Below, piece after piece: positions 1-64,000 of a DNA stretch of 64,000 nucleotides. The stretch is taken from sequence record OQ703618.1, one strand, 5' to 3'. Both the position numbers and the translations under genes were made by a program. Under the pieces are notes generated by a model. The model saw only the letters and a list, made by a program, of their open reading frames with translations. It was not told the origin of the DNA and ran no database searches. Every line of letters begins with the position of its first letter. Within the stretch, counting starts at the first letter, position 1. The stretch comes from Escherichia phage GADS24.

Positions 1-1237
1 TATTATTCCAACTCCACAGAATGCTGGTGAATCAGGTGGTATTTCTAATTTACGTCCGTTCTATATTGCATTAAGTGATGGTAAAGTCAGCATGGGTCAT
101 GATGTTGATATCGGCGGCGGTAGATTTAAAGTAGAAGCGGCTGGGACTACGGTTGGTCAACGCATAACAGTAAATATGGCATCAGATGCTATTAGAATAA
201 ATGCCCCAACACAAGAATCTTCTAACTTCATCCAAGGACGTAAAGCAGATGTTCCAAAATGGTATTTAGGTATTGGCGATGGCGGCAACGTCGTTCGTAT
301 GCACAGTTACACCTACTCCCATGGTATTGCATTAAACTCTGATACGGTTGATATAGCTAAACCTCTTAGAATAGGTTCAACCCAGATTGGTACTGATGGT
401 AATATTACTGGTGGTTCTGGTAATTTTGCTAACTTGAATACCACAATAAATAACCTTAAGACGGATATTGTGTCGAGTTATCCAATTGGTGCTCCGATTC
501 CTTGGCCAACGGATACTCCTCCTGAAGGTTATGCCATAATGGAAGGTCAAACATTTGATGTTGACTTGTATCCTAAATTAGCTGCGGTGTATCCTTCCGG
601 CGCACTGCCTGATATGCGTGGTCAAACTATCAAGGGTAAACCATCTGGGCGTGATGTATTGAGTACAGAAGCAGACGGTGTTAAGTCACATAGCCATAGT
701 GCAAGTGCATCAAGCACAGATTTGGGTACTAAAAATACGTCAAGTTTTGATTATGGTAATAAAACGACTTCAAGCTTTGATTATGGTACTAAGACCAGCA
801 ATACCACAGGTAACCATGCTCATACGGTAAGTGGTACTACGAGTGCAGCTGGTAACCACCAGCACTCACAGACAGGCCCAAGAGGACCTAGTAACCAACC
901 GACCGGGATATTTCCTAATGGGGCTACTCTAATTAGTGGGTCTCAGGTTGTTGGTTTTGGCCTAAGCAACGGTGTCGTGCCTGGTACAAGCCAATATATT
1001 GCAAAGTCGTCAACAGAAGGTAACCATACTCATAGTTGGTCTGGTACTACAAGCACTACAGGTAACCATGCTCATACGGTAGGTATTGGTGCTCATTCTC
1101 ATACTGTGGGTATTGGCGCTCATTCTCATACTGTTGCAATTGGTTCCCATGGACATACAATAACTGTAAATGCCACAGGAAATACAGAAAACACAGTTAA
1201 AAACGTTGCTTTTAACTATATCGTTCGTTTAGCATAA
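1..1237 (+). CDS. 37: Long tail fibre distal subunit gp37, C-terminal part (5' end lies outside the window)
   Basis: Reading frame is open from position 2 with no stop; Gly/Thr-rich with repeated GNHxH and HSHTVxIG motifs like the T4 gp37 tip; sits immediately upstream of gene 38 and t. Confidence 0.75.
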
Positions 1238-1240
1238 GGA

Positions 1241-1263
1241 GAAGGGACTTCTGTCCCTTTTTA
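1241..1263 (+). terminator. Hairpin plus T-run directly after the gene 37 stop (terminator or attenuator-like)
   Basis: GAAGGGAC-TTCT-GTCCCTT followed by TTTTTAT. Confidence 0.4.
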
Positions 1264-1267
1264 TAAT

Positions 1268-1819
1268 ATGAAACTCTATCACTATTATTTTGACACTAAA
1301 GAATTTTACAAAGAAGAAAATTATAAACCATTAAAAGGCGTAGGATTTCCGGCTCATTCAACACCAAAAAAACCTTTAGACCCTAAAGAAGGCTATGCTG
1401 TTATATTTGACGAACGCGAGCAAGAATGGGTATATGTTGAAGACCATCGTGGAAAAACAGTATGGACTTATGATAAGCAAAAAATTGTTATTGACACCCC
1501 AGGTGCTCTTCAAAATGTTACTACAGAAGAACCTGGTGAATTTGACATTTGGACTGGCGACGGGTGGAAGGAAGATGAAGCATATAAACGCGTAGTTCAA
1601 CGTGATAAGAAAATTCATGAACTCTATAAATTATTCAGTGTTTTAAGTTCTCTTATTGACGCAGAGGTTGCTAATAGAGAAGAAAAACGAAAATTTAAAG
1701 AGCTCAAAAAATTCTTTGCCCTTTTAGAAAAACACGAACATCTTGGCGGTGAATTCCCTAAATTCCCTGACCTTGAAAACAAATCTATTGTCAAAGCGAT
1801 TATAAATATCTTTAAGTAA
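1268..1819 (+). CDS. 38: Tail fibre assembly chaperone gp38 (T4 type, 183 aa)
   Basis: N-terminus MKLYHYYFDTKEFYKEENYKP and FALLEKHEHLGGEFP match recalled T4 gp38; same length; position between 37 and t. Confidence 0.85.
   Translation: MKLYHYYFDTKEFYKEENYKPLKGVGFPAHSTPKKPLDPKEGYAVIFDEREQEWVYVEDHRGKTVWTYDKQKIVIDTPGALQNVTTEEPGEFDIWTGDGWKEDEAYKRVVQRDKKIHELYKLFSVLSSLIDAEVANREEKRKFKELKKFFALLEKHEHLGGEFPKFPDLENKSIVKAIINIFK
1801..1808 (+). promoter_or_regulatory. T4-type late promoter (TATAAATA) upstream of holin t
   Basis: Exact TATAAATA about 20 nt upstream of the t start codon. Confidence 0.5.
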
Positions 1820-1828
1820 GGAGGTATT

Positions 1829-2488
1829 ATGGCAACACCAAAAGTATCATTTTCACTTAGTGATATTCTATTTGGGTTGCTAGATCGTATTTTCAAAGAT
1901 AACGCTACTGGAAAGGTTTTAATGTCCCGAGTAGCGGTAATTATTCTTTTGTTCCTAATGGCACTAATATGGTACAAAGGAAGTATTTTGCTGGATTATT
2001 ACGTAAGAGCTAAGTATGATACTTATACTGAAATAATCCAAAAAGAACGAGCTTTACGTTTTGAATCTGCGGCTCTAGAACAACTGCAAATAGTTCATAT
2101 CTCATCTGGTGCAGATTTTAGTGCTGTGTATTCTTTCAGACCTAAAAACTTAAATTATTTTGTCGACCTTATAGCTTATGAAGGCAAACTACCTAGCACA
2201 ATTTCTGAAAAGTCCCTTGGTGGATTCCCGGTGGATAAAACGGCCGATGAATATATAATTCATTTAAGCGGCCGTCATTTCTCATCTAAATCAGAATTTG
2301 CATTTTTGCCTACAAAATCTAAGACTGCCGAACTTTCTTATATGTATAGTTGTCCATACTTTAATTTGGATAACATCTATGCTGGAACTGTGACGATGTA
2401 TTGGTATAAGGGGAATAATATACTTGAGGAGGACCGCTTAGCGGCTATATGCAACCAAGCGGTCCGAATACTAGGAAGGGCTAAATAA
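1829..2488 (+). CDS. t: Holin T
   Basis: 219 aa; near-identical blocks to recalled T4 holin (SDILFG..DRxFKDNATGKVL, FSAVYSFRPKNLNYFVD, YMYSCPYFNLDNIYAGT); SD AAGGAGG upstream. Confidence 0.9.
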   Translation: MATPKVSFSLSDILFGLLDRIFKDNATGKVLMSRVAVIILLFLMALIWYKGSILLDYYVRAKYDTYTEIIQKERALRFESAALEQLQIVHISSGADFSAVYSFRPKNLNYFVDLIAYEGKLPSTISEKSLGGFPVDKTADEYIIHLSGRHFSSKSEFAFLPTKSKTAELSYMYSCPYFNLDNIYAGTVTMYWYKGNNILEEDRLAAICNQAVRILGRAK

Positions 2489-2761
2489 TTAGTTGTTAGA
2501 ATACATCGCTAAATGACGATAAATATTTTCAAAACCTTCATTGAATTCACTAATCAGTGTTTTCTTTTCTTCGGCAGTTAAATTTGTAATTAGTTTTCTG
2601 AACGAATTCTGATTTAACTGCCGACCATCTTTTTTAATTCCAATCTCATTCAAGAATCCGATGAAACTTGCTCGGTCTTCAACAATATCTTCCCTAGAGA
2701 ATTTAATCAAAATAGAAGCAATAGTAATAATTTCACGTACGATTTCAATGTCTTTATTCAT
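2489..2761 (-). CDS. asiA: Anti-sigma70 factor AsiA
   Basis: 90 aa; MNKDIEIVREIITIASILIKFSREDIVE matches recalled T4 AsiA. Confidence 0.9.
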   Translation of the reverse strand: MNKDIEIVREIITIASILIKFSREDIVEDRASFIGFLNEIGIKKDGRQLNQNSFRKLITNLTAEEKKTLISEFNEGFENIYRHLAMYSNN

Positions 2762-2807
2762 AACGTTTTATTCATTCCACTTAGTTGATATGGATATAGT
2801 ACCATTA

Positions 2808-3023
2808 TCAGTGTTGATTGTAAACGGCTTTTTCTACGCTTTTAACGTAATTGGTATAGTCTTCCTGTTCGTACGAGTGTAAGGCCAAGAACGGAACTAA
2901 TAGTTCATTATAGACTAAAGCCTCACGCTCACGTTCGGCCTCTACTACGTTCTGAAGATTATGACTCATATCGTTCCTTATAACTATCAATGTAGTCCTG
3001 TATGTCGAAGAACGACATTTCAT
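2808..3023 (-). CDS. Hypothetical small protein (arn region); likely starts at an internal Met
   Basis: ORF on the gene-dense minus strand between asiA and motA; overlaps the next ORF at its 5' end. Confidence 0.3.
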   Translation of the reverse strand: MKCRSSTYRTTLIVIRNDMSHNLQNVVEAEREREALVYNELLVPFLALHSYEQEDYTNYVKSVEKAVYNQH

Positions 3024-3345
3024 ATTCTAGGGCATTAAGAGCCCGTTCTTCAGTATAGTCAGAACCAAAGACGATAGTGATTTCACCAGGCTTCATGTGA
3101 TTGAAATCAACACTAAAAGGAATACGAGAACATACTTCGTCTGCCATATCTGCAACAACACTACGATACACTTCTCGGTTAACCTGATAAAGCTCTGCGA
3201 GTTCTTCAGAACGAATAACAAGTTCAGTGGCAGGATTTTCTTTGATTTTAGTAAGCATAGTCTTTACCCTTATGTTTTTGTTTACGTTTAGATTGAAGTT
3301 CTGATTTCTTCTTGTCCTTATGGACGGAAGCCTTATTGAAATCAT
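2959..3345 (-). CDS. Hypothetical protein in the asiA-motA interval (arn-like position)
   Basis: ORF on the coding strand; probable true start at internal MLTKIKENP; function not recognised. Confidence 0.45.
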   Translation of the reverse strand: MISIRLPSIRTRRNQNFNLNVNKNIRVKTMLTKIKENPATELVIRSEELAELYQVNREVYRSVVADMADEVCSRIPFSVDFNHMKPGEITIVFGSDYTEERALNALEYEMSFFDIQDYIDSYKERYES

Positions 3346-3557
3346 GTTTTGCTACAAGATTGTTCATAATGCTTTATAACCTCGTTTAAACATTTACTAG
3401 TGAAAGAAAACTTTTTAGCCACTGAACATTCGATAATGTGCTCTTTCAAATCTTTAGAGTCGGTATATCCCATCTCAGTAATAAAGTGGCGAATTAAAGC
3501 TTTATTCTTATCATTAACAGAATTAAAATAATCTGCTTTAGAATCAATTATTCTCAT
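3342..3557 (-). CDS. Hypothetical protein (71 aa)
   Basis: Tightly packed minus-strand ORF with ATGA overlap to neighbour. Confidence 0.5.
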   Translation of the reverse strand: MRIIDSKADYFNSVNDKNKALIRHFITEMGYTDSKDLKEHIIECSVAKKFSFTSKCLNEVIKHYEQSCSKT

Positions 3558-3825
3558 CGTCTAATTTCCTTAATTGATATTGCAACGAGCTAATAATTTC
3601 TTCGTTCATTTTAATATACATGTCACGCAAGAAAGATTTTAACCCGTCACGAATAATTGCTAACGTATCACCTTTACATAAATTAACCAAATAAGGATGG
3701 TCTAAAGCGTCCCAACCAGGCTGATTAGCATACATACCATAGTTTTCTTCCATCATATGATTAAGACGTTTGATATCTTGGATACGTGATTCAATAGCAT
3801 CTTTCTGGAGTTGTTTAATATTCAT
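3544..3825 (-). CDS. Hypothetical protein (93 aa)
   Basis: Minus-strand ORF in the early region, overlapping stop/start with neighbours. Confidence 0.5.
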   Translation of the reverse strand: MNIKQLQKDAIESRIQDIKRLNHMMEENYGMYANQPGWDALDHPYLVNLCKGDTLAIIRDGLKSFLRDMYIKMNEEIISSLQYQLRKLDDENN

Positions 3826-4286
3826 TAATAAAGGTCCTCTGAATAAAGTTCTTTCTCACTTCCGCCACGTTCAATACGTACCTGTCCAGCATACGTTGCA
3901 ATAATCATTGCTTCTTCACGAGTCCAGTAATTAGAGTATTGGTCGATAAAGCCTTGGTCATCACCACAAACTTGTTGCGAGACTAATTGAGGACCAACTA
4001 TATCAAGTACTTCAGCCATATCTTTAGAGTAATGACGAACTCCAGGAATAACCAGAGTTCCACCGCTCTTCAATTTAAATCTATTAGCTGCACATACTAT
4101 AACACGTTGAACTTTTTGGTCATTATTCCAATAACACGTTTGCCAACAGATTTCAGGAACTTCATTCATTACATCATCAGCAGAATAATTATAACCATAG
4201 GACTGAAATTTTTCTGCTAGACTTTCAGGAGTCTCACGAGACAAGGCCAAATCTAATAGCTCTAAACGTTCTTTAAATGATTTCAT
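3825..4286 (-). CDS. Hypothetical protein (153 aa)
   Basis: Minus-strand ORF with start/stop overlap to flanking ORFs. Confidence 0.55.
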
Positions 4287-4612
4287 TTAAACCATTCCTT
4301 AATACGTTGCCAAATAGATTTTTGTGCTTGTTTATTTACACCAATCGAACGAATAACTGGTTGTGACTGCTGATATTCTTTATAATCTTCTTTATAGATT
4401 TCGTAAGCTGCATCAACAAATGAACTGATCGCTGCCATAAAGTTTTTACGAAGGCCAAATGGTGCGTCATTATTTTCACGAATAACCATATATTGGCCTG
4501 CTTTAATCTTTACAATTGTCCCTAAATAAGCCCCGTGGTACCAAATATCCCATCCTTCCTGAGTAGGTTCTGCACATTTACGAAGTTCGTTAATAATATT
4601 CAGCTTATTCAT
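4283..4612 (-). CDS. Hypothetical protein (109 aa), motA.1-like position
   Basis: Minus-strand ORF directly downstream of motA. Confidence 0.55.
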
Positions 4613-4622
4613 TATGTATTCC

Positions 4623-5255
4623 TCACAGTACGTTAGTTACAAGGGTAATGATTTCTTTGGAAACATTAGGGAAGTCGATGTAGGTATATTTACCACCGAT
4701 CTTAATCTTAACATCATTTTCAAGAGAAGTAAACAGCTTTGATTCAGTTTCTGACATGTTGTATGCAAAGATTCTAAGAGAACCATTTCGACGAATTTCG
4801 ATCTGTCGAATACCTAGAACTCGTTTTGCAAATCGAACTTCCAAGTTACTACGGTTTTCACCGATTTCTTTAACTTCAACTTTATCTTTAATATTTTCAA
4901 AAACAAAGTTTGCTAATTCATGCATTTCAGGAGTAACTCCACGTGCTTTTCTGGTGTTACGTTTCTGAAGAAGTTCTGGAGCATTTTCTTGAGCAAATAG
5001 GTCTGCAGCTTTTTGGATAATATCCATTGCTTCACCTGTTGCTATAAGTCCATCACCAGATTTTTCGACTAAACCTTTCTTAATCAATACACCAATGTTA
5101 GAGTTAACAACCGATGCATTGTATTCCGCTTCCAGAGCTTCACGGACATTGGCAGCAGTGGTGAAGTTGTTCTTAATGATATAAACCATTATTGCAGCAG
5201 TTTTTTCATTCAGAGCGTTTTCAGAAGCTTTGATGATGTAAGTAACTTTAGACAT
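4623..5255 (-). CDS. motA: Middle-transcription activator MotA
   Basis: 210 aa; MSKVTYIIKAS..NSNIGVLIKKGLVEKSGDGLI..ENAPELL matches recalled T4 MotA; early promoter and terminator upstream. Confidence 0.9.
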   Translation of the reverse strand: MSKVTYIIKASENALNEKTAAIMVYIIKNNFTTAANVREALEAEYNASVVNSNIGVLIKKGLVEKSGDGLIATGEAMDIIQKAADLFAQENAPELLQKRNTRKARGVTPEMHELANFVFENIKDKVEVKEIGENRSNLEVRFAKRVLGIRQIEIRRNGSLRIFAYNMSETESKLFTSLENDVKIKIGGKYTYIDFPNVSKEIITLVTNVL

Positions 5256-5282
5256 TTTATTTCTCCAATTTGGTTGTTTTGT

Positions 5283-5323
5283 TTTGATAGGTCTATAATA
5301 TCATGTTTGAAGCATATGTAAAC
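5283..5323 (-). promoter_or_regulatory. Early promoter cassette for motA
   Basis: Minus strand GTTTAC-17 nt-TATTAT followed by AGACCTATCAAAAC. Confidence 0.55.
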
Positions 5324-5333
5324 TGTTTTGTGA

Positions 5334-5366
5334 GAAAAAAATGCACAAAAGGGAGCCGAAGCTCCC
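5334..5366 (-). terminator. Rho-independent terminator downstream of gene 52
   Basis: Minus strand GGGAGC-UUCG-GCUCCC followed by TTTTGTGCATTTTTTT. Confidence 0.6.
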
Positions 5367-5442
5367 TAATCATGTTTGTCCAACCAATACAGCCAAATCA
5401 CTAGTGCAGCTATTGCACCGAGAAATCCTAAGGCTAGGGCAC

Positions 5443-6768
5443 TCAAAGTGCCTCCAAGTCTTTAGTGTACTCTGTCACAACATCAGTAGACTTCCAATAC
5501 TCATTTTCTTCTTTCTTAGCTTTAGCTTCTTCTGCTAGTTTACGTGCTTCGTCGGAAGTGATATGGAAGATGTTAAGACCTACCAGTTTATCGACATGTT
5601 CTTTATACATTTCGATTTGTGCTAGCTCTTCAGTCAAAGCTTTACGAGTCTTGCCCTGAATCACAATTTCACCACTGATAACTTTTTTGATGAAGTGTGC
5701 CTTAGCAAAAGCAAGTTTAAATGCTTTTTCAGATTCAAGGATTTTGTTGTCAATACGTTTCTGAACGTAAGTCTTACGGACTTCAACAAAATCTTTGATT
5801 AAGTCCACTACGTTATCGTAGACAGCTAATTTACCCTTTTCATTAATCACTGTGATGTTTTGTGAACGACGTTCGATTAGACTAAAATCTTTCATGATTT
5901 TTTCATGACGTAGCTCTTCGTCATCAGGAAGCGAGTACTCTTTACGGAACTTCACCTTAAACCCAAAGCCGTGTTCACCGCAATCATCTTCCCATGAGAT
6001 TAGACCTTTGTCTTCCAACGGGTCGAGAACCTTACTCACATACGTTTCACGGTCGAATTTATATGGGATTTCAGTTATCTGCATTTGAGTGCGAGATGTG
6101 AACTTATATGTTCCGTGAATCTCATAACGCCCATCAACTTCATGTACTTCACCACGGAATTCCGGGAATTCAACTTTTGGCTTAGTGACATTTTTACCTT
6201 GAAGAGCTTGTAATACAGCCTTTTTGACTGATTTAAAACTATGAGGCAGAATATTTGTTGCGTAACCGGTTGCAATACCAGAGACGCCATTCAAAAGAAC
6301 TGTCGGAATAATAGGAAGATAGAATTTTGGTGGAATGTGTTCTTTATCTTCATGAGCTGGAGCATATTCAGTATCTTTATATACGTTATAGAAATTTTTA
6401 CTTACACGAGCAAAAATATAACGAGATGCTGCAGCTTTTTGGACTGTTCTAGAACCAAAGTTGCCTTGGCCATCTAACAGTGGATAGTTGTTGTTCCATG
6501 TGTTAGCCATCAATGCACCTGCATCTTGTGCAGAAGATTCACCATGGTGATAACCTAAATCTGCAACACCGCCTGCAATTGACGCAAGTTTATGAAATTT
6601 TTCTTTATTACCACGAGCCAAATCTAATGCACGATGAACCACAAAACGTTGAACCGGCTTAAATCCATCAATCATGTTTGGGATTGCACGGTTTTCAACG
6701 GTGTACATCGCATATGCTAAGGCTTCGTTATCAATAATACTTTTTAGATTACGAGAATTCAATTGCAT
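5443..6768 (-). CDS. 52: DNA topoisomerase II medium subunit gp52 (GyrA-like)
   Basis: 441 aa; GyrA-type motifs (RAIPNMIDGFKPVQR, active-site region HHGESSAQDA); T4 gene order. Confidence 0.9.
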   Translation of the reverse strand: MQLNSRNLKSIIDNEALAYAMYTVENRAIPNMIDGFKPVQRFVVHRALDLARGNKEKFHKLASIAGGVADLGYHHGESSAQDAGALMANTWNNNYPLLDGQGNFGSRTVQKAAASRYIFARVSKNFYNVYKDTEYAPAHEDKEHIPPKFYLPIIPTVLLNGVSGIATGYATNILPHSFKSVKKAVLQALQGKNVTKPKVEFPEFRGEVHEVDGRYEIHGTYKFTSRTQMQITEIPYKFDRETYVSKVLDPLEDKGLISWEDDCGEHGFGFKVKFRKEYSLPDDEELRHEKIMKDFSLIERRSQNITVINEKGKLAVYDNVVDLIKDFVEVRKTYVQKRIDNKILESEKAFKLAFAKAHFIKKVISGEIVIQGKTRKALTEELAQIEMYKEHVDKLVGLNIFHITSDEARKLAEEAKAKKEENEYWKSTDVVTEYTKDLEAL

Positions 6769-6772
6769 ATTT

Positions 6773-6913
6773 TCACCATATTAATGAACGAATAGCCATT
6801 ATAACATCTGAAATGAAAAGCACTACTTGGATTAGTCCAAACATCACACCATAGTACAGAACCGTAAGCAACAACAAGAGCCCGAAGGCTCCTGCTAAGA
6901 TTTTCTTAATCAT
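6773..6913 (-). CDS. Small hydrophobic peptide (46 aa), possible ac-like membrane peptide
   Basis: ATG with stop overlapping gene 52 start; translation MIKKILAGAFGLLLLLTVLYYGVMFGL is one transmembrane helix; below the ORF-track length cutoff. Confidence 0.35.
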   Translation of the reverse strand: MIKKILAGAFGLLLLLTVLYYGVMFGLIQVVLFISDVIMAIRSLIW

Positions 6914-7059
6914 TACTCGCCTTTTAATACGTTAAGAAGAGCTAAGACCGCTAAGGTACCTTGTGACACCGCCTGTTGAAATACTGTTGTTTCGCCTGTA
7001 ACTAAAGTGTTAACGAATAAAAACGACCAACACAGCAATGCAATAATCCATGCTACCAT
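6913..7059 (-). CDS. Small hydrophobic peptide (48 aa)
   Basis: ATG-initiated ORF MVAWIIALLCWSFLFVN..; stop overlaps the start of the downstream small ORF. Confidence 0.35.
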   Translation of the reverse strand: MVAWIIALLCWSFLFVNTLVTGETTVFQQAVSQGTLAVLALLNVLKGE

Positions 7060-7111
7060 TTTAATTACCTCAAAAATAAATTAAAGGCCCAACTTAATAG
7101 GCCCGTATAAA

Positions 7112-7558
7112 TTAGTAACTCTGCAGAATGAATTTGAAATTATCTGCCAGAAGACGGTTCATTTCAGTGAGTGTTTGATATTCTGATGTATGATTGCGAG
7201 TGAATGCCAGAGCCAATTGTCCTTTACCATAACCAGTGGTCAGAGGTTTCATGTTCTTAGCTGCAACAAAGATTACATCATATTCAATATTGTTAGTGCC
7301 CATGGTACGGGCTAGTTGCGAACGGCCTTGACGAATGTGAGAAAGAATTGCATCCAACCCTTGTTTAGAACGTTGACGTCCTACAAAGAATCGTGCTGCA
7401 ACTTGACGCCAATCAGATGAACCTTTAACAAAGAAGTAAAAACCTTCACGAGAACGAAACTCTTTAGAAACTTCAGAACCGTACTCGCCATTACGAACTA
7501 CTGCAACAACTTCACCGCCAACTGCCAGAAGGTCTTTACGAGTTAAATATTTGGACAT
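7112..7558 (-). CDS. ndd: Nucleoid disruption protein Ndd
   Basis: 148 aa; [65 protein letters not shown] matches recalled T4 Ndd. Confidence 0.8.
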
Positions 7559-7592
7559 GCTAATTTCCTCAATTGATTAATGTTTTTGTAAT

Positions 7593-7633
7593 CCATGAGA
7601 GCATTATACTCTGCTCTCAAGAGTTTGTACAAT
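7593..7633 (-). promoter_or_regulatory. Early promoter cassette for ndd (near-duplicate of cassette at 52499)
   Basis: Minus strand TTGTACA-AACTCTTGAGAGCAGAG-TATAAT-GCTCTCA. Confidence 0.55.
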
Positions 7634-7634
7634 T

Positions 7635-7835
7635 TTATTCGGCTATATCAGAACGTTCAAAAAGCTCTTCAACAGTTAAACATTCAGTGTCATCTTCAAT
7701 AAAGAATCGAGTCCAACACGTTGGGGCGATACAGTTATGAGTTTGTCCGGCTATAGAAGCTACACGAATAAGCTGTTGGCCATTATTCAGGACAAATTTT
7801 TCGCCAATTTCAACATCTTTAAAAAGCTTAGCCAT
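7635..7835 (-). CDS. Hypothetical protein (66 aa)
   Basis: Minus-strand ORF preceded by an early-promoter cassette. Confidence 0.5.
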   Translation of the reverse strand: MAKLFKDVEIGEKFVLNNGQQLIRVASIAGQTHNCIAPTCWTRFFIEDDTECLTVEELFERSDIAE

Positions 7836-7854
7836 TTTGTGTTCCTCGTGTTTT

Positions 7855-7903
7855 GATAGGACTACTATACCATAATCCTACCTTGATGTAAACAATTAAA
7901 TTA
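7855..7903 (-). promoter_or_regulatory. Early promoter/stem-loop cassette
   Basis: Minus strand GTTTAC-18 nt-TATAGT-AGTCCTATCAAAAC. Confidence 0.5.
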
Positions 7904-8085
7904 CATTAAAGTATGTTAAAGCCAACCATGTTCCAGTGAACGAACATGCGATGTAAAAACCCGTATCACAAATTGTTCTTAGTACAATAATAAGTGCATT
8001 TTTCATAAGTACCTCAACACAATTGAAAATATTATACAAATCATTGGGATACTAAGCAACCATATTCCGATCCACATTTTAGAGC

Positions 8086-8349
8086 TCATATCTCAACTTC
8101 CGCGAGTTCCATATATCCTTTGTTGATAACCTCTTTAAGGTCTTTAGAAAGAATAACACAAAAATGGTCGTTCATATGCCCATTAACCAGACGAGTTATT
8201 TCGGCTTCAGATGACATATAAGGCACGTCTGAGTCCCAATGAGATAGTCCCAAATGGGTATAAATCATCCCTTCGTCATCTGCAGTGTTGTACATTGAAA
8301 CAAATTCGCCTGTTACTTTATGTTTTGCGTAGAAAAATTTAAATTTCAT
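8086..8349 (-). CDS. Hypothetical protein (87 aa)
   Basis: Minus-strand ORF preceded by an early-promoter cassette. Confidence 0.5.
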   Translation of the reverse strand: MKFKFFYAKHKVTGEFVSMYNTADDEGMIYTHLGLSHWDSDVPYMSSEAEITRLVNGHMNDHFCVILSKDLKEVINKGYMELAEVEI

Positions 8350-8365
8350 GATGTTATCCTCTTTT

Positions 8366-8404
8366 AGATAGGACTACTATATCATAGTCCTACTTAGTTG
8401 TAAA
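8366..8404 (-). promoter_or_regulatory. Early promoter/stem-loop cassette
   Basis: Minus strand ATTTAC..GGACTATG-ATATAG-TAGTCCTATC (inverted repeat around -10). Confidence 0.45.
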
Positions 8405-8417
8405 TACTTTTATGAAA

Positions 8418-9038
8418 TTAAAGTTGAAGATACCACCCGTTGTAGTTGCTCTTGCGGACGATTTTCTTTAGGTCTTCATGGTCTCCCACAAACTTTATAG
8501 AATAAGAGAAGACGTCAGGTGAGGTTTCTTTGGCATCTAATATAATAATGCAATCTGCGACTCGATGGTTCAAGAAGGGGCCTATATTGATTCCATTACC
8601 ACCCGGATAATCACCACTGTATCCTGTGGTAACCGAAATCCATTTAGAATCTATCTGATGTGTCTTGACTTCTACACGAATTCCACAATACTTCGGATGG
8701 GCTAACACGTCCCATGCATACGTGTACGGGTCTTCTACGTCTTCAATACCTTTATTAACATATCCGTCTAGCCAATTTGCTACTACATACTCTGCAAAGA
8801 CCGCAACCTTACAACGTCGAACTACATCTTCTTTGTTTTGGTCAGGATTTTGGCTCAGGGAATACCGAGCAGTGTCAGCAATCTTCACCTTCATTTCACT
8901 AGTCAAAAACTCATTCGACAGGATAAATGTCGGAAGATTCTTCAGTCTCAACAGTCCCAAGTTCGTCTTTACCATAGATACCTCTGATGTGTAGTTCGCC
9001 AAAATAAATGCGGTCACCTTCTTCAAGATATTCTGCAT
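8418..9038 (-). CDS. Hypothetical protein (206 aa); occupies the position of denB (endonuclease IV) in T4
   Basis: Assignment by synteny only (between rIIB and ndd); sequence not recognised. Confidence 0.5.
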   Translation of the reverse strand: MQNILKKVTAFILANYTSEVSMVKTNLGLLRLKNLPTFILSNEFLTSEMKVKIADTARYSLSQNPDQNKEDVVRRCKVAVFAEYVVANWLDGYVNKGIEDVEDPYTYAWDVLAHPKYCGIRVEVKTHQIDSKWISVTTGYSGDYPGGNGINIGPFLNHRVADCIIILDAKETSPDVFSYSIKFVGDHEDLKKIVRKSNYNGWYLQL

Positions 9039-9198
9039 CTACAGGCGGAATTTCAATAACAACTTCGTCACATTCTAACCACCCGTAGTGTGCATCGCCA
9101 GGATGTTTTACCAATTTAGCACAATAAACTGATTTACATTTATGATGGCCACGAAGATTAGCGATTTTGGATTCTGATACGTCAAATGGATGAATCAT
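8911..9198 (-). CDS. Hypothetical protein (about 95 aa from internal Met)
   Basis: ORF downstream of rIIB; track start overlaps rIIB so trimmed to internal ATG (MIHPFDV). Confidence 0.4.
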   Translation of the reverse strand: MIHPFDVSESKIANLRGHHKCKSVYCAKLVKHPGDAHYGWLECDEVVIEIPPVDAEYLEEGDRIYFGELHIRGIYGKDELGTVETEESSDIYPVE

Positions 9199-9208
9199 AA
9201 TTACCCCT

Positions 9209-9233
9209 AAAGAAAAAGGGGACCGAAGTCCCC
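9209..9233 (-). terminator. Rho-independent terminator downstream of rIIB
   Basis: GGGGAC-UUCG-GUCCCC followed by TTTTTCTTT. Confidence 0.55.
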
Positions 9234-9238
9234 AATTA

Positions 9239-10174
9239 TTATTCTGCAAATAATTCAGTAACGTCTGAAATTACTTCATAACGACAAGTACGCATCTTAG
9301 CATCGCCGTAGTCAACTGGGATGGACACAACATCACGTGGATGAACTTTAACCTTAACAACTTTATCTGAGCTAGAACCAAAGTAACGAATATATGATTT
9401 AGCACAAACATGTAGACCACGGGAACAAGTTTGTGTATCATCATCGTTAACACGAGTACGAGGCATTGAAACAACTTTACCAGGTGAGTTATCAAATGTA
9501 CCACTATAGCAGTCTAAATAGTCCTTACGAACTACTTTCCACGCATAGAAATGCCCATCTTCAGTGATTTCAATATCGTTTGCAACCAAGAAGTCGAATA
9601 AACGTTGTACAGCTTTTTCGCTTGGGTTTTCTAACAGGTTTTCAAGGAATGGCAGATAGAATTTAAAGTCTTCGCCTTTTTCCATAGAATCAATAATACG
9701 ATTAACCAGCCCTGAACGAATCTCTATACCTTGATAAAATAAACTACCACCTTCAATAGTAACATTACCATCAACAAACTTAGTAATAGCTTTCTTGACG
9801 TTAATAAGTTCGACAGCTTTACTAAGGTTTCCTGCGACCAGATTAGCTTTAATTTCTTCAAAATTTGCATGACTTGATGGAGTCGCATTGTATGCTACGC
9901 GTCCTTCAATAATTGAAATAAATTTAGATGACGCGTTCCATACGATTTCAGGACGATGTCCGCCGATAATAGGTTCATCATTTTCTGGGACCTGTTCTTC
10001 GTCTTCAAATTCAGCTGCTTTCTCTTCAGCTTTAAAATTCTTAACAATCTTACGAAGAGTATCTGTTGAAATGTCGAAGTAATCGGCAATTTCTTTACGG
10101 GTCCATTTGCCTGATTCGACCAGGCCGTAAGCTTCTAACTGTTCTTCTTGGGGCAAGCATTTGATATTGTACAT
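9239..10174 (-). CDS. rIIB: rIIB protein (lysis inhibition / Rex exclusion)
   Basis: 311 aa (T4 rIIB 312 aa); immediately downstream of rIIA. Confidence 0.85.
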   Translation of the reverse strand: MYNIKCLPQEEQLEAYGLVESGKWTRKEIADYFDISTDTLRKIVKNFKAEEKAAEFEDEEQVPENDEPIIGGHRPEIVWNASSKFISIIEGRVAYNATPSSHANFEEIKANLVAGNLSKAVELINVKKAITKFVDGNVTIEGGSLFYQGIEIRSGLVNRIIDSMEKGEDFKFYLPFLENLLENPSEKAVQRLFDFLVANDIEITEDGHFYAWKVVRKDYLDCYSGTFDNSPGKVVSMPRTRVNDDDTQTCSRGLHVCAKSYIRYFGSSSDKVVKVKVHPRDVVSIPVDYGDAKMRTCRYEVISDVTELFAE

Positions 10175-10183
10175 AATGTTTCC

Positions 10184-12397
10184 TTATTTGGCCGCTTCCA
10201 CGGCCTTCATGAATTTAACGATTTGAGCGACCTGTTCTTTAGAAAGAGTACCACGTCGTCCCATGTATTCTGACACAATATGATAATTGGTTTCAAATTC
10301 AATAACCATTTTATCATCATTATCGTAAGCATTATCTTTAAGCTTATCGAAAATTTTAGCACACAGTTCTAACTTCCTGTTCAGGTCTCTGTTATTAGCA
10401 CCTGCGAATCGATTCCATCCCCAACGATTATTTACTGTTGAAAGTTTTGCAAAATCTTTACTGATTTCTTTGTTCTTAGAGCTAAAATACTTACTAAGGA
10501 AGTTAAGCTCTTCATTACGAGTAATATGGTTTAGATAGGGCTGTGCTCTACGACTTGGTGATACATACTCATCATAATCTACTTTATCGATTAGCGTAAT
10601 GTAGTCATTAATTGATTTTTCGAACAAGCATTCTACTTCACCAAGTTTACGAACTTTCTTAGCAATCTGTGGGCGGACCACAGTGAACTCTTTAATACCT
10701 GACAAATCGGCAATACGAGTCAAGAAACCAGAATCATAGTTCAACCAACCTTTATCTGCGTCAAGACATTCAGCATTAGAACGATTACGAACTATAGCAT
10801 AACCTTGGATTTCATCAGCTTCACTCGCCGGAATAAAGAGATCTTCTGATACCCAAACATCGTTTTCGTTCTTAAAGAACCGATGAGCACTTGGGGATTT
10901 AGGACGAGGCCCATTAGAACGAGTCTTGACTTCAATCCATGGCTTAACGATTTGTAAAAGCTCTGAAGTCTTGTACATGTTAATGTTGTCGCCATCAAAG
11001 ATAACTTTAAGGCGTTCCAGAAGTTTCATTGCATCTTCGTCTGTAGGGTCAACGAATAGTACGCTTTTACCAAAACCGCGTGGAACTTTACCGGTTAATT
11101 TAACCTCGTCTTTAGACATTTCAATTGAATTAAGAGCTCGCATTAATGGAACACGTCCCTTAACGTCGTCAATAACAATTTCAACGTTTTTAATGTTAAT
11201 GCCAATCAGACTGTTAATTGAAATAGTTGCAGATGAGCTACCACTTTCACGAATACGACGAAGACGAGGGTCTTCAATGATATCGTATACGACGCCGAGA
11301 TTACACCATTCGGGTCCCATTTTAAAACGTTTGTACAACTCAGAATAAGTTAGTTGTTCTTTAGAATATTTCAGAGATTCAATATTAGTCCCAGCCTTTT
11401 CCATGTATTTGCGAGCGGTATAGCCAAGAGAATCAATTTCACGGAACACATGACGCGGGTATTTACAATCAATCCATTTCTTAGAATCTTCAGCGAACAA
11501 TTTAGCATCGATTTCTGCAACGCGTTTATGGATATTTGCTACTGTACGTTTATCAAATGACAATGCTTCACGAGACGGGGCTACATCTAGTTCACCCATA
11601 GGGAATTTAATATAAGCTGTAGTGCATCGCGTCATCATCCATGTTTGTTCTTTAATAACACTTCCGATTGGATACACAATACCACCATAAACAGCCATGA
11701 TATTACCACGTTCACCCCATGGAGCTTCCTTGGCCAAATATACATCATCAAATTCAGGAAAGTATTTGATATCTTTAACACCACGAACTTCTGCAATATC
11801 ACCTAGAGGACGCATAACATAAGCAATTTCGGATGCGAACTTTTCAAAATCTTCTGGGTTAACAGGCACAACTACTTCAACGCCAGTCCGGTCATCAGGT
11901 CCCATCTTATCTACGAAGGTTGGCTTAATTTGTGGACCACTGTCATCTTGGTAGATTACGTAACCACGAACTTCACCATTGTGATAAGACGTAAGGTTAA
12001 ACGTATCGGTATATGCTAGTGGAGCTTTAGAGCCGAGTCCGAATCCACCAATGAAATCGTTACTCGATGTTTTAGTTGAAGCAAAATATGAGTTATAGAT
12101 TCCTGGCTCTTCGTCATTACCTCGAATGGTGAAATCACTCATACCAGGACCAAAGTCTCTAACTACAAAACGTGGGTCTAAACGACCTGGAGCCTGAACA
12201 ATAAACTTATCAGTGCAACCATTAAGAATTTGTCCATCGATACAGTTTGTGATTAATTCACGTACACAAGCCAATTCTTTGTTTGTATAAAGGTCATTAG
12301 ACAAAATCTTATAAACTTTGCTATTGCCTTGAATAGTAAATGCTGTGCTCTTACCGCCTGAGCCAATAATCGTTTCTTTAGCCGTTTCAATAATCAT
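10184..12397 (-). CDS. rIIA: rIIA protein
   Basis: 737 aa; N-terminus MIIETAKETIIGSGGKS..KVYKILSNDLYTNK resembles recalled T4 rIIA. Confidence 0.9.
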   Translation of the reverse strand: MIIETAKETIIGSGGKSTAFTIQGNSKVYKILSNDLYTNKELACVRELITNCIDGQILNGCTDKFIVQAPGRLDPRFVVRDFGPGMSDFTIRGNDEEPGIYNSYFASTKTSSNDFIGGFGLGSKAPLAYTDTFNLTSYHNGEVRGYVIYQDDSGPQIKPTFVDKMGPDDRTGVEVVVPVNPEDFEKFASEIAYVMRPLGDIAEVRGVKDIKYFPEFDDVYLAKEAPWGERGNIMAVYGGIVYPIGSVIKEQTWMMTRCTTAYIKFPMGELDVAPSREALSFDKRTVANIHKRVAEIDAKLFAEDSKKWIDCKYPRHVFREIDSLGYTARKYMEKAGTNIESLKYSKEQLTYSELYKRFKMGPEWCNLGVVYDIIEDPRLRRIRESGSSSATISINSLIGINIKNVEIVIDDVKGRVPLMRALNSIEMSKDEVKLTGKVPRGFGKSVLFVDPTDEDAMKLLERLKVIFDGDNINMYKTSELLQIVKPWIEVKTRSNGPRPKSPSAHRFFKNENDVWVSEDLFIPASEADEIQGYAIVRNRSNAECLDADKGWLNYDSGFLTRIADLSGIKEFTVVRPQIAKKVRKLGEVECLFEKSINDYITLIDKVDYDEYVSPSRRAQPYLNHITRNEELNFLSKYFSSKNKEISKDFAKLSTVNNRWGWNRFAGANNRDLNRKLELCAKIFDKLKDNAYDNDDKMVIEFETNYHIVSEYMGRRGTLSKEQVAQIVKFMKAVEAAK

Positions 12398-12409
12398 ATT
12401 TTTCTCTCA

Positions 12410-12610
12410 TCACAAGTTACGTTTAAAAATTTCTGCTACTTCAAGAAGTTCTTCTTTAGTAGCTGTATCGGTTTGTATTTTATATCGAATTTCTTTAAAG
12501 CGTTCTTTAAAGGACTCTGCTGACTCGATATCAAAAAATCTTTGGATAAGCCGGAATTCCCGGAGCACCGCTTTATCAAAAAGGTCCAAGTCCACGTTAT
12601 ATGTTCTCAT
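12410..12610 (-). CDS. Hypothetical protein (rIIA.1-like, 66 aa)
   Basis: Small ORF directly upstream of rIIA with SD GAAGAGAA. Confidence 0.5.
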   Translation of the reverse strand: MRTYNVDLDLFDKAVLREFRLIQRFFDIESAESFKERFKEIRYKIQTDTATKEELLEVAEIFKRNL

Positions 12611-12702
12611 AATATTCTCTTCAGTAGATTCCTAGGGCACTATTATTAAAGACCATATAATCTATCATCTTATGTGTAATAGTGCCTCAGGCGATTCAGG
12701 AT

Positions 12703-13803
12703 TTACGCTGTGAAGATTTTATCCCACATCGCAACAACTGCATCTCGGTTATACTTCTTCCATACTGCTTCAGCGCGTTTAACTCGAGCTTCGTATGTGT
12801 CAGTGAATTCTAATACAGCTTTTGTGTAAAGCGCAACTACTTCTTTCTTAGGAGTAGAGGAATCAATTTCTACACGCACAGTATCTGGGTCGTATTCGAA
12901 TGTCGCATGAGGATAATCCTTAAAAACTAACTGGATTACAGGGACACCTTTAGAGATGGCTTCAATAGAACTATTCTCTACTGTACCTGTGTCAGGACAC
13001 GTATTAATAAGTGCTTTAGCTGTTTTAAGACGTTCCATGATTTCACTGTGTGGAGCATCAATAATAACAGGATATTTAGCTGGTGGTGCCCATTTACTAG
13101 GACAGTATCCTACACCATTTTCGCCTAGTGCTTTAATCGCTTCAAGAGCAACATCAGTACGACGCATTTTAGTGTCATAACGTTGTGCACTAATAATCAA
13201 ATCAGTTGCCGGGAGAACTTCTGGTTTTTCAGTCAAACAAATAACCGGATAATCTTCGGCTTCAAACAACGGATTTGCTCGCCAATAATCATAATCAATT
13301 TTGTCAGTCAGACCTGAAGTCATATAACAATATTTGCGTTCAAATTCACGGAAGGCTTTAGTAGGAGCATAACTCTTACCACCATTCTTATGAATTTGAA
13401 TAGTCTGGTCCCAAATTTGAACAATGCCACGAGATACCGGTTCAAATGGTGTTGCCATAAAATTCTTATGAACTTTAGAGAGACCTGCGTCTTTAATTGC
13501 CTGAACGGTTAGTTTAGTCGGTTCCATAGTAACAACAAAATCGTATTCATGTATGCCGGCTAGTTCGACAATCTTACGAGCCATAGTATAACTCATACCT
13601 AGACTGAATTTAGTCAGATGTCCAACAGGGTGGTGTGTAACTTTCCAGTCACCAAACGTGTCATTATCAAAGCCGATATAATCAATATCAGCACCGATGG
13701 ACACAAGATATTTCAACACATTTAAATGTACTGCTTCAAGACCACCTTGTACACGGTCAGGATTAAATGGGACTGCACGAGATGGGATAAACATAACTTT
13801 CAT
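12703..13803 (-). CDS. GT-B fold glycosyltransferase; candidate hmC-DNA sugar transferase (arabinosyltransferase-like)
   Basis: 366 aa; C-terminal GT4-like E-x7-E motif (VENSSIEAISKGVPVI); lies between rIIA.1 and gene 39 where T4 has gene 60; no alpha/beta-gt elsewhere in the window. Confidence 0.75.
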   Translation of the reverse strand: MKVMFIPSRAVPFNPDRVQGGLEAVHLNVLKYLVSIGADIDYIGFDNDTFGDWKVTHHPVGHLTKFSLGMSYTMARKIVELAGIHEYDFVVTMEPTKLTVQAIKDAGLSKVHKNFMATPFEPVSRGIVQIWDQTIQIHKNGGKSYAPTKAFREFERKYCYMTSGLTDKIDYDYWRANPLFEAEDYPVICLTEKPEVLPATDLIISAQRYDTKMRRTDVALEAIKALGENGVGYCPSKWAPPAKYPVIIDAPHSEIMERLKTAKALINTCPDTGTVENSSIEAISKGVPVIQLVFKDYPHATFEYDPDTVRVEIDSSTPKKEVVALYTKAVLEFTDTYEARVKRAEAVWKKYNRDAVVAMWDKIFTA

Positions 13804-13814
13804 AATTAAGCCTT

Positions 13815-13847
13815 ATTAAAATTAAAATGAAGCTCCCGAAGGAGCTT
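13815..13847 (-). terminator. Hairpin at the 3' end of gene 39 (terminator/attenuator-like)
   Basis: AAGCUCC-UUCG-GGAGCUU followed by an A/T-rich run; overlaps the last codons of gene 39. Confidence 0.35.
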
Positions 13848-15663
13848 AGGACATCCATTCTTTACGAAGTTCTGAATCATCACCCAACAACATTTCAAAG
13901 AGTTCTTTCCAGTTTTCAGGAAGTTTAACTACGTCGTACACAGGGTTCTGAATCATTTCACGATATTCTGACTTTTCAAGGGAGCCTAATCCCTTGATGT
14001 ATCGAATACTATGCTTAGGCAGTGTATCTTTAACTTCTTCATACTCAGCTACAGTATAAAACCATTTTTGAGTTTTGCCAATTTGTGCAATAATTACAGG
14101 CGTTTTAACAAAGCGAATACGTCCTTGTTCAAACAATTCAGGCCAATTACTAAAGAAAGCAAGCAAAGCCGGATAAATACTTCCAAGGCCGTCATGATCG
14201 GCATCGGTCATAATTGCAATATTACGATAGTTCGTATTCTCTGCCTTTTCACCAAGAATAAGACCTGTGATAGCACAGATATCAAAGAGCTCTTTGTTCT
14301 TCATCATATCAGCATATGACATACCCCAGCTATTCATCACCTTACCACGTAATGGGAATCCACCGTGTAGTTCACGGTCACGAACATCAATGAGATAACC
14401 AATTGCCGAATCACCTTCTGTTAAGAACAATGTCGTATCTGCATCTTTACCACATTGGTTAGCTTTAATATGCTTATGAACCTTAGCTTTAGTTGCCTTT
14501 TTAGCTGCTTTAGTTTCTGCAGCCTTTTCTGCTGCCAATTTACGAGCTAATGCTGCTTCAACAATAGGCATAATCAAGGCTTCGTTTTTAAGAAGTGCCT
14601 GAGCAATTTTCTTAGCATCTAATTGGATATGATTACGAATATCACCATACGTTGACGTTAATCGTTCTTTAGTCTGAGAATCAAAACGCATGTTGCTCAT
14701 GTCTCTAATAAACATCAACATTGTGAGGCATTCTTTAACACGAGCTTTAGTGACTTCAATACCCTTATATTTCTTTTTAATACCAGGCAAAAGATGTTCG
14801 CAGATATCATCCATTACACATTCAACATGATGACCACCGTTTTTAGTATGGATGTTATTCACATAAGTTAAATGACGGAAGCCGTCTGGTGATGTTGTGA
14901 ATGCTATAGAGACTTTATCATTTTCTTGAATGATGTTATCTTCGCCAAATTGTTTAGCAAATCGTTTAAAATTACCATCAACCTTTTTACCATTAAATGT
15001 GAACTTGATATCAGGATAAACGACTGCCAATGTTTGAAGTCGGTCTAAAGTAATATCTAAATAAATTTGAGATAAATTATGCTCTTCAAACGAAGAGAAA
15101 TCAGGAGTGAAGATTACTTTAGTGCCTTTACCTTTAGATTTCTTAGAAGACCATGATTTGTTTTCCATTCCGTTTGAACAGTTAACAGTGATTTCATTTT
15201 CGCCATCCGACGTGATGCCTGTAAACAACGTGGAGAAGATATTAGTTAAACTACTCCCGACGCCGTTCATACCACCAGTCTTGCGTTCAGAGTCATCACC
15301 AAAGTTACCACCGGCCTTTGGAATAGTCCAGGCTGCTACAGGCCCAGGAATTTGTTCACCTGTTTGGTCGGTAACTAAACCTTGAGGAATACCACGTCCG
15401 TTATCTTCCACCGAAACTTGATTATTTTTAATTTGCACATCAATTTTATTTGCAAACTTAAATGATGTACGAATAGCTTCATCAACCGAGTTGTCAATAA
15501 TCTCATCGATTAATTTAACCAGACCAGGAACATATTCAACTTGTTGATATTTACCAAACAAAAAACGCTCATGGGCTTCTTTAGCAGAAGAACCAATATA
15601 CATACCACTACGTTTCTTAATATGTTCTACATCTGACAATACCTTAATTTCATTTTTAATCAT
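13846..15663 (-). CDS. 39: DNA topoisomerase II large subunit (single 39+60 polypeptide, GyrB-like ATPase)
   Basis: 605 aa; GHKL ATPase and TOPRIM motifs (GLVKLIDEIIDNSVDE, TEGDSA, DADHDG); T4 gene order. Confidence 0.9.
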   Translation of the reverse strand: MIKNEIKVLSDVEHIKKRSGMYIGSSAKEAHERFLFGKYQQVEYVPGLVKLIDEIIDNSVDEAIRTSFKFANKIDVQIKNNQVSVEDNGRGIPQGLVTDQTGEQIPGPVAAWTIPKAGGNFGDDSERKTGGMNGVGSSLTNIFSTLFTGITSDGENEITVNCSNGMENKSWSSKKSKGKGTKVIFTPDFSSFEEHNLSQIYLDITLDRLQTLAVVYPDIKFTFNGKKVDGNFKRFAKQFGEDNIIQENDKVSIAFTTSPDGFRHLTYVNNIHTKNGGHHVECVMDDICEHLLPGIKKKYKGIEVTKARVKECLTMLMFIRDMSNMRFDSQTKERLTSTYGDIRNHIQLDAKKIAQALLKNEALIMPIVEAALARKLAAEKAAETKAAKKATKAKVHKHIKANQCGKDADTTLFLTEGDSAIGYLIDVRDRELHGGFPLRGKVMNSWGMSYADMMKNKELFDICAITGLILGEKAENTNYRNIAIMTDADHDGLGSIYPALLAFFSNWPELFEQGRIRFVKTPVIIAQIGKTQKWFYTVAEYEEVKDTLPKHSIRYIKGLGSLEKSEYREMIQNPVYDVVKLPENWKELFEMLLGDDSELRKEWMS

Positions 15664-15704
15664 GTTGTCTCCTCGTTATGAAGGTATTCTATCATCCGAA
15701 ATCT

Positions 15705-15726
15705 AAAGCAAAAAGGGCCGAAGCCC
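15705..15726 (-). terminator. Rho-independent terminator upstream of gene 39
   Basis: GGGC-UUCG-GCCC followed by TTTTTGCTTT. Confidence 0.5.
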
Positions 15727-16086
15727 TTATTTAAATTTAATTTTCTGAAGTGCATCAATTGCAGCCAAACGCCCTTGTTCACTTTTAACTGTAATGACCA
15801 CATCGCCTGATACGATCACCGAACCATCAACAAATTCTATAGAGCCTTTTTTGAAATCGACCGCTGTATCTGGTTCCGGAACTTCTTCAAAGAATTTAAA
15901 TTCTGCACCATAAAGCAGAATATCACCTTGCATACTATGAATAGTTCGACCATAATCACCTACGGCTTCTACAGCAATAACAGAAACGCCGTAACCAATC
16001 ATCTCTTCCACAATAAAATCTTTGGACAATAAAGTAGTATGCAGATTAGTATTAAGACGTTTACCAGTCGTATTAAGAAGTCTCAA
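15727..16086 (-). CDS. Hypothetical protein (39.1-like); start uncertain (TTG in track)
   Basis: ORF upstream of gene 39 followed by a UUCG-loop terminator; a short ATG ORF in another frame lies just upstream. Confidence 0.45.
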   Translation of the reverse strand: MRLLNTTGKRLNTNLHTTLLSKDFIVEEMIGYGVSVIAVEAVGDYGRTIHSMQGDILLYGAEFKFFEEVPEPDTAVDFKKGSIEFVDGSVIVSGDVVITVKSEQGRLAAIDALQKIKFK

Positions 16087-16338
16087 GAAATTATCTTCTT
16101 GTCCTTTGATAATACGATATATTTCTTACCAATTTCAAAACCTTTAAAAGCCATAATTAACCCTTCTTAAGTAAGTCGTAAAAACCACCATTTACATGTT
16201 TAGGAGCAGAAACCCGACGAGTAGACAGACGATGACATTCAGGGCAAACATCGTTTTCTCGTTCAGAGATCCTTTTAATTTTTTCATATTCATGACCACA
16301 ATCTTCAGATTGACATTTATAGTCGTATAACGGCATTA

Positions 16339-16749
16339 TTATTCCTTAAAATGTGCTTTCAACATTTGATACAAAGACCATGCCTGGTCGGTATTTTCGA
16401 TAGTAATCGTCATCACCGGAAATTCAGACAATTCGTCAAGTTCACCAGAATCTTGCTCTTCAGACGCTTGATACGGATTTCCAACTTCGTCAAAGAACTC
16501 TGCTTCATTCGTAGAGAGCCAGATAAAGTTTTCATCAAGGATATCACCACCTGTTGCGTATCCAACCGCACCAGTAGATGTTAAAATTTTAGTAGGACGT
16601 CCGAGATGGTCAACATCTAAAATTTTAAAAGGTTCCATGCCAAGACGTCGTGCATAAATCCCATTATCAGTGTGGTCTTTAATAAACTCTTCTTGGGCCC
16701 GTTTATCTATAAATTGGTACCATGAGTTAACGCGGAATTTATTAGCCAT
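16339..16749 (-). CDS. Hypothetical acidic protein (about 136 aa)
   Basis: Trimmed to MANKFRVN with SD GGAAGGAAA; TAATG overlap with upstream ORF. Confidence 0.5.
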
Positions 16750-16976
16750 TAGTAAGTTTCCTTCCAATAAGTTGTACCATTTTCAGTGATTTCACGGAAG
16801 ATGCCATAGATAGGCATTTCGTCACCGAGTTTTTCGTAAACGTAAACCACTTCGGTGTAGCATAAAAATTCAGTCCAGCTTTTTTGTACAACAACTAAAT
16901 CAGGATTAAACAGAACATCTTCAAACTCATTGATGTTTGAATCAGTAGTTACGTTTTTAATGATTTGACGTTTCAT
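16749..16976 (-). CDS. Hypothetical protein (about 75 aa)
   Basis: Trimmed to MKRQIIKN with SD AAGAGGAGAA; early-promoter cassette immediately upstream. Confidence 0.45.
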
Positions 16977-16994
16977 AATATTCTCCTCTTGTTT

Positions 16995-17035
16995 TGATAG
17001 GTCTATAGTATCATAGACCATAGTTGTTGTACATC
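16995..17035 (-). promoter_or_regulatory. Early promoter/stem-loop cassette
   Basis: Minus strand TGTACA..GGTCTATG-ATACTA-TAGACCTATCAAAAC. Confidence 0.45.
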
Positions 17036-17558
17036 ATTTTAGCAAAATAAAATCAACTTGTTCTGCCAATGAACGTCTGAACATTAATTGACAACTTCCG
17101 AGGATGAAATCAGGTGCTTCATAGACCGCGATGTAGTATCCTTTAGCTTTCAAGAGTTCAACATCCACCTGGTCATCAAACCATGCATAAACCGCGTCAA
17201 CACTTTCAAATCCAAAATAGAACCCTTGAGCCCAATCTTCGCTCAATTCAAATGCGTGATCAATTCTATAGTATCTTAAGATATTTTGTTCAAGGAGTTT
17301 GTCTTCATTTACTGTAGGACGATTAGGGACATTATAGTTGTCGCCGTGATGGTAGAAGTTACCTGAGAGTATTCCATGCTTATCAAGGAACTCCCATGTT
17401 TCTTCAGAGTTGTCGGTGCCCGACCAACCGTATGGCGAGCGAGGTTCTTTATTCCAAGAGGTTTCCCAAATTCTGACGGCTTTACCGTCTTCGATAGCAA
17501 TTCCAGGTAATGATTCACGTTGAGTACAAAAACTACGTTCTACGCGGTAAACTAACAT
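17034..17558 (-). CDS. Hypothetical protein (174 aa)
   Basis: Minus-strand ORF preceded by an early-promoter cassette with SD. Confidence 0.55.
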   Translation of the reverse strand: MLVYRVERSFCTQRESLPGIAIEDGKAVRIWETSWNKEPRSPYGWSGTDNSEETWEFLDKHGILSGNFYHHGDNYNVPNRPTVNEDKLLEQNILRYYRIDHAFELSEDWAQGFYFGFESVDAVYAWFDDQVDVELLKAKGYYIAVYEAPDFILGSCQLMFRRSLAEQVDFILLK

Positions 17559-17571
17559 ATTATTCTCCTCT

Positions 17572-17612
17572 GGTTGATATGGTTATAATATCAAAACCAG
17601 AGGAGAAGTAAA
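17572..17612 (-). promoter_or_regulatory. Early promoter cassette
   Basis: Minus strand GTTTAC-17 nt-TATTAT upstream of SD AGAGGAGAA. Confidence 0.45.
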
Positions 17613-17617
17613 CAACT

Positions 17618-18037
17618 TTATGCAAAAGCAGCTGGGCTATATTTTTTAATTTGGAATTCAGGAACTACCATGAACTGTCCAGCGAAAACGATGTTATAAA
17701 GCTTGACACCATCTTCTACCCAACGGTCGCTAATAAATCCAGCGATTTGCTTAGTTTTCCACGGCGTTCCATCAGTTGCCGCAGCAATAGTGAATTCATG
17801 GTCTTTTTCAACAGAAACTGATCTGCATAGTCCCCATTTGAACGCTTTTTCTTCTGGTTCAATGAATTGGCTTTTAACGTAGCCAATATTACCATTAGCA
17901 TCACGAACTTTAACTTGGTTACGGCCAAAAACCGGATCACTCACAGAAAGAACTTCAACCAACTTCCCGGCAACTTTAGAGCGAGAAGCAACAGATACAT
18001 ATACGTAATCACCTGTAGAGAGATTTACAATATTCAT
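17618..18037 (-). CDS. Paralog family member A (139 aa), unknown function
   Basis: Shares N-terminal ASRSKxAGxLVEV and C-terminal FISDxWVEDGxKLYNIVFxGxFxVV motifs with the two adjacent ORFs. Confidence 0.55.
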   Translation of the reverse strand: MNIVNLSTGDYVYVSVASRSKVAGKLVEVLSVSDPVFGRNQVKVRDANGNIGYVKSQFIEPEEKAFKWGLCRSVSVEKDHEFTIAAATDGTPWKTKQIAGFISDRWVEDGVKLYNIVFAGQFMVVPEFQIKKYSPAAFA

Positions 18038-18046
18038 AATAATTCC

Positions 18047-18544
18047 TTAAGCTTTACGAGGAGACACATAGCGAGTGATTTCAGATTCTTTAACAACTCG
18101 GAAGTCACCTAAGAATACGATATTGTATAACTTTTCACCATCTTCAACCCATTGGTCACTAATGAAGCCACACATAATATCAGTTTTGCTTGGATATCCG
18201 TATTCGTCGATGTAATCAAATTCTTTATCGGTTATAAATTCAACGCCTTTGCAAAGGGCCCATTTAAACTGTGTAGTAGGCTCAACGATATCGTTTGAAG
18301 CAAAGTGTGCAGGTGCAACTTCTTCGCTTGAAGCAAATTGGACTCGTATATGTTTTTCCAGGAATTTAGGACTTACGTAAGCATACTGGGCATCTTGTCC
18401 GCCAAAACTAGGAATGATTCGAACTTTAACTTCTTTAATACGTCCCATGCCATTTGTGCGAAGTCCGACAACTTCAACCAGACGACCTGCGGCTTTAGAC
18501 CGGGATGCAGTTGATACACGTTTAATTTCACCAATAGTAATCAT
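18047..18544 (-). CDS. Paralog family member B (about 165 aa from internal ATG)
   Basis: Same motifs as 17618-18037; trimmed to MITIGEIKRV with SD; own promoter cassette upstream. Confidence 0.55.
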   Translation of the reverse strand: MITIGEIKRVSTASRSKAAGRLVEVVGLRTNGMGRIKEVKVRIIPSFGGQDAQYAYVSPKFLEKHIRVQFASSEEVAPAHFASNDIVEPTTQFKWALCKGVEFITDKEFDYIDEYGYPSKTDIMCGFISDQWVEDGEKLYNIVFLGDFRVVKESEITRYVSPRKA

Positions 18545-18561
18545 ATTTTTTCTCTCTTTGT

Positions 18562-18604
18562 TTAAGTTGAATTCATTATACTCCATCCATCCTTGGATGT
18601 ACAA
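18562..18604 (-). promoter_or_regulatory. Early promoter cassette (CCAAGGATGG spacer family)
   Basis: Minus strand TTGTAC-ATCCAAGGATGGATGGAG-TATAAT. Confidence 0.5.
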
Positions 18605-18606
18605 CA

Positions 18607-19101
18607 TTAATTTAGAATATTAACTACTGCACTACGTGGAACCACACTAAAGTCACCGGCATGAACAACGTTCAGAAGTTCAACCCCATCTTCAATCCAC
18701 TGGTCAGTTACCCAGCCACTTACCGGTCCAGCGAATGGTCGACGAATTGAAACTGCTTTACACAACAAGTCTGTAGGCTCAATAGGCTTAATCAGAGTAC
18801 CGTACATACAAGCGATATCCATATCAAAGTGGAGACCATCTTTAACAGGTGCTTCTTCAATCAACAGTTCAAAGTCAGTGCTTGGAATGGCGGTAGTAGA
18901 AATTGTACCGTGTGAATTTTTAATTTCTAAGAATAACCAAGGGCCTTCAGCTTGTTTGATGAAGTTAACAATAGTGAAACTATTACCTTGAGTGGCACCT
19001 AAAATTTCACAAAACTTTTCATAAGCTCGCACTGAAGCACCGTACCAGTTGATTTGTTTTTCGTCTTTCAGGATGTAAGTAGCCGTAGTATTGATATTCA
19101 T
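18607..19101 (-). CDS. Paralog family member C (164 aa)
   Basis: C-terminal WIEDGVELLNVVHAGDFSVVP motif shared with members A and B; own promoter cassette. Confidence 0.55.
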   Translation of the reverse strand: MNINTTATYILKDEKQINWYGASVRAYEKFCEILGATQGNSFTIVNFIKQAEGPWLFLEIKNSHGTISTTAIPSTDFELLIEEAPVKDGLHFDMDIACMYGTLIKPIEPTDLLCKAVSIRRPFAGPVSGWVTDQWIEDGVELLNVVHAGDFSVVPRSAVVNILN

Positions 19102-19119
19102 AATGTTTTTCCTGTTTGG

Positions 19120-19162
19120 TTAAGATAGAAAGATTATACTCCAACCATCCTTGGTTGTAAAC
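19120..19162 (-). promoter_or_regulatory. Early promoter cassette (CCAAGGATGG spacer family)
   Basis: Minus strand GTTTAC-AACCAAGGATGGTTGGAG-TATAAT-CTTTCTATC. Confidence 0.55.
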
Positions 19163-19167
19163 TGATT

Positions 19168-19845
19168 TTATCGCTGTTTTACACTTAACGGGTCAGGATT
19201 CTCAGGGACATCTTCAAGGCCAAGCGCATAACGCTGAGCATATTTTAACATCAAAATATCTTTAGCACAATCATGAATACTATCATGGGCAACGAATCCT
19301 TTTAGCGTACCCATCGGTAATGGACACATACTTAATCCTCGTGTCAACGAGTAAGCTTCGATTGCCGTACGAATATCGCGTTGAGCCCAGAATTTAACCG
19401 GTTCTAATTTATCGGTATCAATCTCTGGTTCAAGAACACCTTCATCACGATAGAGGTCACGAATCAAATCGACCAATATCGGGAAGTCAAAGCTCATACC
19501 ACGGCACCACATCTGTGATTTCCATTGGTCAACTTTATTAGCTCGGCAATAATCTAAAAAGATTTTAATGCCTTCAAGCGTAGTGACATCGTCTTCAGAC
19601 GGAGCTAGGTTTTTACGTGCTTCTGCTGATTGTTCTTTCCACCATTTCATAGTGGATTTAGCGAAAACTCGCTTCCCTTTCTGAGAAGCTAAATTAAATT
19701 TAATTCGCTTACCTCGTTGAACAAGTTCTTCAAATGATTCAACAACTTCAGGGTCGGAATTATATGCAATAACCGCAAGGTCAATAACAGCCGCTTTTGA
19801 TGTATTGCCGAATGTTTCAAAATCTATAATAACATCAGTGCTCAT
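19168..19845 (-). CDS. dexA: Exonuclease A (DexA), DnaQ-like 3'-5' exonuclease
   Basis: 225 aa (T4 DexA 227 aa); N-terminal IIDFETFG exonuclease motif; adjacent to dda. Confidence 0.8.
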   Translation of the reverse strand: MSTDVIIDFETFGNTSKAAVIDLAVIAYNSDPEVVESFEELVQRGKRIKFNLASQKGKRVFAKSTMKWWKEQSAEARKNLAPSEDDVTTLEGIKIFLDYCRANKVDQWKSQMWCRGMSFDFPILVDLIRDLYRDEGVLEPEIDTDKLEPVKFWAQRDIRTAIEAYSLTRGLSMCPLPMGTLKGFVAHDSIHDCAKDILMLKYAQRYALGLEDVPENPDPLSVKQR

Positions 19846-19854
19846 AATTTTCTC

Positions 19855-21168
19855 TCAAATAAAATGGACGTCAAACCGACCACGAGTTGTGCCAACATAC
19901 AATAACTGTTTAGCTAATTCTGAATCGGCATAATGGATACACGGTGTATAAACAAAGGCCGTGTCAACAGACATACCCTGGGCCTTATGGAAGGTTGATA
20001 CTGGTAGTGCCTTCACCTTAGTGAACATACGTTTAGCATCCCAGAATTCGCTCCATGGAGCTTTACCACCTTTATTCCAAAATTTGTATGTTTCTGCGGT
20101 TTTAGCCAAAAACAAATTGAATTTATAAAGCTCTTCTTCAGAAGAAATAACCTTTATATCTTCGCGGATGTATTCTTCATCATCCCCATATGTTTCTACT
20201 GTAAGATTCCAGTATCGTATCATATATTCGCCTGAAACACCCCGTGCTTTAACAAATGTAGACGTTTCTACAGCATCTCGAATACGAACGAATTGTCCGT
20301 TATTGAAAAGCATTTCAGTCATATTTTTGCCATCTAACTTATATGTCTTGGTAAACGGCTCTTGTAGAACAATGACTTCATCTTTAATAAATGGCTTTTC
20401 TGTTTCGAGAAGTTTTCGGCGAATAATTGAATTTAACTTGTCTACTGACTTATTTGTGAATGCCATCATTCGATTTTCGAAAAGGTCTTCAGGAGTTTTA
20501 ACGACGTTAAAATAATTCATCATATACGATTTAAGGTCTGTATATCCGTGAACACCGTGCCCATCAACTACTTTATCGTAAATCCATTTGCCATTACGAA
20601 TATCAGTCGCAACATCAATAATTGGTGCATTGCTACGTTTAACTTCTGTAAGGTTGCATTGCACGAAGTCTTTGTGTGTGAAGAAAGGACTTAGATACGC
20701 AGTTGATTCGCCTGGGTCTACCGGACGAATTTGGCATCGGTCGCCGATTCCAATTACTGTACACCATTTAGGGATACTAGCTAACATTATTTTAAACAGA
20801 GAACGGTCGCACATTGACGCTTCATCAAATAACAGCACACGGCACAAGGCTAAGTCTGGAACCTTTTTCTGTTCAAATAATACGTTTTCTTCGTATGTAG
20901 TTGGGTTGATTTTAAGAATGCTATGAATAGTCGATGCTTCTTGACCTGCGAGTTTGCTTAGAACCTTTTTAGCAGCATGTGTAGGGGCTGCTAAAATAAT
21001 ACCTGATTCTCCAGAAGAAATAAGGGCTTCAACGATGAATCTAGTAAGGGTTGTTTTACCTGTACCAGCAGGCCCATTAATAGTTACGTGATGTTTCTTT
21101 TCTTTAATAGCGTTCATAACAACGTTGAAGGCGTTTTTCTGGCCTTCAGTCAAATCATCAAATGTCAT
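19855..21168 (-). CDS. dda: Dda DNA helicase (SF1)
   Basis: 437 aa; Walker A GPAGTGKTT, helicase motifs, MTFDDLTEGQKNAFN matches recalled T4 Dda. Confidence 0.9.
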   Translation of the reverse strand: MTFDDLTEGQKNAFNVVMNAIKEKKHHVTINGPAGTGKTTLTRFIVEALISSGESGIILAAPTHAAKKVLSKLAGQEASTIHSILKINPTTYEENVLFEQKKVPDLALCRVLLFDEASMCDRSLFKIMLASIPKWCTVIGIGDRCQIRPVDPGESTAYLSPFFTHKDFVQCNLTEVKRSNAPIIDVATDIRNGKWIYDKVVDGHGVHGYTDLKSYMMNYFNVVKTPEDLFENRMMAFTNKSVDKLNSIIRRKLLETEKPFIKDEVIVLQEPFTKTYKLDGKNMTEMLFNNGQFVRIRDAVETSTFVKARGVSGEYMIRYWNLTVETYGDDEEYIREDIKVISSEEELYKFNLFLAKTAETYKFWNKGGKAPWSEFWDAKRMFTKVKALPVSTFHKAQGMSVDTAFVYTPCIHYADSELAKQLLYVGTTRGRFDVHFI

Positions 21169-21476
21169 CGTAAAGTCCCTGCAATCGGAATACTAACAAT
21201 ACGGCCTGTGTCCAGGATTCGTTGATACAATTTTTGCGTCTCCGCATCTAGTTTAATGTGTTTCATTTCAAGCTTATTAAACCAGAACTTACGCGGAGTT
21301 TCGACCATTCTTAGAACTCCCATTTTTAAATCTGTTTTATACTGTGTTTTCAAAGTATCGAAAACTTTATCTGCAATATCCTTTCTAAAAAATACTGCAG
21401 GACGATGCTCATCAAGTGGAACCGGGACAGTAAATCCTTCCATATCTCGATAAACTATTGCATATACATAAACCAT
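21165..21476 (-). CDS. Hypothetical protein (dda.1 position, 103 aa)
   Basis: ORF with ATGA overlap to dda. Confidence 0.5.
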   Translation of the reverse strand: MVYVYAIVYRDMEGFTVPVPLDEHRPAVFFRKDIADKVFDTLKTQYKTDLKMGVLRMVETPRKFWFNKLEMKHIKLDAETQKLYQRILDTGRIVSIPIAGTLR

Positions 21477-21478
21477 AA

Positions 21479-22225
21479 TTAACCTTTAATCAGTTGGAAT
21501 AATGATGCGCTAAGTGGTAGGCCACGTTTCAATTTTAATTTACCAATGAAACCGATCTTTTCAAAACGTTGCAGACCTTGGATAACTTTATCATATGTAT
21601 CGAAAAGCGATTCAGCGTCAGTTAATTTAGTTTTAGTTTTCCAGTCAGAGCCTTTAAGAAGAACATTGAGTTTAGTAAGTTCATGGCCTTCTGCTTGATG
21701 TGAGCCATTAATGCGTGCTTTCAAAGCAACAATTCTAAGTTTAGATTCGTTAGATAAAGGTTGATTTTTCATCATGTTCGCCATATGCTTAACACGATTT
21801 TCACGTTTTGCTCGGATTTTTAAAATAGTACCATAAACCTTTTTAATTTGGGCCCATTTCTTCTCGTCGAGATTAAGTTTCTCTACTTTACGGGCAGAAG
21901 GATTAGCAATACGTCTTGCAACAGCGTCACGTTTCTCAATAAGTTCTTCTAATGTTAAATCAGAACGAGCCGTGTTATATTTTTTCTTAACTGGGATAAC
22001 ATTACCTTTAATGTAGCCTATATCATTATTAAAACGTTCTAAGGATAATTTCTCACCTTCAACAGAGTTATTGAAAGATTCACCTGAGTAAGCGCAGACC
22101 TTTTGATCAAGAATGTTTTTAAGGTAATTAAAGTCTAAGTTAAAATCCTTAGAGCGTCTCTTCGCAGAAGCTCTAGTGTGGTCAAGACGACGATTGATTT
22201 TGTTAATTTTATTATTTGATAACAT
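21479..22225 (-). CDS. srd: Srd-like protein (putative sigma-factor mimic), 248 aa
   Basis: Size and position between dda and modA as in T4; basic, helical composition. Confidence 0.6.
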   Translation of the reverse strand: MLSNNKINKINRRLDHTRASAKRRSKDFNLDFNYLKNILDQKVCAYSGESFNNSVEGEKLSLERFNNDIGYIKGNVIPVKKKYNTARSDLTLEELIEKRDAVARRIANPSARKVEKLNLDEKKWAQIKKVYGTILKIRAKRENRVKHMANMMKNQPLSNESKLRIVALKARINGSHQAEGHELTKLNVLLKGSDWKTKTKLTDAESLFDTYDKVIQGLQRFEKIGFIGKLKLKRGLPLSASLFQLIKG

Positions 22226-22263
22226 AATATTTTCCTCTGTCTTACGGACGTTAGGTCATTTAG

Positions 22264-22302
22264 CTGATAGGTCTATAATATCACGCCCTCAGGTAGTGTA
22301 CA
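22264..22302 (-). promoter_or_regulatory. Early promoter cassette for srd
   Basis: Minus strand GTGTAC-17 nt-TATTAT-AGACCTATCAGC. Confidence 0.5.
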
Positions 22303-22377
22303 CTCTTTTTTCGTAAAATGCTTTAATTTTTTATGTGTTATAATGGTTCTGAGTTCCATCCGGTTATTCCAATCCAG

Positions 22378-22986
22378 TCAGTAACTGACAATAGACAGAT
22401 TCCAGATTGTATAACGTCCATCTTGAATAATAGAATCTACACGCAGTGTAGTCCCTATAGGGAGCATAAATTCACATTCGTCAGATATAAGTCTAGCATT
22501 AGACCGTCTTGTCGCTTCAGGGAAAGCTCCATTGAACTCGCAAGATGGTGCAGCCAGAATCATATTAAGCATATGTTCACGGAAGTTGAAAGCAAATGGT
22601 GCATCTTTGATGCAGAACATATTAAATGTTCCATAAAAATTATATGAAGCGAAGTTACGTGCTACACCAAACACCGGACTAAAGCTCATTACTCTATCAA
22701 ATTTAATAATACTACCAACGCCTTTATCGTCGAGTGTGGCCATAGTTTTCTTAGAGATTCCACGATACATTGTCTCAGGAACTGAAGAAGACCAATTTCT
22801 ACGAACGATTGAACTTAACTCCTGTTGAATACAGTCTGGCTTGTTTTCCATACACTGCCAAAGGATGCTTTGTTCATTATCGTTGAATTGACTATCAATT
22901 TCGTACTGCAATACATCTTGATATTCGGGGTTTTGAGCACGACGAACCATTTCTTCAATTTCACACTCGTTATACGGCATAAACAT
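22378..22986 (-). CDS. modA: ADP-ribosyltransferase ModA
   Basis: 202 aa; paralogous to the next ORF (shared QNILW, VPxxLYRG blocks); T4 order srd-modA-modB. Confidence 0.75.
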   Translation of the reverse strand: MFMPYNECEIEEMVRRAQNPEYQDVLQYEIDSQFNDNEQSILWQCMENKPDCIQQELSSIVRRNWSSSVPETMYRGISKKTMATLDDKGVGSIIKFDRVMSFSPVFGVARNFASYNFYGTFNMFCIKDAPFAFNFREHMLNMILAAPSCEFNGAFPEATRRSNARLISDECEFMLPIGTTLRVDSIIQDGRYTIWNLSIVSY

Positions 22987-23002
22987 TTTGGTTTCTCCTC
23001 TG

Positions 23003-23045
23003 GTTGATAGGACTATAGTATCATCGTCCTTGTTGTTTGTACACT
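23003..23045 (-). promoter_or_regulatory. Early promoter cassette for modA
   Basis: Minus strand GTGTAC..GGACGATG-ATACTA-TAGTCCTATCAACC. Confidence 0.5.
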
Positions 23046-23625
23046 AAAAATTCAACATTTTTAAATGAATGATTTTGTATAACCGAGATAAAGGGTCATA
23101 TTCTAAGTCTTCAATTTCCACAATCTCAAATCTAGAGATACCTGAGACCATGTACTCTTGTTCAGATTCAATCATATCTAGGACGTCAACACGTGTTTCT
23201 TCCATAACATGCTTAGGGTTCTTTCCGGCAAGTACAATGTTAACCATGTTTTGGTAGTAATCAAAAACGAATGGAGCATTCCTGAGACTAAGAATAGTGT
23301 ACGTCTGGTATTCCCAACTCCCGGAGAATTGACGAGCTGTACTGAAATCAGTTGTGAACGATGTTACTCGTCCAGGAGACCAATGGCATCCAACAGAAAG
23401 AAGTGAAAGACGTTCTACTTCTTCTGGAGTTACACCACGGTAGAGTTCTACTGGTACTGTAGAAGTCATATGCTTACGAACAAGATGGTCTAATTCATAG
23501 TGGAAATCCGGGTCTTCCTTAGAATCGGTGCAAGCCCAGAGAATGTTTTGTTCTTGGCGGGTGAATTTGCTATCAATCAGATTTGTTAGGTATTCACGTT
23601 CTTGAAGTTCAGATTGACATGTCAT
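23044..23625 (-). CDS. modB: ADP-ribosyltransferase ModB
   Basis: 193 aa; paralog of modA, same motif blocks. Confidence 0.75.
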   Translation of the reverse strand: MTCQSELQEREYLTNLIDSKFTRQEQNILWACTDSKEDPDFHYELDHLVRKHMTSTVPVELYRGVTPEEVERLSLLSVGCHWSPGRVTSFTTDFSTARQFSGSWEYQTYTILSLRNAPFVFDYYQNMVNIVLAGKNPKHVMEETRVDVLDMIESEQEYMVSGISRFEIVEIEDLEYDPLSRLYKIIHLKMLNF

Positions 23626-23647
23626 GATAGACCTCCATTTAAAGATA

Positions 23648-23690
23648 AGCCTATCATAACACGAGAGGAGGGAATGTAAACTACTTTTTA
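23648..23690 (-). promoter_or_regulatory. Early promoter for modB
   Basis: Minus strand GTTTAC-17 nt-TATGAT-AGGCTTATC. Confidence 0.45.
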
Positions 23691-23841
23691 AGCTTTCCTA
23701 CTAAAGGACCATCAGGGCCAGGTTGTTCTAACATGAATAAGGACGCTTTAAAAAGCAATGTCAACCCTTTCACCATTCGATACCATGTCTCAAAGTCTTT
23801 TTCCTTGATTTCTAGTAAGAATTTCTCTTTAAATTTCTCTT

Positions 23842-24033
23842 TCATTTCCATGGACTCCATGGTGGAGGGTCGTCATAATAAGAGGCAAGGTCTTTCAGGG
23901 CTTCAACAGGTAAACTAAAGCCGTGTCGTTGTATAATACTATCTAGTTCATCAACAAGTTCACTACGATGCACTTTAGGAGCCTCAACTTCAGGCTCGTC
24001 AAACATACTCATCAAGTCCATATTATTCACCAA
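23842..24033 (-). CDS. Hypothetical acidic protein (63 aa)
   Basis: Minus-strand ORF with ATGA overlap to upstream ORF. Confidence 0.4.
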   Translation of the reverse strand: MVNNMDLMSMFDEPEVEAPKVHRSELVDELDSIIQRHGFSLPVEALKDLASYYDDPPPWSPWK

Positions 24034-24487
24034 GATAAAAACTAGCAGGTTCAGAGAATGTTTCTAGTGCTACGCCTTTTGTCTTAAAAAATTTCCAAAT
24101 AGCTCGTTGCAAATGGGTTAAATCTGCTAATGATGTAATAAAGTATTTTTTGGCAAAATACTTATGGTCTCGCTTTTCAAATAAGTCTAAACGCTTTTCA
24201 GGATTCACATAAACTGCATTTTCCGTAGATTCATAACCTAAGTCCTTTATGCCTTCTTCAAGACTAAACGGAGAATTTTTAGAATGAGTAATAGCTCCAA
24301 CTCGCTCTACACGAATTTTGTAACCTTTAGGAATCTGCAATTTGCAGAATTCTTCTACGATATATTGCGGATTATTTAGACTTTTGTTAATGAGAATAGC
24401 TATTTCTAGTGGAGTCTTATCTTCTACTGGTATATGTTTAAACGACTTGGCTTCAAGCAAATACATTTTAAATAACATAGCATCCAT
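24023..24487 (-). CDS. Hypothetical protein (154 aa)
   Basis: Minus-strand ORF in the modB-soc hyperplastic region. Confidence 0.5.
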   Translation of the reverse strand: MDAMLFKMYLLEAKSFKHIPVEDKTPLEIAILINKSLNNPQYIVEEFCKLQIPKGYKIRVERVGAITHSKNSPFSLEEGIKDLGYESTENAVYVNPEKRLDLFEKRDHKYFAKKYFITSLADLTHLQRAIWKFFKTKGVALETFSEPASFYLGE

Positions 24488-24693
24488 TATAATTTCCTCG
24501 ATGGTTCACCCATATAAAGTTTTACAATACGTTCGCCTTCATCTTCGACGAGCTTCTCTTCGTGTTTCTGGAATTCTTTAGCCATATTCTCTTCAAGAAC
24601 ATCCAGCCAATCTTCTGGACCGACACCATCGTCCCAGCTTTTAAACCATTTAACTATCTTGTTCATTCGCAGCTCCCTGAGCTTGAACCACAA
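24487..24693 (-). CDS. Hypothetical protein (68 aa)
   Basis: Minus-strand ORF with overlapping stop/start. Confidence 0.45.
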   Translation of the reverse strand: MWFKLRELRMNKIVKWFKSWDDGVGPEDWLDVLEENMAKEFQKHEEKLVEDEGERIVKLYMGEPSRKL

Positions 24694-24911
24694 TCAGAAT
24701 AACTTGACCCGGAATCACCAGGCCAAGACGATACGTATGAATGATTATAACTTGAAGAGCTTGAAGCGTTAACCTGTTTTGTTTTTGGACGAATAACTTC
24801 TTCCATCATGCCGTCACCAATGTATTCCCAACTTTTTTCGTGTGTATCAGGAATAGGCATCATACCTTCGCCTGGTTTAACAGCAAACAACTTCTTCAGC
24901 ATCGTAAGCAT
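24663..24911 (-). CDS. Hypothetical Ser-rich protein (about 82 aa from internal ATG)
   Basis: Trimmed to MLTMLKK with SD GAGGAA. Confidence 0.4.
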   Translation of the reverse strand: MLTMLKKLFAVKPGEGMMPIPDTHEKSWEYIGDGMMEEVIRPKTKQVNASSSSSYNHSYVSSWPGDSGSSYSDCGSSSGSCE

Positions 24912-25104
24912 TAATTGTTCCTCGAACAAAACGAACACCACCATCGTCCCAACGAATTTCGGAATTAAATTTGACGTCTTCACCATCCATCATGAATGAG
25001 TGTACGACTACATCATCATAATATCCAAGACCATATTTCAACGAAACTTCTTGAGCAATCAAAGCACCTAATGTGTTATTAGGTTTAATCCAACGATTTA
25101 ACAT
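24877..25104 (-). CDS. Hypothetical protein (about 75 aa)
   Basis: Trimmed to MLNRWIKP with strong SD AAGAGGAGAA; promoter-like GTTTAC element upstream. Confidence 0.45.
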   Translation of the reverse strand: MLNRWIKPNNTLGALIAQEVSLKYGLGYYDDVVVHSFMMDGEDVKFNSEIRWDDGGVRFVRGTINAYDAEEVVCC

Positions 25105-25167
25105 ATTGTTCTCCTCTTGAGTAAGTAGGAATATCTTAACACAGTTTTTAGTGGTTGTAAACTGTAG

Positions 25168-25200
25168 AAACAAAAAAAAAGGAATCCCGAAGGATTCCTT
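25168..25200 (-). terminator. Rho-independent terminator downstream of soc
   Basis: AAGGAAUCC-UUCG-GGAUUCCUU followed by TTTTTTTTTG. Confidence 0.6.
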
Positions 25201-25207
25201 AAATTAT

Positions 25208-25444
25208 TTAACCACTTACTGGTGTAGGGGTAAACATTGCAGCGTTCTTAGTTTTCCAAGTTGCTGCATCAGAAACTACAGTAGAATATGCTGCCTTTTC
25301 TGACGGAAAGATTTGATAATGAGAATCCGCAATCCGATGTTCGTTTGAATAAATCTCAAACGGTACAGAAACTTCCATACCTTTAACTTCTTTACCTTCA
25401 CCAGCAGGATGCGTAAAGGTTTTGATGTTTACATAACCACCCAT
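25208..25444 (-). CDS. soc: Small outer capsid protein Soc
   Basis: 78 aa; GYVNIKTF..HYQIFPSEKAAYSTV matches recalled T4 Soc; TATAAATA late promoter upstream, terminator downstream. Confidence 0.85.
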   Translation of the reverse strand: MGGYVNIKTFTHPAGEGKEVKGMEVSVPFEIYSNEHRIADSHYQIFPSEKAAYSTVVSDAATWKTKNAAMFTPTPVSG

Positions 25445-25475
25445 AATTAACTCCTTTGTTGTTTAATTACAGGTG

Positions 25476-25483
25476 TATTTATA
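25476..25483 (-). promoter_or_regulatory. T4-type late promoter (TATAAATA) for soc
   Basis: Reverse complement of TATTTATA about 32 nt upstream of the soc start. Confidence 0.55.
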
Positions 25484-25489
25484 ACTTAA

Positions 25490-26011
25490 TCAGTAACCAT
25501 TATCCTGGCGTTCAAAGTTGTGTTGGTTTTTCAAGTAGTAAAGTTTAAAGATTTCTTCAGCGGAAAGACCCAGACCTTGGAACATATTCAGAACAAAGTG
25601 GAGAATATCAATCATCTCAAATTTAATTTCAAGCTGGTCTTCAGGAGACAGTTCATCGATACGACGATTTCGATATTCAGCATGTTGTGCTTTCCATGGC
25701 TTCCATACAGAGCTAGCGGCTTTTTCACCATTGCTCATACCACCGAGTGAAGTCAGCAGTTCACGGAATTCATCATCAATATAATCTTTCTGATTACGCA
25801 GCCAATCAACAACATCACCGGCAGTGGCCAATTCATCAGGATGTTTGTTATGTTCAGGCTTGTCATTTGCCAGACGAACCTGTAAAGATTTCTGCATATC
25901 AAGCATTACCTGAAGTGGGTCTTTATCTTCGTGAATCAGAGCATTAAAATAAGCTTCTTCTGCTTTATCAACACCAGAAATAAGTTGTGAACATTCATTA
26001 AAGTGCGCCAT
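25490..26011 (-). CDS. 56: dCTPase/dUTPase gp56 (MazG-like dCTP pyrophosphatase)
   Basis: About 173 aa from ATG at 26011 (track start is TTG); position between soc and 61; SD AAAGGAAA. Confidence 0.8.
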   Translation of the reverse strand: MAHFNECSQLISGVDKAEEAYFNALIHEDKDPLQVMLDMQKSLQVRLANDKPEHNKHPDELATAGDVVDWLRNQKDYIDDEFRELLTSLGGMSNGEKAASSVWKPWKAQHAEYRNRRIDELSPEDQLEIKFEMIDILHFVLNMFQGLGLSAEEIFKLYYLKNQHNFERQDNGY

Positions 26012-26099
26012 TATTTTTCCTTTCAATTCAGTATAAGAGAGTTAATTCTAACATTAATTTTATAAAGCGTAATAAATAATAGGTAACTAAGGAGATATT

Positions 26100-26297
26100 A
26101 TGTTTAAACTTCCGTCGTTAATCAACGCTATTAAAGGCAATAAAAAGAAAACTGCTATCGCTGCAATAGTTGTAGGTGGCATTATTTCATGGAACTTCGG
26201 GATTGCACCATTGTTAGTTGCTAATGGTATTATAGTTCCTTCTGTTCCATTGGATACTGTAGTTGATTTGGCCTTTGCTATTATAGGGCTTATTTAA
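26100..26297 (+). CDS. Small membrane protein (65 aa), only plus-strand ORF inside the early block
   Basis: Strong SD AAGGAGATATT-ATG; hydrophobic core AIAAIVVGGIISWNFGIAPLLVANGIIVP; fits exactly between gp56 start and gp61 stop. Confidence 0.45.
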   Translation: MFKLPSLINAIKGNKKKTAIAAIVVGGIISWNFGIAPLLVANGIIVPSVPLDTVVDLAFAIIGLI

Positions 26298-27316
26298 ATC
26301 TTTGAATAACGAGATAATCTCATTTTAGCATGCAACCCACTTGAAATATTCTGTTTCATATATTCTAAAATTTCTTGTGGTGTTGCATTTTCTTTCATTA
26401 CCATATCATTCACGTCCTTTGATCTCCACGGAGCTCGGTCCCAGAACATGACACGTTCGCCTGCATCAACTAATCGCTTCATGCGAGCTATAGTGTCCGG
26501 ATGCCTAGGTTCATTATCCATTACCCATACCCGACGTTCTTTAAATGGTACCACATCTAAATCTATTGAGCCGCCTGTAATAGCGATTGCATTGGGTATG
26601 AATAAACTATCAATAGGGCCTTCCATTACCCAGACGTCTCCTTCCTTAACACGTTCAACACCATAAATTTTTGTTGCAGACTCAAACGCTTTAATAGTGA
26701 TATATTTCTGAGGAGCATCTTTACGAAGTGCACGTCCTTGGAATGACTCAGCCTTCCCATCTTTATTAAAAATAGGAATCACTAAACGTGGCTCGGGAAT
26801 CTCTTTCTTATACGTACCAGGTTGAATCTTGTTGACCAATTTAGGCCATTCTAATGTGAACCATAATCTGTTCCATGATTCTTTAGGAATACACCGAGAC
26901 TTAACATATTTCACAATAGGATGCTCTTCAGGCAGCTTGTCCAGACGAGAACAAGACGGCAAAGAATTTATAGTCTTTTTCTCCGGTTCTGGTTTATGTT
27001 CAGGAACCTTTTCAATCTTTGGTTCCATTCTAGCTTTTTCTTTACGAACTTCCATTAGATATTCGCGATAAAGCTCTTCATCATACTCTTTTAAGTATCC
27101 GGAAATTGTATTATGGTATTGACAATTATAGCAATGTACATTACCAGGAGTACCGCCATAATACCATCCGCGAGCTTTCATTGCATCTGTCTGGGAGTCG
27201 CCACAAACTGGACATCGAAATGTTAATTTAAATGTGCTTGAATTATTGATTTGTCTAAAACGAGGTAGGTGAGAAAACGCACGATAAGCAAATTCATTAT
27301 CTATCCATTCAGCCAT
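26294..27316 (-). CDS. 61: DNA primase gp61
   Basis: 340 aa; zinc-ribbon CPVCGDS..CYNCQYH and primase core; T4 order 56-61. Confidence 0.9.
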   Translation of the reverse strand: MAEWIDNEFAYRAFSHLPRFRQINNSSTFKLTFRCPVCGDSQTDAMKARGWYYGGTPGNVHCYNCQYHNTISGYLKEYDEELYREYLMEVRKEKARMEPKIEKVPEHKPEPEKKTINSLPSCSRLDKLPEEHPIVKYVKSRCIPKESWNRLWFTLEWPKLVNKIQPGTYKKEIPEPRLVIPIFNKDGKAESFQGRALRKDAPQKYITIKAFESATKIYGVERVKEGDVWVMEGPIDSLFIPNAIAITGGSIDLDVVPFKERRVWVMDNEPRHPDTIARMKRLVDAGERVMFWDRAPWRSKDVNDMVMKENATPQEILEYMKQNISSGLHAKMRLSRYSKI

Positions 27317-27355
27317 AGTATTCTCCAGAGGCCTTAAATTAATAAGGCCATCATA

Positions 27356-27850
27356 TCACAACTTATTAATATTTACTTTAATTCGCTTTCTTTTCTTGGA
27401 AGGAATTTGTTCTGGACCTTTATTTACGACTGCACCTGTAGTTGTTCCTGATGCAATAGCTTGAGGACTACCGCCTGAATCACCAGCAACCATATCCTCA
27501 AATAAAGGGAGTTCTTTAAATATTTCTTTCTGTTGTTCTTCCGTAATGTTATAGCGTGAAGCTACAGCACTCCAGGCAGACATCATTGAGGCCATTCCAT
27601 TAAGACCTGGAACAGTGCTCATCATTCGCTTCATTGAACGAACTGAAGCATGAAAAGGTGTATACGCCGCTTTCTCTTCGGGAGTAGAAGGACGTTTAAG
27701 AACACTTCCACGTTCATCGATGATTTTGGCTTCGTATGCTTTCCATTCGGTAAAAGGTTTTTGCATTAGTCGAATAAACTTATATGCGTAAACAGAATCT
27801 ATTGCAGTGTTAATAATACCCATAGGTACCTCCTGAGTATATTTAATCAA
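27356..27850 (-). CDS. Hypothetical protein (61.1 position, 164 aa)
   Basis: Minus-strand ORF downstream of primase. Confidence 0.55.
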   Translation of the reverse strand: MIKYTQEVPMGIINTAIDSVYAYKFIRLMQKPFTEWKAYEAKIIDERGSVLKRPSTPEEKAAYTPFHASVRSMKRMMSTVPGLNGMASMMSAWSAVASRYNITEEQQKEIFKELPLFEDMVAGDSGGSPQAIASGTTTGAVVNKGPEQIPSKKRKRIKVNINKL

Positions 27851-28040
27851 TTACAAAGATTGCTTTGTCACCATTTATATCTGTGACTTCATATGTAGTG
27901 CCTTCATACTGTGGAATATTCCAAATTACACCATCATTAGCTTTTACGCTAATATGGCATTGGTGTTTTGAAACAACTTCATAATCTTCAAAACTTGTAA
28001 AAACACTAATTTTAGAACCAGTGCAAATTGCAGTAGTCAT
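27843..28040 (-). CDS. Hypothetical protein (65 aa)
   Basis: Small ORF with overlapping start/stop. Confidence 0.45.
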   Translation of the reverse strand: MTTAICTGSKISVFTSFEDYEVVSKHQCHISVKANDGVIWNIPQYEGTTYEVTDINGDKAIFVID

Positions 28041-28041
28041 T

Positions 28042-28701
28042 TTAACCTCGATTCATAAATGCATTAAATATTTGGTCATCAACAGAAATTTCTAATTCGA
28101 CTTCAATTGTTTCAGCCTTTTCTTCAGGTGGTAATTCGTATCCACACACTACAATTTTTTCATCGATACCAAAATATACAGAAGCAATACGATTAATGTT
28201 ACTTTCAGTTAAGTCTAAATCAACATCAACATCTTTTTGACATACACTTAAAGGATAACTAATACGGGTTATTTTATTATCTTTAACAAAGAGTCCGCCA
28301 ACATACTCTGTACTACGTTTGAAGTTTACACGTTTCCGAATTGAAAGATATGATACATCTTTACCGTGAGCTCGGCTCATAGGACATAATGAATAGCTAG
28401 AATAAGAGATGTCAAATCCTACACCTTCAATATGAGCCAACGCGTCATGATTAAACCAATTATAATCATATGCCAAATCCATTATATTGTAATATGTGAA
28501 AGGCATCGGATTAACATCATACGTTGTACCTTTAAAATCTGCCCAGGCGACGATTTCGTTATCTTTAACAATTACAAAAATTACACCAATATGATATCCG
28601 TTATTATTTTCGTTAGGCGTTATATTATAACATTGTGCATTAGGAAATTTACCATATTTAAATGGCGCATTTTTGTGCATATAATAAATCATATTATTCA
28701 C
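28042..28701 (-). CDS. Hypothetical protein (219 aa)
   Basis: Minus-strand ORF with ATGA overlap to sp. Confidence 0.55.
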   Translation of the reverse strand: MNNMIYYMHKNAPFKYGKFPNAQCYNITPNENNNGYHIGVIFVIVKDNEIVAWADFKGTTYDVNPMPFTYYNIMDLAYDYNWFNHDALAHIEGVGFDISYSSYSLCPMSRAHGKDVSYLSIRKRVNFKRSTEYVGGLFVKDNKITRISYPLSVCQKDVDVDLDLTESNINRIASVYFGIDEKIVVCGYELPPEEKAETIEVELEISVDDQIFNAFMNRG

Positions 28702-28987
28702 CTGTGATTTCGGTTACGATATCTTTGTTATCGAAATTAGGGTCACAATACAAAACATAATTGTACTGCATGATACCGCCAGACTTAAGTTGTTCAACAA
28801 CTTTATTAACCATATTAGGACGGTCTCTTTTAGTGATGTTCATGATATCAGAGAAGATTTGTTGTTCAACATCTTCTTGATTTGCAGTCATTGACCACTC
28901 ACAGAGGTCTTTATCATAACCTGCCGTAACTGGAGCTGGTGCACATGATACTGCAAGTAAGATTGCTGCCAATGATAACTTTTTCAT
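28694..28987 (-). CDS. sp: Spackle-like periplasmic protein (superinfection exclusion / lysozyme inhibitor)
   Basis: 97 aa with N-terminal signal peptide MKKLSLAAILLAVSCAPAPVTA; same length and position as T4 Sp; own promoter. Confidence 0.65.
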   Translation of the reverse strand: MKKLSLAAILLAVSCAPAPVTAGYDKDLCEWSMTANQEDVEQQIFSDIMNITKRDRPNMVNKVVEQLKSGGIMQYNYVLYCDPNFDNKDIVTEITGE

Positions 28988-29002
28988 TTTAACTCCTTAG
29001 TT

Positions 29003-29046
29003 GATTTGATAGGACTACTATACTATAGTCCATCTATAATGTAAAC
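29003..29046 (-). promoter_or_regulatory. Early promoter/stem-loop cassette for sp
   Basis: Minus strand GTTTAC..GGACTATAG-TATAGT-AGTCCTATCAAATC. Confidence 0.5.
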
Positions 29047-29050
29047 AAGT

Positions 29051-29299
29051 TTATTCTTTTTCGCGAATAATAATTACTTGTTGAGGCTGCTGAGCAGATT
29101 TCTTTTCGGCAACGATAGACCAAATTAAAGTTCCAATCCAACCAACCATCGTCCAGTTAAAGAGTAAAGATACAAAGAAGATTGCTGTTGTGCTTTTTGT
29201 GCCACGAATAAGTGCGATTACCCAAGGCAACATGTAAATGATGATTGAACCAATACCTGCGATTAAAACCGCTACTGAACTAGCTACGAATAATTCCAT
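29051..29299 (-). CDS. Small integral membrane protein (82 aa, 2-3 TM helices)
   Basis: Hydrophobic segments VASSVAVLIAGIGSIIIYMLPWVIALI and AIFFVSLLFNWTMVGWIGTLIWSIV. Confidence 0.5.
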   Translation of the reverse strand: MELFVASSVAVLIAGIGSIIIYMLPWVIALIRGTKSTTAIFFVSLLFNWTMVGWIGTLIWSIVAEKKSAQQPQQVIIIREKE

Positions 29300-29360
29300 G
29301 TTAATTTCCTCTTGATTTGTTATGTTTATAATATCTTATTTTAACTTTGGTGTAAACCAA

Positions 29361-29729
29361 TTAGTTAAATTTGTTTAAACGTTCAATACACTGGACGTAG
29401 TTATTTGCGATTTGTTTCTGGGTAGGCTCTTTACCAGTTGTTTCAACATAGCGAATGAATGCGATTTCAGTAGCCTGTAGACAATGTTCTTTAACGCGTT
29501 GTTCTTTTGACATAGCTACAGTATCAGAATCACGATAACGTTGAGCATGTGCATCAGCTTGAATCATTCGATTACCTACAGTAACCGGGTCTTCCACTTC
29601 AACTTTAGGTTGGTCATACTGTTTAACATTTGGATTGTAAATCAGTTGGCCAACGTTATTAGGGATAAAGCCATGGGCACCACATCCGGTTAATCCAAAT
29701 ACCATTGCTAAAGCGATTAATTTTTTCAT
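29361..29729 (-). CDS. Putative lipoprotein (122 aa)
   Basis: Signal peptide with lipobox MKKLIALAMVFGLTGC; early promoter upstream. Confidence 0.55.
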   Translation of the reverse strand: MKKLIALAMVFGLTGCGAHGFIPNNVGQLIYNPNVKQYDQPKVEVEDPVTVGNRMIQADAHAQRYRDSDTVAMSKEQRVKEHCLQATEIAFIRYVETTGKEPTQKQIANNYVQCIERLNKFN

Positions 29730-29745
29730 TTCAATTTCCTCTGTG

Positions 29746-29787
29746 GTTGATAGAAAGATAGTAACACAGTATGCGATGCTTGTAAAC
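29746..29787 (-). promoter_or_regulatory. Early promoter for the lipoprotein gene
   Basis: Minus strand GTTTAC-17 nt-TGTTAC-TATCTTTCTATC. Confidence 0.4.
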
Positions 29788-29789
29788 AG

Positions 29790-30002
29790 CTATTTTAAAC
29801 TTTTGCGAAATTTGCGTTTTTCTTGACGAATCTGTCGTTTAGTCGGACGTACAGCAAATTTAACGAAGTCCACTTTGCCATGTGGAAACTTTTCAGATGC
29901 TTCACAGTCCATCATTAGTTCCCATCCTTCCAGAATAAGAGCTTTCCATTGTGTAGTTGATGCAAATTCGTATGTTGATGGTTTAAACACAGTTGAATAC
30001 AT
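29790..30002 (-). CDS. Small basic protein, member of the RPTK(R/K)Q C-terminal motif family
   Basis: Trimmed to MYSTVFKP with SD GAGGA; C-terminal FAVRPTKRQIRQEKRKFRK shared with ORFs at 57505 and 58109. Confidence 0.45.
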   Translation of the reverse strand: MYSTVFKPSTYEFASTTQWKALILEGWELMMDCEASEKFPHGKVDFVKFAVRPTKRQIRQEKRKFRKSLK

Positions 30003-30003
30003 A

Positions 30004-30195
30004 TTATCCTCTGAAATCAGCTTCAAAAACTTTCTCGTCATTAACAAATGCTTTAACTAATGCTTTGTTCACTTCAGCAAGTTGTACCGTAACCCACTCG
30101 ATTTCTTCGCGATCACCTGATAACATGATATCTTTAGTGAACATCTCACCACTTTTAAACCAACCAATAAAAGTAACTTTAGTTAATTTGCTCAT
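30004..30195 (-). CDS. dmd: Dmd (inhibitor of RnlA/LsoA toxin RNases)
   Basis: 63 aa from ATG; FIGWFKSGEMFTKDIM..AEVNKALVKAFVNDEKVFEADFRG matches recalled T4 Dmd. Confidence 0.8.
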   Translation of the reverse strand: MSKLTKVTFIGWFKSGEMFTKDIMLSGDREEIEWVTVQLAEVNKALVKAFVNDEKVFEADFRG

Positions 30196-30509
30196 ATTTC
30201 CTCGCAAAATGCCCATTCAGCGTGATAAACTGTAGCACCTTTAGTATTATTCATTTGAACTACGTCTACCGGAGAAATTACTCGATAGAGACGTGGTTCA
30301 CCTCCATAAGAGCGTGCTGCTCGTCCTGCATAAATCTTTGCTAAACCAATATCTTCAGTAAAGAATACACGATCCAGGTTTTTCTTACGTCCAGTTTCAG
30401 ACAGAACTCCTGTTTCCTCAGGAGGACAAAGCATGTTTTCGATGTTAGCTGAACTACTTGAACCGTGATAAAAAATCTTAAATTCTGCTTTACAATCGAT
30501 GGTTTTCAT
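30192..30509 (-). CDS. Hypothetical protein (105 aa)
   Basis: Minus-strand ORF with ATGA overlap to dmd; promoter cassette upstream. Confidence 0.5.
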   Translation of the reverse strand: MKTIDCKAEFKIFYHGSSSSANIENMLCPPEETGVLSETGRKKNLDRVFFTEDIGLAKIYAGRAARSYGGEPRLYRVISPVDVVQMNNTKGATVYHAEWAFCEEI

Positions 30510-30523
30510 TTTGTTCTCCAGTA

Positions 30524-30564
30524 GTTGATAAGTCTATAATAACACAACTACTGGAGAAGTAAAC
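30524..30564 (-). promoter_or_regulatory. Early promoter cassette
   Basis: Minus strand GTTTAC-17 nt-TATTAT-AGACTTATCAAC. Confidence 0.45.
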
Positions 30565-30939
30565 TTAAAAACGTAATTTAGATACATCTACGTTGATTTC
30601 GCTTTGGTTTGCGTCGTATGCAATTAAACGAACCGCTTTAGATGGGTCATTCAATGCATAGAAATGATGGAACATTGCTCGAACGATATCACCATTTACG
30701 AGTTCTACCTGGATAGGAGAACCTTTTTCGAGTTGGAAATGTTCATAAGCTTTGATGGTTCGCAGATAATCAAGTTTTTGATTTCCGGCTCCAACAATTT
30801 GTACGATACGTTTGCCCATGTTTTCCATACGAGATACAATAGTTTTAGGAGCAAGAATAACGTAGGTTGCCAGTGGAGAAACTACTTCAACAGTTGTGTT
30901 TTCGGTGATTGCAGTAAAAATTGCTTGAGACATATTCAT
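30565..30939 (-). CDS. Hypothetical protein (124 aa)
   Basis: Minus-strand ORF with SD AAGAGGAAAAC. Confidence 0.5.
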   Translation of the reverse strand: MNMSQAIFTAITENTTVEVVSPLATYVILAPKTIVSRMENMGKRIVQIVGAGNQKLDYLRTIKAYEHFQLEKGSPIQVELVNGDIVRAMFHHFYALNDPSKAVRLIAYDANQSEINVDVSKLRF

Positions 30940-30964
30940 AATGTTTTCCTCTTGGTTGGTGTAA

Positions 30965-30998
30965 GTACATCATATCATGCCTAGAGGAAGATGTAAAC
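30965..30998 (-). promoter_or_regulatory. Early promoter-like element
   Basis: Minus strand GTTTAC-17 nt-TATGAT upstream of SD AAGAGGAAAAC. Confidence 0.4.
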
Positions 30999-31001
30999 CC
31001 C

Positions 31002-31028
31002 GAAAGGAGACCGAAGTCTCCTTTTTAT
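31002..31028 (-). terminator. Hairpin terminator downstream of gene 41
   Basis: GGAGAC-UUCG-GUCUCC followed by TTTCGGGGTTT (and TTTTT on the opposite strand). Confidence 0.4.
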
Positions 31029-32470
31029 TAAAATTTTAACTCATTGGCTAAGCTATCTAGGTCAGCACGTGTTGTTTTGGCTTTACCTACGCGTTCCGTA
31101 CGATTCACCTCTGCCTGACGCATCTGAGCACCTGCGTTTTCATTTACTGTGTTAGGTGTGTTCATGCCTTCTTGCTCAATCTCAATCCATTTCTGGTTGC
31201 CTTTACGTACACCCATCAGGAATTTATTCCACTTATTCTTATCACCGTATCGTGATTTGATTTGTTTGATAAGTTGTTGTTCAGCTTGTGCAAGTTCTTC
31301 TGTTTCAATTACGGCCAACATGAAATCTGCCGTTGCTGGTAAACCTGCTGATTCTGCAATATCACTCATGTTCATATCCGAAGCATCCCATGCTGCACGT
31401 CCTACTTGAGCTGCAGTCCATAGAACTGTTTCAGATTCTACTGCTAATGCACGAAGTTCTTCTGCGATAGCTTTAACTAATGTGTAGCTATTTTCAGTGT
31501 AAACTCTGATACGACAAGACCCACAAATACCTAAGTAATCAACCATGATTACAGATGGCACAAAGTTCTTCTTGAGTTTCAATTCATTAAGCAATGCACG
31601 GAATGTATTAGCATTAGCTCCACCAGTAGGATACTGTTTAACTACTAAACGTCCTAATGTTGTTTTTGAACGCCATTTTTCCATCTTAGCTTTATATTCA
31701 GCATAAGATACGTTACCATCATCGATATCATCGAGTGATACGTCAAGCATGTTTGCATCTATACGCTTAGCGCAAACTTCTTCGGCCATTTCCATGGAAA
31801 TATAAAGAACATTATGACCTGTTTGAAGATAATCTGCAGCAAGTGAACAAAGGCCTAAAGATTTACCGACGTTAACACCAGCCATTAAAACGTTTAGTGT
31901 ACCTGTTTCTGCACCGCCTTTGGTGATTTTATTCAAAATGTTTAATTTGAACGGGACCTTACGTGCTTTATTTAGATAAGAAAGCCAGCGTGCTTCGTAG
32001 TCTTCCATCCAATCATGTCCAACATAACTATCGAACGAAATTGAAAGTGCTTGACGCATAATATCAGGAATAGCTCCTACGTCAGGCATTTTCTTGTTAC
32101 GTTGTTCTGGAGGTAGTTCAGCATTAGACTGAATCTCAATGATTTTGGACGTAGCATTATACATCGCTTTTTGCTGGACGTATTTCTCAGTTTCTTTAAC
32201 CAGCCATTCGTGGTCTTCAGGAGTATCAGCCAATTTTTCAATTAGGTCTGAAGTTCCTTTATATTCTGCTTCAGTTAAAGAACTGTTATCTAAAGCCACC
32301 TTTAACGCATTGATAGATGGCATTGCATTATATTCGTTAACGTGGCTCTTTATAATTTTAAAGACGTTTTTTGCCGGTCCACGCTCAAAGTAATCAGAAT
32401 CCATATAAGGCCAGACCTTAGAAAAATAAGCCTGGTCATATACTAGATGAGACAAAATAATTTCTACCAC
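31028..32470 (-). CDS. 41: Replicative DNA helicase gp41 (DnaB-like)
   Basis: 480 aa; Walker A GVNVGKS, DnaB-family motifs; T4 order 61..41-40-uvsX. Confidence 0.9.
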   Translation of the reverse strand: MVEIILSHLVYDQAYFSKVWPYMDSDYFERGPAKNVFKIIKSHVNEYNAMPSINALKVALDNSSLTEAEYKGTSDLIEKLADTPEDHEWLVKETEKYVQQKAMYNATSKIIEIQSNAELPPEQRNKKMPDVGAIPDIMRQALSISFDSYVGHDWMEDYEARWLSYLNKARKVPFKLNILNKITKGGAETGTLNVLMAGVNVGKSLGLCSLAADYLQTGHNVLYISMEMAEEVCAKRIDANMLDVSLDDIDDGNVSYAEYKAKMEKWRSKTTLGRLVVKQYPTGGANANTFRALLNELKLKKNFVPSVIMVDYLGICGSCRIRVYTENSYTLVKAIAEELRALAVESETVLWTAAQVGRAAWDASDMNMSDIAESAGLPATADFMLAVIETEELAQAEQQLIKQIKSRYGDKNKWNKFLMGVRKGNQKWIEIEQEGMNTPNTVNENAGAQMRQAEVNRTERVGKAKTTRADLDSLANELKF

Positions 32471-32479
32471 GATAACTCC

Positions 32480-32842
32480 TTAAAAGAATTTAAATTTTTT
32501 CTTGGTCCGTTCATTAAAAGCTTGTTGTACTTGCATTGTAACACATTTTTCAACATGTGGTGCAAGTTCTGCTTTTCTGTCCTGGTCAAGAACTGCAAAG
32601 TCCATTACGATTTTACCATCAACCCAGTCTAGTTTTGTAATATAGACTATATGATGAGAACCATCTTCAAGCGTAATCAGAATCTCTTGAATGACATTTT
32701 CCATTGCTGAACGGACGATTTTAAGAGATTCATTAAACACTCGTTCTTTGCGAATGTCTTCCCCTTCCGAAGAAGGGGATTCATCAACGATTTCTAGATT
32801 TAAATCATCGAGATTATTCATCGAAATCTTCCATTTCGTCAA
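32480..32842 (-). CDS. 40: gp40-like protein (head vertex assembly chaperone position)
   Basis: 120 aa; assignment by synteny between uvsX and 41. Confidence 0.5.
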   Translation of the reverse strand: MTKWKISMNNLDDLNLEIVDESPSSEGEDIRKERVFNESLKIVRSAMENVIQEILITLEDGSHHIVYITKLDWVDGKIVMDFAVLDQDRKAELAPHVEKCVTMQVQQAFNERTKKKFKFF

Positions 32843-33986
32843 GGTCGTTTTCTATATCTGCTGCAGAAGGAGCATCAGAAGTTTTAACCGGAACTTTAGT
32901 TGTTGCTTTGCAATTAATAAGGTCATTAACAGCGTCATCAACTTCTTTAATAGAAGAGATAGCACCTAGTTTATATTTAGTTTCAATTGCATCTCGGAAA
33001 GGTTTGTGTTTAAACAATGGTCCCCAGAATTCTACACAATCAGTAGCTTTAGCACGCCATGATTTTTCTTCACGAATCATTTCACCTGTTTCTTCGTCAA
33101 GGAATTCACGAGCATACCAACCAGCTTTAGGCTTAACCACAAAACCGATTTCAGTTGCCATTTCTAACAAGCCGCTGAATGGGTCAATACCGCCATCAAA
33201 ATTAACCGTGATTGGGAAAGTAGATTTCTCTTTAACTGTACGAGATTTTTCTGCTTTCAACGTGAAGTCATAACCGGTCAATTCTGTACCTTCTTTAACC
33301 TGACGTTTAGAGATAAAGAATACAGTGTTAGCAGAGTAAAGAATACCTGTACCACCACCCATAATCTCTTTAGGATATAGACCGCCGATTTCCATTGCTG
33401 TATGGTTGATTGCAACACACGGAATATCTTTAATAGTCAGATAAGGAGTCACAATGCGGAACAGAGATTTAAGTGCCTTAGCACGAGACATATCACCTAC
33501 AACTTTCTCGTTCAACGCATCTTCGGTTTCTTTCTTAGATGCAGTATTACCGATTGAATCGATAAAGATAATAACTTTATCGCCGCGTTCAATCGCGTCA
33601 AGCTGATTAGTCATATCAACTTTAAGTTGTTCTACAGATTGAATCGGAGTATGAACTACACGGTCCAAATCAACACCCATTGAACGGAAGTAAGATTCTG
33701 AAGCACCGAATTCTGAGTCATAAAACAAACAGATTGCATCTTTATATTTCTTCATATATGCTGCAACCATGGTCAGTCCAAACAACGTTTTAAAGTGTTT
33801 AGAAGGAGCAGCAAAAATAGTTAAGCCTGATTGCAACCCAGCATTCAGTGCACCACCTAATGCAATATTCAACATCGGAATACGAGTAGGGACTTCATCA
33901 CGATTATTAAACAGCTTAGACTTAGTCAAGTCTGCAGTCATTTTAGAAGTAGAAGCTTTAATCAGACGAGATTTTAAATCAGACAT
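32814..33986 (-). CDS. uvsX: UvsX recombinase (RecA-like)
   Basis: 390 aa; RecA core; N-terminus MSDLKSRLIKASTSKMTA resembles recalled T4 UvsX. Confidence 0.9.
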   Translation of the reverse strand: MSDLKSRLIKASTSKMTADLTKSKLFNNRDEVPTRIPMLNIALGGALNAGLQSGLTIFAAPSKHFKTLFGLTMVAAYMKKYKDAICLFYDSEFGASESYFRSMGVDLDRVVHTPIQSVEQLKVDMTNQLDAIERGDKVIIFIDSIGNTASKKETEDALNEKVVGDMSRAKALKSLFRIVTPYLTIKDIPCVAINHTAMEIGGLYPKEIMGGGTGILYSANTVFFISKRQVKEGTELTGYDFTLKAEKSRTVKEKSTFPITVNFDGGIDPFSGLLEMATEIGFVVKPKAGWYAREFLDEETGEMIREEKSWRAKATDCVEFWGPLFKHKPFRDAIETKYKLGAISSIKEVDDAVNDLINCKATTKVPVKTSDAPSAADIENDLDEMEDFDE

Positions 33987-34085
33987 TGTATTTTTCCATA
34001 GGCATCATTATATTTTACTCATGTTTAAAAGATAAGACGATTATATACTAAGGGTTATACAGCGTTTAAAACTTTAAACAGGCTC

Positions 34086-34634
34086 TTAACGAGCCCATTT
34101 GATAATTTCTGTAATCAAATTATTACGTTCGCTTGCATTAAATCCTATAACTTTGTTAGCACCATCATGATTAAGTAATTGATATGTTTGGATTTTGTTA
34201 TGAATTGCAAACTCTTCAAAATGTGAAATGACTGTATTAAAACCGAATGAAGACAAAGTAATAAGGTCGTCTTCAAAACTTTCAGTCATTTCGTTACGTG
34301 TTAAAATAATTGTGAACACATCATGGTTTTGGCAAAGACGAACATAATCCTGTTCATAAACATCAAGAACCGAGTCCGCATCTTGTCGAATACGTCCATA
34401 AACCCAGTTACTAATATATCCACGGTCTAACAGATAAATCTTAGTAGGGTCTAAATAATTCAACATCGTTTCGAAACAGCCAACTTCATTTCGAGACTTA
34501 ACATCAAAACGTCCATCAACTGTTCGTTTAGGGAAATCAATTTTTACATATCTTTCACTAATTTCCATTATGTCATTAATGAAAGTTGTTTTACCAGCAT
34601 TATCCGGGCCATCTACTAAAATAATTTTAGCCAT
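34086..34634 (-). CDS. P-loop nucleotide/nucleoside kinase-like protein
   Basis: 182 aa; Walker A VDGPDNAGKTT and LLDRGYIS (DR motif) as in dNMP/thymidylate-type kinases; first gene of the modification cluster. Confidence 0.6.
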   Translation of the reverse strand: MAKIILVDGPDNAGKTTFINDIMEISERYVKIDFPKRTVDGRFDVKSRNEVGCFETMLNYLDPTKIYLLDRGYISNWVYGRIRQDADSVLDVYEQDYVRLCQNHDVFTIILTRNEMTESFEDDLITLSSFGFNTVISHFEEFAIHNKIQTYQLLNHDGANKVIGFNASERNNLITEIIKWAR

Positions 34635-34635
34635 T

Positions 34636-35535
34636 TTATTCCTCGATTACGACATCTTCGTATTTAGGTATATTATACGGTGAAGAAATTAAAGCATTAA
34701 AGTAGATGAACTCGCCAAGACCTGGATGGAATACTTCTTCAGGATTTTCGAAATATTGAATCTTCGGCCGTCCTTTAAGAATTTGATAGTACTCAGTTTT
34801 AGTTGGTTTAAAAATTCGAATCAGCGCTTCTTCAGGATACTTATTTCTATCGAAGCTATTATTTGGATCGGTTACATAAAGCGGTTGACCTAATTGAATT
34901 GCACATTCAACCACTTGTTCAAAACGATAGCACGGGTCACTAATTCGAAATGGATGAAAAATACCATCTAGATGAATAGGAGCCAAATCACCTACAAAAC
35001 GCTGCATGATGGAAGGACGTATAACTTTCTGGGTTACGATAATCTTATTACCATCTGCACCAGCGTTAACCAGCACTTCCTTTTGACGTTCATTCAACAC
35101 AGTAGTTTGAAGTGAACGATTAACCGACAACATGTCGGTTTTTAAGAATTCGTCAATATAAAAACGTGGTTTATTAGGGTCTGCAGTGATATTGAAATTG
35201 AATTCTACATCAAAAGCTCCGTCATATCCAGTGATATCTGTTATTAGAAAATCACAATCATAATAAGCAATTAATGAATCAACCACAAATTCATTTTCAG
35301 ACCAGAAATATTTACGAGTGTTATACGCGTTATCTTTATACCATAACGGAACAAACTTAAATTCTGGGAAAAGACGTTCACATTCTTTAATATCAGATGC
35401 ATTACGTGGATATGTAATAACATCACCCGGATTAGCACGGTGCAAATGAAGTTGGAAGTTGCCATCCTTAAGGATAGCATACTCTCCAGTTTCATAAGAC
35501 CGCATACTCAAGATAGGTACGCGGAAAATAGCCAT
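34636..35535 (-). CDS. Hypothetical protein (299 aa) in the modification cluster; possible transferase
   Basis: Immediately downstream of gene 42 with ATGA overlap; Asp-rich YYDCDF segment; no family recognised. Confidence 0.55.
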   Translation of the reverse strand: MAIFRVPILSMRSYETGEYAILKDGNFQLHLHRANPGDVITYPRNASDIKECERLFPEFKFVPLWYKDNAYNTRKYFWSENEFVVDSLIAYYDCDFLITDITGYDGAFDVEFNFNITADPNKPRFYIDEFLKTDMLSVNRSLQTTVLNERQKEVLVNAGADGNKIIVTQKVIRPSIMQRFVGDLAPIHLDGIFHPFRISDPCYRFEQVVECAIQLGQPLYVTDPNNSFDRNKYPEEALIRIFKPTKTEYYQILKGRPKIQYFENPEEVFHPGLGEFIYFNALISSPYNIPKYEDVVIEE

Positions 35536-36251
35536 TAGTCAAGGAATCCTTTAACATAATCAAAATCACGTTCAAACACATGGGCACTTACCATGGTATG
35601 AGTATAATCACCAACTTCTACACCACATTCGTTAGCGATATAATGAAGTAATTTTCCTTGGAGATAAAAATCCAACTGCATAACAACAGCACAGTTCTGA
35701 GAACGCATATGGCAGTGGGTATAAAGCTTACCATCACGAATATAATAAGTCACTGAGTCAGTACATGGATATTCAAGCGTTTCGTCCGAATCAAGCAAAG
35801 CCTGATCAGAACTTTCTAGAATTTGGAACACAACTCTTCGAGAGTTAGGTTTCTCTTTAAGTTCTTTGAGAAGAGCTGGTAACTGGGCCGCAATTCGTGG
35901 ACCATAGAAAGTGTTGAAGTTTGCAGGCAAAGCATCTGATTTCGGTTTAGAAATAAATTTAGCAACGTTAGGATATGCCTTAAATGCTTCTTCTGCATCA
36001 GTTCCGCCAGAAATCATAAATTTCCAGAAATCTTCGGCATATTCATAAGAGATGCGGTTAATACGTGGGTCGGTCATTTTGAATGATGATGGAGTGTCAA
36101 CAACTACTGTCATAGACCCAATTTCATTACAACGTCCAATACGAGAATCAGTTACGAATTCCGGGTTTTCTAAAATCTCACGATTGACTGCTTTAAATGC
36201 GGATTGAAAATCTGCGGCTTTAATATATTTCATTGTGTTATGTTTTCCCAT
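35535..36251 (-). CDS. 42: dCMP hydroxymethylase (thymidylate synthase family), gene 42
   Basis: 238 aa; TS-family core with nucleophile Cys in YPCTDS, RS dyad 20-21 residues later and Asp at the position of TS Asn177 (cytosine specificity). Confidence 0.75.
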   Translation of the reverse strand: MGKHNTMKYIKAADFQSAFKAVNREILENPEFVTDSRIGRCNEIGSMTVVVDTPSSFKMTDPRINRISYEYAEDFWKFMISGGTDAEEAFKAYPNVAKFISKPKSDALPANFNTFYGPRIAAQLPALLKELKEKPNSRRVVFQILESSDQALLDSDETLEYPCTDSVTYYIRDGKLYTHCHMRSQNCAVVMQLDFYLQGKLLHYIANECGVEVGDYTHTMVSAHVFERDFDYVKGFLD

Positions 36252-36292
36252 GTTTACCTCAATACAGTTATTATATACTCAATTCATAAAGC

Positions 36293-36532
36293 TTATTTGA
36301 ATTTCTTAGCGATGTTGATATAACGTAGAGCTTCGGCATCGATACTTCTAAGGACACTATGAAGGAATGCGTCGGCATAGTATTCTAGTTGAACAGGTTC
36401 TTTAATCGCTTTAGCCGCTTTAGTTTCAAACAGGCCCATAAGGGCCTTTTTAAGAATTTGTTCGTTGCTGGTAATTTTAATAGTCAAAATCTCTTCATTA
36501 AGTTGGTGGTTAAAAGTTTTTCTAGAAATCAT
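36293..36532 (-). CDS. Hypothetical protein (79 aa)
   Basis: Small ORF between the U32-like gene and gene 42. Confidence 0.45.
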   Translation of the reverse strand: MISRKTFNHQLNEEILTIKITSNEQILKKALMGLFETKAAKAIKEPVQLEYYADAFLHSVLRSIDAEALRYINIAKKFK

Positions 36533-37689
36533 TCCGGGTACCTCAAAGCGTCGTCAGAGTTAGTTATATCAATAATAGATATAGAATTTTCTGATAACCC
36601 ATTTTTAGATAACTGACGTTTATAATATCTTTCACAATATGTACACGTCGTCCCGCAGATTTCATTAGCACAATCGAAATCTGGATGTCTGAACCACCTT
36701 TTTTCTAAAAAGCCGTCTAACAAAGAGGTTTCAATATTTACCGTATGTGAAAACTCGGTCTCATTTTCAAGAGTGAAAATGGTCTCTAAAGGCTTCCACA
36801 GTTCTAACAAATTACCTTCAAACTTTTCAGAAGCGTATGCTTCAAGAACTTTCAAAATGTAGTCTGTGCTACCTGTACGTCCTGAAACTTTGAATTGAGT
36901 GATACCAATATCATTATAAAGTTTCAAATCTTGTGGACGAACAAAACGAGTTCTCAACCAGTTAAATGGGTCTGTATCACGAGCTTTAATACAGTGCTGC
37001 ATAGGATATCCATTTAAGGATTTAGCATCATCAGCTGTAACATCAGTACTATGGAAAATATAGCAAGAGTCACGATAGCTACAATGTGTTGTATACCCTT
37101 TACCAGCATTAGAACAGAACTCATTTACAAGAACTTCAAATATTATATTGTTCTTATTGCAAAACTCTGCTGCACGCTTCAGGAAAGAAACTGAACGGTT
37201 CTTATGAATTCCACAGCAGACCTTTTTGATATTATACTGGTCATGTAAGTATTTGATTTGAGTTACAGCATCGACATGTAAAATTGTTGAAACTTCAATC
37301 TCAATGTCTTTATTGACTTCACGAACAATTTCCATAACAACAGGGTTAGCGATAGTAATACGCCATACGCCTATTGACCAAAGATACTGAACATAATCCT
37401 GAATAGCTTTCTTCTTCCACTCAACTAGTTCTCTTTTTGAACCGGGATTTATCGTGTTGAGTGTATAGTTAAAGCAAATACCTAATTCGTTACAACGTTT
37501 AACGTAATCTTCTAACATCTTTTTGTCAACGTCAGGAAGCCTAAAATCAGGTCTGGCTGCTACAAAAGCCATTTCTCTTGTAGAGCCGTATACTTCGTTT
37601 ATCAAGCTATTAGGATAAGTTTTATTGAGCTCTACGATTTTATCAAGAAGAGCTAAATCAAAATTCGTTCCGATTTTAAAAGTATTCAT
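36529..37689 (-). CDS. Cys-rich TIM-barrel-like enzyme, peptidase-U32-like (putative Fe-S protein), about 386 aa
   Basis: N-terminal pattern resembling U32 proteins (..EVYGS..ARPDF..ICFNYTLNT), central EVLVNEFCSNAGKGYTTHCSY, C-terminal CGTTCTYC (CxxxCxxC); trimmed to first ATG. Confidence 0.55.
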   Translation of the reverse strand: MNTFKIGTNFDLALLDKIVELNKTYPNSLINEVYGSTREMAFVAARPDFRLPDVDKKMLEDYVKRCNELGICFNYTLNTINPGSKRELVEWKKKAIQDYVQYLWSIGVWRITIANPVVMEIVREVNKDIEIEVSTILHVDAVTQIKYLHDQYNIKKVCCGIHKNRSVSFLKRAAEFCNKNNIIFEVLVNEFCSNAGKGYTTHCSYRDSCYIFHSTDVTADDAKSLNGYPMQHCIKARDTDPFNWLRTRFVRPQDLKLYNDIGITQFKVSGRTGSTDYILKVLEAYASEKFEGNLLELWKPLETIFTLENETEFSHTVNIETSLLDGFLEKRWFRHPDFDCANEICGTTCTYCERYYKRQLSKNGLSENSISIIDITNSDDALRYPE

Positions 37690-37748
37690 TTTTTTTTTGC
37701 ATCTCACGTTAATTGACGCGATGGTTTTTGCAGGTCTTACTTAAATTA

Positions 37749-38150
37749 TTATAGATTCGGTTTATATGATTTAAATGTTTCGAATTCGCCTTTATTCATA
37801 AGAGCTTTGAATTCGTCGGGACGCATAGCTTTGTCGTCGATAATCCAATCATATACTGGTTTATGTGTTAGCAAATTATGGTACTTCAAGCCAATGTTTG
37901 CCAAGTTCTGAATAAGACTTGGGAGAATGTCAATTGCTATACGACCAGGACCTACTGACTTCATACCGCGAGCAGTGTAAAGCGTTATGGTATGCCCTGC
38001 ATCATACAGGGCATTAATGGCAGACACCATTTCGACGTCTGGTTTGAAGTTCACGTAATCACGATTGTTATTCCACTCTGTTATACAATCATCGACATCA
38101 AAACAAAGATTAAGCATGTTTTCTACACGGTGCATTAGATTCGTTCCCAT
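37749..38150 (-). CDS. HAD-superfamily phosphatase (KdsC-like sugar-phosphate phosphatase)
   Basis: 133 aa; motif I FDVDDCIT (DxDx[T/V]) near the N-terminus; overlaps the upstream gene. Confidence 0.65.
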   Translation of the reverse strand: MGTNLMHRVENMLNLCFDVDDCITEWNNNRDYVNFKPDVEMVSAINALYDAGHTITLYTARGMKSVGPGRIAIDILPSLIQNLANIGLKYHNLLTHKPVYDWIIDDKAMRPDEFKALMNKGEFETFKSYKPNL

Positions 38151-39820
38151 TGATGAGTGATATCGCCACCGATTGGACGATAGGAAACACCAGTTTCTTT
38201 ATCAGTTAGTACCCATTTACCAGGATTTTTTGTAATCAGAGTAGCCGTTACAGGTTCTGCCATGTCATAACTAATAGAGCCGTCCTGAAGTACACGGCCC
38301 ATGTTACGTAATTGCTTAGTCAGAAGTTCCATACCTTTATAATATGCGGCTACCGCTTTAAGTGGATTATTCTTGAAATAACCACCTAATGCAATCCAGA
38401 TAATTGCTACAGCCAAATGATGATACTCGTTAAATGAACTCATCTTTCCATATTTGTAAACTAATGGATTGATGTTAATAGTCACATTACAAGTTGTTTC
38501 ATCAATAGTAAACTGTCCCCAGGTCGGATTAGCGTTGAATTCATCATAACCTGAAACAGCATAAAGCACTTTAGCTTCATCGTACAATTTTGGCCCGTAA
38601 ATCTTGGTTTCGCCAAAATATCCACGAGGGTCGATAAACTTGACTTCGCCGTTATCAGTAATCATAGTATTACTGAAGTTCGGGTCACCGTGAATAACAG
38701 AGTACTGTCCCTGAGAACGGTTATGATAACGAATAAGGTGTTCTAAAGCTTGTTTCAGCATTGGCTTCAGACGCCCAATCTTAGTGTAGTTCACATGTGT
38801 GATTTTACCAAATGAATCAATCAATGGTTGAATACTTTCACAACGATCAATAACTTTCGTATAGAATTCTTTAGTGAAATCACGACGAACAGTTTCAGGA
38901 CTTACAAAATAAGTGTCTGTGCTGAATTTCAGTGCATCTAAAATTGCATCAACAATTTGTGGACGAGCAAGACTCGATTTAGATTTAATATATTCAAATG
39001 CCGGCTTACCTTTAATGCGTTCCATTTCAAAGTTATTTTCATTAACAGAAACTAACTGAGGAACTGAATCTGATTTCACTTTAAGATACCATGAAATCTC
39101 ATCTTTCTGAAGAGCTCGTCCCTGTTCGGTTAATGCGAATTTAGTTACAGTTTCTTCACCAATTTCAACTGCATTAAAACTACGATTAAGTTCACGAACT
39201 TCATGAGCTTTTTCAAGTTTAGGCATATCACCTAAATCAATTAGATTCATAAGCTCTGATTTATTGAATGCGCCGCTGTAAAGGAATTCTACGAAATCAC
39301 GTCCTTTGCAGTATTCATGAATTTCCTCATCAGTAGAACCCATATAGAATTCCCAGTCTTTGAATTGATAAATTCCTACAACATTACCACCTGTTGAACC
39401 TACGTTAGTGATATTTTCACCGTCGAAATTATATCGACATTCGTCACCCTTAACATAGATTGCGTTAACATTCCAAGACCATGAACCAAAATCAGGAATA
39501 ATATCACACCAGTTAACAATTACATTATGGCCGTCTAAATCTTTGTGTAATTTAGCAAGAGCATAAGCGGAACCATATGCTTCATCAACTGTACGAATAG
39601 TCACATTGAACCCTTCTTGCTCACAATAAGCTCGAACAGTTTCAGCAAATTTTGAATGAACTACTACAATAATTTCATCTGCGCCAAGGTCAGAATAAAT
39701 TGTATACAAATTGCTCAGAATAGTGTCTTGTTTATAGTTAACAAGCACCTTAGGAATATGATGCGTTATTGGATACAAACGAGTTGCCAGTCCAGCACCA
39801 AGAATAACAGCTTTTTTCAT
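38135..39820 (-). CDS. Bifunctional sugar-1-phosphate nucleotidyltransferase (N-terminal) / sugar kinase (C-terminal)
   Basis: 561 aa; N-terminal ILGAGLATRLYPIT..PKVLV (RmlA/GlmU-type G-x-G-x-R); C-terminal HGDPNFSNTMI..FIDPRGYFG resembling APH/choline-kinase catalytic loop. Confidence 0.7.
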   Translation of the reverse strand: MKKAVILGAGLATRLYPITHHIPKVLVNYKQDTILSNLYTIYSDLGADEIIVVVHSKFAETVRAYCEQEGFNVTIRTVDEAYGSAYALAKLHKDLDGHNVIVNWCDIIPDFGSWSWNVNAIYVKGDECRYNFDGENITNVGSTGGNVVGIYQFKDWEFYMGSTDEEIHEYCKGRDFVEFLYSGAFNKSELMNLIDLGDMPKLEKAHEVRELNRSFNAVEIGEETVTKFALTEQGRALQKDEISWYLKVKSDSVPQLVSVNENNFEMERIKGKPAFEYIKSKSSLARPQIVDAILDALKFSTDTYFVSPETVRRDFTKEFYTKVIDRCESIQPLIDSFGKITHVNYTKIGRLKPMLKQALEHLIRYHNRSQGQYSVIHGDPNFSNTMITDNGEVKFIDPRGYFGETKIYGPKLYDEAKVLYAVSGYDEFNANPTWGQFTIDETTCNVTININPLVYKYGKMSSFNEYHHLAVAIIWIALGGYFKNNPLKAVAAYYKGMELLTKQLRNMGRVLQDGSISYDMAEPVTATLITKNPGKWVLTDKETGVSYRPIGGDITHQWERI

Positions 39821-39861
39821 GTTGTGGTCCTCATTGGTAAGTAGGAGTATTGTACACTATT

Positions 39862-40005
39862 CTAGTTAAAGCATTCATACTTTGCTTGTAGTCCAATCAT
39901 AATCCATCCAATTACAAGTGTTGGAATCATTACTGGAGCCGTTAAGCTCCAGTAGATAGTCATGACAAGCATCAATAGTAAAAGTCCTATTGTTATTGCT
40001 TTCAT
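39862..40005 (-). CDS. Small hydrophobic peptide (47 aa)
   Basis: ATG overlaps the stop of the isomerase gene (ATGA); translation MKAITIGLLLLMLVMTIYWSLTAPVMIPTLVIGWIMIGL; below ORF-track cutoff. Confidence 0.3.
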   Translation of the reverse strand: MKAITIGLLLLMLVMTIYWSLTAPVMIPTLVIGWIMIGLQAKYECFN

Positions 40006-40637
40006 TGTTCGCCTCGTAACATGGCACCTAGTGCACCACCAGGGTGGAACTTAAGGAAGTCATTAGAGGTAAATCCACGTTCAGACGAAAGGTTGATAGC
40101 GAACGTATCGATAAGCGCTAACAACAATGTAGTAGACATTGTCGGAGCTAAAGAGTTCTCGTCAACTTCTACCGCGATGCCTGTACAGAAAGAGTAATCA
40201 AAAAGGGCTTCATTTTCTTGCGGAATGTCAGGGTTACAATGTAACAGAATCTGTTTAACCTGAGGACGAATCATACGAAGATGTTTAGCAACACCTATCA
40301 TTTCTTCGGTTTTACCAGAACGACTAATATGAATCAACACATCATTAGGCGCAATGAATCCTGCATCACCGTGAGAATAATGCCCAGTGTTCAAGTACAT
40401 ACTCGGGATACCGAGTGAAGCAAATGTCTCAGAAGCTTTAGTTGCAATATTAGCATTCTTACCAACACCTGTAATAATTACTCGGCTTTCATAATTACTA
40501 AGTCCTGGGCGTCGAAGAGTTTCTAGAATAGCATTATAACGAGCAGGGTTTTGACTAATTACTTTGGCCATAGTAGCCAAAGAAGAAGCTTGTTTTACGA
40601 TTGCGTCAATAGCGATAGTAATAGGAGTAGTTTTCAT
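40002..40637 (-). CDS. SIS-domain sugar-phosphate isomerase (KdsD/GutQ-like arabinose-5-phosphate isomerase)
   Basis: 211 aa; SIS motifs ITGVGKNANIA and SRSGKTEE, C-terminal FHPGGALG as in API enzymes. Confidence 0.75.
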   Translation of the reverse strand: MKTTPITIAIDAIVKQASSLATMAKVISQNPARYNAILETLRRPGLSNYESRVIITGVGKNANIATKASETFASLGIPSMYLNTGHYSHGDAGFIAPNDVLIHISRSGKTEEMIGVAKHLRMIRPQVKQILLHCNPDIPQENEALFDYSFCTGIAVEVDENSLAPTMSTTLLLALIDTFAINLSSERGFTSNDFLKFHPGGALGAMLRGEQ

Positions 40638-40677
40638 ATTTCTCTCATTTAATTAGTTTACCGTCCATGGTATTATA

Positions 40678-43389
40678 TCAAAAATCGAACATATCGAACA
40701 GAGATGCTTTCTTCTCGTAATCGAGTTTCGCCGCTGATGTGAATCCTTCAAGTGGTTTAATAAATGTCTTCTCAAGGAGAACAGTGTAGTCCATCCAATG
40801 AAGTACGTCGTCTTTAATTAAATCTGTGATTTCAGTACCAGAAGGCCATGCGATACATTTATCACCGAATGGGTTTCCTTCACGTAAAGGCAGAACATAT
40901 ACTTTTTCACCTTCTACAACTTGCGGTGCATCGATATTACCTTTGATAGCTCTGTTATATGTCAGAATTCCACGAATATGGAACGGACATTTAGGACCAG
41001 GGAATCCACCAACGTCATATTTAGCAATGTTATTCGCAGAAGATACCGACGCGATGCTAATATAATTCAATTGACGGAATTCTTTTTCAAACTCTTTAAA
41101 ATATTCTTGTAATGATTCTTCACCTTCTTGAAGCATACGGCGAATACATTCTTTAAGAGCTTTCTGTACTGCTTTAGGGGTCGAAGATTTCTGAGTCTCT
41201 AGACCCATGATTTTGAGTTTAGGCTCAGCGTAACGAGTACCTTCCATATCCCACACGTTTAATGCATAACGTTTCTTACCAGTCCAGAATCCACCAATAC
41301 CTTTAGAACCGAGTGGAGGACCAGCGATAGCTTCTCGGTCCATGAACATTAAGTGTTGTTTATTGTTCATGTATTCACACATTTCACGGAAACCTCTATC
41401 AATAGCTGGTTCCATACGTTCACGTGCAAACTTATCTAAGAAGTCTACCCAATGGTTGGTATCACGGAATTTAGATTCACCAACCTTATCAATAATTTTA
41501 TCAGCAGATACGTAAATAGAGTCTGTATCACCATAAAGAACGAAAGCTTCACCTTCTGTGCCACAAACTTCATTCAGATATTCATTAACTTTACGTTCAA
41601 TCCACTGTAAAGCCATTTGCCCGAATGTTGTGATTGCAGTAGCATTACGCAAATCATAATAACGGAACCAAACGTTGCCAAGTGCACCATAAAGTGAGTT
41701 GATAAGCAATTTACGGTTAATTTGGGCAGTCATACCTGCAACTTCAGTACGTTGAGCTCTAAACAACATTTCATTAAGAGATTTAGCAGACAACTTTTTA
41801 ATCTTTTCTTTAATCTCATCACTGAAGTCGAAACGATAATCAACATCTAACGGTTCGTCAACAGAAAGATTAGGATTATGCAATGCCTCTTTAATTATTT
41901 CACCGTTACGTTGAGCCGCAAGCATATAACCTTTATGTTCTTTACGTTGATTAAAGACTTTAGTGATTTCAGTTGGAACAACACCGTCACGGTCTTTATA
42001 ATACATCATGCCGTTAGGAGAACAACTGTACACATCAGAAGGTCGTTCAGCAACAGCGTTAATATAATCATGCAATGGAGCTACTTTAAACGTTCCTGCT
42101 ATTGTTTCTGGGCTAATATTCACTTGGCGAATAATACTTGGATACAGAGATGTGAGGTCGAAGCTCATCACATATTTGTATCGATTTGGAATAGGTTCCT
42201 TAACAAAAGCGCCAGGATAAGGTTGAACCGGATGAGAACGACCTTGTGGAATCACCTTGTTCTGCTCTTTAAGGCTATTAAAAATAATAGCATCCCATGT
42301 TTTAATAGGGCTAAACACAGATTGAATCTGTATCTTAGCATAATAACCCATGTCCAAGCTCAAGTTAATGAACTGACGTTTACCATCAATTTGCAATACA
42401 CGATACACGTCGATAATGTTATAAGAAATATATCGTTGGTGATTGCTTTCACGAAGCTTAGAAATAGGGCCGTCATATTTCAGTTTACCAACGTTCAATT
42501 CAAATTCTGAAATGTAATCCAGAGAATACGACGGTTGATTAGTAAAAGAGAATTTTTTGTAAAGGTCAATGTAATCAAGAACAGAGATACCGAACAATGT
42601 AATGATTTCACGAGAACCATACATGTTTTCGATAACTTTAACACGTGTTTTACGATGCGGTGATAAACGTTTCGCAGTAGATTCGCCAAAAATATTCTTG
42701 ATTCGGTTATACACATATGGAATATCAAATGACTCAACGTTCCATCCAGTCAAAATGACAGGAGTTTTCTGTTGCCAGAAGTTGAGATATTCCATCAACA
42801 ATTCTTTTTCATTATCGAACGGCATATAAACGATTTTGTCGATAATTTCGGATGGAACTTCATCACCACCTTGTTCTTGAAGCTTAGCAGCAATTTCGAT
42901 AGACCATTCTTCCACATTACCATATGGAGAATTCAAAAGGTCAAATACGTAGAACCTGTCGTCAATTGAGTCATAATGGGTGATAGCATCAATTGGATGT
43001 TTTGCTTGTGACGGCTCAGGGAACCCGTCTGGAGATGTTACTTCGATGTCGAAGTTAGCCACACGAATTTTTGTATGGTCGTATTTGATTTCATAGTTAT
43101 AAGTGTCAGACAAATACGCCAATTTGAAATCGTCCATGCCAAGTGCTTCAAGTCCGATATCTTCCATGCGTTTAATCCATTGGGAGGCATCACGCATATT
43201 GGCGAACAACTTACGAGTACACGGCTTACCGTAGATATCGAAATATTTCGTAGCCTGACTTTCCGGACAATGAGCAAACAGTGATGGTTTATATTCTACT
43301 TCACGAGTACGTTCACGGCCATTAGAATCGATGTAACGTTCAAAAATTGAATCACCAATCTGTTCAACCGTTAAGTAAAATTCTTTCAT
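40678..43389 (-). CDS. 43: DNA polymerase gp43 (family B)
   Basis: 903 aa; exo motifs FDIEV, pol motifs DTDS and KxxxNSxYG; N-terminus MKEFYLTVEQIGDSIFERYIDSNGRERTREVEYKPSLFAHCPE matches recalled RB69 polymerase. Confidence 0.95.
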   Translation of the reverse strand: MKEFYLTVEQIGDSIFERYIDSNGRERTREVEYKPSLFAHCPESQATKYFDIYGKPCTRKLFANMRDASQWIKRMEDIGLEALGMDDFKLAYLSDTYNYEIKYDHTKIRVANFDIEVTSPDGFPEPSQAKHPIDAITHYDSIDDRFYVFDLLNSPYGNVEEWSIEIAAKLQEQGGDEVPSEIIDKIVYMPFDNEKELLMEYLNFWQQKTPVILTGWNVESFDIPYVYNRIKNIFGESTAKRLSPHRKTRVKVIENMYGSREIITLFGISVLDYIDLYKKFSFTNQPSYSLDYISEFELNVGKLKYDGPISKLRESNHQRYISYNIIDVYRVLQIDGKRQFINLSLDMGYYAKIQIQSVFSPIKTWDAIIFNSLKEQNKVIPQGRSHPVQPYPGAFVKEPIPNRYKYVMSFDLTSLYPSIIRQVNISPETIAGTFKVAPLHDYINAVAERPSDVYSCSPNGMMYYKDRDGVVPTEITKVFNQRKEHKGYMLAAQRNGEIIKEALHNPNLSVDEPLDVDYRFDFSDEIKEKIKKLSAKSLNEMLFRAQRTEVAGMTAQINRKLLINSLYGALGNVWFRYYDLRNATAITTFGQMALQWIERKVNEYLNEVCGTEGEAFVLYGDTDSIYVSADKIIDKVGESKFRDTNHWVDFLDKFARERMEPAIDRGFREMCEYMNNKQHLMFMDREAIAGPPLGSKGIGGFWTGKKRYALNVWDMEGTRYAEPKLKIMGLETQKSSTPKAVQKALKECIRRMLQEGEESLQEYFKEFEKEFRQLNYISIASVSSANNIAKYDVGGFPGPKCPFHIRGILTYNRAIKGNIDAPQVVEGEKVYVLPLREGNPFGDKCIAWPSGTEITDLIKDDVLHWMDYTVLLEKTFIKPLEGFTSAAKLDYEKKASLFDMFDF

Positions 43390-43449
43390 TTAATTTCCTT
43401 TAGACGAGTTATTGTCTTTTGTTTGTTGATGAACTTATTATACTCCAAA

Positions 43450-43465
43450 TGGGACCGAAGTCCCA
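43450..43465 (-). terminator. UUCG-loop hairpin between regA and gene 43 (weak terminator or RNA element)
   Basis: UGGGAC-UUCG-GUCCCA followed only by TTTGG. Confidence 0.3.
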
Positions 43466-43470
43466 TTGCT

Positions 43471-43848
43471 TTAATTACCAATTGTATATTTTGCTTTCAA
43501 AGTCCAGTCATCTTTCTGTTTAAAAGAGATAACACGGAAGTTATTAGTCAGGCCAAACAGATCTTCACGAGCAGAGTCTTCAATAACAATCAATCCCCAG
43601 TCTTCAAGCAACTGAGCAATCGAATCACGTCGCTGATAGTCTTCACCATCAATATCAACCTGACGTCCGTCCATACGCAGCATTTCTTTAAAGTGGACGA
43701 TATAGTACTTACCTTGCTTTTGGAGGATATGACAAGACTGGTAAAGGACTTTATCCTTGTTATTAGCGATGCCCATACGGGTCAAAGTCTCTTTGACTTT
43801 CAGAAAATCTTCAGGGTTCTTCAATTTAATTTCAATCATTTTTACCAT
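43471..43848 (-). CDS. regA: Translational repressor RegA
   Basis: 125 aa; [43 protein letters not shown] matches recalled T4 RegA. Confidence 0.85.
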
Positions 43849-44405
43849 TCCAATGCTAATTTTTTAAATTGTTTTTGTTCTTTCACATTTTTTGTAACTT
43901 CTTTGAGAAACTCATCAGTGACCATGGCCTTCAGTTCTTTAAGGACTATTGGCAACTTGTTATTTTTTTCAAGGAGCCGCTTATACTCAGTAGCATCATT
44001 CATGTTGATTGTGTAACGTTTCATCAACAGTTTGATAACTAGTAACTCTGAAGTGTCTTCGACTAGTTTAGCCCATTTAGAGAATCGACGACCATGCGGA
44101 ATTGCCGCCATCATATAGTTGAAGTGCGCTTCATCACTTAATTCAGAACCGACTAAGTTCATCATGTAAACAGCTGGCATACATTCTGGGAACTGGGATA
44201 ATGAGTTCTCAACCATAAATTTTGAGTAGTCGACCTGAGCAATTGACATAGGTTTCTTTTCATTAATAGCATTAATGATTTTAAAGAATTCATTCTCAGG
44301 TTTTTCTTTAAACATATCAGCACATTTTTGAATCGCATCAGCGTCATTAGACTTCCATGCAATTTGGTGCTCGTTAAGCCGGACGTCATCATCGAATAAG
44401 TTCAT
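43842..44405 (-). CDS. 62: Clamp loader small subunit gp62
   Basis: 187 aa, as T4 gp62; between regA and 44. Confidence 0.8.
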
Positions 44406-44406
44406 A

Positions 44407-45369
44407 TTATTTCCAAGTCAGTTCGCAGGTCAGTTGAAGAAGCATATACATAACATGTAATTCAATATTACTTGCTAATCCATGAAACTTATTGTTTTCG
44501 CCTGCAATTTCATAAAGCGAAATAATACTTTTACCAGGTGCAACTTGGTCATAACATTCTGAAACTAATTTATCGATGAACCACGAATAATCTGCGGCAT
44601 ATTTTGGAGCTAATGCACGAAGCTGTTTGATATCTTTGTTCTTCATTGCTTCGATAACATCAGAGACTGTGCCACGGTCATTAGTTACGATAGACAAAAT
44701 ACCCGCATCAAGAACACCTTTAGACGAGTACTGGTCTAATTGACCAATTGTGCGACGAAAGTCTGGGAAGTTCTTTTTAACCAGAGCTGCAACAACTTTC
44801 ATATCAGCGATTTCGATATTTTCATTCTTACAGATTTCAACCATACGATGAATCATTTTCTTCATCATCGAGATTTTATCTTCTTCGGTTGGACGTCCGA
44901 ATTCGATAACTCGACAACGACTACGTAACGGTTCAATAATTCCATCGATGTTGTTAGCAGTAATAACAATAGAGCAGTTACTAGAGAATTCTTCCATAAA
45001 CGTACGAAGGTGACGTTGTGATTCGGCGAGGCCACTACGGTCAAATTCATCAATAACAATAACTTTAGGCTTACCTTCCATTGAGACTGAACGAGCGAAT
45101 GCGGTTAACGGACCCCGCACAAAATCAATCTTACAATCAGAACCGTTGACGAACATCATTTCGGCGTTGATATCATTACATAATGCTTTTGCTACGGTTG
45201 TTTTACCTGTACCAGGAGAAGGAGAGTGCAAAATAATATGAGGAAGTTTTCCTTTAGATACTAAAGACTTGAATGTTTCATGGTCATACGCAGGCAGAAT
45301 ACATTCGTCAATGGAAGAAGGACGATATTTCTGTTCTAGAATGTGTTCTTTGGAATTGATAGTAATCAT
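44407..45369 (-). CDS. 44: Clamp loader large subunit gp44 (AAA+ ATPase)
   Basis: 320 aa; Walker [11 protein letters not shown], DExD box VIVIDEFD. Confidence 0.9.
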
Positions 45370-45444
45370 GTAATTTTCCTCATTATCATTAAACTGGAGG
45401 ATTTCTCCTCCATAATCGTATCACAATAAACGTAAAGCTTTGAC

Positions 45445-46131
45445 TTAGAAGTCGTGAGTAGAATCGGCTTCCATCGCAATAACATAACTTACTTGAGAGC
45501 TTTCAAACTTGGCTGCAACTTTATCACCAGCTCCCCACAACATTACTTTATAGTTACCTGGCTGGATTTTCATATTAGCCATATTGATTACGAAGTTAAA
45601 GTTGTTAGAACCATCATAATCGGTAAGAGTCAAAGAATACTTAGGACGAGTTAGTCCAGAATCTTCAACTTTATTATAGCCATTGATAACAATTTTACCA
45701 TCTTTATTTGTAATAGCAATTGTATCAATCTGAAGACCACGTGAAACTCGAAGCAATTGTTGAAGGTCTTCAGCTTTAATTTCAGTAATCACAGAAGCCA
45801 CTGGGAATTGAATTGGCTTATTAGGAAAAACAATGGTGCTCTTGTCAGCGGCAGGCCAATAAACTGTGGAACGTGTATCTGCAATTTTAATATTGCCATC
45901 AGTGTGCATTGAAATTTCAGCATCATCAGACACTAGACTCAAAATGCTTAAGAAGCTATTCAAATCATAAAGTGCTACGTCAAAATCAATTTCATCAGAG
46001 ATATTTGCTTCCGCATAAGTGGTGCCATTAACTGCACGAGTCATAATAAATTTACCTTGACTCAGCAGAATGCCAGAGTTAATAGAGGCAAAGTTTTTCA
46101 GAATAGCGATAGTATCTTTAGACAGTTTCAT
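45445..46131 (-). CDS. 45: Sliding clamp gp45
   Basis: 228 aa from ATG (track start is TTG); MKLSKDTIAILKNFASINSGI and C-terminal VIAMEADSTHDF match recalled T4 gp45. Confidence 0.9.
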   Translation of the reverse strand: MKLSKDTIAILKNFASINSGILLSQGKFIMTRAVNGTTYAEANISDEIDFDVALYDLNSFLSILSLVSDDAEISMHTDGNIKIADTRSTVYWPAADKSTIVFPNKPIQFPVASVITEIKAEDLQQLLRVSRGLQIDTIAITNKDGKIVINGYNKVEDSGLTRPKYSLTLTDYDGSNNFNFVINMANMKIQPGNYKVMLWGAGDKVAAKFESSQVSYVIAMEADSTHDF

Positions 46132-46173
46132 TTTATTTCCTTTCAAGACAATTCAAAGTTTATAACAAATTTA

Positions 46174-46590
46174 TTATGCAGCAACCATCTGCTTTTTAAT
46201 AGCTTCAGGCAGTGATTCAATATATTCTGGAATTTTAGAAGCAACAATTTCGCCAGCTGCAATTAGTTGTTCGTCGGCATCAACACAGTAGAGATCTTCC
46301 AGACGCTCAGAACCATCTTTATCAAGAACGATTTTTCCGCCGGCTTCAATAGAATCTTTATAGTGCTTACGCATCAGATGAATCCACATATCAGATACAT
46401 CGTTATCAATAAAACCATAAATCATAAAACGAGTTTCTTGTGGCAAAGATTGGAGTTTTTTAGCACTTGCGTCATCACAATGCAGGACCCATGCTTTACG
46501 AACACGATTATGGTTATGTGGGTTAGCGTCAGTACGGATAGAAGTAACTTTCAGATCAGCAGCAGTGAAACCTTTAGCAGTAGTAAACAT
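46174..46590 (-). CDS. rpbA: RNA polymerase binding protein RpbA-like
   Basis: 138 aa; assignment mainly by synteny (between 45 and 46). Confidence 0.55.
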   Translation of the reverse strand: MFTTAKGFTAADLKVTSIRTDANPHNHNRVRKAWVLHCDDASAKKLQSLPQETRFMIYGFIDNDVSDMWIHLMRKHYKDSIEAGGKIVLDKDGSERLEDLYCVDADEQLIAAGEIVASKIPEYIESLPEAIKKQMVAA

Positions 46591-46602
46591 ATTATTTCTC
46601 TC

Positions 46603-46803
46603 TTATTCGTAGAAGTCGGTAACTGTCCATGCGGAATTGCGATTAGACATTATTTTATTATACTCATCTTTAAAAGCAGATTTGAGCATTTGTTCAGTAA
46701 CAATATGTTCTTCACCTGAAAACGTATTGGTCAAAACATATTTTTTAATTTCAGGGACAACGAGAAGATGTTGACCGGTTGAATACTCCATGTTGTTCTC
46801 CAT
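46603..46803 (-). CDS. Hypothetical protein (66 aa, 45.2 position)
   Basis: Small ORF between rpbA and 46. Confidence 0.45.
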   Translation of the reverse strand: MENNMEYSTGQHLLVVPEIKKYVLTNTFSGEEHIVTEQMLKSAFKDEYNKIMSNRNSAWTVTDFYE

Positions 46804-46845
46804 TTAATTTGATGTGGTCATTATAACCACATCGTGTTAAAGCGT

Positions 46846-48534
46846 TTATGAAACAGTCATTACCGTAAATCGTCCAACTTTGCTCATCTGAAGATGTTGT
46901 CCATAACGTTGAGGGTCATGGTCTCGATGAGAGATAATGAACACGTTAGTATTTTGTAAACTTCCAAGAATGGTATCTATAGCCTTAACAGCCTCAGAAT
47001 CAACAGCACCATCAAAAACCTCATCAAGAATCAGAGTGTTGATTTTAACACCAGAGACCTTTTCAGCAATATCTCGCCATGTAAACAACAACGCGATATC
47101 GATACGTGCTTTTTCACCTTGACTAAATGAAGCATAACTAAAATCTTCACGACCACGTGATTTTATAGATTCATTGAATTCTTCGTCAATAGAAAACACG
47201 TAATCAGCTTCCATAATTTTAAGATAATGATTAATCTGTTTGTTGAACAGAGGCACATATTTTTTAATGATAGCACCTTTAATACCAGAATCTTTTAACA
47301 TATCTGTGATAATACCACGATGGTATTTTTCAAGAACGATATCTGATTTTGTTTTAATGATTTTATCAAGTTCTTTTTGAAGCAAAGCTATCTCATCGGC
47401 ATGGTCGATAAATTCAGCCGAGGCTTGTTCTATTGCAGCTTTAACTTTCTTAGCTTTATCAATAGTGGCAATCATTGCTTGTTTCTTGGTACGAATATCA
47501 GATGCAAGGTCCTGTTTAGTCTTAACATTAGCTCTATATTCGTCCACTAGGACACTCAGATTATCTCTGTGACATGTAAGTTGCTCGAATGAGTGATTAC
47601 ATTCGTGAAGCTTATCGGTAATCTTAGAGACAATAGGATCACCCTGGTGCAACTGTGATGCACAAGTAGGACATGTGCCACCATCATGATACATCTTAAT
47701 AACTTTGTTATATGAGTCGATTTTAGATTTAATCAAGAATGCTTCTTGTCCGATCTTGTTGAATGCCTCAGTAGGGTCTTCGTCAAGAACGATATTAAGT
47801 AGACGCTCGTTAGCTTCTTCAATTTCTGCTTTTAATGAACGAGCTTCTTTGGCTAGGTCGTCATACATATTCTGTAGACGCGCTACATTATCACCAGATA
47901 ATTTCTTTTGACGTTCGATATTCTCGTTATAAATCTTAATTTGTTGGATAACACCATCTTTCTTGGCATCGAGAACTTGTCCCTGGGAATTAAGTTCTCG
48001 AACTTGAGACTTATTGATTTTATCCATTTCAGCGAGTGTGCCGACTTCTAAAAGGTCTTCGACAAGTTTTCTACGAGCAGGGGTGCTAAGAGCCATGAAA
48101 GGGGTATACCCTGCCGTCCCAAGCACAACGATTTGTTTAAAAGACGCGTATGACATTCCGATGCTACGTTCAAATTCTTCTTGGAAGTCACGACTGCTGG
48201 CAGATTCATCAAGACGAACACCGTCAACGGAGATTTCGAAAATATTGGGTTTTTGGCCGCGTTTAATGAAGTATTTTTTATCATCGAATTCCATCCAAAG
48301 CTCAACTAAGAGCTCTTTCTTGTTCGTGCTATTAATGATTTGCCCTTTCTTAACATCACGAAATGGTTTACCGAAAAGTCCGAAAGTAATGGCTTCTAAC
48401 ATCGTAGATTTACCACCGCCATTTTTACCAGTGATTAATGTCTTTTGGACTTTATCTAATTGGATATCAATAGGATTCCCGCCTACCGACATGATATTTT
48501 GATAACGAACACGATTTAATTTAAATGATTTCAT
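46846..48534 (-). CDS. 46: Recombination endonuclease subunit gp46 (SbcC/Rad50-like ATPase)
   Basis: 562 aa; Walker A GKNGGGKST, coiled-coil middle with CPTC zinc hook, Walker B LILDE. Confidence 0.9.
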   Translation of the reverse strand: MKSFKLNRVRYQNIMSVGGNPIDIQLDKVQKTLITGKNGGGKSTMLEAITFGLFGKPFRDVKKGQIINSTNKKELLVELWMEFDDKKYFIKRGQKPNIFEISVDGVRLDESASSRDFQEEFERSIGMSYASFKQIVVLGTAGYTPFMALSTPARRKLVEDLLEVGTLAEMDKINKSQVRELNSQGQVLDAKKDGVIQQIKIYNENIERQKKLSGDNVARLQNMYDDLAKEARSLKAEIEEANERLLNIVLDEDPTEAFNKIGQEAFLIKSKIDSYNKVIKMYHDGGTCPTCASQLHQGDPIVSKITDKLHECNHSFEQLTCHRDNLSVLVDEYRANVKTKQDLASDIRTKKQAMIATIDKAKKVKAAIEQASAEFIDHADEIALLQKELDKIIKTKSDIVLEKYHRGIITDMLKDSGIKGAIIKKYVPLFNKQINHYLKIMEADYVFSIDEEFNESIKSRGREDFSYASFSQGEKARIDIALLFTWRDIAEKVSGVKINTLILDEVFDGAVDSEAVKAIDTILGSLQNTNVFIISHRDHDPQRYGQHLQMSKVGRFTVMTVS

Positions 48535-48785
48535 ATGTATTCTCTTCGAATGAAGTCCTCTACATATTTTAACATGTCATCTCTATCAGCAAAATATTCA
48601 TCTAGTTCTGCGTACATAACAACACCCGGTGCGTACTCACAGGTAACATACATTGTTCCAAAGAAACGAGGAGTTGATTCCTCGTAATTCTCAGTCCATT
48701 CAACAATACCAATATAACCGTCGCCAATACTAAATTCATGGCGATGGATTTCATAGTTAGTCTTCGTCATTATACGCATCCTCAA
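48531..48785 (-). CDS. Hypothetical protein (84 aa, 46.1 position)
   Basis: ORF with ATGA overlap to gp46. Confidence 0.5.
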   Translation of the reverse strand: MRMRIMTKTNYEIHRHEFSIGDGYIGIVEWTENYEESTPRFFGTMYVTCEYAPGVVMYAELDEYFADRDDMLKYVEDFIRREYI

Positions 48786-49014
48786 TACACGCTTCAGCCA
48801 TTTTAAGAATAGAGCCAGGAGTATCGTTGTCCATTATATTAAAGCTAAATTCAATAGCCCAGTCAGTGCAGACATGAACTGCTTTAACTTCATTGCCTTC
48901 AACGCGTAATGGCTCAATCCAATACTTGATAGTGTTCTCGAATCCATCATCATCTTTAACGTCCATTTCAACTTCAAGCCTGAGTCCAGCATTGTTAAAT
49001 TCATCTAAAGTCAT
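48757..49014 (-). CDS. Hypothetical protein (85 aa)
   Basis: ORF with ATGA overlap to gp47. Confidence 0.5.
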   Translation of the reverse strand: MTLDEFNNAGLRLEVEMDVKDDDGFENTIKYWIEPLRVEGNEVKAVHVCTDWAIEFSFNIMDNDTPGSILKMAEACIEDAYNDED

Positions 49015-50030
49015 TGTGTTGCCTCAACATAAAGTTCGTTGGAATATTTGACCAGCGCTTCTCTGTCTTCATCTGAGATATCTGGAATCGCGTCAATATA
49101 TTCTTTAATGATATCTTGAAGTGATTTAATCTCGATTTCCTGGTCGTCATCAGATTCAACACTGTTATCAACTTTAGAAACCATACGAAGAGAGTGAACT
49201 ACTTTTTCAAGTTCAGATTCAAACTTAGTCAACTCTGAATCAATTTCTGATACTATAACACGTACGGCTAGATTAGTATAATCAGAATAATTGATTTTGC
49301 CTTTAAACGGATAAGTGATTCGTCGGTGCCATGTTGTTTCATTAGGAATAAATTCCATACGTTCAACATCAGTGTCAAATACCCAGAATCCTCGAGGGTC
49401 GTTCTCATCACCTGCAGTAAGGGTCCATGGTGTCCCAATATATTTGACGTTAGCAGCTTCAGAGATTGTGTGGAAGTGGCCAGAACAGACTTGTTTATAG
49501 GTCTTTAAGAAATCAGGTTCAAGCCCATGAGACTTCATTCCTTTATAGAAATAAAAGCCATTCAGTTCCCAGTGCCCAACACAATACTCTGCGGAAGAAG
49601 TCTTGATGTGCTCTAAGATTTCACCTGTATTTTCTTCACACATCCATGGAACGATATCAATCAGACATCCATCAAAATCTACAGTAGTTGGATGCTCATA
49701 AATAGTAAAGTTTTCAAATTGAGTTAACAATTCAGAAACAGTGTTAGGTGTTATTGTATTCTTAAACGCCATGTCATGGTTTCCTACCGTGACATGAACG
49801 TGAATGCCTGCTTTAGAAATCATATCAACGATTTCACGATTGAATTCCATCGTACGATGTGTTATTGCTTTACGGACGTCAAACCAATCACCGCACTGAA
49901 TCCAAGTTTTAATCCCATGTTTCTTAGAGTATTCAATTGCTTGACGAATACCATCACGTTGAATGTCTTGAACCCATGGGTCGTCTTGTTTGACTCCGAT
50001 ATGGAAGTCGCCTAAGTACAAAATTTTCAT
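49011..50030 (-). CDS. 47: Recombination nuclease gp47 (SbcD/Mre11-like phosphoesterase)
   Basis: 339 aa; calcineurin-like motifs DFH, GDWFD, GNHD. Confidence 0.9.
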   Translation of the reverse strand: MKILYLGDFHIGVKQDDPWVQDIQRDGIRQAIEYSKKHGIKTWIQCGDWFDVRKAITHRTMEFNREIVDMISKAGIHVHVTVGNHDMAFKNTITPNTVSELLTQFENFTIYEHPTTVDFDGCLIDIVPWMCEENTGEILEHIKTSSAEYCVGHWELNGFYFYKGMKSHGLEPDFLKTYKQVCSGHFHTISEAANVKYIGTPWTLTAGDENDPRGFWVFDTDVERMEFIPNETTWHRRITYPFKGKINYSDYTNLAVRVIVSEIDSELTKFESELEKVVHSLRMVSKVDNSVESDDDQEIEIKSLQDIIKEYIDAIPDISDEDREALVKYSNELYVEATQ

Positions 50031-50070
50031 ATTATTTCCTCATTAGTTAATTCATTCTATCATCCGTTTA

Positions 50071-50101
50071 TAAAGCAAAAAAGGAACTCCGAAGAGTTCC
50101 T
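50071..50101 (-). terminator. Rho-independent terminator upstream of gene 47
   Basis: GGAACUC-UUCG-GAGUUCC followed by TTTTTTGCTTT. Confidence 0.5.
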
Positions 50102-50271
50102 ATCCACATAGTACACCGTACAGAGGCTCATTTGAACTTTTAAATCGAATGGGCTTGTATGTAATAGTTCCTTCGGCTTTAGCTTTATCATAAGACTCTT
50201 TAAAACGTCTCATTCTTTCTGCTTTGCCTTTACGGATTTTATCGAAATTTTCAGAAGTCGGGATGTTCGTC
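50098..50271 (-). CDS. Small basic protein (57 aa)
   Basis: ATG-initiated ORF MTNIPTSENFDKIRKGKAERMRRFKESYDKAKAEG, flanked by a terminator; below ORF-track cutoff. Confidence 0.3.
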
Positions 50272-50312
50272 ATGCATAAGCACCTCTCAGAAAATACCTA
50301 AATCGATTTCTC

Positions 50313-50534
50313 TCATCGTTTCCACCATTTCTTAACTTGAAATGAATCAACCCACACGAGTTGTTTTGGGTCTGCCTTTACAATAGGCGGACAAATTTCT
50401 GTAATAGAACCGTCGTGATATTCCTTTTCAGAGATTTTAACACAAAGAGGACCTCCCAATTTAAGGGTGAACCCTGCATTCAGCTTCAGACGTTTAAACT
50501 TTGTTTGAACTAGCGCCATTAATGATGTCCTCAA
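50313..50534 (-). CDS. Hypothetical protein (73 aa or shorter)
   Basis: Minus-strand ORF in the 47-55 interval. Confidence 0.4.
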   Translation of the reverse strand: MRTSLMALVQTKFKRLKLNAGFTLKLGGPLCVKISEKEYHDGSITEICPPIVKADPKQLVWVDSFQVKKWWKR

Positions 50535-50817
50535 TAGCCTGACGAGTAGTAATCCACTGGATTTTAATTAACTTGTCATTGTATGGTTGTCGTAGAATAT
50601 CCCGAGATTTCTTAATAGCATATTCGTAAGCTTCGAAGTTATTTTGAATTGCTGCTTCTTGAGCATGAGCATAAAGACGGTTTAGTTCAAAACGATTCTT
50701 TTTAAGAATCTTTTCGGATTTTTTACGTGCTTCAGCTTCATTTTTCTTTTGGATTTCTTGTAGCATTTTAGCTACTGCATCTTCTGCTTCTTTATTTTCA
50801 ATAATCTCGGTAGTCAT
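50494..50817 (-). CDS. Hypothetical protein (107 aa)
   Basis: Minus-strand ORF in the 47-55 interval. Confidence 0.5.
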   Translation of the reverse strand: MTTEIIENKEAEDAVAKMLQEIQKKNEAEARKKSEKILKKNRFELNRLYAHAQEAAIQNNFEAYEYAIKKSRDILRQPYNDKLIKIQWITTRQAIEDIINGASSNKV

Positions 50818-50818
50818 A

Positions 50819-51031
50819 TTATCTCATTAAATTAAAATAAAAACGTCCATCCTCTTCAATACAGAACTCGTACTCAACCGGAGTCCCATTTATTGAAAAT
50901 GACACGTCATGTGGGTTCAAAGGGTCGATGTCAAAATTAATTTTAAATTCACGACCCAACAGTTTTACCAAATAAGGGATTGCTTCGTCAAAAGGTTCTT
51001 CTAAGTAGTTAGAGATGTCAATTGTCATCCT
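50819..51031 (-). CDS. Hypothetical protein (about 70 aa from internal Met)
   Basis: Track ORF overlaps gene 55 in another frame; trimmed to MRMTIDIS. Confidence 0.4.
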
Positions 51032-51575
51032 CATATAAAAAATCCAAACTAGGCGAATCGCTAACAACTTCCTTCTTTTCAGCCCCAGGAGCTTTATAAG
51101 CGGATTCTTCATAATGCGTCATTTTATCGTAGATGTCTTGAATAAACGTTTCATCTACCAACGCTACCATATCATCGTCATGACTGTCGTAGACATTATG
51201 AACGAAGTAACTATATTTCTTTGCAACTTCCTTACGTTCTTTTTTGATACGTTGGACAAAAGCATTAAAACAAGCTCGAGTTATGTATGCATGTGGGTTA
51301 TTGTACTTAGTTTCGTCGAAATTATGAAGTCCCTTAATAGAGGCTTCAATCCCATCTGCAATCATCTCTTGCTTCCAAGACTGGGTATATCCTGAAAAGT
51401 TGAAACGTTTGGACAGGCCTTCGGCGATAAGCATAATTGCTAAACCGATGGTATCATTCTGACGAATAATTTTGTTTGGGTCTTTATTATTTAAGAGCTC
51501 CTTTTTCCACTCGATTATAGCGGCGAGAAGCTCTTTATTATTCACATAGTTATTTTTAGGTTTTTGTTCAGTCAT
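51018..51575 (-). CDS. 55: Late-transcription sigma factor gp55
   Basis: 185 aa; [63 protein letters not shown] near-identical to recalled T4 gp55. Confidence 0.9.
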
Positions 51576-51595
51576 AAGTACCTCTTAGCTCAATT

Positions 51596-51640
51596 CATAG
51601 GTCTATTATATCATAATATTTAGAGACCTATCTTAAAGCA
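51596..51640 (-). promoter_or_regulatory. Promoter-like palindromic cassette upstream of gene 55
   Basis: Minus strand GATAGGTCTCT..TATGATATAAT-AGACCTATG; lacks a GTTTAC -35. Confidence 0.4.
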
Positions 51641-51647
51641 CGAGATA

Positions 51648-51917
51648 TTATCGGAGCAAACAATAAGCCTGAAATACTTTTTCCATTAAACGTTTGAACT
51701 CATGGATATCGATATAAAGCTCAGTAAGTCCGGCATTATAAAGAAAATCTAAAAAGTTCTCATGTGTTTCGTTATAGTCGCCTTCGTTTAATTTAGATAC
51801 ATGAGTTTCCCAAAAACCAACACCTTTAACGAATGGAAAATACGTGACTTTCATGTATTCGTCAACATAAAATTCGCCCAGCTTTTCTTCAGTTATACTG
51901 ATTCGAGTTAATTTCAT
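51648..51917 (-). CDS. Hypothetical protein (89 aa)
   Basis: Minus-strand ORF with ATGA overlap. Confidence 0.5.
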   Translation of the reverse strand: MKLTRISITEEKLGEFYVDEYMKVTYFPFVKGVGFWETHVSKLNEGDYNETHENFLDFLYNAGLTELYIDIHEFKRLMEKVFQAYCLLR

Positions 51918-52141
51918 TCTAGTTCCTTTGCTGCTTCAAGAGCAGCATCCAGCGAATCAAATTGGTCAACGAAATCAATATTCAATGCATCGTCAACCGT
52001 AGCATATAACCACCATTGTTTGAATTCATATTCTAGGATAAATCCAGGCCCTTCAATCTGAGGAAGACCTAGACTATTTGTACCAACTTCGTAACCAGCT
52101 AGACGCAAGTCATTAATCAAAGTTTCTGTTAATACGCTCAT
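51914..52141 (-). CDS. Hypothetical acidic protein (75 aa)
   Basis: Minus-strand ORF with ATGA overlap. Confidence 0.5.
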   Translation of the reverse strand: MSVLTETLINDLRLAGYEVGTNSLGLPQIEGPGFILEYEFKQWWLYATVDDALNIDFVDQFDSLDAALEAAKELE

Positions 52142-52469
52142 TTTACCGCCTTAACAATTTTCAGATCAACGAATTTTTTCTTACGTTGATTTTTCATACG
52201 ACGGATAGTCTTTTCAGAGATTTCATGTTTCTGATAAGCTTTAGATTCAACACCAAATGCAGCAACGTCAAATTCAGAAAGAATATATTGTACTAGAATT
52301 TCACGAATAGAATTACGTCCAATTTTCTGGTCGTGTTTTTGCATGATTTCATAAAGACGGAATTCCCACGCATCAAGAACTTGAGGAGTAACAATATTGC
52401 CGGATTCCAGAAGAGCAACAACTTTATCGAAAGCGAAAGAATTAACTACGTTTTTGATTTTAGTAGACA
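52138..52469 (-). CDS. Hypothetical protein (about 110 aa)
   Basis: Trimmed to MSTKIKN with SD GAGGAAAATAAT; promoter cassette upstream. Confidence 0.5.
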
Positions 52470-52498
52470 TATTATTTTCCTCGGTTATTTTATTATCC

Positions 52499-52538
52499 AA
52501 TGAGAGCATTATACTCCGCTCTCAAGAGTTTGTACACT
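52499..52538 (-). promoter_or_regulatory. Early promoter cassette (near-duplicate of cassette at 7593)
   Basis: Minus strand TGTACA-AACTCTTGAGAGCGGAG-TATAAT-GCTCTCA. Confidence 0.5.
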
Positions 52539-52776
52539 ATTTTTTAAGCATGAAAAGTAAGTAATTTGTATCACGTGGAGTAATATCAACACCCATATCA
52601 AAGATGCCTTTATAGATTGGGTATTTGTTTTCGGTTGTATCGAAGCTGAAACTATTTCCATCACAACTAACAGTAATAGCATCTGTTAAAATGTCATACT
52701 CAATCCTAACAATTGAATCCCCAATTTTAACGTCGAGGTGTTTTTTGAATTTGATAAAATCTAACTCTTGGGCCAT
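52537..52776 (-). CDS. Hypothetical protein (79 aa)
   Basis: Minus-strand ORF. Confidence 0.5.
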   Translation of the reverse strand: MAQELDFIKFKKHLDVKIGDSIVRIEYDILTDAITVSCDGNSFSFDTTENKYPIYKGIFDMGVDITPRDTNYLLFMLKK

Positions 52777-52839
52777 GATATTTTCCTCATTTTAAGACGA
52801 TAGGAAGATAATAACATGTCTTCCTATCGTTGTACATTA

Positions 52840-53052
52840 TTAACCGAACTTTTTAGCGCCTTTCCAGCCTTCATACATAGCTGCACAAGTCAGTAGTACA
52901 GCGTGCTGACATTCTTTGTATTTGTAAATCCAGAACCAGCGTAAGAAGTCTTCGTCCTCAACGCCGTTGAGTTTCATATTGGCAAAGAATTCGGCACGTT
53001 CTTCACGAAGTTGCCATGACACAATATTTTCAGGATTCATTTTGTGTTCCAC
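52840..53052 (-). CDS. Hypothetical protein (70 aa)
   Basis: Minus-strand ORF. Confidence 0.45.
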   Translation of the reverse strand: MEHKMNPENIVSWQLREERAEFFANMKLNGVEDEDFLRWFWIYKYKECQHAVLLTCAAMYEGWKGAKKFG

Positions 53053-53171
53053 GCCCCATTTTCATCGATGAACTTAATCCAGTCATTTACAGACCATTTA
53101 GTTGTATCACCCTTTGGATTAACATTTAAAGTATATAATCCCTGCTTAAAAAGCATTCGTTTGATATTCAT
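53037..53171 (-). CDS. Small hypothetical protein (about 44 aa)
   Basis: Trimmed to MNIKRMLF with SD GAGGAAATT; track version overlaps the upstream ORF. Confidence 0.3.
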   Translation of the reverse strand: MNIKRMLFKQGLYTLNVNPKGDTTKWSVNDWIKFIDENGAWNTK

Positions 53172-53178
53172 AATTTCC

Positions 53179-53499
53179 TCAACTGTAACGATAACATTCG
53201 TTAGCTTTACGTTTGGCTTCAGTATGAGAAGTATTATAATCATAATCTTCTTTACTGTAAACATCTTTTTTCAACTTACGAACTTCTTTGCGAAGTTGTC
53301 GATTCATTTCGTTCTTAACTTCAGAGTCAACGCCTTTCATACGTTTCCATTTATCTGAGCGGAAAATGTTTTCAACCATGTCTTTGTGGCTAACACCGTC
53401 AGGAGCTTTACGTTTACCAAAATAGTCGTAATCACGAACTTTCAAATCTTTACGACGATACGTTTTACCCATAAGTACCTCAGAGGTTGATTGATACAA
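53179..53499 (-). CDS. Hypothetical basic protein (106 aa)
   Basis: Minus-strand ORF. Confidence 0.5.
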   Translation of the reverse strand: MYQSTSEVLMGKTYRRKDLKVRDYDYFGKRKAPDGVSHKDMVENIFRSDKWKRMKGVDSEVKNEMNRQLRKEVRKLKKDVYSKEDYDYNTSHTEAKRKANECYRYS

Positions 53500-53728
53500 T
53501 GCGTTTGATAAAATTCACTTCACTTACTGAAAGGTCTTTAAGACCGATTGATTCTAAACGCTGAGTAAGAGTCAACATTGGGATATAGTCCCATTGTGTT
53601 TTAGACGTTTGATAAGTACGGACGCCATTAGCAATTTCAACGTTCAAATCGGAAATGGTAATGAATATCGTACGTTCGTTGTTTACATTAAGAGTTAAAA
53701 CAACTTTCTTTGAATCTAAACTAATCAT
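53480..53728 (-). CDS. Hypothetical protein (82 aa)
   Basis: Minus-strand ORF. Confidence 0.45.
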   Translation of the reverse strand: MISLDSKKVVLTLNVNNERTIFITISDLNVEIANGVRTYQTSKTQWDYIPMLTLTQRLESIGLKDLSVSEVNFIKRIVSINL

Positions 53729-53907
53729 GGCTTAATTTCCTTCGCAATTGAACAGAAGATACCACGGTCACAAAGCATTTCACCAATTTCTGGATATTTG
53801 ATCGAACGGTACCAAACATCCAGGCTTGAAACTCTGGTTATCTGTACTGCATTACCGTTGACAGAATAGTACTGGTCGACCTTAATTTCTTTATCTTCAA
53901 TTGTCAT
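53725..53907 (-). CDS. Hypothetical protein (about 61 aa)
   Basis: Trimmed to MTIEDKEIK with SD GAGGAAAATAAA. Confidence 0.4.
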   Translation of the reverse strand: MTIEDKEIKVDQYYSVNGNAVQITRVSSLDVWYRSIKYPEIGEMLCDRGIFCSIAKEIKP

Positions 53908-54072
53908 TTTATTTTCCTCTATAGTAGATGGTTTAATCTTAACACATCTATTGAGGATGTAAACTGTTTTATGAAAATATTTTCGATTTGAGAGGGGCAC
54001 AAGGAGATAGTGAAGTGAAGATTCCAATGGATTATATTAGAAATGAGATAAAGAAGACCAGGCGGCACCTGG

Positions 54073-54381
54073 TCAATCTTCTATGATATCAGAGTCATAT
54101 CCTAATGAAATCAAGGACTTTTTAAACTCTGCAATATTCTTTTGTTTCTTATCATTTAAAAATATGACAGGATAACGAATATTAAGTGAAGTGAATCCTG
54201 CACGTTTAGCAAGAGATACGATTAAAGGACGGTCGTATTCAATCTTACCATTATTAGTGAGGACTTTATAAAATGTATAAGGAGCATTGAGCTCCTTTAA
54301 AAGTTTTGTAACAGTATAACATCCCGGACAACGTCCTACTTCTTCAGGGATGCCATAGATTTCAATCTTGTTGTGTTCCAC
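54073..54381 (-). CDS. nrdH: NrdH-like glutaredoxin
   Basis: 102 aa; CPGC redox motif near N-terminus; adjacent to nrdG/nrdD. Confidence 0.65.
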   Translation of the reverse strand: MEHNKIEIYGIPEEVGRCPGCYTVTKLLKELNAPYTFYKVLTNNGKIEYDRPLIVSLAKRAGFTSLNIRYPVIFLNDKKQKNIAEFKKSLISLGYDSDIIED

Positions 54382-54383
54382 AA

Positions 54384-54620
54384 TTATTCCTTGCCAAGAA
54401 CAGAATTCAGTTTATTAGTAATTTTGTCCAAACGTTCATTGAATTCGTTGGAGGATAAACCCTTTTCCGGAGAAATTAAACTAATCACGAAAAATACAAC
54501 AGTAAAAGGAATAAGAAAAATAGCTCCAACTGCCATAAACAAAAAGAACGTTACAGTTGTAAAAAAATCAGCTAAACCTTTACGAAATTTATACATATTT
54601 ACCCTTAATTGATTAACCAA
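54384..54620 (-). CDS. Small membrane protein (78 aa)
   Basis: Hydrophobic segment FFTTVTFFLFMAVGAIFLIPFTVVFFVISLI. Confidence 0.45.
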   Translation of the reverse strand: MVNQLRVNMYKFRKGLADFFTTVTFFLFMAVGAIFLIPFTVVFFVISLISPEKGLSSNEFNERLDKITNKLNSVLGKE

Positions 54621-54710
54621 GCATTGATAAACACTAAACTATATTGTGAATAAAATTCTGGACCAAAATGAAAAATCATATCATTTATAGTATCTATAAT
54701 GTAATTCAAT

Positions 54711-55181
54711 TTAATCATGTTTCCACACCCCATCGGTATTTGACCAAAGTCGCTGATTATCTGATCCTCGCCACAGTTTTTTGGTCGGAAGATTTTTCTC
54801 ATACTTCCCATCAATAATAACATCAACATATTTAAGCATTTCTAGTTGTTTAATATCTTCAAATTTATATCCTGTCCACAACCAAATGCTTTTATTGGGA
54901 TAAAGATTTTTTACTGTTTGAACAATGCAATGAATAACATCTCGGTTATCAGGATAGAGAGGGTCTCCTCCAGTTATAGTCAATCCTTCTATATAATCAT
55001 TATTCAAACATTCAATTAATTGTTCCAGTGTTTCACCAGTGAATGGAACGCCATTTCTAGCGTTCCATGTTGATTTATTATAACACCCTTCGCATTTATG
55101 CAAACAACCTGTAACGAAAAGAACGACCCTGCATCCAGGGCCATTCACAAAATCGCAAGGATAAAATCTATCATAATTCAT
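54711..55181 (-). CDS. nrdG: Anaerobic ribonucleotide reductase activating protein NrdG (radical SAM)
   Basis: 156 aa; radical-SAM CxxxCxxC (CLHKCEGCYN); immediately downstream of nrdD. Confidence 0.9.
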   Translation of the reverse strand: MNYDRFYPCDFVNGPGCRVVLFVTGCLHKCEGCYNKSTWNARNGVPFTGETLEQLIECLNNDYIEGLTITGGDPLYPDNRDVIHCIVQTVKNLYPNKSIWLWTGYKFEDIKQLEMLKYVDVIIDGKYEKNLPTKKLWRGSDNQRLWSNTDGVWKHD

Positions 55182-56995
55182 TGGTGTTTAACCCTATGCA
55201 TGATTTCTTTATTTTTGCCTAGATTAAATCCGCGTTCGTTCGGATTTCCCAAATAACCACAAGTTCTTCTTATTGTGTTCATCTTTTTAGGATCAGTTTC
55301 TCCACAAATAGAACAAACAAATCCATTTTCGGTAGGAGTCATTTCATGGGTACTTCCACACGTAAAACATTTATCTACTGGCATATTAACACCAAAATAA
55401 TCTAAATGTTGCGCAGCATAATCCCAGACAGCCTCAAGACCTTTTAAGTTATTTTTCATATCAGGAAGTTCAACATAAGAAATGTGACCGCCTGTCGCAA
55501 TGAAATGATATGGTGCTTCGCGAGAAATCTTTTCAAACGGAGTGATATTTTCTTCTACTGAAACATGGAAACTATTAGTGTACCAGCCTTTATCAGTAAC
55601 ATCTTTTACACTTCCATATTTTTTGGTATCAAGTTTACAGAAGCGATAACAAAGGTTTTCAGCAGGAGTAGAATACAAGCTAAAAGCAAAACCGGTTCTT
55701 TCGGTCCACTGCTTAAGACGAGCATTCATTTTAGTTAAAATTTCTTGCCCAATATCACGTCCGACAAGAATATTCAATTCGTGAATTCCAATGTATCCCA
55801 AAGACACTGAACTTCTGCCGTTTTTAAATAACTCAATTATATCGTCATCAGGTTTAAGACGAACCCCGAATGCACCTTCTTGGTAAAGAATAGGAGCAAC
55901 AGTTGCTTTAACACCCTTTAAAGAACTAATTCTACACATCAAGGCTTCAAAACATAAATCCATTCGTTCATTAAATAGCTCAACAAATTTCTGTTCATTG
56001 AACTGTGTTCCAATATAAGAATCTAGTGCAATACGAGGAAGATTCAGTGTTACAACACCAAGATTATTACGTCCATCAAGAATTTCATTACCAGTCGAAT
56101 CTTTCCATACGCCCAAGAAACTACGGCAACCCATTGGAGAAACAGGAATAGATGAACCAGTGATAGCTTTATTGTTCTTAGCTGAAATAATATCAGGATA
56201 CATTCTTTTGCTTGCACACTCTAGAGCAAGCTGCTTAATATCATAGTTCGGGTCGTCTTTATAAAGATTGACACCTTCTTCAACGAACATAACAAGTTTA
56301 GGGAAAATAGGAGTTATTCCATCACGACCAAGGCCTTTAATGCGGTTTTTAAGAATTGCCTTCTGAATAATTCGTTCAGTCCAGTCAGTTCCAGTACCAA
56401 ATGTAATTGTTACAAAAGGCGTTTGTCCGTTTGAACTAAAGAGAGTATTTACTTCATATTCATAAGCTTGGAATGCATCGTATACGTCTTTTTCTGTTTT
56501 AGATTGGGCATAATTCAACGCATCAGCGATTTGCCATTTTTCTGCATCCTCAATATGTTTTGCATAGGTGCGTTTAACATAAGGAGAAAGTACTTTATCT
56601 ACATTAGCAAAAGTCGTTCCGCCGTACTGATGTGAAGCAACCTGTGCGGTAATTTGTGCCATAATTGCAGTAGCAACACCAATCGATTTAGGCGTTTCAA
56701 TTTGAGCATTGCCGAGCTTAAATCCGTTTTCAAGCATCCCCTTTAAATCGACTAAACAACAATTAGTAAACGGAAGAGCAGGGGAATAATCAATATCATG
56801 GAAATGAATAATTCCGCTTTCATGCGCTTTCATAATAAAAGACGGGACCATATTTTTGGCAATGTGCTTAGACACAATACCAGCCATAAGGTCCCGTTGA
56901 GTTGGAAAAACACGAGAATCTTTATTAGCATTCTCGTTCAAAAGATCTTTATTAGTTTTATGAATTAATCCTTCAATTTCTTTTTCAATTTTCAT
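55178..56995 (-). CDS. nrdD: Anaerobic ribonucleoside-triphosphate reductase NrdD
   Basis: 605 aa; C-terminal glycyl-radical motif RTCGYLG and Zn-ribbon CFTCG..CSICG. Confidence 0.9.
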   Translation of the reverse strand: MKIEKEIEGLIHKTNKDLLNENANKDSRVFPTQRDLMAGIVSKHIAKNMVPSFIMKAHESGIIHFHDIDYSPALPFTNCCLVDLKGMLENGFKLGNAQIETPKSIGVATAIMAQITAQVASHQYGGTTFANVDKVLSPYVKRTYAKHIEDAEKWQIADALNYAQSKTEKDVYDAFQAYEYEVNTLFSSNGQTPFVTITFGTGTDWTERIIQKAILKNRIKGLGRDGITPIFPKLVMFVEEGVNLYKDDPNYDIKQLALECASKRMYPDIISAKNNKAITGSSIPVSPMGCRSFLGVWKDSTGNEILDGRNNLGVVTLNLPRIALDSYIGTQFNEQKFVELFNERMDLCFEALMCRISSLKGVKATVAPILYQEGAFGVRLKPDDDIIELFKNGRSSVSLGYIGIHELNILVGRDIGQEILTKMNARLKQWTERTGFAFSLYSTPAENLCYRFCKLDTKKYGSVKDVTDKGWYTNSFHVSVEENITPFEKISREAPYHFIATGGHISYVELPDMKNNLKGLEAVWDYAAQHLDYFGVNMPVDKCFTCGSTHEMTPTENGFVCSICGETDPKKMNTIRRTCGYLGNPNERGFNLGKNKEIMHRVKHQ

Positions 56996-57465
56996 TTTAA
57001 ACTCTTTCTAAGCTGCTTTTTGAATGAAGCTATTAATTGTGTTTTGGTATCAGATTCATTATATTCAAATCCTCTTTGAAGCATCTCAGCCACCATTTCC
57101 TCTTTACCTAGTCTTGAGAACTCTTTAGTTTTGTCTGGAACAAAATTAGGATGGATATTATTATCAGAATAATCTTGTTTCAAATAAGCGAGAAGAGCTT
57201 CAAGCCATTCGAGGTAGTCGACATCACGGCCTTTAAGACCAGAACGGTTGAACTTATGCTTCATTTGGCCTTCTGCTGCGTTGCACAGATTACAGAGTAA
57301 CCCACGAACTCTACCTGCTTTTGGCCCGTTTAATTCGTGGTCGTGGTCAAGATGGTTACCTTGAACATCAGGGTCTAATTCACGGTGGCAAATAGGACAC
57401 TTACCATTCTGTGCATCATAAAATTTTTGTTTTTCTTCTTTATATTTTGCGCCTGATAATAACAT
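56992..57465 (-). CDS. 49: Endonuclease VII (Holliday junction resolvase) gp49
   Basis: 157 aa; near-identical to recalled T4 EndoVII (MLLxGxKYKEEKQKFYDAQNGKC..HLDHDHELNGPKAG..LCNLCNAAEGQMKHKFNRSGLKG). Confidence 0.9.
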   Translation of the reverse strand: MLLSGAKYKEEKQKFYDAQNGKCPICHRELDPDVQGNHLDHDHELNGPKAGRVRGLLCNLCNAAEGQMKHKFNRSGLKGRDVDYLEWLEALLAYLKQDYSDNNIHPNFVPDKTKEFSRLGKEEMVAEMLQRGFEYNESDTKTQLIASFKKQLRKSLK

Positions 57466-57494
57466 GTTAAACCCTTACCTTAAATAGATAAGGG

Positions 57495-57502
57495 TATTTA
57501 TA
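57495..57502 (-). promoter_or_regulatory. T4-type late promoter (TATAAATA) upstream of gene 49
   Basis: Reverse complement of TATTTATA about 30 nt upstream of the gp49 start. Confidence 0.5.
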
Positions 57503-57504
57503 AT

Positions 57505-57684
57505 TTAGTAAACGTTATAAAAGTCTCGATGAAAACGTTTATATTGACGAATCATTTTCTTAGTAGGACGTGTTACTGAAATAATTGAAGTAGTCATAGT
57601 CGGATTGTTTGGAGCGCCAGTCATAACAAATTTCCAGGATTTTTGTCCATTTTTTCTTTCACCATAAAATAATTCAGTTTTCAT
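57505..57684 (-). CDS. Small basic protein (59 aa), RPTK(R/K) motif family
   Basis: ATG ORF MKTELFYGERKNGQKSW..VTRPTKKMIRQYKRFHRDFYNVY; below track cutoff; paralogous to 58109-58279 and 29790-30002. Confidence 0.4.
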   Translation of the reverse strand: MKTELFYGERKNGQKSWKFVMTGAPNNPTMTTSIISVTRPTKKMIRQYKRFHRDFYNVY

Positions 57685-57693
57685 AATAAACCT

Positions 57694-58107
57694 TTAACTT
57701 AAACGTCTTTCTAAATATTCAATGTATTCCGCTGCGGCTTGCATCAGATTACCTTCATAACCATCATTATTTTCTTGGGCGGCTAATTTAGCTAAAGCAT
57801 AAGAAATACGTTCACCTTCGAATTCGCCAAGTCCACCATCACAAACTACTTGGTCAATTTCTTCGAGTTCATCTATTGAATGGGATTCCCAGAAGCACCA
57901 AAGAGAAGTATCACGGTCATAGATGCAAAGTTTCTCACCTGTGTTCAACATCACTTCGATAATGCCATGGTCACCATAACCATCTTCGGTAGTAGTACCA
58001 ATTACCTTGATGATCGTATCTTTCTTTAATTCAGGAAACTTGTCTTGTAGTTCTTCGTCTTCTTTAACAATCTTGAACCATTTACCGCGAGTTTCAGAAA
58101 TATTCAT
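57694..58107 (-). CDS. Hypothetical acidic protein (about 137 aa from internal ATG)
   Basis: Trimmed to MNISETRGKWF; track version overlaps the adjacent small ORF in another frame. Confidence 0.5.
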   Translation of the reverse strand: MNISETRGKWFKIVKEDEELQDKFPELKKDTIIKVIGTTTEDGYGDHGIIEVMLNTGEKLCIYDRDTSLWCFWESHSIDELEEIDQVVCDGGLGEFEGERISYALAKLAAQENNDGYEGNLMQAAAEYIEYLERRLS

Positions 58108-58108
58108 A

Positions 58109-58279
58109 TCAATATCCTCTATAAAAGTTACGATGAGAACGTTTAGCTTTGCGAAGCTGACGTTTAGTAGGACGAACTGTAAATGGTTGTCCAGAGAAAA
58201 AATTCGGATCGGTTTTAATAAGCAAATACCAATCATGCTCGCCATTTTTTAATAAACGGTACAATAATTTAACTTGCAT
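58109..58279 (-). CDS. Small basic protein (about 56 aa), RPTKRQ motif family
   Basis: Trimmed to MQVKLLYRLLKNGEHDW..FTVRPTKRQLRKAKRSHRNFYRGY; track start is TTG. Confidence 0.4.
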   Translation of the reverse strand: MQVKLLYRLLKNGEHDWYLLIKTDPNFFSGQPFTVRPTKRQLRKAKRSHRNFYRGY

Positions 58280-58407
58280 AATAATCTCTTCCCATTTCCA
58301 TATCAATTAATTCATTTATTGAAGGTTCATCATAACATGGTTCTTCGTCGTTGTAAACCGTTTCGACGTCTGGCTCGACAGTCTCCCATCGAGCAGAATA
58401 CCACGGT

Positions 58408-58764
58408 TTAACCCCGGAGTTTATTGAGCTCTTCATAATCAATCCAGGATTCTAGCCCTGATGGCAGGTCACATTCAATGTTCCACAGAAGCTCTTCAAT
58501 GGCTTGCAGGCGATTATATTCTTCAATGGTAATGGTAACCATTGGTGCAACCGGTTCTGCCTTTTTAACCATCATATCGTTCATCAGGACGTAAAGGTCA
58601 TCACGAACGACAGTGTCGTTCCAACCCCATGATTTGGCTTCGTAAGCTAATGATGAAGGGAGCACATTTAAAACTTCAATAATAGTTGGAGCATCAGGAC
58701 CAAGTTCATTGGCACAAACTTCGTATACATCTTGGAAATCTTTAAGATTTAATGAATATGTCAT
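58408..58764 (-). CDS. Hypothetical protein (118 aa)
   Basis: ORF with ATGA overlap to nrdC. Confidence 0.5.
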   Translation of the reverse strand: MTYSLNLKDFQDVYEVCANELGPDAPTIIEVLNVLPSSLAYEAKSWGWNDTVVRDDLYVLMNDMMVKKAEPVAPMVTITIEEYNRLQAIEELLWNIECDLPSGLESWIDYEELNKLRG

Positions 58765-59024
58765 TTAAAATATTCTCGTAGTTGGTCAAATCCACCAATG
58801 TGACTTCCATCAGGAGCAAACACTTGAGGCATAGTCAATCCGACTTGTGATTCACGTCCAAGCTTAGCCAGAAGCTCAGCAATTTTTTCTTCATCGAATA
58901 TACCTTTTTCTGGCATAACATTAATGAATTCGAATGGCTGTTTCTTAACAGTCAGCAATCGTTTCGCATTATCGCAATAAATGCATTTATGAATAGTAGA
59001 GTCATACCCGTACACTTTAAACAT
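58761..59024 (-). CDS. nrdC: NrdC thioredoxin/glutaredoxin
   Basis: 87 aa from ATG; MFKVYGYDSTIHKCIYCDNAKRLLTVKKQPFEF..MPQVFAPDGSHIGGFDQLREYFK matches recalled T4 NrdC. Confidence 0.8.
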   Translation of the reverse strand: MFKVYGYDSTIHKCIYCDNAKRLLTVKKQPFEFINVMPEKGIFDEEKIAELLAKLGRESQVGLTMPQVFAPDGSHIGGFDQLREYFK

Positions 59025-59430
59025 TATTTTTCCTTTCATCAATTAAATATGCAACGCCAAATACAATACATGTAATAAAACCTGTGATACAGATAGAAAC
59101 CAATAACACTGTACCAAAGAACCAAATCAGGTTATCTTTAGTAGTTTGTTTGATATCCATCTCACGAATTTCTATAGCTATCGTATCACCTTTATTCAGA
59201 AGCGTATAAAACGACGGTGATACACGCCTGTCAAAAACTCGTCCTTGCTCATCTTTATAGACGGCAATAAATTCTAATTTAGAATATTTTCCTGTAGATT
59301 GACCTGAAATTAATTCCACTACCTCCACAGGAATTACTTTAGTTTCCATGTAAGTATTCTGGCTGTTCCAAATGAACGGAACGATGGCAAAAACTAAAGC
59401 TGCGATAAAACAACGAAGGCTATATCTCAT
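59017..59430 (-). CDS. Membrane protein (137 aa, TM helices at both ends)
   Basis: N-terminal FIAALVFAIVPFIW and C-terminal FFGTVLLVSICITGFITCIVFGVAYLI hydrophobic segments. Confidence 0.5.
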   Translation of the reverse strand: MRYSLRCFIAALVFAIVPFIWNSQNTYMETKVIPVEVVELISGQSTGKYSKLEFIAVYKDEQGRVFDRRVSPSFYTLLNKGDTIAIEIREMDIKQTTKDNLIWFFGTVLLVSICITGFITCIVFGVAYLIDERKNNV

Positions 59431-59735
59431 TATAATGTTCTCTCAAATTTGTGGAAGCATTTACGGCATTTCAATTTCAAGTTATCAGTAGTCCAGTTAA
59501 CAAGTTGGACTTGGATAGTTCCACATTCTGGGCATGGATGTTTTGCTGCCGATTTGGCAGCATTTTCACGCCGTTCAACCATTTTCATGATTTCGTTCCA
59601 TGCCGGAGGAACGAACTCTTCTTCACCGTGGATTTTATCTCGCTGAACAAATTCAATCTTTGAACTATCGTCAATAAACTTAACCAAGCTATGATTAGTG
59701 CTCATATCAATATCCTCTAAAAGACGTAGTTTCAT
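59430..59735 (-). CDS. Small zinc-ribbon protein (101 aa)
   Basis: CPEC..(18)..CRKC four-cysteine arrangement. Confidence 0.5.
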   Translation of the reverse strand: MKLRLLEDIDMSTNHSLVKFIDDSSKIEFVQRDKIHGEEEFVPPAWNEIMKMVERRENAAKSAAKHPCPECGTIQVQLVNWTTDNLKLKCRKCFHKFERTL

Positions 59736-60685
59736 TATAAAACCTCAATGGCATTTCGTAAACCGTCCGCTTTCGCATTCAGAGCTTTTAACGATTTAGT
59801 TTGTTCTGCAATCTGGGCTTCGACTTCTTTCAGACGAGATTTGAGGTATTCGCGTTCTTCTCTTAAATTATCAACTTTTTCTGCTTTAGGTTCTTTAATA
59901 GACTTAGGTTTATACGTATTAGGGTTCTTCAGCTTAATTTGAATACGAGAACTGAATAACATTGAACCGTTATCTTCGGTTTCGCTGAACATTTCAACAA
60001 CATCCATAGTCTGTAGTATCATACGAAGTTTATAAGACAATGAACGAACGGTTTTGTTATGCTTATTAATTTCTTCAGCTTTCATGGTACCGAGATTACG
60101 TGAGTAGTAATAAGGAACCTGGATATCAATTGATAATGATGCGTTACCATTACCGGTTGGTTTGAATACTGCAGTAACCCAATCTTTAACATGAACTTTA
60201 TTTGTACGACCATCACCGCCCGTGAATAATTTACGAGAATGTTTAAAAAGCATATTCACTTGGTTATTGAATTCACAAGCAAATTTATCAGCAAATTTAG
60301 TTTCAGGAATGGTAGATAACCAATCAGCCAAATGAGTCTTTTTAACATCATTAACAATAGTGAATTCAACCAAATCAGTTTTAGATGTCACAGATTTAAT
60401 AAAGCTTGGCTTCATAAAGTTTTTAATGTTATCACGAGCCACAGTAGAAGATAATAAACGAGAACGTTTGAACCATTGAAGCAGTGTCCCTAATGAATGA
60501 GAATACGCATTCTGAGTATCTTTACAGATATGATTTTCTTGACCTGTGTATGTACCAAAATCTCGAAGAATACCACTTACTACATCTCGGTGTGGAACAT
60601 CAAATCCTAATGAACCGGAAGCACGTTGGGCATGAACGTTAGCGATAAGACCTGCAAAATAATCAATGTAATGTGAACGTGTCAT
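59735..60685 (-). CDS. Hypothetical protein (316 aa) with C-terminal coiled coil
   Basis: Long ORF with own promoter cassette; C-terminal heptad-like region EEREYLKSRLKEVEAQIAEQTKSLKALNAK. Confidence 0.6.
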   Translation of the reverse strand: MTRSHYIDYFAGLIANVHAQRASGSLGFDVPHRDVVSGILRDFGTYTGQENHICKDTQNAYSHSLGTLLQWFKRSRLLSSTVARDNIKNFMKPSFIKSVTSKTDLVEFTIVNDVKKTHLADWLSTIPETKFADKFACEFNNQVNMLFKHSRKLFTGGDGRTNKVHVKDWVTAVFKPTGNGNASLSIDIQVPYYYSRNLGTMKAEEINKHNKTVRSLSYKLRMILQTMDVVEMFSETEDNGSMLFSSRIQIKLKNPNTYKPKSIKEPKAEKVDNLREEREYLKSRLKEVEAQIAEQTKSLKALNAKADGLRNAIEVL

Positions 60686-60699
60686 AATATTTTCCTCTC

Positions 60700-60743
60700 G
60701 TTAAGATAGAAAGATTATACTCCAACCGTCCTTGGTTGTAAAC
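60700..60743 (-). promoter_or_regulatory. Early promoter cassette (CCAAGGACGG spacer family)
   Basis: Minus strand GTTTAC-AACCAAGGACGGTTGGAG-TATAAT-CTTTCTATC. Confidence 0.5.
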
Positions 60744-60747
60744 TGAT

Positions 60748-61683
60748 TTATGGTTTTAATGCATTCATTGCGTTAAAAAGTTTAGAGTACTGCAACTGGA
60801 GCTTGGTAACTACTTGTTGAGCATCACGAAGCTTAGCTTGTGCTTTATCAAGTTCAACAGACAGTTGGTCCATAGTGCCCTTGATTTGATTATAATAGTA
60901 ATCTTCGGCAGGAAGAAGACCATTAGATATTTCCAGTTTAGTCGACGGTGAAGTGTATATAGATGGAGCAGTAGAATATGCACCTAGAACTTCAGCATTG
61001 CCAATTGGGGTTGCAGTAATTGACGCTTCGAACGTCGCATTTTCCTTTTTAAGATTTTGATAGTATTCAGAGTCTTTGTGCCACCATGGCGCAGGAACCT
61101 TTTTACCAATAGATACACGAGCCTGGATAGCGATATGGCCCTTATTCTTGATAGGGTTGATAATATTAAGCTCGCGAGAATAAATTGCTTTAATCTGGTG
61201 GATATTATCACCTAACACTTCCAACGCTTGGTGGAATACACGAGCAACGTTATCATTCTTAGGTTTATACGTAAGAGTGAATTCGTTCTCACTGATAACC
61301 ATAATTTCCAACTTATCGTAAGTATATTTCAAATGTTTCATGTTAATTGCTTGAGGACGAATACGAGAAGCAATGGCCATCAGATTGTTAAGGTTATTCC
61401 GGAACTGCTTAGCGAAATATTGTCCTTCACCACCAATACAAAAATTACGAAGTTTCTGTTTAGCTAATAAACGGCTGAACTCACCATTTTTAATGAACTC
61501 TTTAACGGGTGTGTTAGTAACGCATTCAAATTGAGTAAACTTACGAGAAGTAATCCCATAATATGAACAGACTTCCTCAATCTCTTCAGGAGTCTTTACA
61601 GGCATACGGATAGGATTAGGTCCTGGAGTATATGCGTTCGAGGTAAATTCTTTGATAAGTTCTCTACGTGTAATAAAAGCCAT
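60748..61683 (-). CDS. Hypothetical protein (311 aa) with C-terminal coiled coil
   Basis: Long ORF with own promoter cassette; C-terminal LDKAQAKLRDAQQVVTKLQLQYSKL. Confidence 0.6.
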   Translation of the reverse strand: MAFITRRELIKEFTSNAYTPGPNPIRMPVKTPEEIEEVCSYYGITSRKFTQFECVTNTPVKEFIKNGEFSRLLAKQKLRNFCIGGEGQYFAKQFRNNLNNLMAIASRIRPQAINMKHLKYTYDKLEIMVISENEFTLTYKPKNDNVARVFHQALEVLGDNIHQIKAIYSRELNIINPIKNKGHIAIQARVSIGKKVPAPWWHKDSEYYQNLKKENATFEASITATPIGNAEVLGAYSTAPSIYTSPSTKLEISNGLLPAEDYYYNQIKGTMDQLSVELDKAQAKLRDAQQVVTKLQLQYSKLFNAMNALKP

Positions 61684-61697
61684 TTTATATTCCTCGT

Positions 61698-61738
61698 GTT
61701 GAAAAATTTATTATACTCCAACCGTCCTTGGTTGTACA
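61698..61738 (-). promoter_or_regulatory. Early promoter cassette (CCAAGGACGG spacer family)
   Basis: Minus strand TGTACA-ACCAAGGACGGTTGGAG-TATAAT. Confidence 0.5.
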
Positions 61739-62734
61739 TCATTCCTTAAGAAGTTTTACTACTTGAATAAGATTAGCTCGTTCTGTTTTATTTTTACCGT
61801 TTAAGCCTGCTAATCGTGAGATTTCATCGTCAGTCTGTTGAATAGTTACATTAAGTTCGTTAATCAAAGCTTCAAAGTATTTGATTTGCTCAGCATGTTT
61901 TGATTCAAATTTCTGAACCGGAATAACGTCTTGGTTCAGTTCATCAATAAGGTCTTTAAGAGCATCTTCTTGGTTGATATCATATTCAACTTCTTTTATT
62001 TCTTCAACGAGCTCGTCTTTATATCTAACGTCTTTTAGTCCTGGAGCTGGTCCTGAAATCTCTTCTTTAAGAGTACAAACATATACATTACGGTATCTAA
62101 TGCCGTCTCGCTTGATATCAACTTCGTCAATAAATCCACAATGTTTAAGTCCAGAGCCGATTATGTCAAAATATCCTTGACGTTGTCCTTCAAACGTTAC
62201 ACGAACTACTAAGACAGTTTTGCCACCAACCTTTTGAAGCTCACATTTATAAAAGTCTGTTGAACCTGAATAACGCGGATGAGTTTTAAAGTTCATCTGA
62301 CGATCTAGGCCCATTTGTAAGCGTGCTGATACGGCCATAAAACGTGTTTGGTTCTCGTTAAGATGAGCAACAATCCGTTTCAAAGGCATTTTACCCTGTT
62401 CACGACCGAACAAATCAGTACGTCCTAGATTACGCAGAATGTTGTTAGAGTTAATCATCGACAGAACGTTAAGTTTATTCAGCGCGCTGAAGATTCCATC
62501 GGCCATTGATTTTCCGTAACCTTTACACGCTTTAATAAGCGCTCGCGGGAGATTAGTATAGATTTCAGACGGCATATGAAAATCAAATTTACTAGTCAGT
62601 AATTGATGAACTTGGATAGCAATTTGCTCATAATTAAGTGCTCTGCGATCGTTATGGTCTTTAAACCACACTTTAATCTGTGAAGCACATAAACCGTTAA
62701 TTTCATGTTTTACCGCATCAGATGTAATGCTCAT
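61739..62734 (-). CDS. Hypothetical protein (331 aa) with C-terminal coiled coil
   Basis: Long ORF with own promoter-like element; acidic/coiled C-terminus. Confidence 0.6.
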   Translation of the reverse strand: MSITSDAVKHEINGLCASQIKVWFKDHNDRRALNYEQIAIQVHQLLTSKFDFHMPSEIYTNLPRALIKACKGYGKSMADGIFSALNKLNVLSMINSNNILRNLGRTDLFGREQGKMPLKRIVAHLNENQTRFMAVSARLQMGLDRQMNFKTHPRYSGSTDFYKCELQKVGGKTVLVVRVTFEGQRQGYFDIIGSGLKHCGFIDEVDIKRDGIRYRNVYVCTLKEEISGPAPGLKDVRYKDELVEEIKEVEYDINQEDALKDLIDELNQDVIPVQKFESKHAEQIKYFEALINELNVTIQQTDDEISRLAGLNGKNKTERANLIQVVKLLKE

Positions 62735-62757
62735 AACTATTTCCTCAGATTGAATTG

Positions 62758-62792
62758 GAACTCAGAACCATTATAACCCGTCCTTGGGTAAA
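62758..62792 (-). promoter_or_regulatory. Degenerate promoter cassette of the same family
   Basis: Minus strand CTTTACCCAAGGACGGG-TTATAAT; -35 and spacer diverged. Confidence 0.35.
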
Positions 62793-62796
62793 GCGT

Positions 62797-63324
62797 TTAT
62801 GCGTGAACCGTCTTTAAACGTTCTTCAAATTTCCGAAGAGTACTAATACGTTCTGCTTTCTGTTTTGTATAGTTTGCAATACGTTCTGAAGTGAGAGCGT
62901 ATCGTTCGTTTACTGTTTCTTTCATGAAGTCAGGGATTTCACGAGAAGCTTTAATTTCATCAAACTTATCGAGTACTGCCTGGTCTTCAGCGATTAAATT
63001 TTCGTACATCTCGATATCTTTCTTGATAAACTCGATATCTTCCTGGGTTACTTTGGATAAACGAGATGCTTTATCCTTTTTGTACTGCTCGTTAGTTTCA
63101 CGAGACCAGAATAATGTACGTTTTTTGTTAGTATTTTTGTAGACTTCCACAATTCCAACTGAATCGATGATAGCAATCCAATTCCAGCGAGATTTGAAAA
63201 TCTGACCTCCGTCCACGGTAATCTCATTACCATAAGCAACGTCATTAAAGAACTTGCTTTGTGCTTCAGATTTAAATTTACCGTCGTTATAATTTACCAG
63301 GTTGAAAATATCTTTAGCGTTCAT
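62797..63324 (-). CDS. Hypothetical protein (175 aa)
   Basis: Minus-strand ORF with promoter cassette upstream. Confidence 0.55.
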   Translation of the reverse strand: MNAKDIFNLVNYNDGKFKSEAQSKFFNDVAYGNEITVDGGQIFKSRWNWIAIIDSVGIVEVYKNTNKKRTLFWSRETNEQYKKDKASRLSKVTQEDIEFIKKDIEMYENLIAEDQAVLDKFDEIKASREIPDFMKETVNERYALTSERIANYTKQKAERISTLRKFEERLKTVHA

Positions 63325-63340
63325 GTTTTACCTCCAGTAG

Positions 63341-63380
63341 TTGATAGGTCTATAATAACATAACCATAGACCTTGTAAAC
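63341..63380 (-). promoter_or_regulatory. Early promoter/stem-loop cassette
   Basis: Minus strand GTTTAC-AAGGTCTATGGTTATGT-TATTAT-AGACCTATCAA. Confidence 0.5.
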
Positions 63381-63382
63381 AA

Positions 63383-63670
63383 CTAAAAGAAACTTTTTTC
63401 GGTATTTTTTCCACTGAACCAAACCGACTTCGGGACTTTCTGTAATTTTTCGGATTTAAGTTTCTCTTCCTGTTCTTTCTTATATGCATCCTTGTCGTAC
63501 TGGAACAACTCTAGGGCATTCTTTTGTAGACGGTCTAAGGTAATTAAGGCTTTAGTTTTTCCTTTCAAGGAAGAGTCCTGGCGAACCTCCTCGCTATATT
63601 GCATTGTAGAACTAACCATACGATGAGCATACAGTTCGACTGCGGCTTTAATTTTTTGCATAAAATCCAT
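63383..63670 (-). CDS. Hypothetical protein (95 aa)
   Basis: Minus-strand ORF. Confidence 0.45.
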   Translation of the reverse strand: MDFMQKIKAAVELYAHRMVSSTMQYSEEVRQDSSLKGKTKALITLDRLQKNALELFQYDKDAYKKEQEEKLKSEKLQKVPKSVWFSGKNTEKSFF

Positions 63671-63808
63671 AACATATCCTCTTTGATTTGTACATCATTA
63701 TTTTTAAATATTTCTATGCCCTCAGTAGGTTCCTGGTGTCCTTCTTTGAGGTAAGCCATATGATTATTCATCTTTATGGCTTTTGTTACCTCAGAACTTC
63801 CTATAAGC

Positions 63809-64000
63809 TTATTTCAGTAAAGTTACTTCAGAGATTTCCTCCCAACCATCTTTATCAGTTGAAATAAAATCTGCTACATAAAGAGCCGTACGTAATGATA
63901 CGTTGCGAAGACGAGATACGTTAGCCTTCATCCAGGACAATGCTTTATACGTTTCTGCATCTGTCAGACCACGTTTCTGCATCATGTCAGTAGATAATAT
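63809..64000 (-). CDS. Hypothetical protein, 3' end; frame is open to the window edge (an in-frame ATG-ATG at about 63955 could also start a 48 aa product)
   Basis: Minus-strand frame ending TAA at 63809-63811, no stop up to the window end. Confidence 0.3.
   Translation of the reverse strand: MLSTDMMQKRGLTDAETYKALSWMKANVSRLRNVSLRTALYVADFISTDKDGWEEISEVTLLK

What the first reader, a model, noticed from the sequence alone, without database searches (positions are those of the whole stretch)
38135..39820. Fused nucleotidyltransferase and kinase domains in one 561 aa protein
The N-terminus carries a RmlA/GlmU-type G-x-G-x-R-L nucleotide-binding motif and the C-terminus an APH/choline-kinase-like HGD..N..D catalytic signature. 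Such fusions (for example fucokinase/GDP-fucose pyrophosphorylase, arabinokinase/pyrophosphorylase) salvage free sugars into NDP-sugars. Together with the adjacent HAD phosphatase this implies the phage builds its donor through a free-sugar intermediate rather than a mutase.
Basis: partly seen in the sequence, partly recalled or inferred. Interest (0 to 1): 0.7.

Follow-up and report, generated by a model that had tools for sequence, protein, structure and literature searches.

The report
Phage UDP-arabinose kinase/pyrophosphorylase (AfhE orthologue)
This gene of an RB69-like coliphage encodes a known two-domain enzyme that helps make UDP-arabinose for decorating the phage's DNA cytosines; a 96%-identical protein has been characterised biochemically and reportedly uses a sugar bisphosphate, not a free sugar.

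Summary
Window 38135-39820 (- strand) is an intact 561-aa ORF. It has an N-terminal sugar-1-phosphate nucleotidyltransferase domain (about residues 1-205) and a C-terminal choline-kinase/APH-type kinase domain (about 210-507). It also has a roughly 50-aa tail found only in T4-like members. The window is an RB69-like Mosigvirus.

The protein is the corrected RB69 ORF053c+052c product (Thomas 2018). It is 96% identical to the syntenic HY126 gene product that Lee et al. 2026 equate with AfhE. They report, citing He et al. [quoted passage not shown]

The "free-sugar intermediate" is not supported. The reported route is:
- ribulose-5-P to arabinose-5-P, by the adjacent SIS isomerase;
- to arabinofuranose-1,5-bisphosphate, by this kinase domain;
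- to arabinofuranose-1-P, by the adjacent HAD phosphatase;
- to UDP-arabinofuranose, by this nucleotidyltransferase domain.

This logic matches the NDP-heptose pathway. I could not read He et al. directly and cannot test substrates computationally.

Verdict: already known, low interest. One aside may be new: giant-virus-like contigs and a slime-mould transcriptome encode HAD-SIS-nucleotidyltransferase-kinase in one polypeptide.

The parts
38135..39820 (-). Target gene: 561-aa bifunctional enzyme, the AfhE orthologue and corrected RB69 gp52:53. It has three parts: a nucleotidyltransferase domain (about aa 1-205), an APH/choline-kinase-type kinase domain (about aa 210-507) and a tail specific to T4-like members (about aa 508-561).
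39206..39820 (-). Part encoding the nucleotidyltransferase domain (aa 1-205). Conserved residues are G8AGLATRL15, K24, D106, D195 and D198.
38300..39193 (-). Part encoding the kinase domain (about aa 210-507). Conserved residues are K227, E241, H377GDPNFSN384 and I396DPRG400.
37749..38150 (-). HAD-family phosphatase, the counterpart of AfhF / RB69 gp51. The solved construct matches from Met6, which puts the ATG at 38135, overlapping the target's stop codon (TAATG).
   Evidence: NCBIfam TIGR01689 'capsule biosynthesis phosphatase' matches with E=4e-13, below its cut-off. Residues 6-133 are identical to PDB 9iqw. The stop/start overlap is visible in the sequence.
40002..40637 (-). KdsD/KpsF-like SIS-domain arabinose-5-phosphate isomerase (RB69 gp55 counterpart). 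It supplies arabinose-5-P from ribulose-5-P.
   Evidence: Pfam SIS E=2.6e-10. NCBIfam kpsF E=4.6e-32 and KdsD E=1.2e-30, both below their full-length cut-offs because the protein lacks the CBS part. PHROG 5670 is.
39867..40010 (-). Small ORF of 47 aa encoding a hydrophobic peptide, between the isomerase gene and the target. Its ATG overlaps the isomerase stop codon (ATGA). Its function is unknown.
   Evidence: Read from the sequence. A 144-nt hypothetical CDS is annotated at the same position in HY126.
35535..36251 (-). Thymidylate-synthase homologue (RB69 gp48 counterpart). The literature describes it as a 5-hydroxy-dCMP synthase that makes the acceptor base.
   Evidence: Pfam Thymidylat_synt E=2.4e-15. 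The function comes from PMC13326640.
34636..35535 (-). Putative first DNA arabinosyltransferase (RB69 gp46:47 counterpart).
   Evidence: PHROG 3891. The window is 97.5% identical in DNA to this RB69 region. The role was proposed in PMC13326640.
12703..13803 (-). Second arabinosyltransferase (RB69 ORF003c / gp3 counterpart), which uses the UDP-arabinose made by the target.
   Evidence: 99% identical (362/366) to RB69 NP_861693.1. The role comes from PMC6024577 and PMC13326640.

Best explanation
The ORF is the orthologue of phage HY126 AfhE. It is a bifunctional enzyme that carries out the second and fourth steps of a four-step, phage-encoded route from the host pentose-phosphate pool to UDP-D-arabinofuranose.

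Step 1 (inferred from homology): the adjacent SIS isomerase converts ribulose-5-P to D-arabinose-5-P.

Step 2 (reported for the 96%-identical HY126 protein, inferred here): the C-terminal choline-kinase/APH-fold domain uses ATP to phosphorylate the anomeric hydroxyl. This gives arabinofuranose-1,5-bisphosphate.

Step 3 (reported for HY126 AfhF): the downstream, probably translationally coupled HAD phosphatase removes the 5-phosphate.

Step 4 (reported for HY126, inferred here): the N-terminal RmlA/LicC/MurU-type nucleotidyltransferase domain condenses Araf-1-P with UTP. This gives UDP-Araf and pyrophosphate.

GT-B arabinosyltransferases then decorate 5-hydroxycytosine in phage DNA. The logic (isomerase, anomeric kinase, distal phosphatase, nucleotidyltransferase) is that of NDP-heptose synthesis, built from different kinase and transferase folds.
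For: Orthology:
- The protein is 542/562 identical to HY126 XAN60479.1.
- The gene order is the same in HY126: polymerase, isomerase, small ORF, this gene, HAD, U32-like, ThyA-like, GT, kinase-like, UvsX.
- The window is 97.5% identical in DNA to RB69 across the module.

Literature:
- RB69 ORF053c and ORF052c were shown to be a single 561-aa ORF and tied to UDP-arabinose (PMC6024577).
[quoted passage not shown] AfhF dephosphorylates Araf1,5P to Araf1P (PMC13326640).
- UDP-Araf is accepted in vitro by related phage arabinosyltransferases.
- The 54%-identical Thanatos TH1_060 is essential for phage propagation and inactive on xylose-1-P (PMC12838424).

My own tests:
- Both domains fold with high confidence (pLDDT 93.3).
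- Each domain matches the expected fold.
- All catalytic residues are invariant over 41 homologues: R14, K24, D106, D195 and D198 in the transferase domain; K227, E241, H377, D379, N384 and D397 in the kinase domain.
- The HAD neighbour is identical to a solved structure, 9iqw.
- The module SIS + this fusion + a HAD + a ThyA homologue + a GT recurs in a distant 350-kb phage-like contig, with a different HAD subfamily.
- Single polypeptides fuse HAD-SIS-NT-kinase and keep nearly all 40 family-invariant positions checked.
Against: - The substrate order (kinase before phosphatase) rests on a secondary citation. I could not obtain He et al. 2026.
- Table 1 of the citing paper still carries the alternative free-sugar wording.
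- Nothing I could compute distinguishes arabinose-5-P from free arabinose as the kinase substrate, or UTP from other NTPs.
- As far as I know, characterised APH-fold sugar anomeric kinases such as AmgK and NahK act on unphosphorylated sugars.
- Pfam kinase models stay below their cut-offs for this sequence.
Confidence: 0.85

Rival explanations
1. Free-sugar (salvage-type) route. The HAD phosphatase first hydrolyses arabinose-5-P to free D-arabinose. The kinase domain then phosphorylates free arabinose at C1. The transferase domain makes NDP-arabinose.
For: - Table 1 of PMC13326640 annotates RB69 gp51 as 'dephosphorylates Araf5p to Ara' and the C-terminal domain as 'Phosphorylates Ara to Araf1p'.
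Against: - The text of the same paper, citing biochemical work on HY126, states that AfhE phosphorylates Araf5P to Araf1,5P and that AfhF dephosphorylates the bisphosphate.
- The protein here is 96% identical to the HY126 protein.
- From my own knowledge, the isomerase / kinase / HAD phosphatase / transferase set mirrors the NDP-heptose pathway, which runs through a bisphosphate. Releasing a free pentose would expose the intermediate to host catabolism.
- Several invariant basic residues in the kinase domain (R326, R399, K417) are compatible with an anionic substrate. This is weak evidence.
Confidence: 0.1
2. A LicC/LicA-like phosphocholine (or other amino-alcohol) activating fusion, that is a kinase plus a cytidylyltransferase unrelated to arabinose.
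Against: - No Pfam hit at E<=0.1 is the choline-kinase family.
- Sequence identity to LicC and to choline kinases is only 11-20%.
- The region after the Mg-binding Asp is a family-specific I-D-P-R-G-Y-F-G. From my own knowledge, this is not the choline-kinase motif.
- The gene is always embedded with an arabinose-5-P isomerase, a ThyA homologue and DNA glycosyltransferases.
- The orthologue's arabinose activities are published.
Confidence: 0.01
3. A GT-A-type glycosyltransferase that itself transfers the sugar to DNA.
For: - The CDD 'glycosyltransferase family A superfamily' match prompted this idea (PMC6024577).
- The Thanatos paper keeps it as a candidate glycosyltransferase.
Against: - The domain carries the nucleotidyltransferase signature G-x-G-x-x-T-R-L...P-K. 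It passes the Pfam NTP_transferase cut-off.
- All top structural matches are sugar-1-P nucleotidyltransferases.
- TH1_060 showed no transfer of xylose to DNA or nucleotides.
- Separate GT-B enzymes carry out arabinosyl transfer.
Confidence: 0.01

Closest known systems
AfhE of Escherichia phage HY126 (He et al. 2026, Nat Chem Biol; as described in PMC13326640), equivalent to RB69 gp52:53 / ORF53_52c (Thomas et al. 2018)
   Same: It is 96% identical over the full length, with the same two-domain architecture and the same neighbours. The RB69 copy is essentially the same gene: the region is 97.5% identical in DNA.
   Different: There is nothing functionally relevant. Twenty substitutions and one indel are visible, none at a family-invariant position. 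Unlike the GenBank RB69 record, the window has no frameshift splitting the gene.
NDP-heptose pathway (GmhA isomerase, HldE/HldA or HddA kinase, GmhB HAD phosphatase, HldC/HddC nucleotidyltransferase)
   Different: From my own knowledge, the heptose kinases have a ribokinase/PfkB or GHMP fold, and the HldE transferase domain is cytidylyltransferase-like. Here the kinase has the choline-kinase/APH fold. The sugar is a pentofuranose and the nucleotide is UDP.
AmgK-MurU (MurNAc/GlcNAc anomeric kinase plus MurNAc-1-P uridylyltransferase) and LicA-LicC (choline kinase plus cytidylyltransferase)
   Different: Those systems start from unphosphorylated substrates in salvage pathways and need no phosphatase (my own knowledge). 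Identity is only 11-20%. Here the reported substrate is already phosphorylated at C5.
   Same: One polypeptide carries both a kinase and a pyrophosphorylase activity and produces an NDP-sugar, with D-arabinose as the sugar in the second case.
   Different: Those kinases are GHMP-type and act on free sugars. Their products are GDP-pyranoses (my own knowledge). No Pfam hit here at E<=0.1 is a GHMP kinase family, and the fold is APH/choline-kinase type.

Membership tests
AfhE-type phage arabinose-5-P kinase / UDP-arabinose pyrophosphorylase | Full-length orthology to the characterised HY126 protein | tested here: met
   542/562 identical with one gap.
AfhE-type phage arabinose-5-P kinase / UDP-arabinose pyrophosphorylase | Genomic association with an arabinose-5-P isomerase, a HAD phosphatase, a ThyA-like 5-hydroxy-dCMP synthase and DNA arabinosyltransferases | tested here: met
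   The same association is seen in a distant 350-kb contig.
AfhE-type phage arabinose-5-P kinase / UDP-arabinose pyrophosphorylase | Arabinose-5-P 1-kinase and UDP-arabinose pyrophosphorylase activities | not testable with these tools
   Known only from the literature on HY126, as cited in PMC13326640.
Sugar-1-phosphate nucleotidyltransferase (Pfam PF00483, RmlA/GlmU/LicC/MurU fold) | Score above the Pfam gathering cut-off | tested here: met
   39.1 bits against 21.2, E=8.4e-10, although only profile positions 1-101 of 245 are matched.
Sugar-1-phosphate nucleotidyltransferase (Pfam PF00483, RmlA/GlmU/LicC/MurU fold) | N-terminal G-x-G-T-R-L signature with catalytic Arg and Lys, plus conserved acidic metal ligands | tested here: met
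   The signature is G8AGLATRL15, a variant with the second Gly replaced by Ala. R14, K24, D106, D195 and D198 are invariant in 41 homologues. Assigning the Asp residues as metal ligands is by analogy only.
Sugar-1-phosphate nucleotidyltransferase (Pfam PF00483, RmlA/GlmU/LicC/MurU fold) | Complete nucleotidyltransferase fold | tested here: met
APH / choline-kinase-type kinases (Pfam PF01636 clan) | Score above the Pfam gathering cut-off | tested here: not met
   APH scores 14.3 bits against 23.2, and the other kinase families are also below their cut-offs. The cut-off is met by the 43%-identical homologue P0056, with 25.6 bits.
APH / choline-kinase-type kinases (Pfam PF01636 clan) | Catalytic loop H-x-D-x-x-x-x-N, Mg-binding Asp, and the ATP-binding Lys/Glu pair | tested here: met
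   H377GDPNFSN384, D397, K227 and E241 are all invariant. K227 lies on a strand and E241 in a helix of the model.
APH / choline-kinase-type kinases (Pfam PF01636 clan) | Bilobal kinase fold | tested here: met
Fkp-type fucokinase / GDP-fucose pyrophosphorylase (and trypanosomatid arabinokinase fusions) | GHMP-family kinase domain | tested here: not met
   No Pfam hit at E<=0.1 is a GHMP kinase family. The kinase fold is APH/choline-kinase type.
LicA/LicC phosphocholine activation | Choline-kinase family sequence signature | tested here: not met
   No Pfam hit at E<=0.1 is the choline-kinase family. The sequence after the Mg-binding Asp is the family-specific IDPRGYFG. Identity to choline kinases is 11-14%.
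HldE-type bifunctional heptose kinase / adenylyltransferase | Ribokinase-like (PfkB) kinase domain and cytidylyltransferase-like transferase domain | tested here: not met
   No Pfam hit at E<=0.1 is a PfkB or cytidylyltransferase-like family, and the folds differ. It works like HldE but is not a member.

The most novel reading that the evidence does not exclude
For the window gene itself, nothing novel remains beyond untested details. These are whether it also accepts free D-arabinose, and what the tail of about 50 aa found only in T4-like members does.

The most novel reading my evidence leaves open concerns its relatives. The same NT-kinase unit keeps nearly all 40 family-invariant positions checked. 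It occurs fused behind a beta-phosphoglucomutase-type HAD domain and a KdsD-like isomerase domain in single polypeptides of 890-955 aa. These are found on giant-virus-like contigs (MutS7-HNH, RNA polymerase subunits, B-family polymerase, glycan genes) and in a Ceratiomyxa transcriptome.

This suggests a one-protein ribulose-5-P to NDP-arabinofuranose pathway in viruses of eukaryotes. It probably serves glycans rather than DNA. I found no description of it in one targeted literature search.
Probability: 0.4. Interest if true: 0.45.

Novelty: already known. Interest (0 to 1): 0.15.

Why it matters
UDP-arabinofuranose made by this enzyme feeds the arabinosylation of 5-hydroxycytosine. That modification makes RB69-like phage DNA resistant to many restriction enzymes and shapes its sensitivity to other defence systems (PMC13326640; title of Mahler et al. 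2025). The homologue in phage Thanatos is essential for propagation. All of this has been published, so the value here is correct annotation. Most database records still call the gene 'hypothetical protein', 'bifunctional protein GlmU' or 'nucleotidyl transferase'. The pathway should also be described as running through a bisphosphate rather than a free sugar.

Tried and rejected
- I tried to read the primary biochemical papers, He et al. 2026 and Mahler et al. 2025. Neither is held. A search for 'AfhE/HY126' returned only the citing paper.
- A sequence search of the PDB with the protein and with a 41-sequence profile found only nucleotidyltransferases with significance. Kinase hits were marginal (RIO2, E=0.07). 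No solved structure of this protein turned up. The fold search was needed to establish the kinase domain.
- The promoter and terminator scan across the module gave no more sites than shuffled sequence, so nothing can be said about transcription units.
- I considered and rejected three readings: membership of the Fkp/GHMP fusions, a LicA/LicC-type choline system, and a GT-A glycosyltransferase. See the rivals and membership tests.
- I looked for a computational way to tell arabinose-5-P from free arabinose as the kinase substrate. Only weak hints exist, namely invariant basic residues R326, R399 and K417.
- A literature search for the giant-virus fusion found only a passing mention of an arabinose-5-P isomerase in TetV-1.

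Full report
**What is there**

Window 38135-39820 on the - strand is an uninterrupted ORF of 561 codons, from ATG to TAA. At 37% GC an ORF of this length is not a chance event (about 8e-18). Full-length homologues are found in 363 phage records.

The surrounding genes are those of a T4-like phage: gp43 polymerase, clamp loader, UvsX and gp41. The 6.7-kb module around the ORF is 98.4% identical to phage JN02 and 97.5% identical to RB69. The window is therefore an RB69-like Mosigvirus.

**Checking the observation**

The N-terminal domain passes the Pfam NTP_transferase cut-off (residues 3-99, E=8.4e-10). It matches many sugar-1-phosphate nucleotidyltransferase models in NCBIfam.

The signature is G8-A-G-L-A-T-R-L15 followed by P23-K24. 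It is the canonical motif with Ala in place of the second Gly.

The C-terminal domain carries H377-G-D-P-N-F-S-N384 and I396-D-P-R-G400. Pfam kinase families match there only below their cut-offs, so sequence models alone leave the kinase assignment weak. I took three further steps.

- I aligned 41 homologues down to 28% identity. Invariant positions include R14, K24, D106, D195 and D198 in the first domain. In the second they include K227, E241, H377, G378, D379, N384, D397 and R399.
- An AlphaFold2 model built on that alignment is confident (mean pLDDT 93.3, pTM 0.89).

A 43%-identical homologue also passes the Pfam APH cut-off.

**What it is**

The gene has a history. In the RB69 GenBank record it is split into ORF053c and ORF052c. 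Thomas et al. 2018 re-sequenced the region and found a single-base error. They showed a single 561-residue product of about 64 kDa and proposed a role in making UDP-arabinose (PMC6024577).

Lee et al. 2026 treat RB69 gp52:53 as the counterpart of AfhE of coliphage HY126. Citing He et al. 2026, they state three things (PMC13326640):

- It phosphorylates Araf5P to Araf1,5P.
- The HAD protein AfhF is a Mg-dependent phosphatase that converts Araf1,5P to Araf1P.

The HY126 genome is in the phage collection. The syntenic HY126 protein (XAN60479.1, annotated only as hypothetical) is 542/562 identical to the window's, and the gene order is the same. I take it to be AfhE on the strength of Lee et al.'s equation with RB69 gp52:53.

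The downstream HAD gene of the window is identical over residues 6-133 to PDB entry 9iqw. That construct matches from Met6. Its ATG overlaps the stop codon of the target (TAATG), which is compatible with translational coupling.

**How it most likely works**

1. Ribulose-5-P from the host is isomerised to arabinose-5-P by the KdsD-like SIS protein at 40002-40637. This step is inferred from homology.
2. The kinase domain of the target phosphorylates O1, giving the 1,5-bisphosphate. This is reported for the 96%-identical orthologue and inferred here.
3. The HAD phosphatase at 37749-38150 removes the 5-phosphate. This is reported for HY126 AfhF.
4. The nucleotidyltransferase domain of the target joins Araf-1-P to UTP. 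This is reported for HY126, and UDP-Araf is accepted by related phage transferases in vitro.

The arabinosyltransferases at 34636-35535 and 12703-13803 then decorate 5-hydroxycytosine. The second of these is 99% identical to RB69 gp3. The 5-hydroxycytosine precursor is made by the ThyA homologue at 35535-36251.

The design is that of NDP-heptose biosynthesis, built from other folds.

**Independent support for the functional unit**

- A distant homologue (35% identity) on a 350-kb phage-like contig sits between a SIS gene and a GT2 gene on one side and a HAD gene and a ThyA homologue on the other. The HAD belongs to a different subfamily.
- Some relatives fuse all four activities in one chain.
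- The Thanatos homologue is essential for phage propagation and does not act on xylose-1-P.

The architecture, the link to the arabinose donor and the absence of a mutase are right. The free-sugar intermediate is not supported by the published description.

Two cautions apply. I could not read He et al. itself. Table 1 of Lee et al. still carries the free-sugar wording.

The comparison with fucokinase/GDP-fucose pyrophosphorylase holds at the level of 'what it works like'. It does not hold for family membership. No Pfam hit here at E<=0.1 is a GHMP kinase family, and the fold is APH/choline-kinase type.

It deserves mention because LicC and choline kinases are the best structural matches. Identities are only 11-20%, however. 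No Pfam hit at E<=0.1 is the choline-kinase family, and both the genomic context and the orthologue's reported biochemistry point to arabinose.

**Verdict**

The feature is real, and its function and mechanism are already published for an almost identical protein. Novelty: already known. Interest: low (0.15).

The residual open points are minor:

- direct confirmation of substrate order in this phage;
- nucleotide specificity;
- the role of the tail at residues 508-561, which is conserved in T4-like members and absent from the distant ones.

The most interesting by-product lies outside the window. It is the family of four-domain HAD-SIS-NT-kinase proteins on giant-virus-like contigs and in a slime-mould transcriptome.

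Noticed in passing
Loci L003-L005 (gene at 8001-10781), L007 (10001-12862) and L008 (10001-12679); proteins P0084, P0088, P0089, P0091, P0092, P0096 and P0109: Homologues of 890-955 aa fuse a beta-phosphoglucomutase-type HAD domain, a KdsD-like SIS domain, the nucleotidyltransferase and the kinase in one polypeptide, and they keep nearly all 40 family-invariant positions checked. Their contigs carry MutS7-HNH, RNA polymerase subunits, a B-family DNA polymerase and glycan-synthesis genes, so they look like giant viruses, and one cluster comes from a Ceratiomyxa fruticulosa transcriptome. One targeted literature search found no description of this.
   Followed up: partly
Locus L001, 5135-10997: A 350-kb phage-like contig carries SIS, GT2, the NT-kinase fusion, a Cof-type HAD (Hydrolase_3) and a ThyA homologue side by side. 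The arabinosylation-type module is thus conserved far outside the T4-like phages, with a non-orthologous phosphatase.
   Followed up: partly
Window 36529-37707 (-): A 392-aa peptidase-U32-family protein (Pfam E=7.7e-11, weak UbiU match) sits inside the modification module. From my own knowledge, this family includes oxygen-independent hydroxylases such as RlhA, which makes 5-hydroxycytidine in rRNA, as well as TrhP and UbiU/V. It could be an alternative, anaerobic route to 5-hydroxycytosine. Lee et al. list it only as 'sugar or heterocycle reductase'.
   Followed up: no
Window 39867-40010 (-): A 47-aa strongly hydrophobic ORF (MKAITIGLLLLMLVMTIYWSLTAPVMIPTLVIGWIMIGLQAKYECFN) lies between the isomerase gene and the target. 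Its ATG overlaps the isomerase stop codon. A CDS is annotated at the same place in HY126. Its function is unknown.
   Followed up: no
Window 38138-38299 (-), residues 508-561 of the target: The C-terminal tail has a conserved T-K-x-P-x-K-W-x-L-x-D-x-E-T-G-x-x-Y pattern. It is present in T4-like members down to about 36% identity and absent from the jumbo-phage and giant-virus relatives. Model confidence is lower there (pLDDT 75-85). Its role is unknown.
   Followed up: partly
Window 37749-38150 (-): The HAD phosphatase is identical over residues 6-133 to PDB 9iqw, deposited as 'Capsule biosynthesis protein'. PHROGs labels the family 'phosphoheptose isomerase', which is a misleading name for a phosphatase. 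The solved construct implies a start at Met6 rather than at the first ATG of the ORF.
   Followed up: partly
Loci (for example MN850651, MK962754, KP869111): Many GenBank records annotate this gene as 'bifunctional protein GlmU', 'hypothetical protein' or 'mannose-1-phosphate guanyltransferase'. The RB69 reference records still split it into two ORFs because of a sequencing error corrected in 2018.
   Followed up: no
Locus L008, 1727-4144, and proteins P0106, P0107 and P0111: Further architectures of the same NT-kinase unit exist. One is an 805-aa NT-HAD-kinase protein next to a HAD-NT-kinase fusion that has a nucleoside-deoxyribosyltransferase-like insert. Others are proteins of about 786 aa with a C-terminal cupin / mannose-6-P-isomerase-like domain. 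These suggest variants for other sugars.
   Followed up: no

What the first reader, a model, noticed from the sequence alone, without database searches (positions are those of the whole stretch)
50030..51018. No alpha-glucosyltransferase between genes 47 and 55
In T4 the alpha-gt gene lies between 47 and 55. Here the interval holds only four small ORFs (57-107 aa). Combined with the missing beta-gt near uvsX, the phage has lost or never had glucosylation, consistent with a different sugar pathway.
Basis: partly seen in the sequence, partly recalled or inferred. Interest (0 to 1): 0.45.

Follow-up and report, generated by a model that had tools for sequence, protein, structure and literature searches.

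The report
RB69-like phage lacks T4 glucosyltransferases
This stretch of an RB69-like (Mosigvirus) coliphage really has no alpha-glucosyltransferase gene between genes 47 and 55, because this group of phages decorates its cytosines with arabinose instead of glucose, which is already published.

Summary
On the minus strand, gene 47 (49011-50030) and gene 55 (51018-51575) enclose four small genes of 57, 68, 107 and 71 aa. These are orthologues of T4 a-gt.2, a-gt.3, a-gt.4 and a-gt.5, which T4 also has. What is missing relative to T4 is a 2.2-kb block: 47.1, a-gt and the homing endonuclease mobB. A 69-bp spacer sits in its place, holding a UUCG hairpin and a Mot-box middle-promoter-like site.

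The window is a Mosigvirus, 96% identical in DNA to RB69. T4 a-gt, T4 b-gt and T2-type ba-gt have no detectable homologue in the window or in the whole RB69 genome.

The window does carry the complete RB69-type arabosylation gene set at 94-100% protein identity. This includes a thymidylate-synthase-like 5-hydroxy-dCMP synthase, the enzymes that activate arabinose, and two GT-B-fold glycosyltransferases. One of these transferases sits where T4 has b-gt.

Comparison with five other genera favours loss of a-gt over "never had", though not decisively. Interest is low.

The parts
49011..50030 (-). Gene 47 (SbcD/Mre11-like recombination endonuclease subunit), the right-hand landmark of the interval
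   Evidence: 339-aa ORF. 75.8% aa identity to T4 gp47 over the full length. phrog_100, E = 5e-135.
50054..50077 (-). Mot-box middle-promoter-like site TGCTTTA-N11-TAGAAT just upstream of gene 47. Inferred from consensus only.
   Evidence: Sequence read directly. The pattern TGCTTNA-N11-13-TANNNT occurs 14 times in the window against 3.3 expected, and 0 of 100 shuffles reach 14. Homologous modules lie upstream of 47.1 or 47 in T4, RB32, JS98, Roth79 and CC31.
50082..50101 (-). UUCG-tetraloop hairpin followed by a T run, immediately after the a-gt.2 stop codon (terminator-like or RNA-stabilising)
   Evidence: Found by the terminator scan, 8 pairs plus TTTTTT. RNA fold -13.9 kcal/mol, z = -3.86.
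50100..50273 (-). a-gt.2 orthologue (57 aa, DUF5486), function unknown
   Evidence: 75.9% identity to T4 a-gt.2, E = 3e-24. PF17588, E = 4.5e-28. Annotated a-gt.2 in RB69 and mar005P1.
50313..50519 (-). a-gt.3 orthologue (68 aa from the ATG), function unknown
   Evidence: 70.8% identity to T4 a-gt.3, E = 1.7e-29. phrog_1648, E = 2e-34. No Pfam match.
50494..50817 (-). a-gt.4 orthologue (107 aa, DUF2654), function unknown
   Evidence: 57.7% identity to T4 a-gt.4, E = 3.5e-32. PF10849, E = 1.6e-27.
50819..51034 (-). a-gt.5 orthologue (71 aa, DUF5491), function unknown. Its start overlaps the end of gene 55 by 17 nt, as in T4.
   Evidence: 46.6% identity to T4 a-gt.5, E = 1e-14. PF17595, E = 5.8e-13.
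51018..51575 (-). Gene 55 (late sigma factor), the left-hand landmark of the interval
   Evidence: 185-aa ORF, 90.7% identity to T4 gp55. phrog_234, E = 3.7e-68.
12703..13803 (-). RB69 ORF003c orthologue: GT-B (GT4-like) glycosyltransferase, the putative second DNA arabinosyltransferase, lying between rIIA.1 and gene 39
   Evidence: 98.9% identity to RB69p003. phmmer E = 3.6e-250 to PDB 9IQZ/9IR0, 'phage HY126 glycosyltransferase'. Role as given in PMC6024577 and PMC13326640.
25493..26011 (-). Gene 56 dCTPase, which removes dCTP from the precursor pool
   Evidence: 71.7% identity to T4 gp56 and 97.1% to RB69p028.
32814..33986 (-). uvsX, landmark for the slot where T4 has segA and b-gt
   Evidence: 67.7% identity to T4 UvsX. 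T4 gene order.
34086..34634 (-). RB69p045 orthologue, thymidylate-kinase-like nucleotide kinase
   Evidence: 98.9% identity to RB69p045. phrog_761, thymidylate kinase.
34636..35535 (-). RB69p046:47 orthologue as one intact 299-aa ORF: GT-B-fold glycosyltransferase, the putative first DNA arabinosyltransferase. It occupies the position that b-gt has in T4 (between uvsX and the 42-like gene).
35535..36251 (-). RB69 gp48 orthologue: thymidylate-synthase-family 5-hydroxy-dCMP synthase, in the place of T4 gene 42
   Evidence: 99.6% identity to RB69p048 but only 24.8% to T4 gp42. PF00303. Activity shown for RB69 gp48 in PMC13326640.
36529..37707 (-). RB69p050 orthologue, U32-peptidase-like protein whose role in the pathway is unknown
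   Evidence: 99.5% identity to RB69p050. PF01136.
37749..38150 (-). RB69p051 orthologue, HAD-like sugar phosphatase (AfhF-like)
   Evidence: 99.2% identity to RB69p051. phrog_1238. Role as given in PMC13326640.
38135..39820 (-). RB69p052:53 orthologue as one intact 561-aa ORF: nucleotidyltransferase plus kinase, making UDP-arabinose (AfhE-like)
   Evidence: Single ORF. 98.6-99.4% identity to RB69p052 and p053. PF00483 at the N-terminus and weak kinase-family hits at the C-terminus.
40002..40637 (-). RB69p055 orthologue, arabinose-5-phosphate isomerase
   Evidence: 98.1% identity to RB69p055. phrog_5670, E = 2.6e-116.

Best explanation
The window comes from a Mosigvirus, an RB69-like T-even coliphage. 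This genus does not glucosylate hydroxymethylcytosine.

Shown from the sequence: the a-gt slot next to gene 47 is empty. a-gt.2 is followed by a hairpin, a Mot-box middle-promoter-like site, a ribosome-binding site and then gene 47. The b-gt slot next to uvsX is filled by a nucleotide kinase and a different GT-B glycosyltransferase.

Inferred by near-identity to RB69 and HY126 enzymes that have been characterised:
1. The phage converts dCMP to 5-hydroxy-dCMP with a thymidylate-synthase-like enzyme.
2. It builds UDP-arabinose with an arabinose-5-phosphate isomerase, a bifunctional kinase/nucleotidyltransferase and a HAD phosphatase.
3. It transfers one or two arabinoses onto 5-hydroxycytosine in DNA with two GT-B transferases.

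The four small genes in the interval (a-gt.2 to a-gt.5) are conserved early or middle genes of unknown function. They are present whether or not a-gt is present, so they are not part of any sugar pathway replacement.

The absence of a-gt is most likely a loss. The gene probably left as a cassette bounded by two similar hairpin-plus-middle-promoter modules, leaving one module behind. This last step is inference.
For: Identity of the phage:
- 98.4-98.8% nt identity to many Mosigvirus records.
- 96.2% mean nt identity to RB69 over about 62 kb; the 47-55 interval is 98.3% identical with no gaps.

Gene order:
- T4 has 47/47.1/a-gt/mobB/a-gt.2-.5/55. RB69 and the window have 47/a-gt.2-.5/55.

Absence of the glucosyltransferases:
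- tblastn of T4 a-gt and b-gt against the window gives only E > 1.
- tblastn, phmmer and the a-gt profile HMM find nothing significant in the window or the whole RB69 genome, and the same holds for RB32 ba-gt.
- In the phage collection a-gt matches 657 records. The identity bands are accounted for by Tequatrovirus (90% or more), Klebsiella and Raoultella phages (about 66%) and a few others. None of the 60 sampled rows is a Mosigvirus, and the same is true for b-gt.

Presence of the arabinose pathway:
- All RB69 pathway genes are present at 94-100% aa identity.
- Both ORF pairs that are split in RB69 are intact here.
- The ORF003c orthologue matches the HY126 glycosyltransferase structure 9IQZ at E = 3.6e-250.

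Chemistry and enzymology come from the literature: PMC6024577, PMC13326640 and PMC13390438, plus He 2026 and Mahler 2025 as cited in PMC13326640.

Junction anatomy.

Loss versus never had:
- a-gt sits in the identical slot in T4, RB32, Klebsiella phage Roth79 and Erwinia phage Cronus, flanked on both sides by hairpin-plus-promoter modules.
- Over gp46+gp47+gp55 the window is the closest of all to T4 (81%, against 67-72% for the others).
- a-gt divergence (66% and 57%) tracks the divergence of the flanking genes.
Against: - Only 64 kb of this phage was available. Absence elsewhere in its own genome is inferred from RB69 and from counts in the collection, not shown.
- No chemistry exists for this particular isolate.
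- The loss scenario rests on three flanking proteins, not a genome phylogeny.
- Presence of a-gt is patchy. JS98 and CC31 also lack it, and CC31 is the closest to the a-gt-positive Roth79. Several events are needed under any scenario.
- The promoter and terminator are consensus matches only.
- The apparent left/right chimerism of the junction relative to the two T4 modules rests on about 25 bases.
Confidence: 0.9

Rival explanations
1. The lineage never had a-gt. The empty slot is ancestral, and a-gt entered Tequatrovirus, the Klebsiella-phage group and Roskildevirus independently at a recombination-prone hairpin/promoter site.
For: The empty slot is also found in JS98 (Dhakavirus) and CC31 (Karamvirus). 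The window's junction is nearly identical to that of JS98. The slot is bounded by PmSL-like motifs that are proposed to mediate cassette shuffling (PMC4122927, PMC2839356). In T4 the cassette is accompanied by a homing endonuclease, mobB.
Against: a-gt occupies exactly the same slot in three genera. Its divergence (66% and 57%) parallels that of the flanking core genes (68% and 67%). This fits vertical descent with repeated loss better than three independent insertions at one site. T4, the window's closest relative among those compared, has a-gt.
Confidence: 0.3
2. A glucosyltransferase (a-gt, b-gt or ba-gt) is encoded elsewhere in the part of this phage's genome that lies outside the window.
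For: Only 64 kb of about 168 kb was examined directly. T-even genomes are mosaic.
Against: The whole RB69 genome has none. The collection-wide a-gt and b-gt hits are accounted for by other genera. Published analyses of RB69 and Mosigvirus NP found none (PMC6024577, PMC13326640, PMC13390438). The window lacks a T4-type dCMP hydroxymethylase, which makes the substrate for those enzymes; the nearest relative is 25% identical and makes 5-hydroxy-dCMP.
Confidence: 0.03
3. The four small ORFs, or the 69-bp spacer, are decayed remnants of a-gt.
Against: Each small ORF has a full-length orthologue in T4 that coexists with a-gt (47-76% identity), and three belong to their own Pfam DUF families. The spacer is fully accounted for by a hairpin, a Mot-box promoter-like site and a ribosome-binding site, and it is homologous to the JS98 spacer. 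The a-gt profile finds nothing there.
Confidence: 0.01

Closest known systems
Phage RB69 (Mosigvirus RB69) 47-55 interval and arabinosyl-5-hydroxycytosine pathway
   Same: Identical gene order 47 / a-gt.2 / a-gt.3 / a-gt.4 / a-gt.5 / 55. The interval is 98.3% identical in DNA with no gaps. All pathway genes are 94-100% identical. The two glycosyltransferases sit in the same two places.
   Different: This is a different isolate (96.2% mean DNA identity, and the tail-fibre end at window 1-1798 has no RB69 match). The RB69 reference splits p046/047 and p052/053, whereas here each pair is one intact ORF.
Phage T4 47-55 interval (47, 47.1, a-gt, mobB, a-gt.2-.5, 55)
   Same: The flanking genes and the four small genes are orthologous and in the same order, including the 17-nt overlap of a-gt.5 with gene 55. 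A hairpin-plus-Mot-box module follows a-gt.2 in both.
   Different: T4 has an extra ~2.2 kb holding mobB, a-gt, a second hairpin/promoter module and 47.1. T4 glucosylates hmC. The window has no hmC synthase orthologue and no glucosyltransferase.
E. coli phage HY126 Afh pathway (He et al. 2026, cited in PMC13326640; PDB 9IQZ/9IR0)
   Same: The window's 366-aa transferase matches the HY126 glycosyltransferase chain at E = 3.6e-250. According to PMC13326640 the kinase/uridylyltransferase and the phosphatase correspond to AfhE and AfhF.
   Different: The HY126 genome was not examined here. The correspondence of the other genes is taken from the literature.
PeSL/PmSL promoter-stem-loop cassettes of T4-like phages (PMC2839356, PMC4122927)
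   Same: A stem-loop directly followed by a promoter (here of the Mot-box type, as in the 'PmSL' motifs), located at the boundary of a gene that is present in some relatives and absent in others.
   Different: Those motifs were defined in RB49/phi1, PST/T4 and nt-1/KVP40. No recombination event at this site has been observed. The motif here is a consensus match only.

Membership tests
T4-type DNA alpha-glucosyltransferase (a-gt) | A protein homologous in sequence to T4 a-gt (400 aa) | tested here: not met
   tblastn best E = 2.8 in the window. A profile HMM built from four a-gt sequences gives a best E of 0.38 over six-frame ORFs of the window and the whole RB69 genome.
T4-type DNA alpha-glucosyltransferase (a-gt) | A gene in the slot between a-gt.2 and 47(.1) | tested here: not met
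   The slot is a 69-bp spacer (50031-50099) holding only a hairpin, a promoter-like site and a ribosome-binding site.
T4-type DNA beta-glucosyltransferase (b-gt) and T2/T6 ba-gt | A protein homologous in sequence to T4 b-gt or RB32/T2 ba-gt, located between uvsX and gene 42 | tested here: not met
T4-type hmC pathway | A dCMP hydroxymethylase (gp42) orthologue | tested here: not met
   The only relative is 24.8% identical. It is 99.6% identical to RB69 gp48, which makes 5-hydroxy-dCMP (PMC13326640).
Mosigvirus/RB69-type arabinosyl-5-hydroxycytosine pathway | A ThyA-family 5-hydroxy-dCMP synthase | tested here: met
   Window 35535-36251 is 99.6% identical to RB69p048 and matches PF00303. The activity itself was not tested here.
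Mosigvirus/RB69-type arabinosyl-5-hydroxycytosine pathway | Arabinose activation genes: arabinose-5-phosphate isomerase, bifunctional kinase/nucleotidyltransferase, HAD phosphatase | tested here: met
   40002-40637, 38135-39820 and 37749-38150 are 98-99% identical to RB69p055, p052:53 and p051.
Mosigvirus/RB69-type arabinosyl-5-hydroxycytosine pathway | Two GT-B DNA glycosyltransferases, one in the cluster and one between rIIA and gene 39 | tested here: met
Mosigvirus/RB69-type arabinosyl-5-hydroxycytosine pathway | Arabinosylated 5-hydroxycytosine present in virion DNA | not testable with these tools
   This needs LC-MS/NMR of this isolate's DNA. It has been shown for RB69 and for phage NP (PMC13326640, PMC13390438).
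a-gt.2 / a-gt.3 / a-gt.4 / a-gt.5 small-protein families | Full-length sequence match to the T4 proteins and their Pfam/PHROG families | tested here: met
   76%, 71%, 58% and 47% identity to the T4 proteins. DUF5486, DUF2654 and DUF5491 all score above the gathering cut-off. phrog_2140, 1648, 951 and 1169.
PmSL/PeSL regulatory cassette | A stem-loop immediately followed by a promoter, at an indel boundary between related phages | tested here: met
   Hairpin of -13.9 kcal/mol, z = -3.86. The Mot-box pattern is enriched 14 against 3.3 expected. The indel boundary is shown. Promoter activity and any role in recombination were not tested.

The most novel reading that the evidence does not exclude
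The single hairpin-plus-Mot-box module at 50054-50101 is the scar of a clean excision of the a-gt cassette. The excision would have occurred by recombination between the two similar modules that flank a-gt in Tequatrovirus, Klebsiella phage Roth79 and Erwinia phage Cronus. On this reading the Mosigvirus ancestor discarded a-gt when it switched from glucosyl-hmC to arabinosyl-5-hydroxycytosine. The 47-a-gt.2 junction would then be a datable marker of a change in base-modification chemistry within the T-even phages.
Probability: 0.3. Interest if true: 0.3.

Novelty: already known. Interest (0 to 1): 0.1.

Why it matters
The sugar on T-even DNA decides which restriction, CRISPR and type IV (modification-dependent) defences a phage escapes or triggers. 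It also decides whether the phage can recombine with T4. Recognising from sequence alone that a phage belongs to the arabosyl-5-hydroxycytosine group rather than the glucosyl-hmC group is useful for choosing phages for therapy and for cloning or sequencing their DNA. For this window the answer repeats what is published for RB69, HY126, Bas46/47 and NP, so it adds annotation, not discovery. The only small addition is the junction anatomy, which gives a testable route by which the a-gt cassette is gained or lost.

Tried and rejected
- Pfam gave no hit for either glycosyltransferase or for the kinase.
- A literature search for a-gt.2 to a-gt.5 found one genome-comparison paper and no functional data.
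- The idea that the small ORFs or the spacer are a-gt remnants was rejected. They have T4 orthologues that coexist with a-gt, and the spacer is fully explained by regulatory motifs.
- Simple parsimony on a-gt presence was attempted with six genomes. It favours loss but is not decisive because JS98 and CC31 also lack a-gt.
- The sigma-70 promoter scan was not above chance in this region (6 found against 5.5 expected) and was not used.
- I did not fetch a second complete Mosigvirus genome such as a20. RB69 and the collection counts were judged sufficient.
Full report
**What is at the coordinates**

All genes in this part of the window run on the minus strand. The ORF at 49011-50030 (339 aa) is gene 47: 75.8% identical to T4 gp47, phrog_100. 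The ORF at 51018-51575 (185 aa) is gene 55, the late sigma factor: 90.7% identical to T4 gp55. The finding's coordinates are therefore exactly the start of gene 47 and the stop of gene 55.

Four ORFs lie between them:

| Coordinates | Length | Gene | Identity to T4 | Family |
|---|---|---|---|---|
| 50100-50273 | 57 aa | a-gt.2 | 76% | DUF5486 |
| 50313-50519 | 68 aa (73 from an upstream TTG) | a-gt.3 | 71% | phrog_1648 |
| 50494-50817 | 107 aa | a-gt.4 | 58% | DUF2654 |
| 50819-51034 | 71 aa (97 from the furthest ATG, inside gene 55) | a-gt.5 | 47% | DUF5491 |

Each is a full-length orthologue of the named T4 gene. They are annotated the same way in RB69 and in vB_Eco_mar005P1.

**What T4 really has there**

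The T4 record shows 47 / 47.1 / a-gt / mobB / a-gt.2 / a-gt.3 / a-gt.4 / a-gt.5 / 55. RB32 has the same order without mobB. The four small genes are shared with T4. What the window lacks is a block of about 2.2 kb holding 47.1, a-gt and mobB.

In its place is a 69-bp spacer (50031-50099). Read on the coding strand, the a-gt.2 stop codon is followed by:
- a hairpin, GGAACTC-TTCG-GAGTTCC, and a T run. The terminator scan finds it. The RNA fold is -13.9 kcal/mol with z = -3.86.
- then TGCTTTA-N11-TAGAAT, which fits the T4 Mot-box middle-promoter consensus.
- then GAGGA and the ATG of gene 47.

The Mot-box pattern occurs 14 times in the window against 3.3 expected by chance. The promoter and terminator functions are inferred from consensus only.

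**Which phage this is**

The region is 98.4-98.8% identical to about 150 records of the genus Mosigvirus. The first 25 kb gives the same picture. Against RB69 itself the window aligns over about 62 kb at 96.2% mean identity, corresponding to RB69 159177-167560 followed by 1-54147. The 47-55 interval is 98.3% identical without gaps.

- T4 a-gt and b-gt give only noise against the window (best E 2.8 and 1.8).
- I assembled the complete RB69 genome from five fetched pieces (167,560 bases). I searched it together with the window using T4 a-gt, three further a-gt proteins (RB32, Klebsiella phage Roth79, Erwinia phage Cronus), T4 b-gt and the RB32 (T2-type) ba-gt.
- tblastn, phmmer and a profile HMM of the four a-gt sequences against all six-frame ORFs found nothing significant. 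The best profile E-value was 0.38.
- Across the phage collection a-gt matches 657 records. Their identity bands are accounted for by Tequatrovirus (90% or more), Klebsiella and Raoultella phages (about 66%) and a few others. b-gt matches 126 records in other genera. No Mosigvirus appears in the sampled rows.
- The absence in this isolate's unsampled ~105 kb remains an inference from its relatives.

**What replaces glucosylation**

The window carries every gene of the RB69 cytosine-modification set at 94-100% protein identity:
- a dCTPase, gene 56 (25493-26011)
- a thymidylate-kinase-like protein (34086-34634)
- a 299-aa protein (34636-35535)
- a thymidylate-synthase-family enzyme (35535-36251)
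- a U32-like protein (36529-37707)
- a HAD-like phosphatase (37749-38150)
- a 561-aa nucleotidyltransferase-plus-kinase (38135-39820)
- an arabinose-5-phosphate isomerase (40002-40637)
- far away, between rIIA.1 and gene 39, a 366-aa protein (12703-13803)

The thymidylate-synthase-like enzyme is only 24.8% identical to T4 gp42. It is 99.6% identical to RB69 gp48, which was shown to make 5-hydroxy-dCMP rather than hydroxymethyl-dCMP (PMC13326640).

The 366-aa protein matches PDB 9IQZ/9IR0, 'phage HY126 glycosyltransferase', at E = 3.6e-250.

So the genome does contain two superfamily-level relatives of a-gt, but no orthologue. One of them sits in the very slot, between uvsX and the 42-like gene, where T4 has b-gt.

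**Literature**

- Thomas et al. 2018 (PMC6024577) reported that RB69 has no a-gt, b-gt or ba-gt homologue and that its DNA carries arabinose. They proposed ORF003c as the transferase, and ORF052/053 and ORF055 for sugar activation.
- The 2026 NAR paper (PMC13326640) corrected the chemistry to mono- and di-arabinosylated 5-hydroxycytosine. It showed the gp48 activity and stated that RB69 p046/047 and p052/053 are single genes split by sequencing errors. The window, where both are intact ORFs, agrees.
- The Durham Collection paper (PMC13390438) found the same modification in Mosigvirus NP and describes the same two transferase locations.
- He et al. 2026 and Mahler et al. 2025, cited in PMC13326640, cover HY126, Bas46 and Bas47.

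**Lost or never had?**

a-gt lies in exactly this slot in T4 and RB32, in Klebsiella phage Roth79 (66% identical to T4 a-gt) and in Erwinia phage Cronus (57%). In each case a UUCG or similar hairpin plus a promoter-like module lies on both sides. JS98 (Dhakavirus) lacks a-gt but keeps 47.1. CC31 (Karamvirus) lacks both.

Over gp46+gp47+gp55 the window is closest to T4 (81.4%), while all the other pairs are 66-73%. The divergence of a-gt follows that of the flanking genes. This pattern is explained more simply by an old a-gt that was lost several times than by three insertions at one site. However, it rests on three proteins and six genomes. I put loss at roughly 0.6-0.7 against never-had at about 0.3.

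The window's spacer is nearly the same as the JS98 spacer upstream of 47.1. Its left part resembles the T4 module that follows a-gt.2, and its right part resembles the T4 module that follows a-gt. This would fit excision by recombination between the two modules, the mechanism proposed for PeSL/PmSL motifs (PMC2839356, PMC4122927). That argument rests on about 25 bases and is only a lead.

**The four small genes**

No function is known for them. The only paper that mentions them is a genome comparison. They are kept in a-gt-positive and a-gt-negative phages alike. CC31 has a different ORF in place of a-gt.2, and the Roth79 and Cronus records leave their small ORFs unnamed. The 'a-gt.N' names reflect map position only, and the genes should not be linked to sugar metabolism.

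**Verdict**

The window is a new isolate of a well-described genus with the published gene content. Interest is low (0.1).

Noticed in passing
window 34636-35535 and 38135-39820: The RB69 reference genome splits these into p046/p047 and p052/p053. In the window each is one uninterrupted ORF (299 aa and 561 aa). This agrees with the published view that the RB69 splits are sequencing errors.
   Followed up: yes
window 25493-27300 (gene 56 to gene 61 region) and the whole window: No homologue of T4 dam, or of the homing endonucleases segA, segF and mobB, is found in the window or in the complete RB69 genome (tblastn, E < 0.01).
   Followed up: partly
window 29054-29299: The imm gene (64% identical to T4 Imm) lies near sp/61.4 rather than between genes 42 and 43 as in T4. 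In this phage the 42-43 interval is taken up by the arabinose gene cluster.
   Followed up: partly
window 1-1798: This is the only long stretch of the window with no blastn match to RB69. By position it lies in the distal tail-fibre gene 37, just upstream of gene 38, so host-range determinants differ from RB69.
   Followed up: no
window 50048-50056 (minus strand): The -10-like TAGAAT of the promoter-like site runs into ATG AAT TAA, a two-codon mini-ORF. It sits at the position where T4 has the start codon of 47.1 (TATAATG...). It may be a vestige of 47.1 or a coincidence.
   Followed up: no
window, 14 sites (e.g. 15686-15710, 34672-34696, 39849-39873, 47360-47384; mostly minus strand): The Mot-box middle-promoter consensus TGCTTNA-N11-13-TANNNT is about four-fold enriched (14 found against 3.3 expected). 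Several sites lie inside or beside the arabinose cluster, which suggests middle-mode expression of the modification genes.
   Followed up: partly
L013 (JS98) 3754-3975; L012 (CC31) 3185-3552: JS98 lacks a-gt but keeps 47.1 (78% identical to T4 47.1 by eye). CC31 lacks a-gt and 47.1 and has an unrelated ORF in place of a-gt.2. The slot next to gene 47 is a small hot spot of gene turnover across genera.
   Followed up: partly
one search hit list (P0006, P0015, P0020, P0023, P0028, P0032, P0034, P0036...): Homologues of the 299-aa cluster glycosyltransferase occur in T4-like phages of Edwardsiella, Yersinia, Acinetobacter, Providencia and Pseudomonas, and in many metagenome contigs (28-75% identity). 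The family has no Pfam model.
   Followed up: partly

Follow-up and report, generated by a model that had tools for sequence, protein, structure and literature searches.

What purpose is served by three small proteins with a common basic end, two of them encoded on either side of one gene near gene 49 and the third beside dmd, is the question raised by this locus. The window, i.e. the whole 64-kb stretch of DNA that was analysed, derives from an RB69-like T-even phage of the genus Mosigvirus; identity to RB69 is 98.7% over about 1 kb around the two ORFs in question, and the dmd region shares 98.6-99.3% with RB69-group phages. The three ORFs lie where they had originally been predicted, all on the minus strand, and their common C-terminal motif is confirmed by alignment and by matches to the Pfam family DUF7279: ORF A (57505-57684) encodes 59 aa (MKTELFYGERKNGQKSWKFVMTGAPNNPTMTTSIISVTRPTKKMIRQYKRFHRDFYNVY), ORF B (58109-58279) 56 aa from its ATG (MQVKLLYRLLKNGEHDWYLLIKTDPNFFSGQPFTVRPTKRQLRKAKRSHRNFYRGY) and ORF C (29790-30002) 70 aa (MYSTVFKPSTYEFASTTQWKALILEGWELMMDCEASEKFPHGKVDFVKFAVRPTKRQIRQEKRKFRKSLK). 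The 137-aa gene flanked by A and B is pin (57694-58107, minus strand), which codes for the PinA inhibitor of the host Lon protease and was identified by the RB69 annotation, by PHROG 2167 and by a full-length match to Inhibitor_I24/PinA (PF10465; E = 3.4e-47; residues 7-137 against positions 2-136 of the 136 of the model). The gene order is ORF B, pin, ORF A and then gene 49 (endonuclease VII), with ORF A between pin and gene 49. ORF C is the member next to dmd (30004-30195, minus strand), the antitoxin against RnlA/LsoA, which was assigned from the ORF list and the sequence and from the RB69 annotation (19964-20155).

That the three proteins are paralogues, as their common motif had suggested, is borne out by both family classifications. 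Against a gathering cutoff of 24.5 bits for DUF7279 (PF23945), ORF A scores 58.1 bits (E = 8.5e-16), ORF B 53.8 bits (E = 1.8e-14) and ORF C 72.1 bits (E = 3.5e-20); A and B fall into phrog_3272 (A with E = 2e-30) and C into phrog_2375, each also matching the other profile. The PF23945 label was precomputed on every homologue found in the database. In the three-way alignment of A, B and C a W and the R-P-T-K, R, K-R and R positions are invariant, and the same columns (N-terminal W; R-P-T-K…R..K-R..R) stay invariant when 12 further homologues are aligned with them. The motif is R39-P40-T41-K42-K43..R46 in ORF A and R36-P37-T38-K39-R40..R43 in ORF B, motif and helix being encoded by 57508-57570 and 58112-58174, respectively, and it is R52-P53-T54-K55-R56-Q-I-R59, counted from M1, in ORF C (motif-coding part: 29793-29849). 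A profile built from A, B and C matched the three ORFs alone in the six-frame translation of the window (next E = 0.18), while a 15-member family profile revealed no further copy in positions 1-100,000 of RB69. A HMMER search of 1.84 billion cluster representatives gave 13 matches at E <= 1e-3, a pattern scan of IMG/VR gave two loci, and Foldseek against BFVD led, at best, to other small proteins of T4-like phages (S16, Merlin, CBH8), all uncharacterised and of no assigned function; the DUF7279 family is either narrow or too short for remote detection. The assignment of the three ORFs to this family, together with the identity of ORF C as TifA, is practically certain.

ORF C is TifA, the counterpart of RB69 gp61.4, from the published form of which it differs in one residue (T16 for S16), and it is 100% identical to proteins of several other Mosigviruses. 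Its ATG start directly follows the stop codon of dmd, which lies upstream in a shared operon, and a two-gene dmd-tifA locus has been described (PMC9391042). [quoted passage not shown] TifA (gp61.4) co-precipitates with the endoribonuclease ToxN and rescues ToxN toxicity (PMC9391042); co-precipitation or rescue has been published for the T2, T4, T6 and RB69 proteins (PMC9391042, PMC10853763), that of RB69 being the most potent among the homologues tested (PMC9391042). TifA binds RNA in vitro with a KD of 0.36-2.3 µM, the RB69 protein co-purifies with RNA, and binding extends to ssDNA and dsDNA with no marked sequence specificity (PMC10853763). [quoted passage not shown] The P53A/T54A and the K55A/R56A/R59A mutants of TifA(RB69) lose both RNA binding and ToxN neutralisation (PMC10853763). 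The numbering of the mutated residues coincides with R52-R59 of ORF C, which identifies the RPTK(R/K)Q..R motif of the original prediction with the RNA-binding element of TifA. The proposal that the basic tails bind nucleic acid is thus supported, and for TifA it is this very motif (P53, T54, K55, R56, R59) that experiments tie to RNA binding (PMC10853763).

According to the mechanism proposed for TifA, ToxN is trapped on abundant RNA such as 16S rRNA, and the ~20-residue loop is predicted to reach the ToxN active site (PMC10853763). The loop differs from one clade to the next and presumably tunes ToxN recognition (position 41 is F in T4 and H in RB69; PMC10853763). ORF C has this loop (…EKFPH41GKVDF…). 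As an early product of the dmd-tifA operon, ORF C would bind RNA through its Pro-Thr-capped basic C-terminal helix and, together with that RNA, would bind and trap the host toxin ToxN, so that ToxIN abortive infection is neutralised; RNA binding and ToxN trapping rest on published experiments with the RB69 protein (PMC9391042, PMC10853763). The more distant TifA homologues of JS98, VR7, EcS1 and others neutralised none of the ToxNs tested (PMC10853763), which implies that membership of the family does not entail the same target. Ten TifA homologues, all of 70-98 aa, have been assayed experimentally, and the paralogues flanking pin are not among them. Among phage counter-defence proteins TifA is one of the few for which a mechanism, and an unusual one, has been worked out: the trapping of a toxin on RNA.

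The case of A and B requires that they be genes in the first place. The motif might stem from a non-coding DNA repeat, the finding that had been named as a refutation of the original prediction, or the ORFs might be spurious or decaying and remain unexpressed. A repeat search did detect a 55-nt direct repeat in those ends of A and B that code for the helix (copy 1, 57516-57570; copy 2, 58120-58174), with 75% identity between copies that are 604 nt apart and bracket pin; moreover, ORF B is frameshifted in the RB69 reference and truncated versions of 29-45 aa occur in some phages. However, overall A, B and C are only 47-57% identical in pairwise DNA comparisons (30-38% in protein), with a dS of 0.8-1.25, a saturated synonymous divergence that speaks for an old duplication, and strong amino-acid constraint would yield as much similarity as the 55-nt repeat displays. 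Differences between orthologues are mostly synonymous: among Mosigviruses dN/dS is 0.098 for A (28 pairs, mean dS 0.40), 0.17 for B and 0.16 for pin, and it falls to 0.00-0.10 in the repeat region. When A is compared across four genera (Mosigvirus, Tequatrovirus RB32, Gaprivervirus VR7, and Dhakavirus JS10 and dhaeg), omega is 0.00-0.10 in the helix half (0.22 in one pair) and 0.10-0.44 in the beta half, i.e. purifying selection is strongest in the region of the motif. No Rfam family was found at the A/B locus (the sole match, E = 0.21, is at chance level) and a repeat search of the locus revealed no tandem RNA repeat. B is intact in 12 of the 13 sequences that carry it, the exception being the RB69 reference, where a run of seven A replaces the six A present in the window and in the other 11 phage or contig sequences examined. 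Both ORFs have proper ATG starts with purine-rich ribosome-binding sites (in ORF A an AAGG lies 8 nt upstream; for ORF B the ORF list also holds a longer, 65-aa form with a TTG start), and both yield confident AF2 folds. The substitution pattern effectively refutes the non-coding repeat, and the chance that the motif or the ORFs are artefacts of this kind is close to negligible. On sequence grounds, A and B are very probably expressed proteins.

ORF A is 100% identical to RB69ORF087c and ORF B corresponds to RB69ORF089c, which is intact in the window; both are listed as hypothetical proteins. The earlier expectation that default gene calling would miss such small ORFs holds for single records only: most related GenBank records include A and B as CDS, B with 56 aa in p000y, pEK20, phiC120, SA79RD and SSE1, whereas both are absent from the annotation of ATK47 and B is given as only 38 aa in the RB69 reference, a consequence of the 7-A frameshift. 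In the literature on DUF7279, RB69ORF087c/089c and TifA paralogues we found no functional mention of A or B, nor did we find Ribo-seq or proteomic studies of RB69 or of Mosigviruses. A search for homologues in other Tevenvirinae, suggested along with the original prediction, detected orthologues of A in Mosigvirus, Tequatrovirus, Dhakavirus and Gaprivervirus, directly upstream of gene 49 in all four genera. A-type genes occur in many Tequatro-, Dhaka- and Gapriverviruses and are missing from many Mosigviruses; by record counts, B is present in ~145 (Mosigvirus) and the Mosigvirus-type A in ~55, while T4 has neither. The frameshift of B in the RB69 reference, and the absence of A from many Mosigviruses and from T4, imply that A and B are not essential, and either might be falling into disuse in certain lineages. 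T4 genes 49.1 and 49.3 were considered as equivalents of A and B and rejected, since RB69 gp49.1 corresponds to a separate ORF (58269-58442) and T4 lacks a free-standing A or B.

A and B are tightly packed around pin: a single nucleotide separates the TGA stop of ORF B from the ATG of pin, and nine nucleotides separate the pin stop from the ATG of ORF A. About 50 nt upstream of ORF B a consensus scan detected a candidate early promoter, (G)TTTACA-17 nt-TATGAT with a TG upstream (58329-58357, minus strand). This site, GTTTACA-17-TGtTATGAT, matches the consensus in 10 of 12 positions, a score at about chance level (8 such sites found against 6.7 expected), and in phage SA79RD the corresponding site carries the annotation of a T4-type early promoter. 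Judged by its sequence and position, the putative promoter probably drives B-pin-A. At the other end, between ORF A and gene 49, reading of the sequence revealed a late-promoter motif (TATAAATA, 57502-57495) and a hairpin (ACCCTTA...TAAGGGT, 57495-57471), together spanning 57471-57502 on the minus strand; elsewhere these are annotated as a late promoter (SA79RD) and as a terminator (ATK47). The motif and the hairpin mark the end of the B-pin-A block.

The AF2 models of both paralogues consist of three strands followed by a 17-residue terminal helix (A: strands 2-9, 15-24 and 27-36, helix 42-58, mean pLDDT 87.9; B: strands 2-9, 15-24 and 27-33, helix 39-55, mean pLDDT 81.4), which matches the published description of the TifA models. 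The proteins are strongly basic (pI 10.4 for A and 10.8 for B; net charge of the tail +6 and +9, respectively), and the PT cap as well as all six positions of the basic stripe are kept. A and B thus share with TifA the Pfam family, the Pro-Thr-capped basic helix R-P-T-K-(R/K)..R..KR..R and the predicted three-strand sheet with a C-terminal helix, and like TifA they are small, basic and encoded in early-gene accessory regions of T-even phages. They differ from TifA in length (56-59 aa compared with 70-85 aa), lack its N-terminal insertions and its position-41 loop, are only 30-33% identical to it and have pin and gene 49, not dmd, for neighbours; it is ORF C, and neither A nor B, that holds the TifA position directly downstream of dmd. 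Where TifA has the position-41 loop, A and B have a segment that is 3-7 residues shorter, bears no sequence resemblance to the loop and forms a tight beta-hairpin in the models. A and B, therefore, do not have the ~20-residue protruding loop of the functional ToxN inhibitors.

Other phage systems invite comparison as well. Dmd acts by direct protein-protein binding. Like TifA, Dmd (T4 gp61.5) is a small protein that is made early by the phage and neutralises an endoribonuclease toxin of the host, and its gene, directly upstream of tifA, forms one "anti-TA island" with it; the two differ in that Dmd is unrelated in sequence to the TifA family (dmd gave no match to the 15-member TifA-family profile in the six-frame scan), and we know of no RNA-binding basic helix in Dmd. 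PinA (T4 pin; PF10465) is also a small early inhibitor of a host enzyme, is bracketed by A and B, and in T4 and RB32 ends in 16-20 residues homologous to the end of the A-type helix, but its fold and family are different and the 137-aa Pin of the window has no such tail. ToxI RNA and the phage pseudo-ToxI repeats, which act by type III antitoxin mimicry, represent another phage route to the neutralisation of ToxN, and they are RNA repeats, not proteins.

We propose that A and B, which like C are TifA-family proteins, are RNA-binding counter-defence factors with a target other than the ToxN of E. coli, a reading that, taken as a whole, we lean towards. A and B are anciently diverged paralogues, probably co-expressed with pin as a compact B-pin-A early unit, that keep the RNA-binding module and the predicted beta3-alpha fold and have a shorter and different beta-sheet/loop half. 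In TifA it is this half that presumably sets target specificity. A and B could tether or block a host RNA-directed effector other than E. coli ToxN, e.g. another type III or RNase toxin, the target itself being a guess. By homology, A and B quite likely bind RNA, and they probably do not act on E. coli ToxN; that they are counter-defence factors directed at something other than this ToxN is tentative, its probability lying somewhat short of even. The counter-defence reading fits the accessory early-gene setting with its anti-host genes (pin against Lon, gp49.2, nrdC.5), gp49.2 and nrdC.5 being neighbouring T-even counter-defence genes (anti-OLD and anti-Dsr1, respectively), and it fits the patchy distribution, which is typical of accessory anti-defence genes. 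The missing TifA loop, the distance from dmd, the frameshift of B in the RB69 reference, the lack of A in many Mosigviruses and in T4, and the chance-level score of the candidate promoter count against it.

Two other functions have to be weighed against this proposal. A and B could be additional ToxN inhibitors with the same class of target as TifA, which raise the TifA dose or cover other ToxN alleles and help to explain the weak effect of toxIN on RB69-like phages. Dose does matter for ToxN, as tifA amplification suffices for the escape of T4 from toxIN (PMC9391042), and the RNA-binding helix needed for ToxN trapping is fully conserved in A and B. The restriction imposed by toxIN on RB69 is much weaker than that on T2, T4 or T6, and among the published tests we found no RB69 tifA deletion, so that the paralogues might contribute. 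However, the beta/loop half of A and B is unrelated in sequence to that of TifA, from which they diverge far more than the JS98 and VR7 homologues do, and even these are inactive on every ToxN tested (PMC10853763). Furthermore, plasmid-borne TifA(RB69) by itself reproduces the stronger protection (PMC9391042), and the RB69 reference, in which ORF B is frameshifted, represents the very phage of low toxIN sensitivity. An added ToxN-inhibiting role of A and B is accordingly improbable.

The lack of marked specificity in nucleic-acid binding by TifA, which extends over RNA, ssDNA and dsDNA (PMC10853763), would also suit another reading, in which A and B are not defence inhibitors at all; as small RNA-binding proteins of a general kind, they would play a housekeeping or regulatory part in infection (e.g. 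in mRNA stability or translation) or one connected to Pin and Lon. The short spacers couple A and B physically, and probably translationally, to pin, and the A-type tail fused to Tequatrovirus Pin could hint at a functional link. That tail, however, has neither the PT cap nor the first basic residues, and a scar left by recombination between direct repeats is the simpler explanation for it; a core regulatory function would hardly be expected of genes as dispensable and as patchy in distribution as A and B; and the only characterised member of DUF7279 is a counter-defence protein. A role of this general kind seems rather unlikely.

The proposal of RNA-binding counter-defence factors can be taken a step further. 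DUF7279 might constitute a modular "RNA-tethering inhibitor" platform, in which the invariant PT-capped helix would anchor the protein to abundant RNA and a fast-evolving beta-hairpin module would be swapped to catch different host RNA-directed effectors; A and B would then inhibit a defence nuclease or toxin not yet known as a target of T-even phages, and recombination between the helix-coding repeats would reshuffle the locus (loss of pin, B/A chimeras, the tail of T4 Pin). This extended model is speculative and we regard it as doubtful. A and B, with their presumably different specificity module, are two candidates in which new anti-defence activities could be sought, and comparing them with TifA is a natural way to test which of its parts determines the choice of target. 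They also bring a caveat to published work, in which the low sensitivity of RB69 to toxIN is credited to RB69 TifA alone. The basic picture is unchanged by the present analysis, as both the family (Pfam DUF7279; PHROGs 3272/2375) and the role of the motif (the TifA RNA-binding helix) were already known. Beyond what had originally been predicted, one member turns out to be an anti-defence protein with a name and a characterised function, Pfam already includes the family and annotation of the ORFs is the rule. What is new is modest: RB69-like phages carry two selectively maintained paralogues, TifA-like in predicted fold, that bracket pin and drive rearrangement of the locus.

The locus next to pin provides a clean natural example of deletion and fusion mediated by paralogues. 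In phage ST0 and in an IMG/VR locus (L005) a single gene, composed of the body of B and the last three residues of A (…NFYNVY), lies directly upstream of gene 49 and pin is absent. This B/A chimera is explained by a crossover within ACTTTTATA, which is common to both helix-coding repeats; a junction there implies that the paralogues behave as direct repeats and delete pin. The dS of A among near-identical Mosigviruses (~0.4-0.5) is far higher than that of the adjacent pin (~0.05-0.09) and of B (0-0.06), which points to allele replacement by recombination at A. The family profile also matches the C-terminus of T4 Pin. The 161-aa Pin of T4 and RB32 has the C-terminal end …SFSD(R/Q)MI(Q/R)QYKRLHQMFYNT, which matches the end of the RB32 A-type protein (…RPTKKMIRQYKRLHRMFYNT); in T4 Pin this A-type tail lies outside the Pfam PinA domain (residues 4-141) and has neither the PT cap nor the first basic residues. 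In RB32 a ~51-nt tail and a 22-nt repeat are found together at the ends of both pin and A, and T4 looks like the product of a deletion between repeats of this RB32 type.

In some Mosigviruses pin is gone and a single chimeric gene lies directly upstream of gene 49. Comparison with the window (57505-58279) showed that this gene, in phage ST0 (locus L012, 1001-1171) as well as in an IMG/VR sequence (locus L005, 2474-2671), consists of the body of ORF B followed by the last residues of ORF A (…NFYNVY). The crossover falls within ACTTTTATA, a stretch common to both copies of the 55-nt helix-coding direct repeat, which are spaced 604 nt apart in the window.

The Pin proteins of T4 and RB32 (161 AAs) carry a C-terminal tail of approximately 17-20 AAs (…MIQQYKRLHQMFYNT), beyond the residues (4-141) that the Pfam PinA domain covers. 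This tail shares homology with the end of the C-terminal helix in the A-type TifA paralogue; the 137-AA Pin of the window lacks it. In RB32, where the region of pin and ORF A spans positions 979-1677 of locus L003, the tail sequence is present twice, closing both pin and ORF A. The arrangement in T4, whose tailed pin is located at 46897-47382 (2898-3383 of locus L002), looks like the product of a deletion between the pin-end and ORF A-end repeats as found in RB32. Such a deletion would account for the absence of ORF A from T4. Among the Mosigviruses, ORF A is missing from AV112, p000v and many others.

Among otherwise near-identical Mosigviruses, the dS of ORF A (window 57505-57684) is about 0.4-0.57, far above the values for neighbouring pin (about 0.05-0.1) and for ORF B (0-0.06; pin and ORF B together, window 57694-58279), which suggests that ORF A alleles have been replaced through recombination. 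ORF A is separated from gene 49 by 39 nt that hold a late-promoter motif, TATAAATA, and a hairpin with a 7-bp stem (57471-57502, minus strand); this sequence is kept in T4, RB32 and ST0, whichever gene is located upstream of it.

On the other side of ORF B, the ORF that truly corresponds to T4 gene 49.1 is a distinct, acidic one of 57 AAs (58269-58442, minus strand), which shares 11 nt with the beginning of ORF B, shows no relation to the TifA family and has the early-promoter-like site placed inside it. ORF B itself contains an A-run (window 58230-58250) of six A residues in the window and in the 11 other phage or contig sequences examined, versus seven in the RB69 reference (locus L001, around 1757-1873). 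The extra A shifts the frame after 15 codons, hence the annotation of RB69ORF089c at only 38 AAs; the RB69 ORF B is either a real pseudogene or the result of a sequencing error from 2003.

Just upstream of dmd lies a 105-AA ORF (30192-30509, minus strand), the counterpart of RB69ORF040c. The RefSeq record of phage HX01 gives it the label “ADP-ribosyl transferase”, and it may represent another accessory or anti-host gene close to dmd-tifA.
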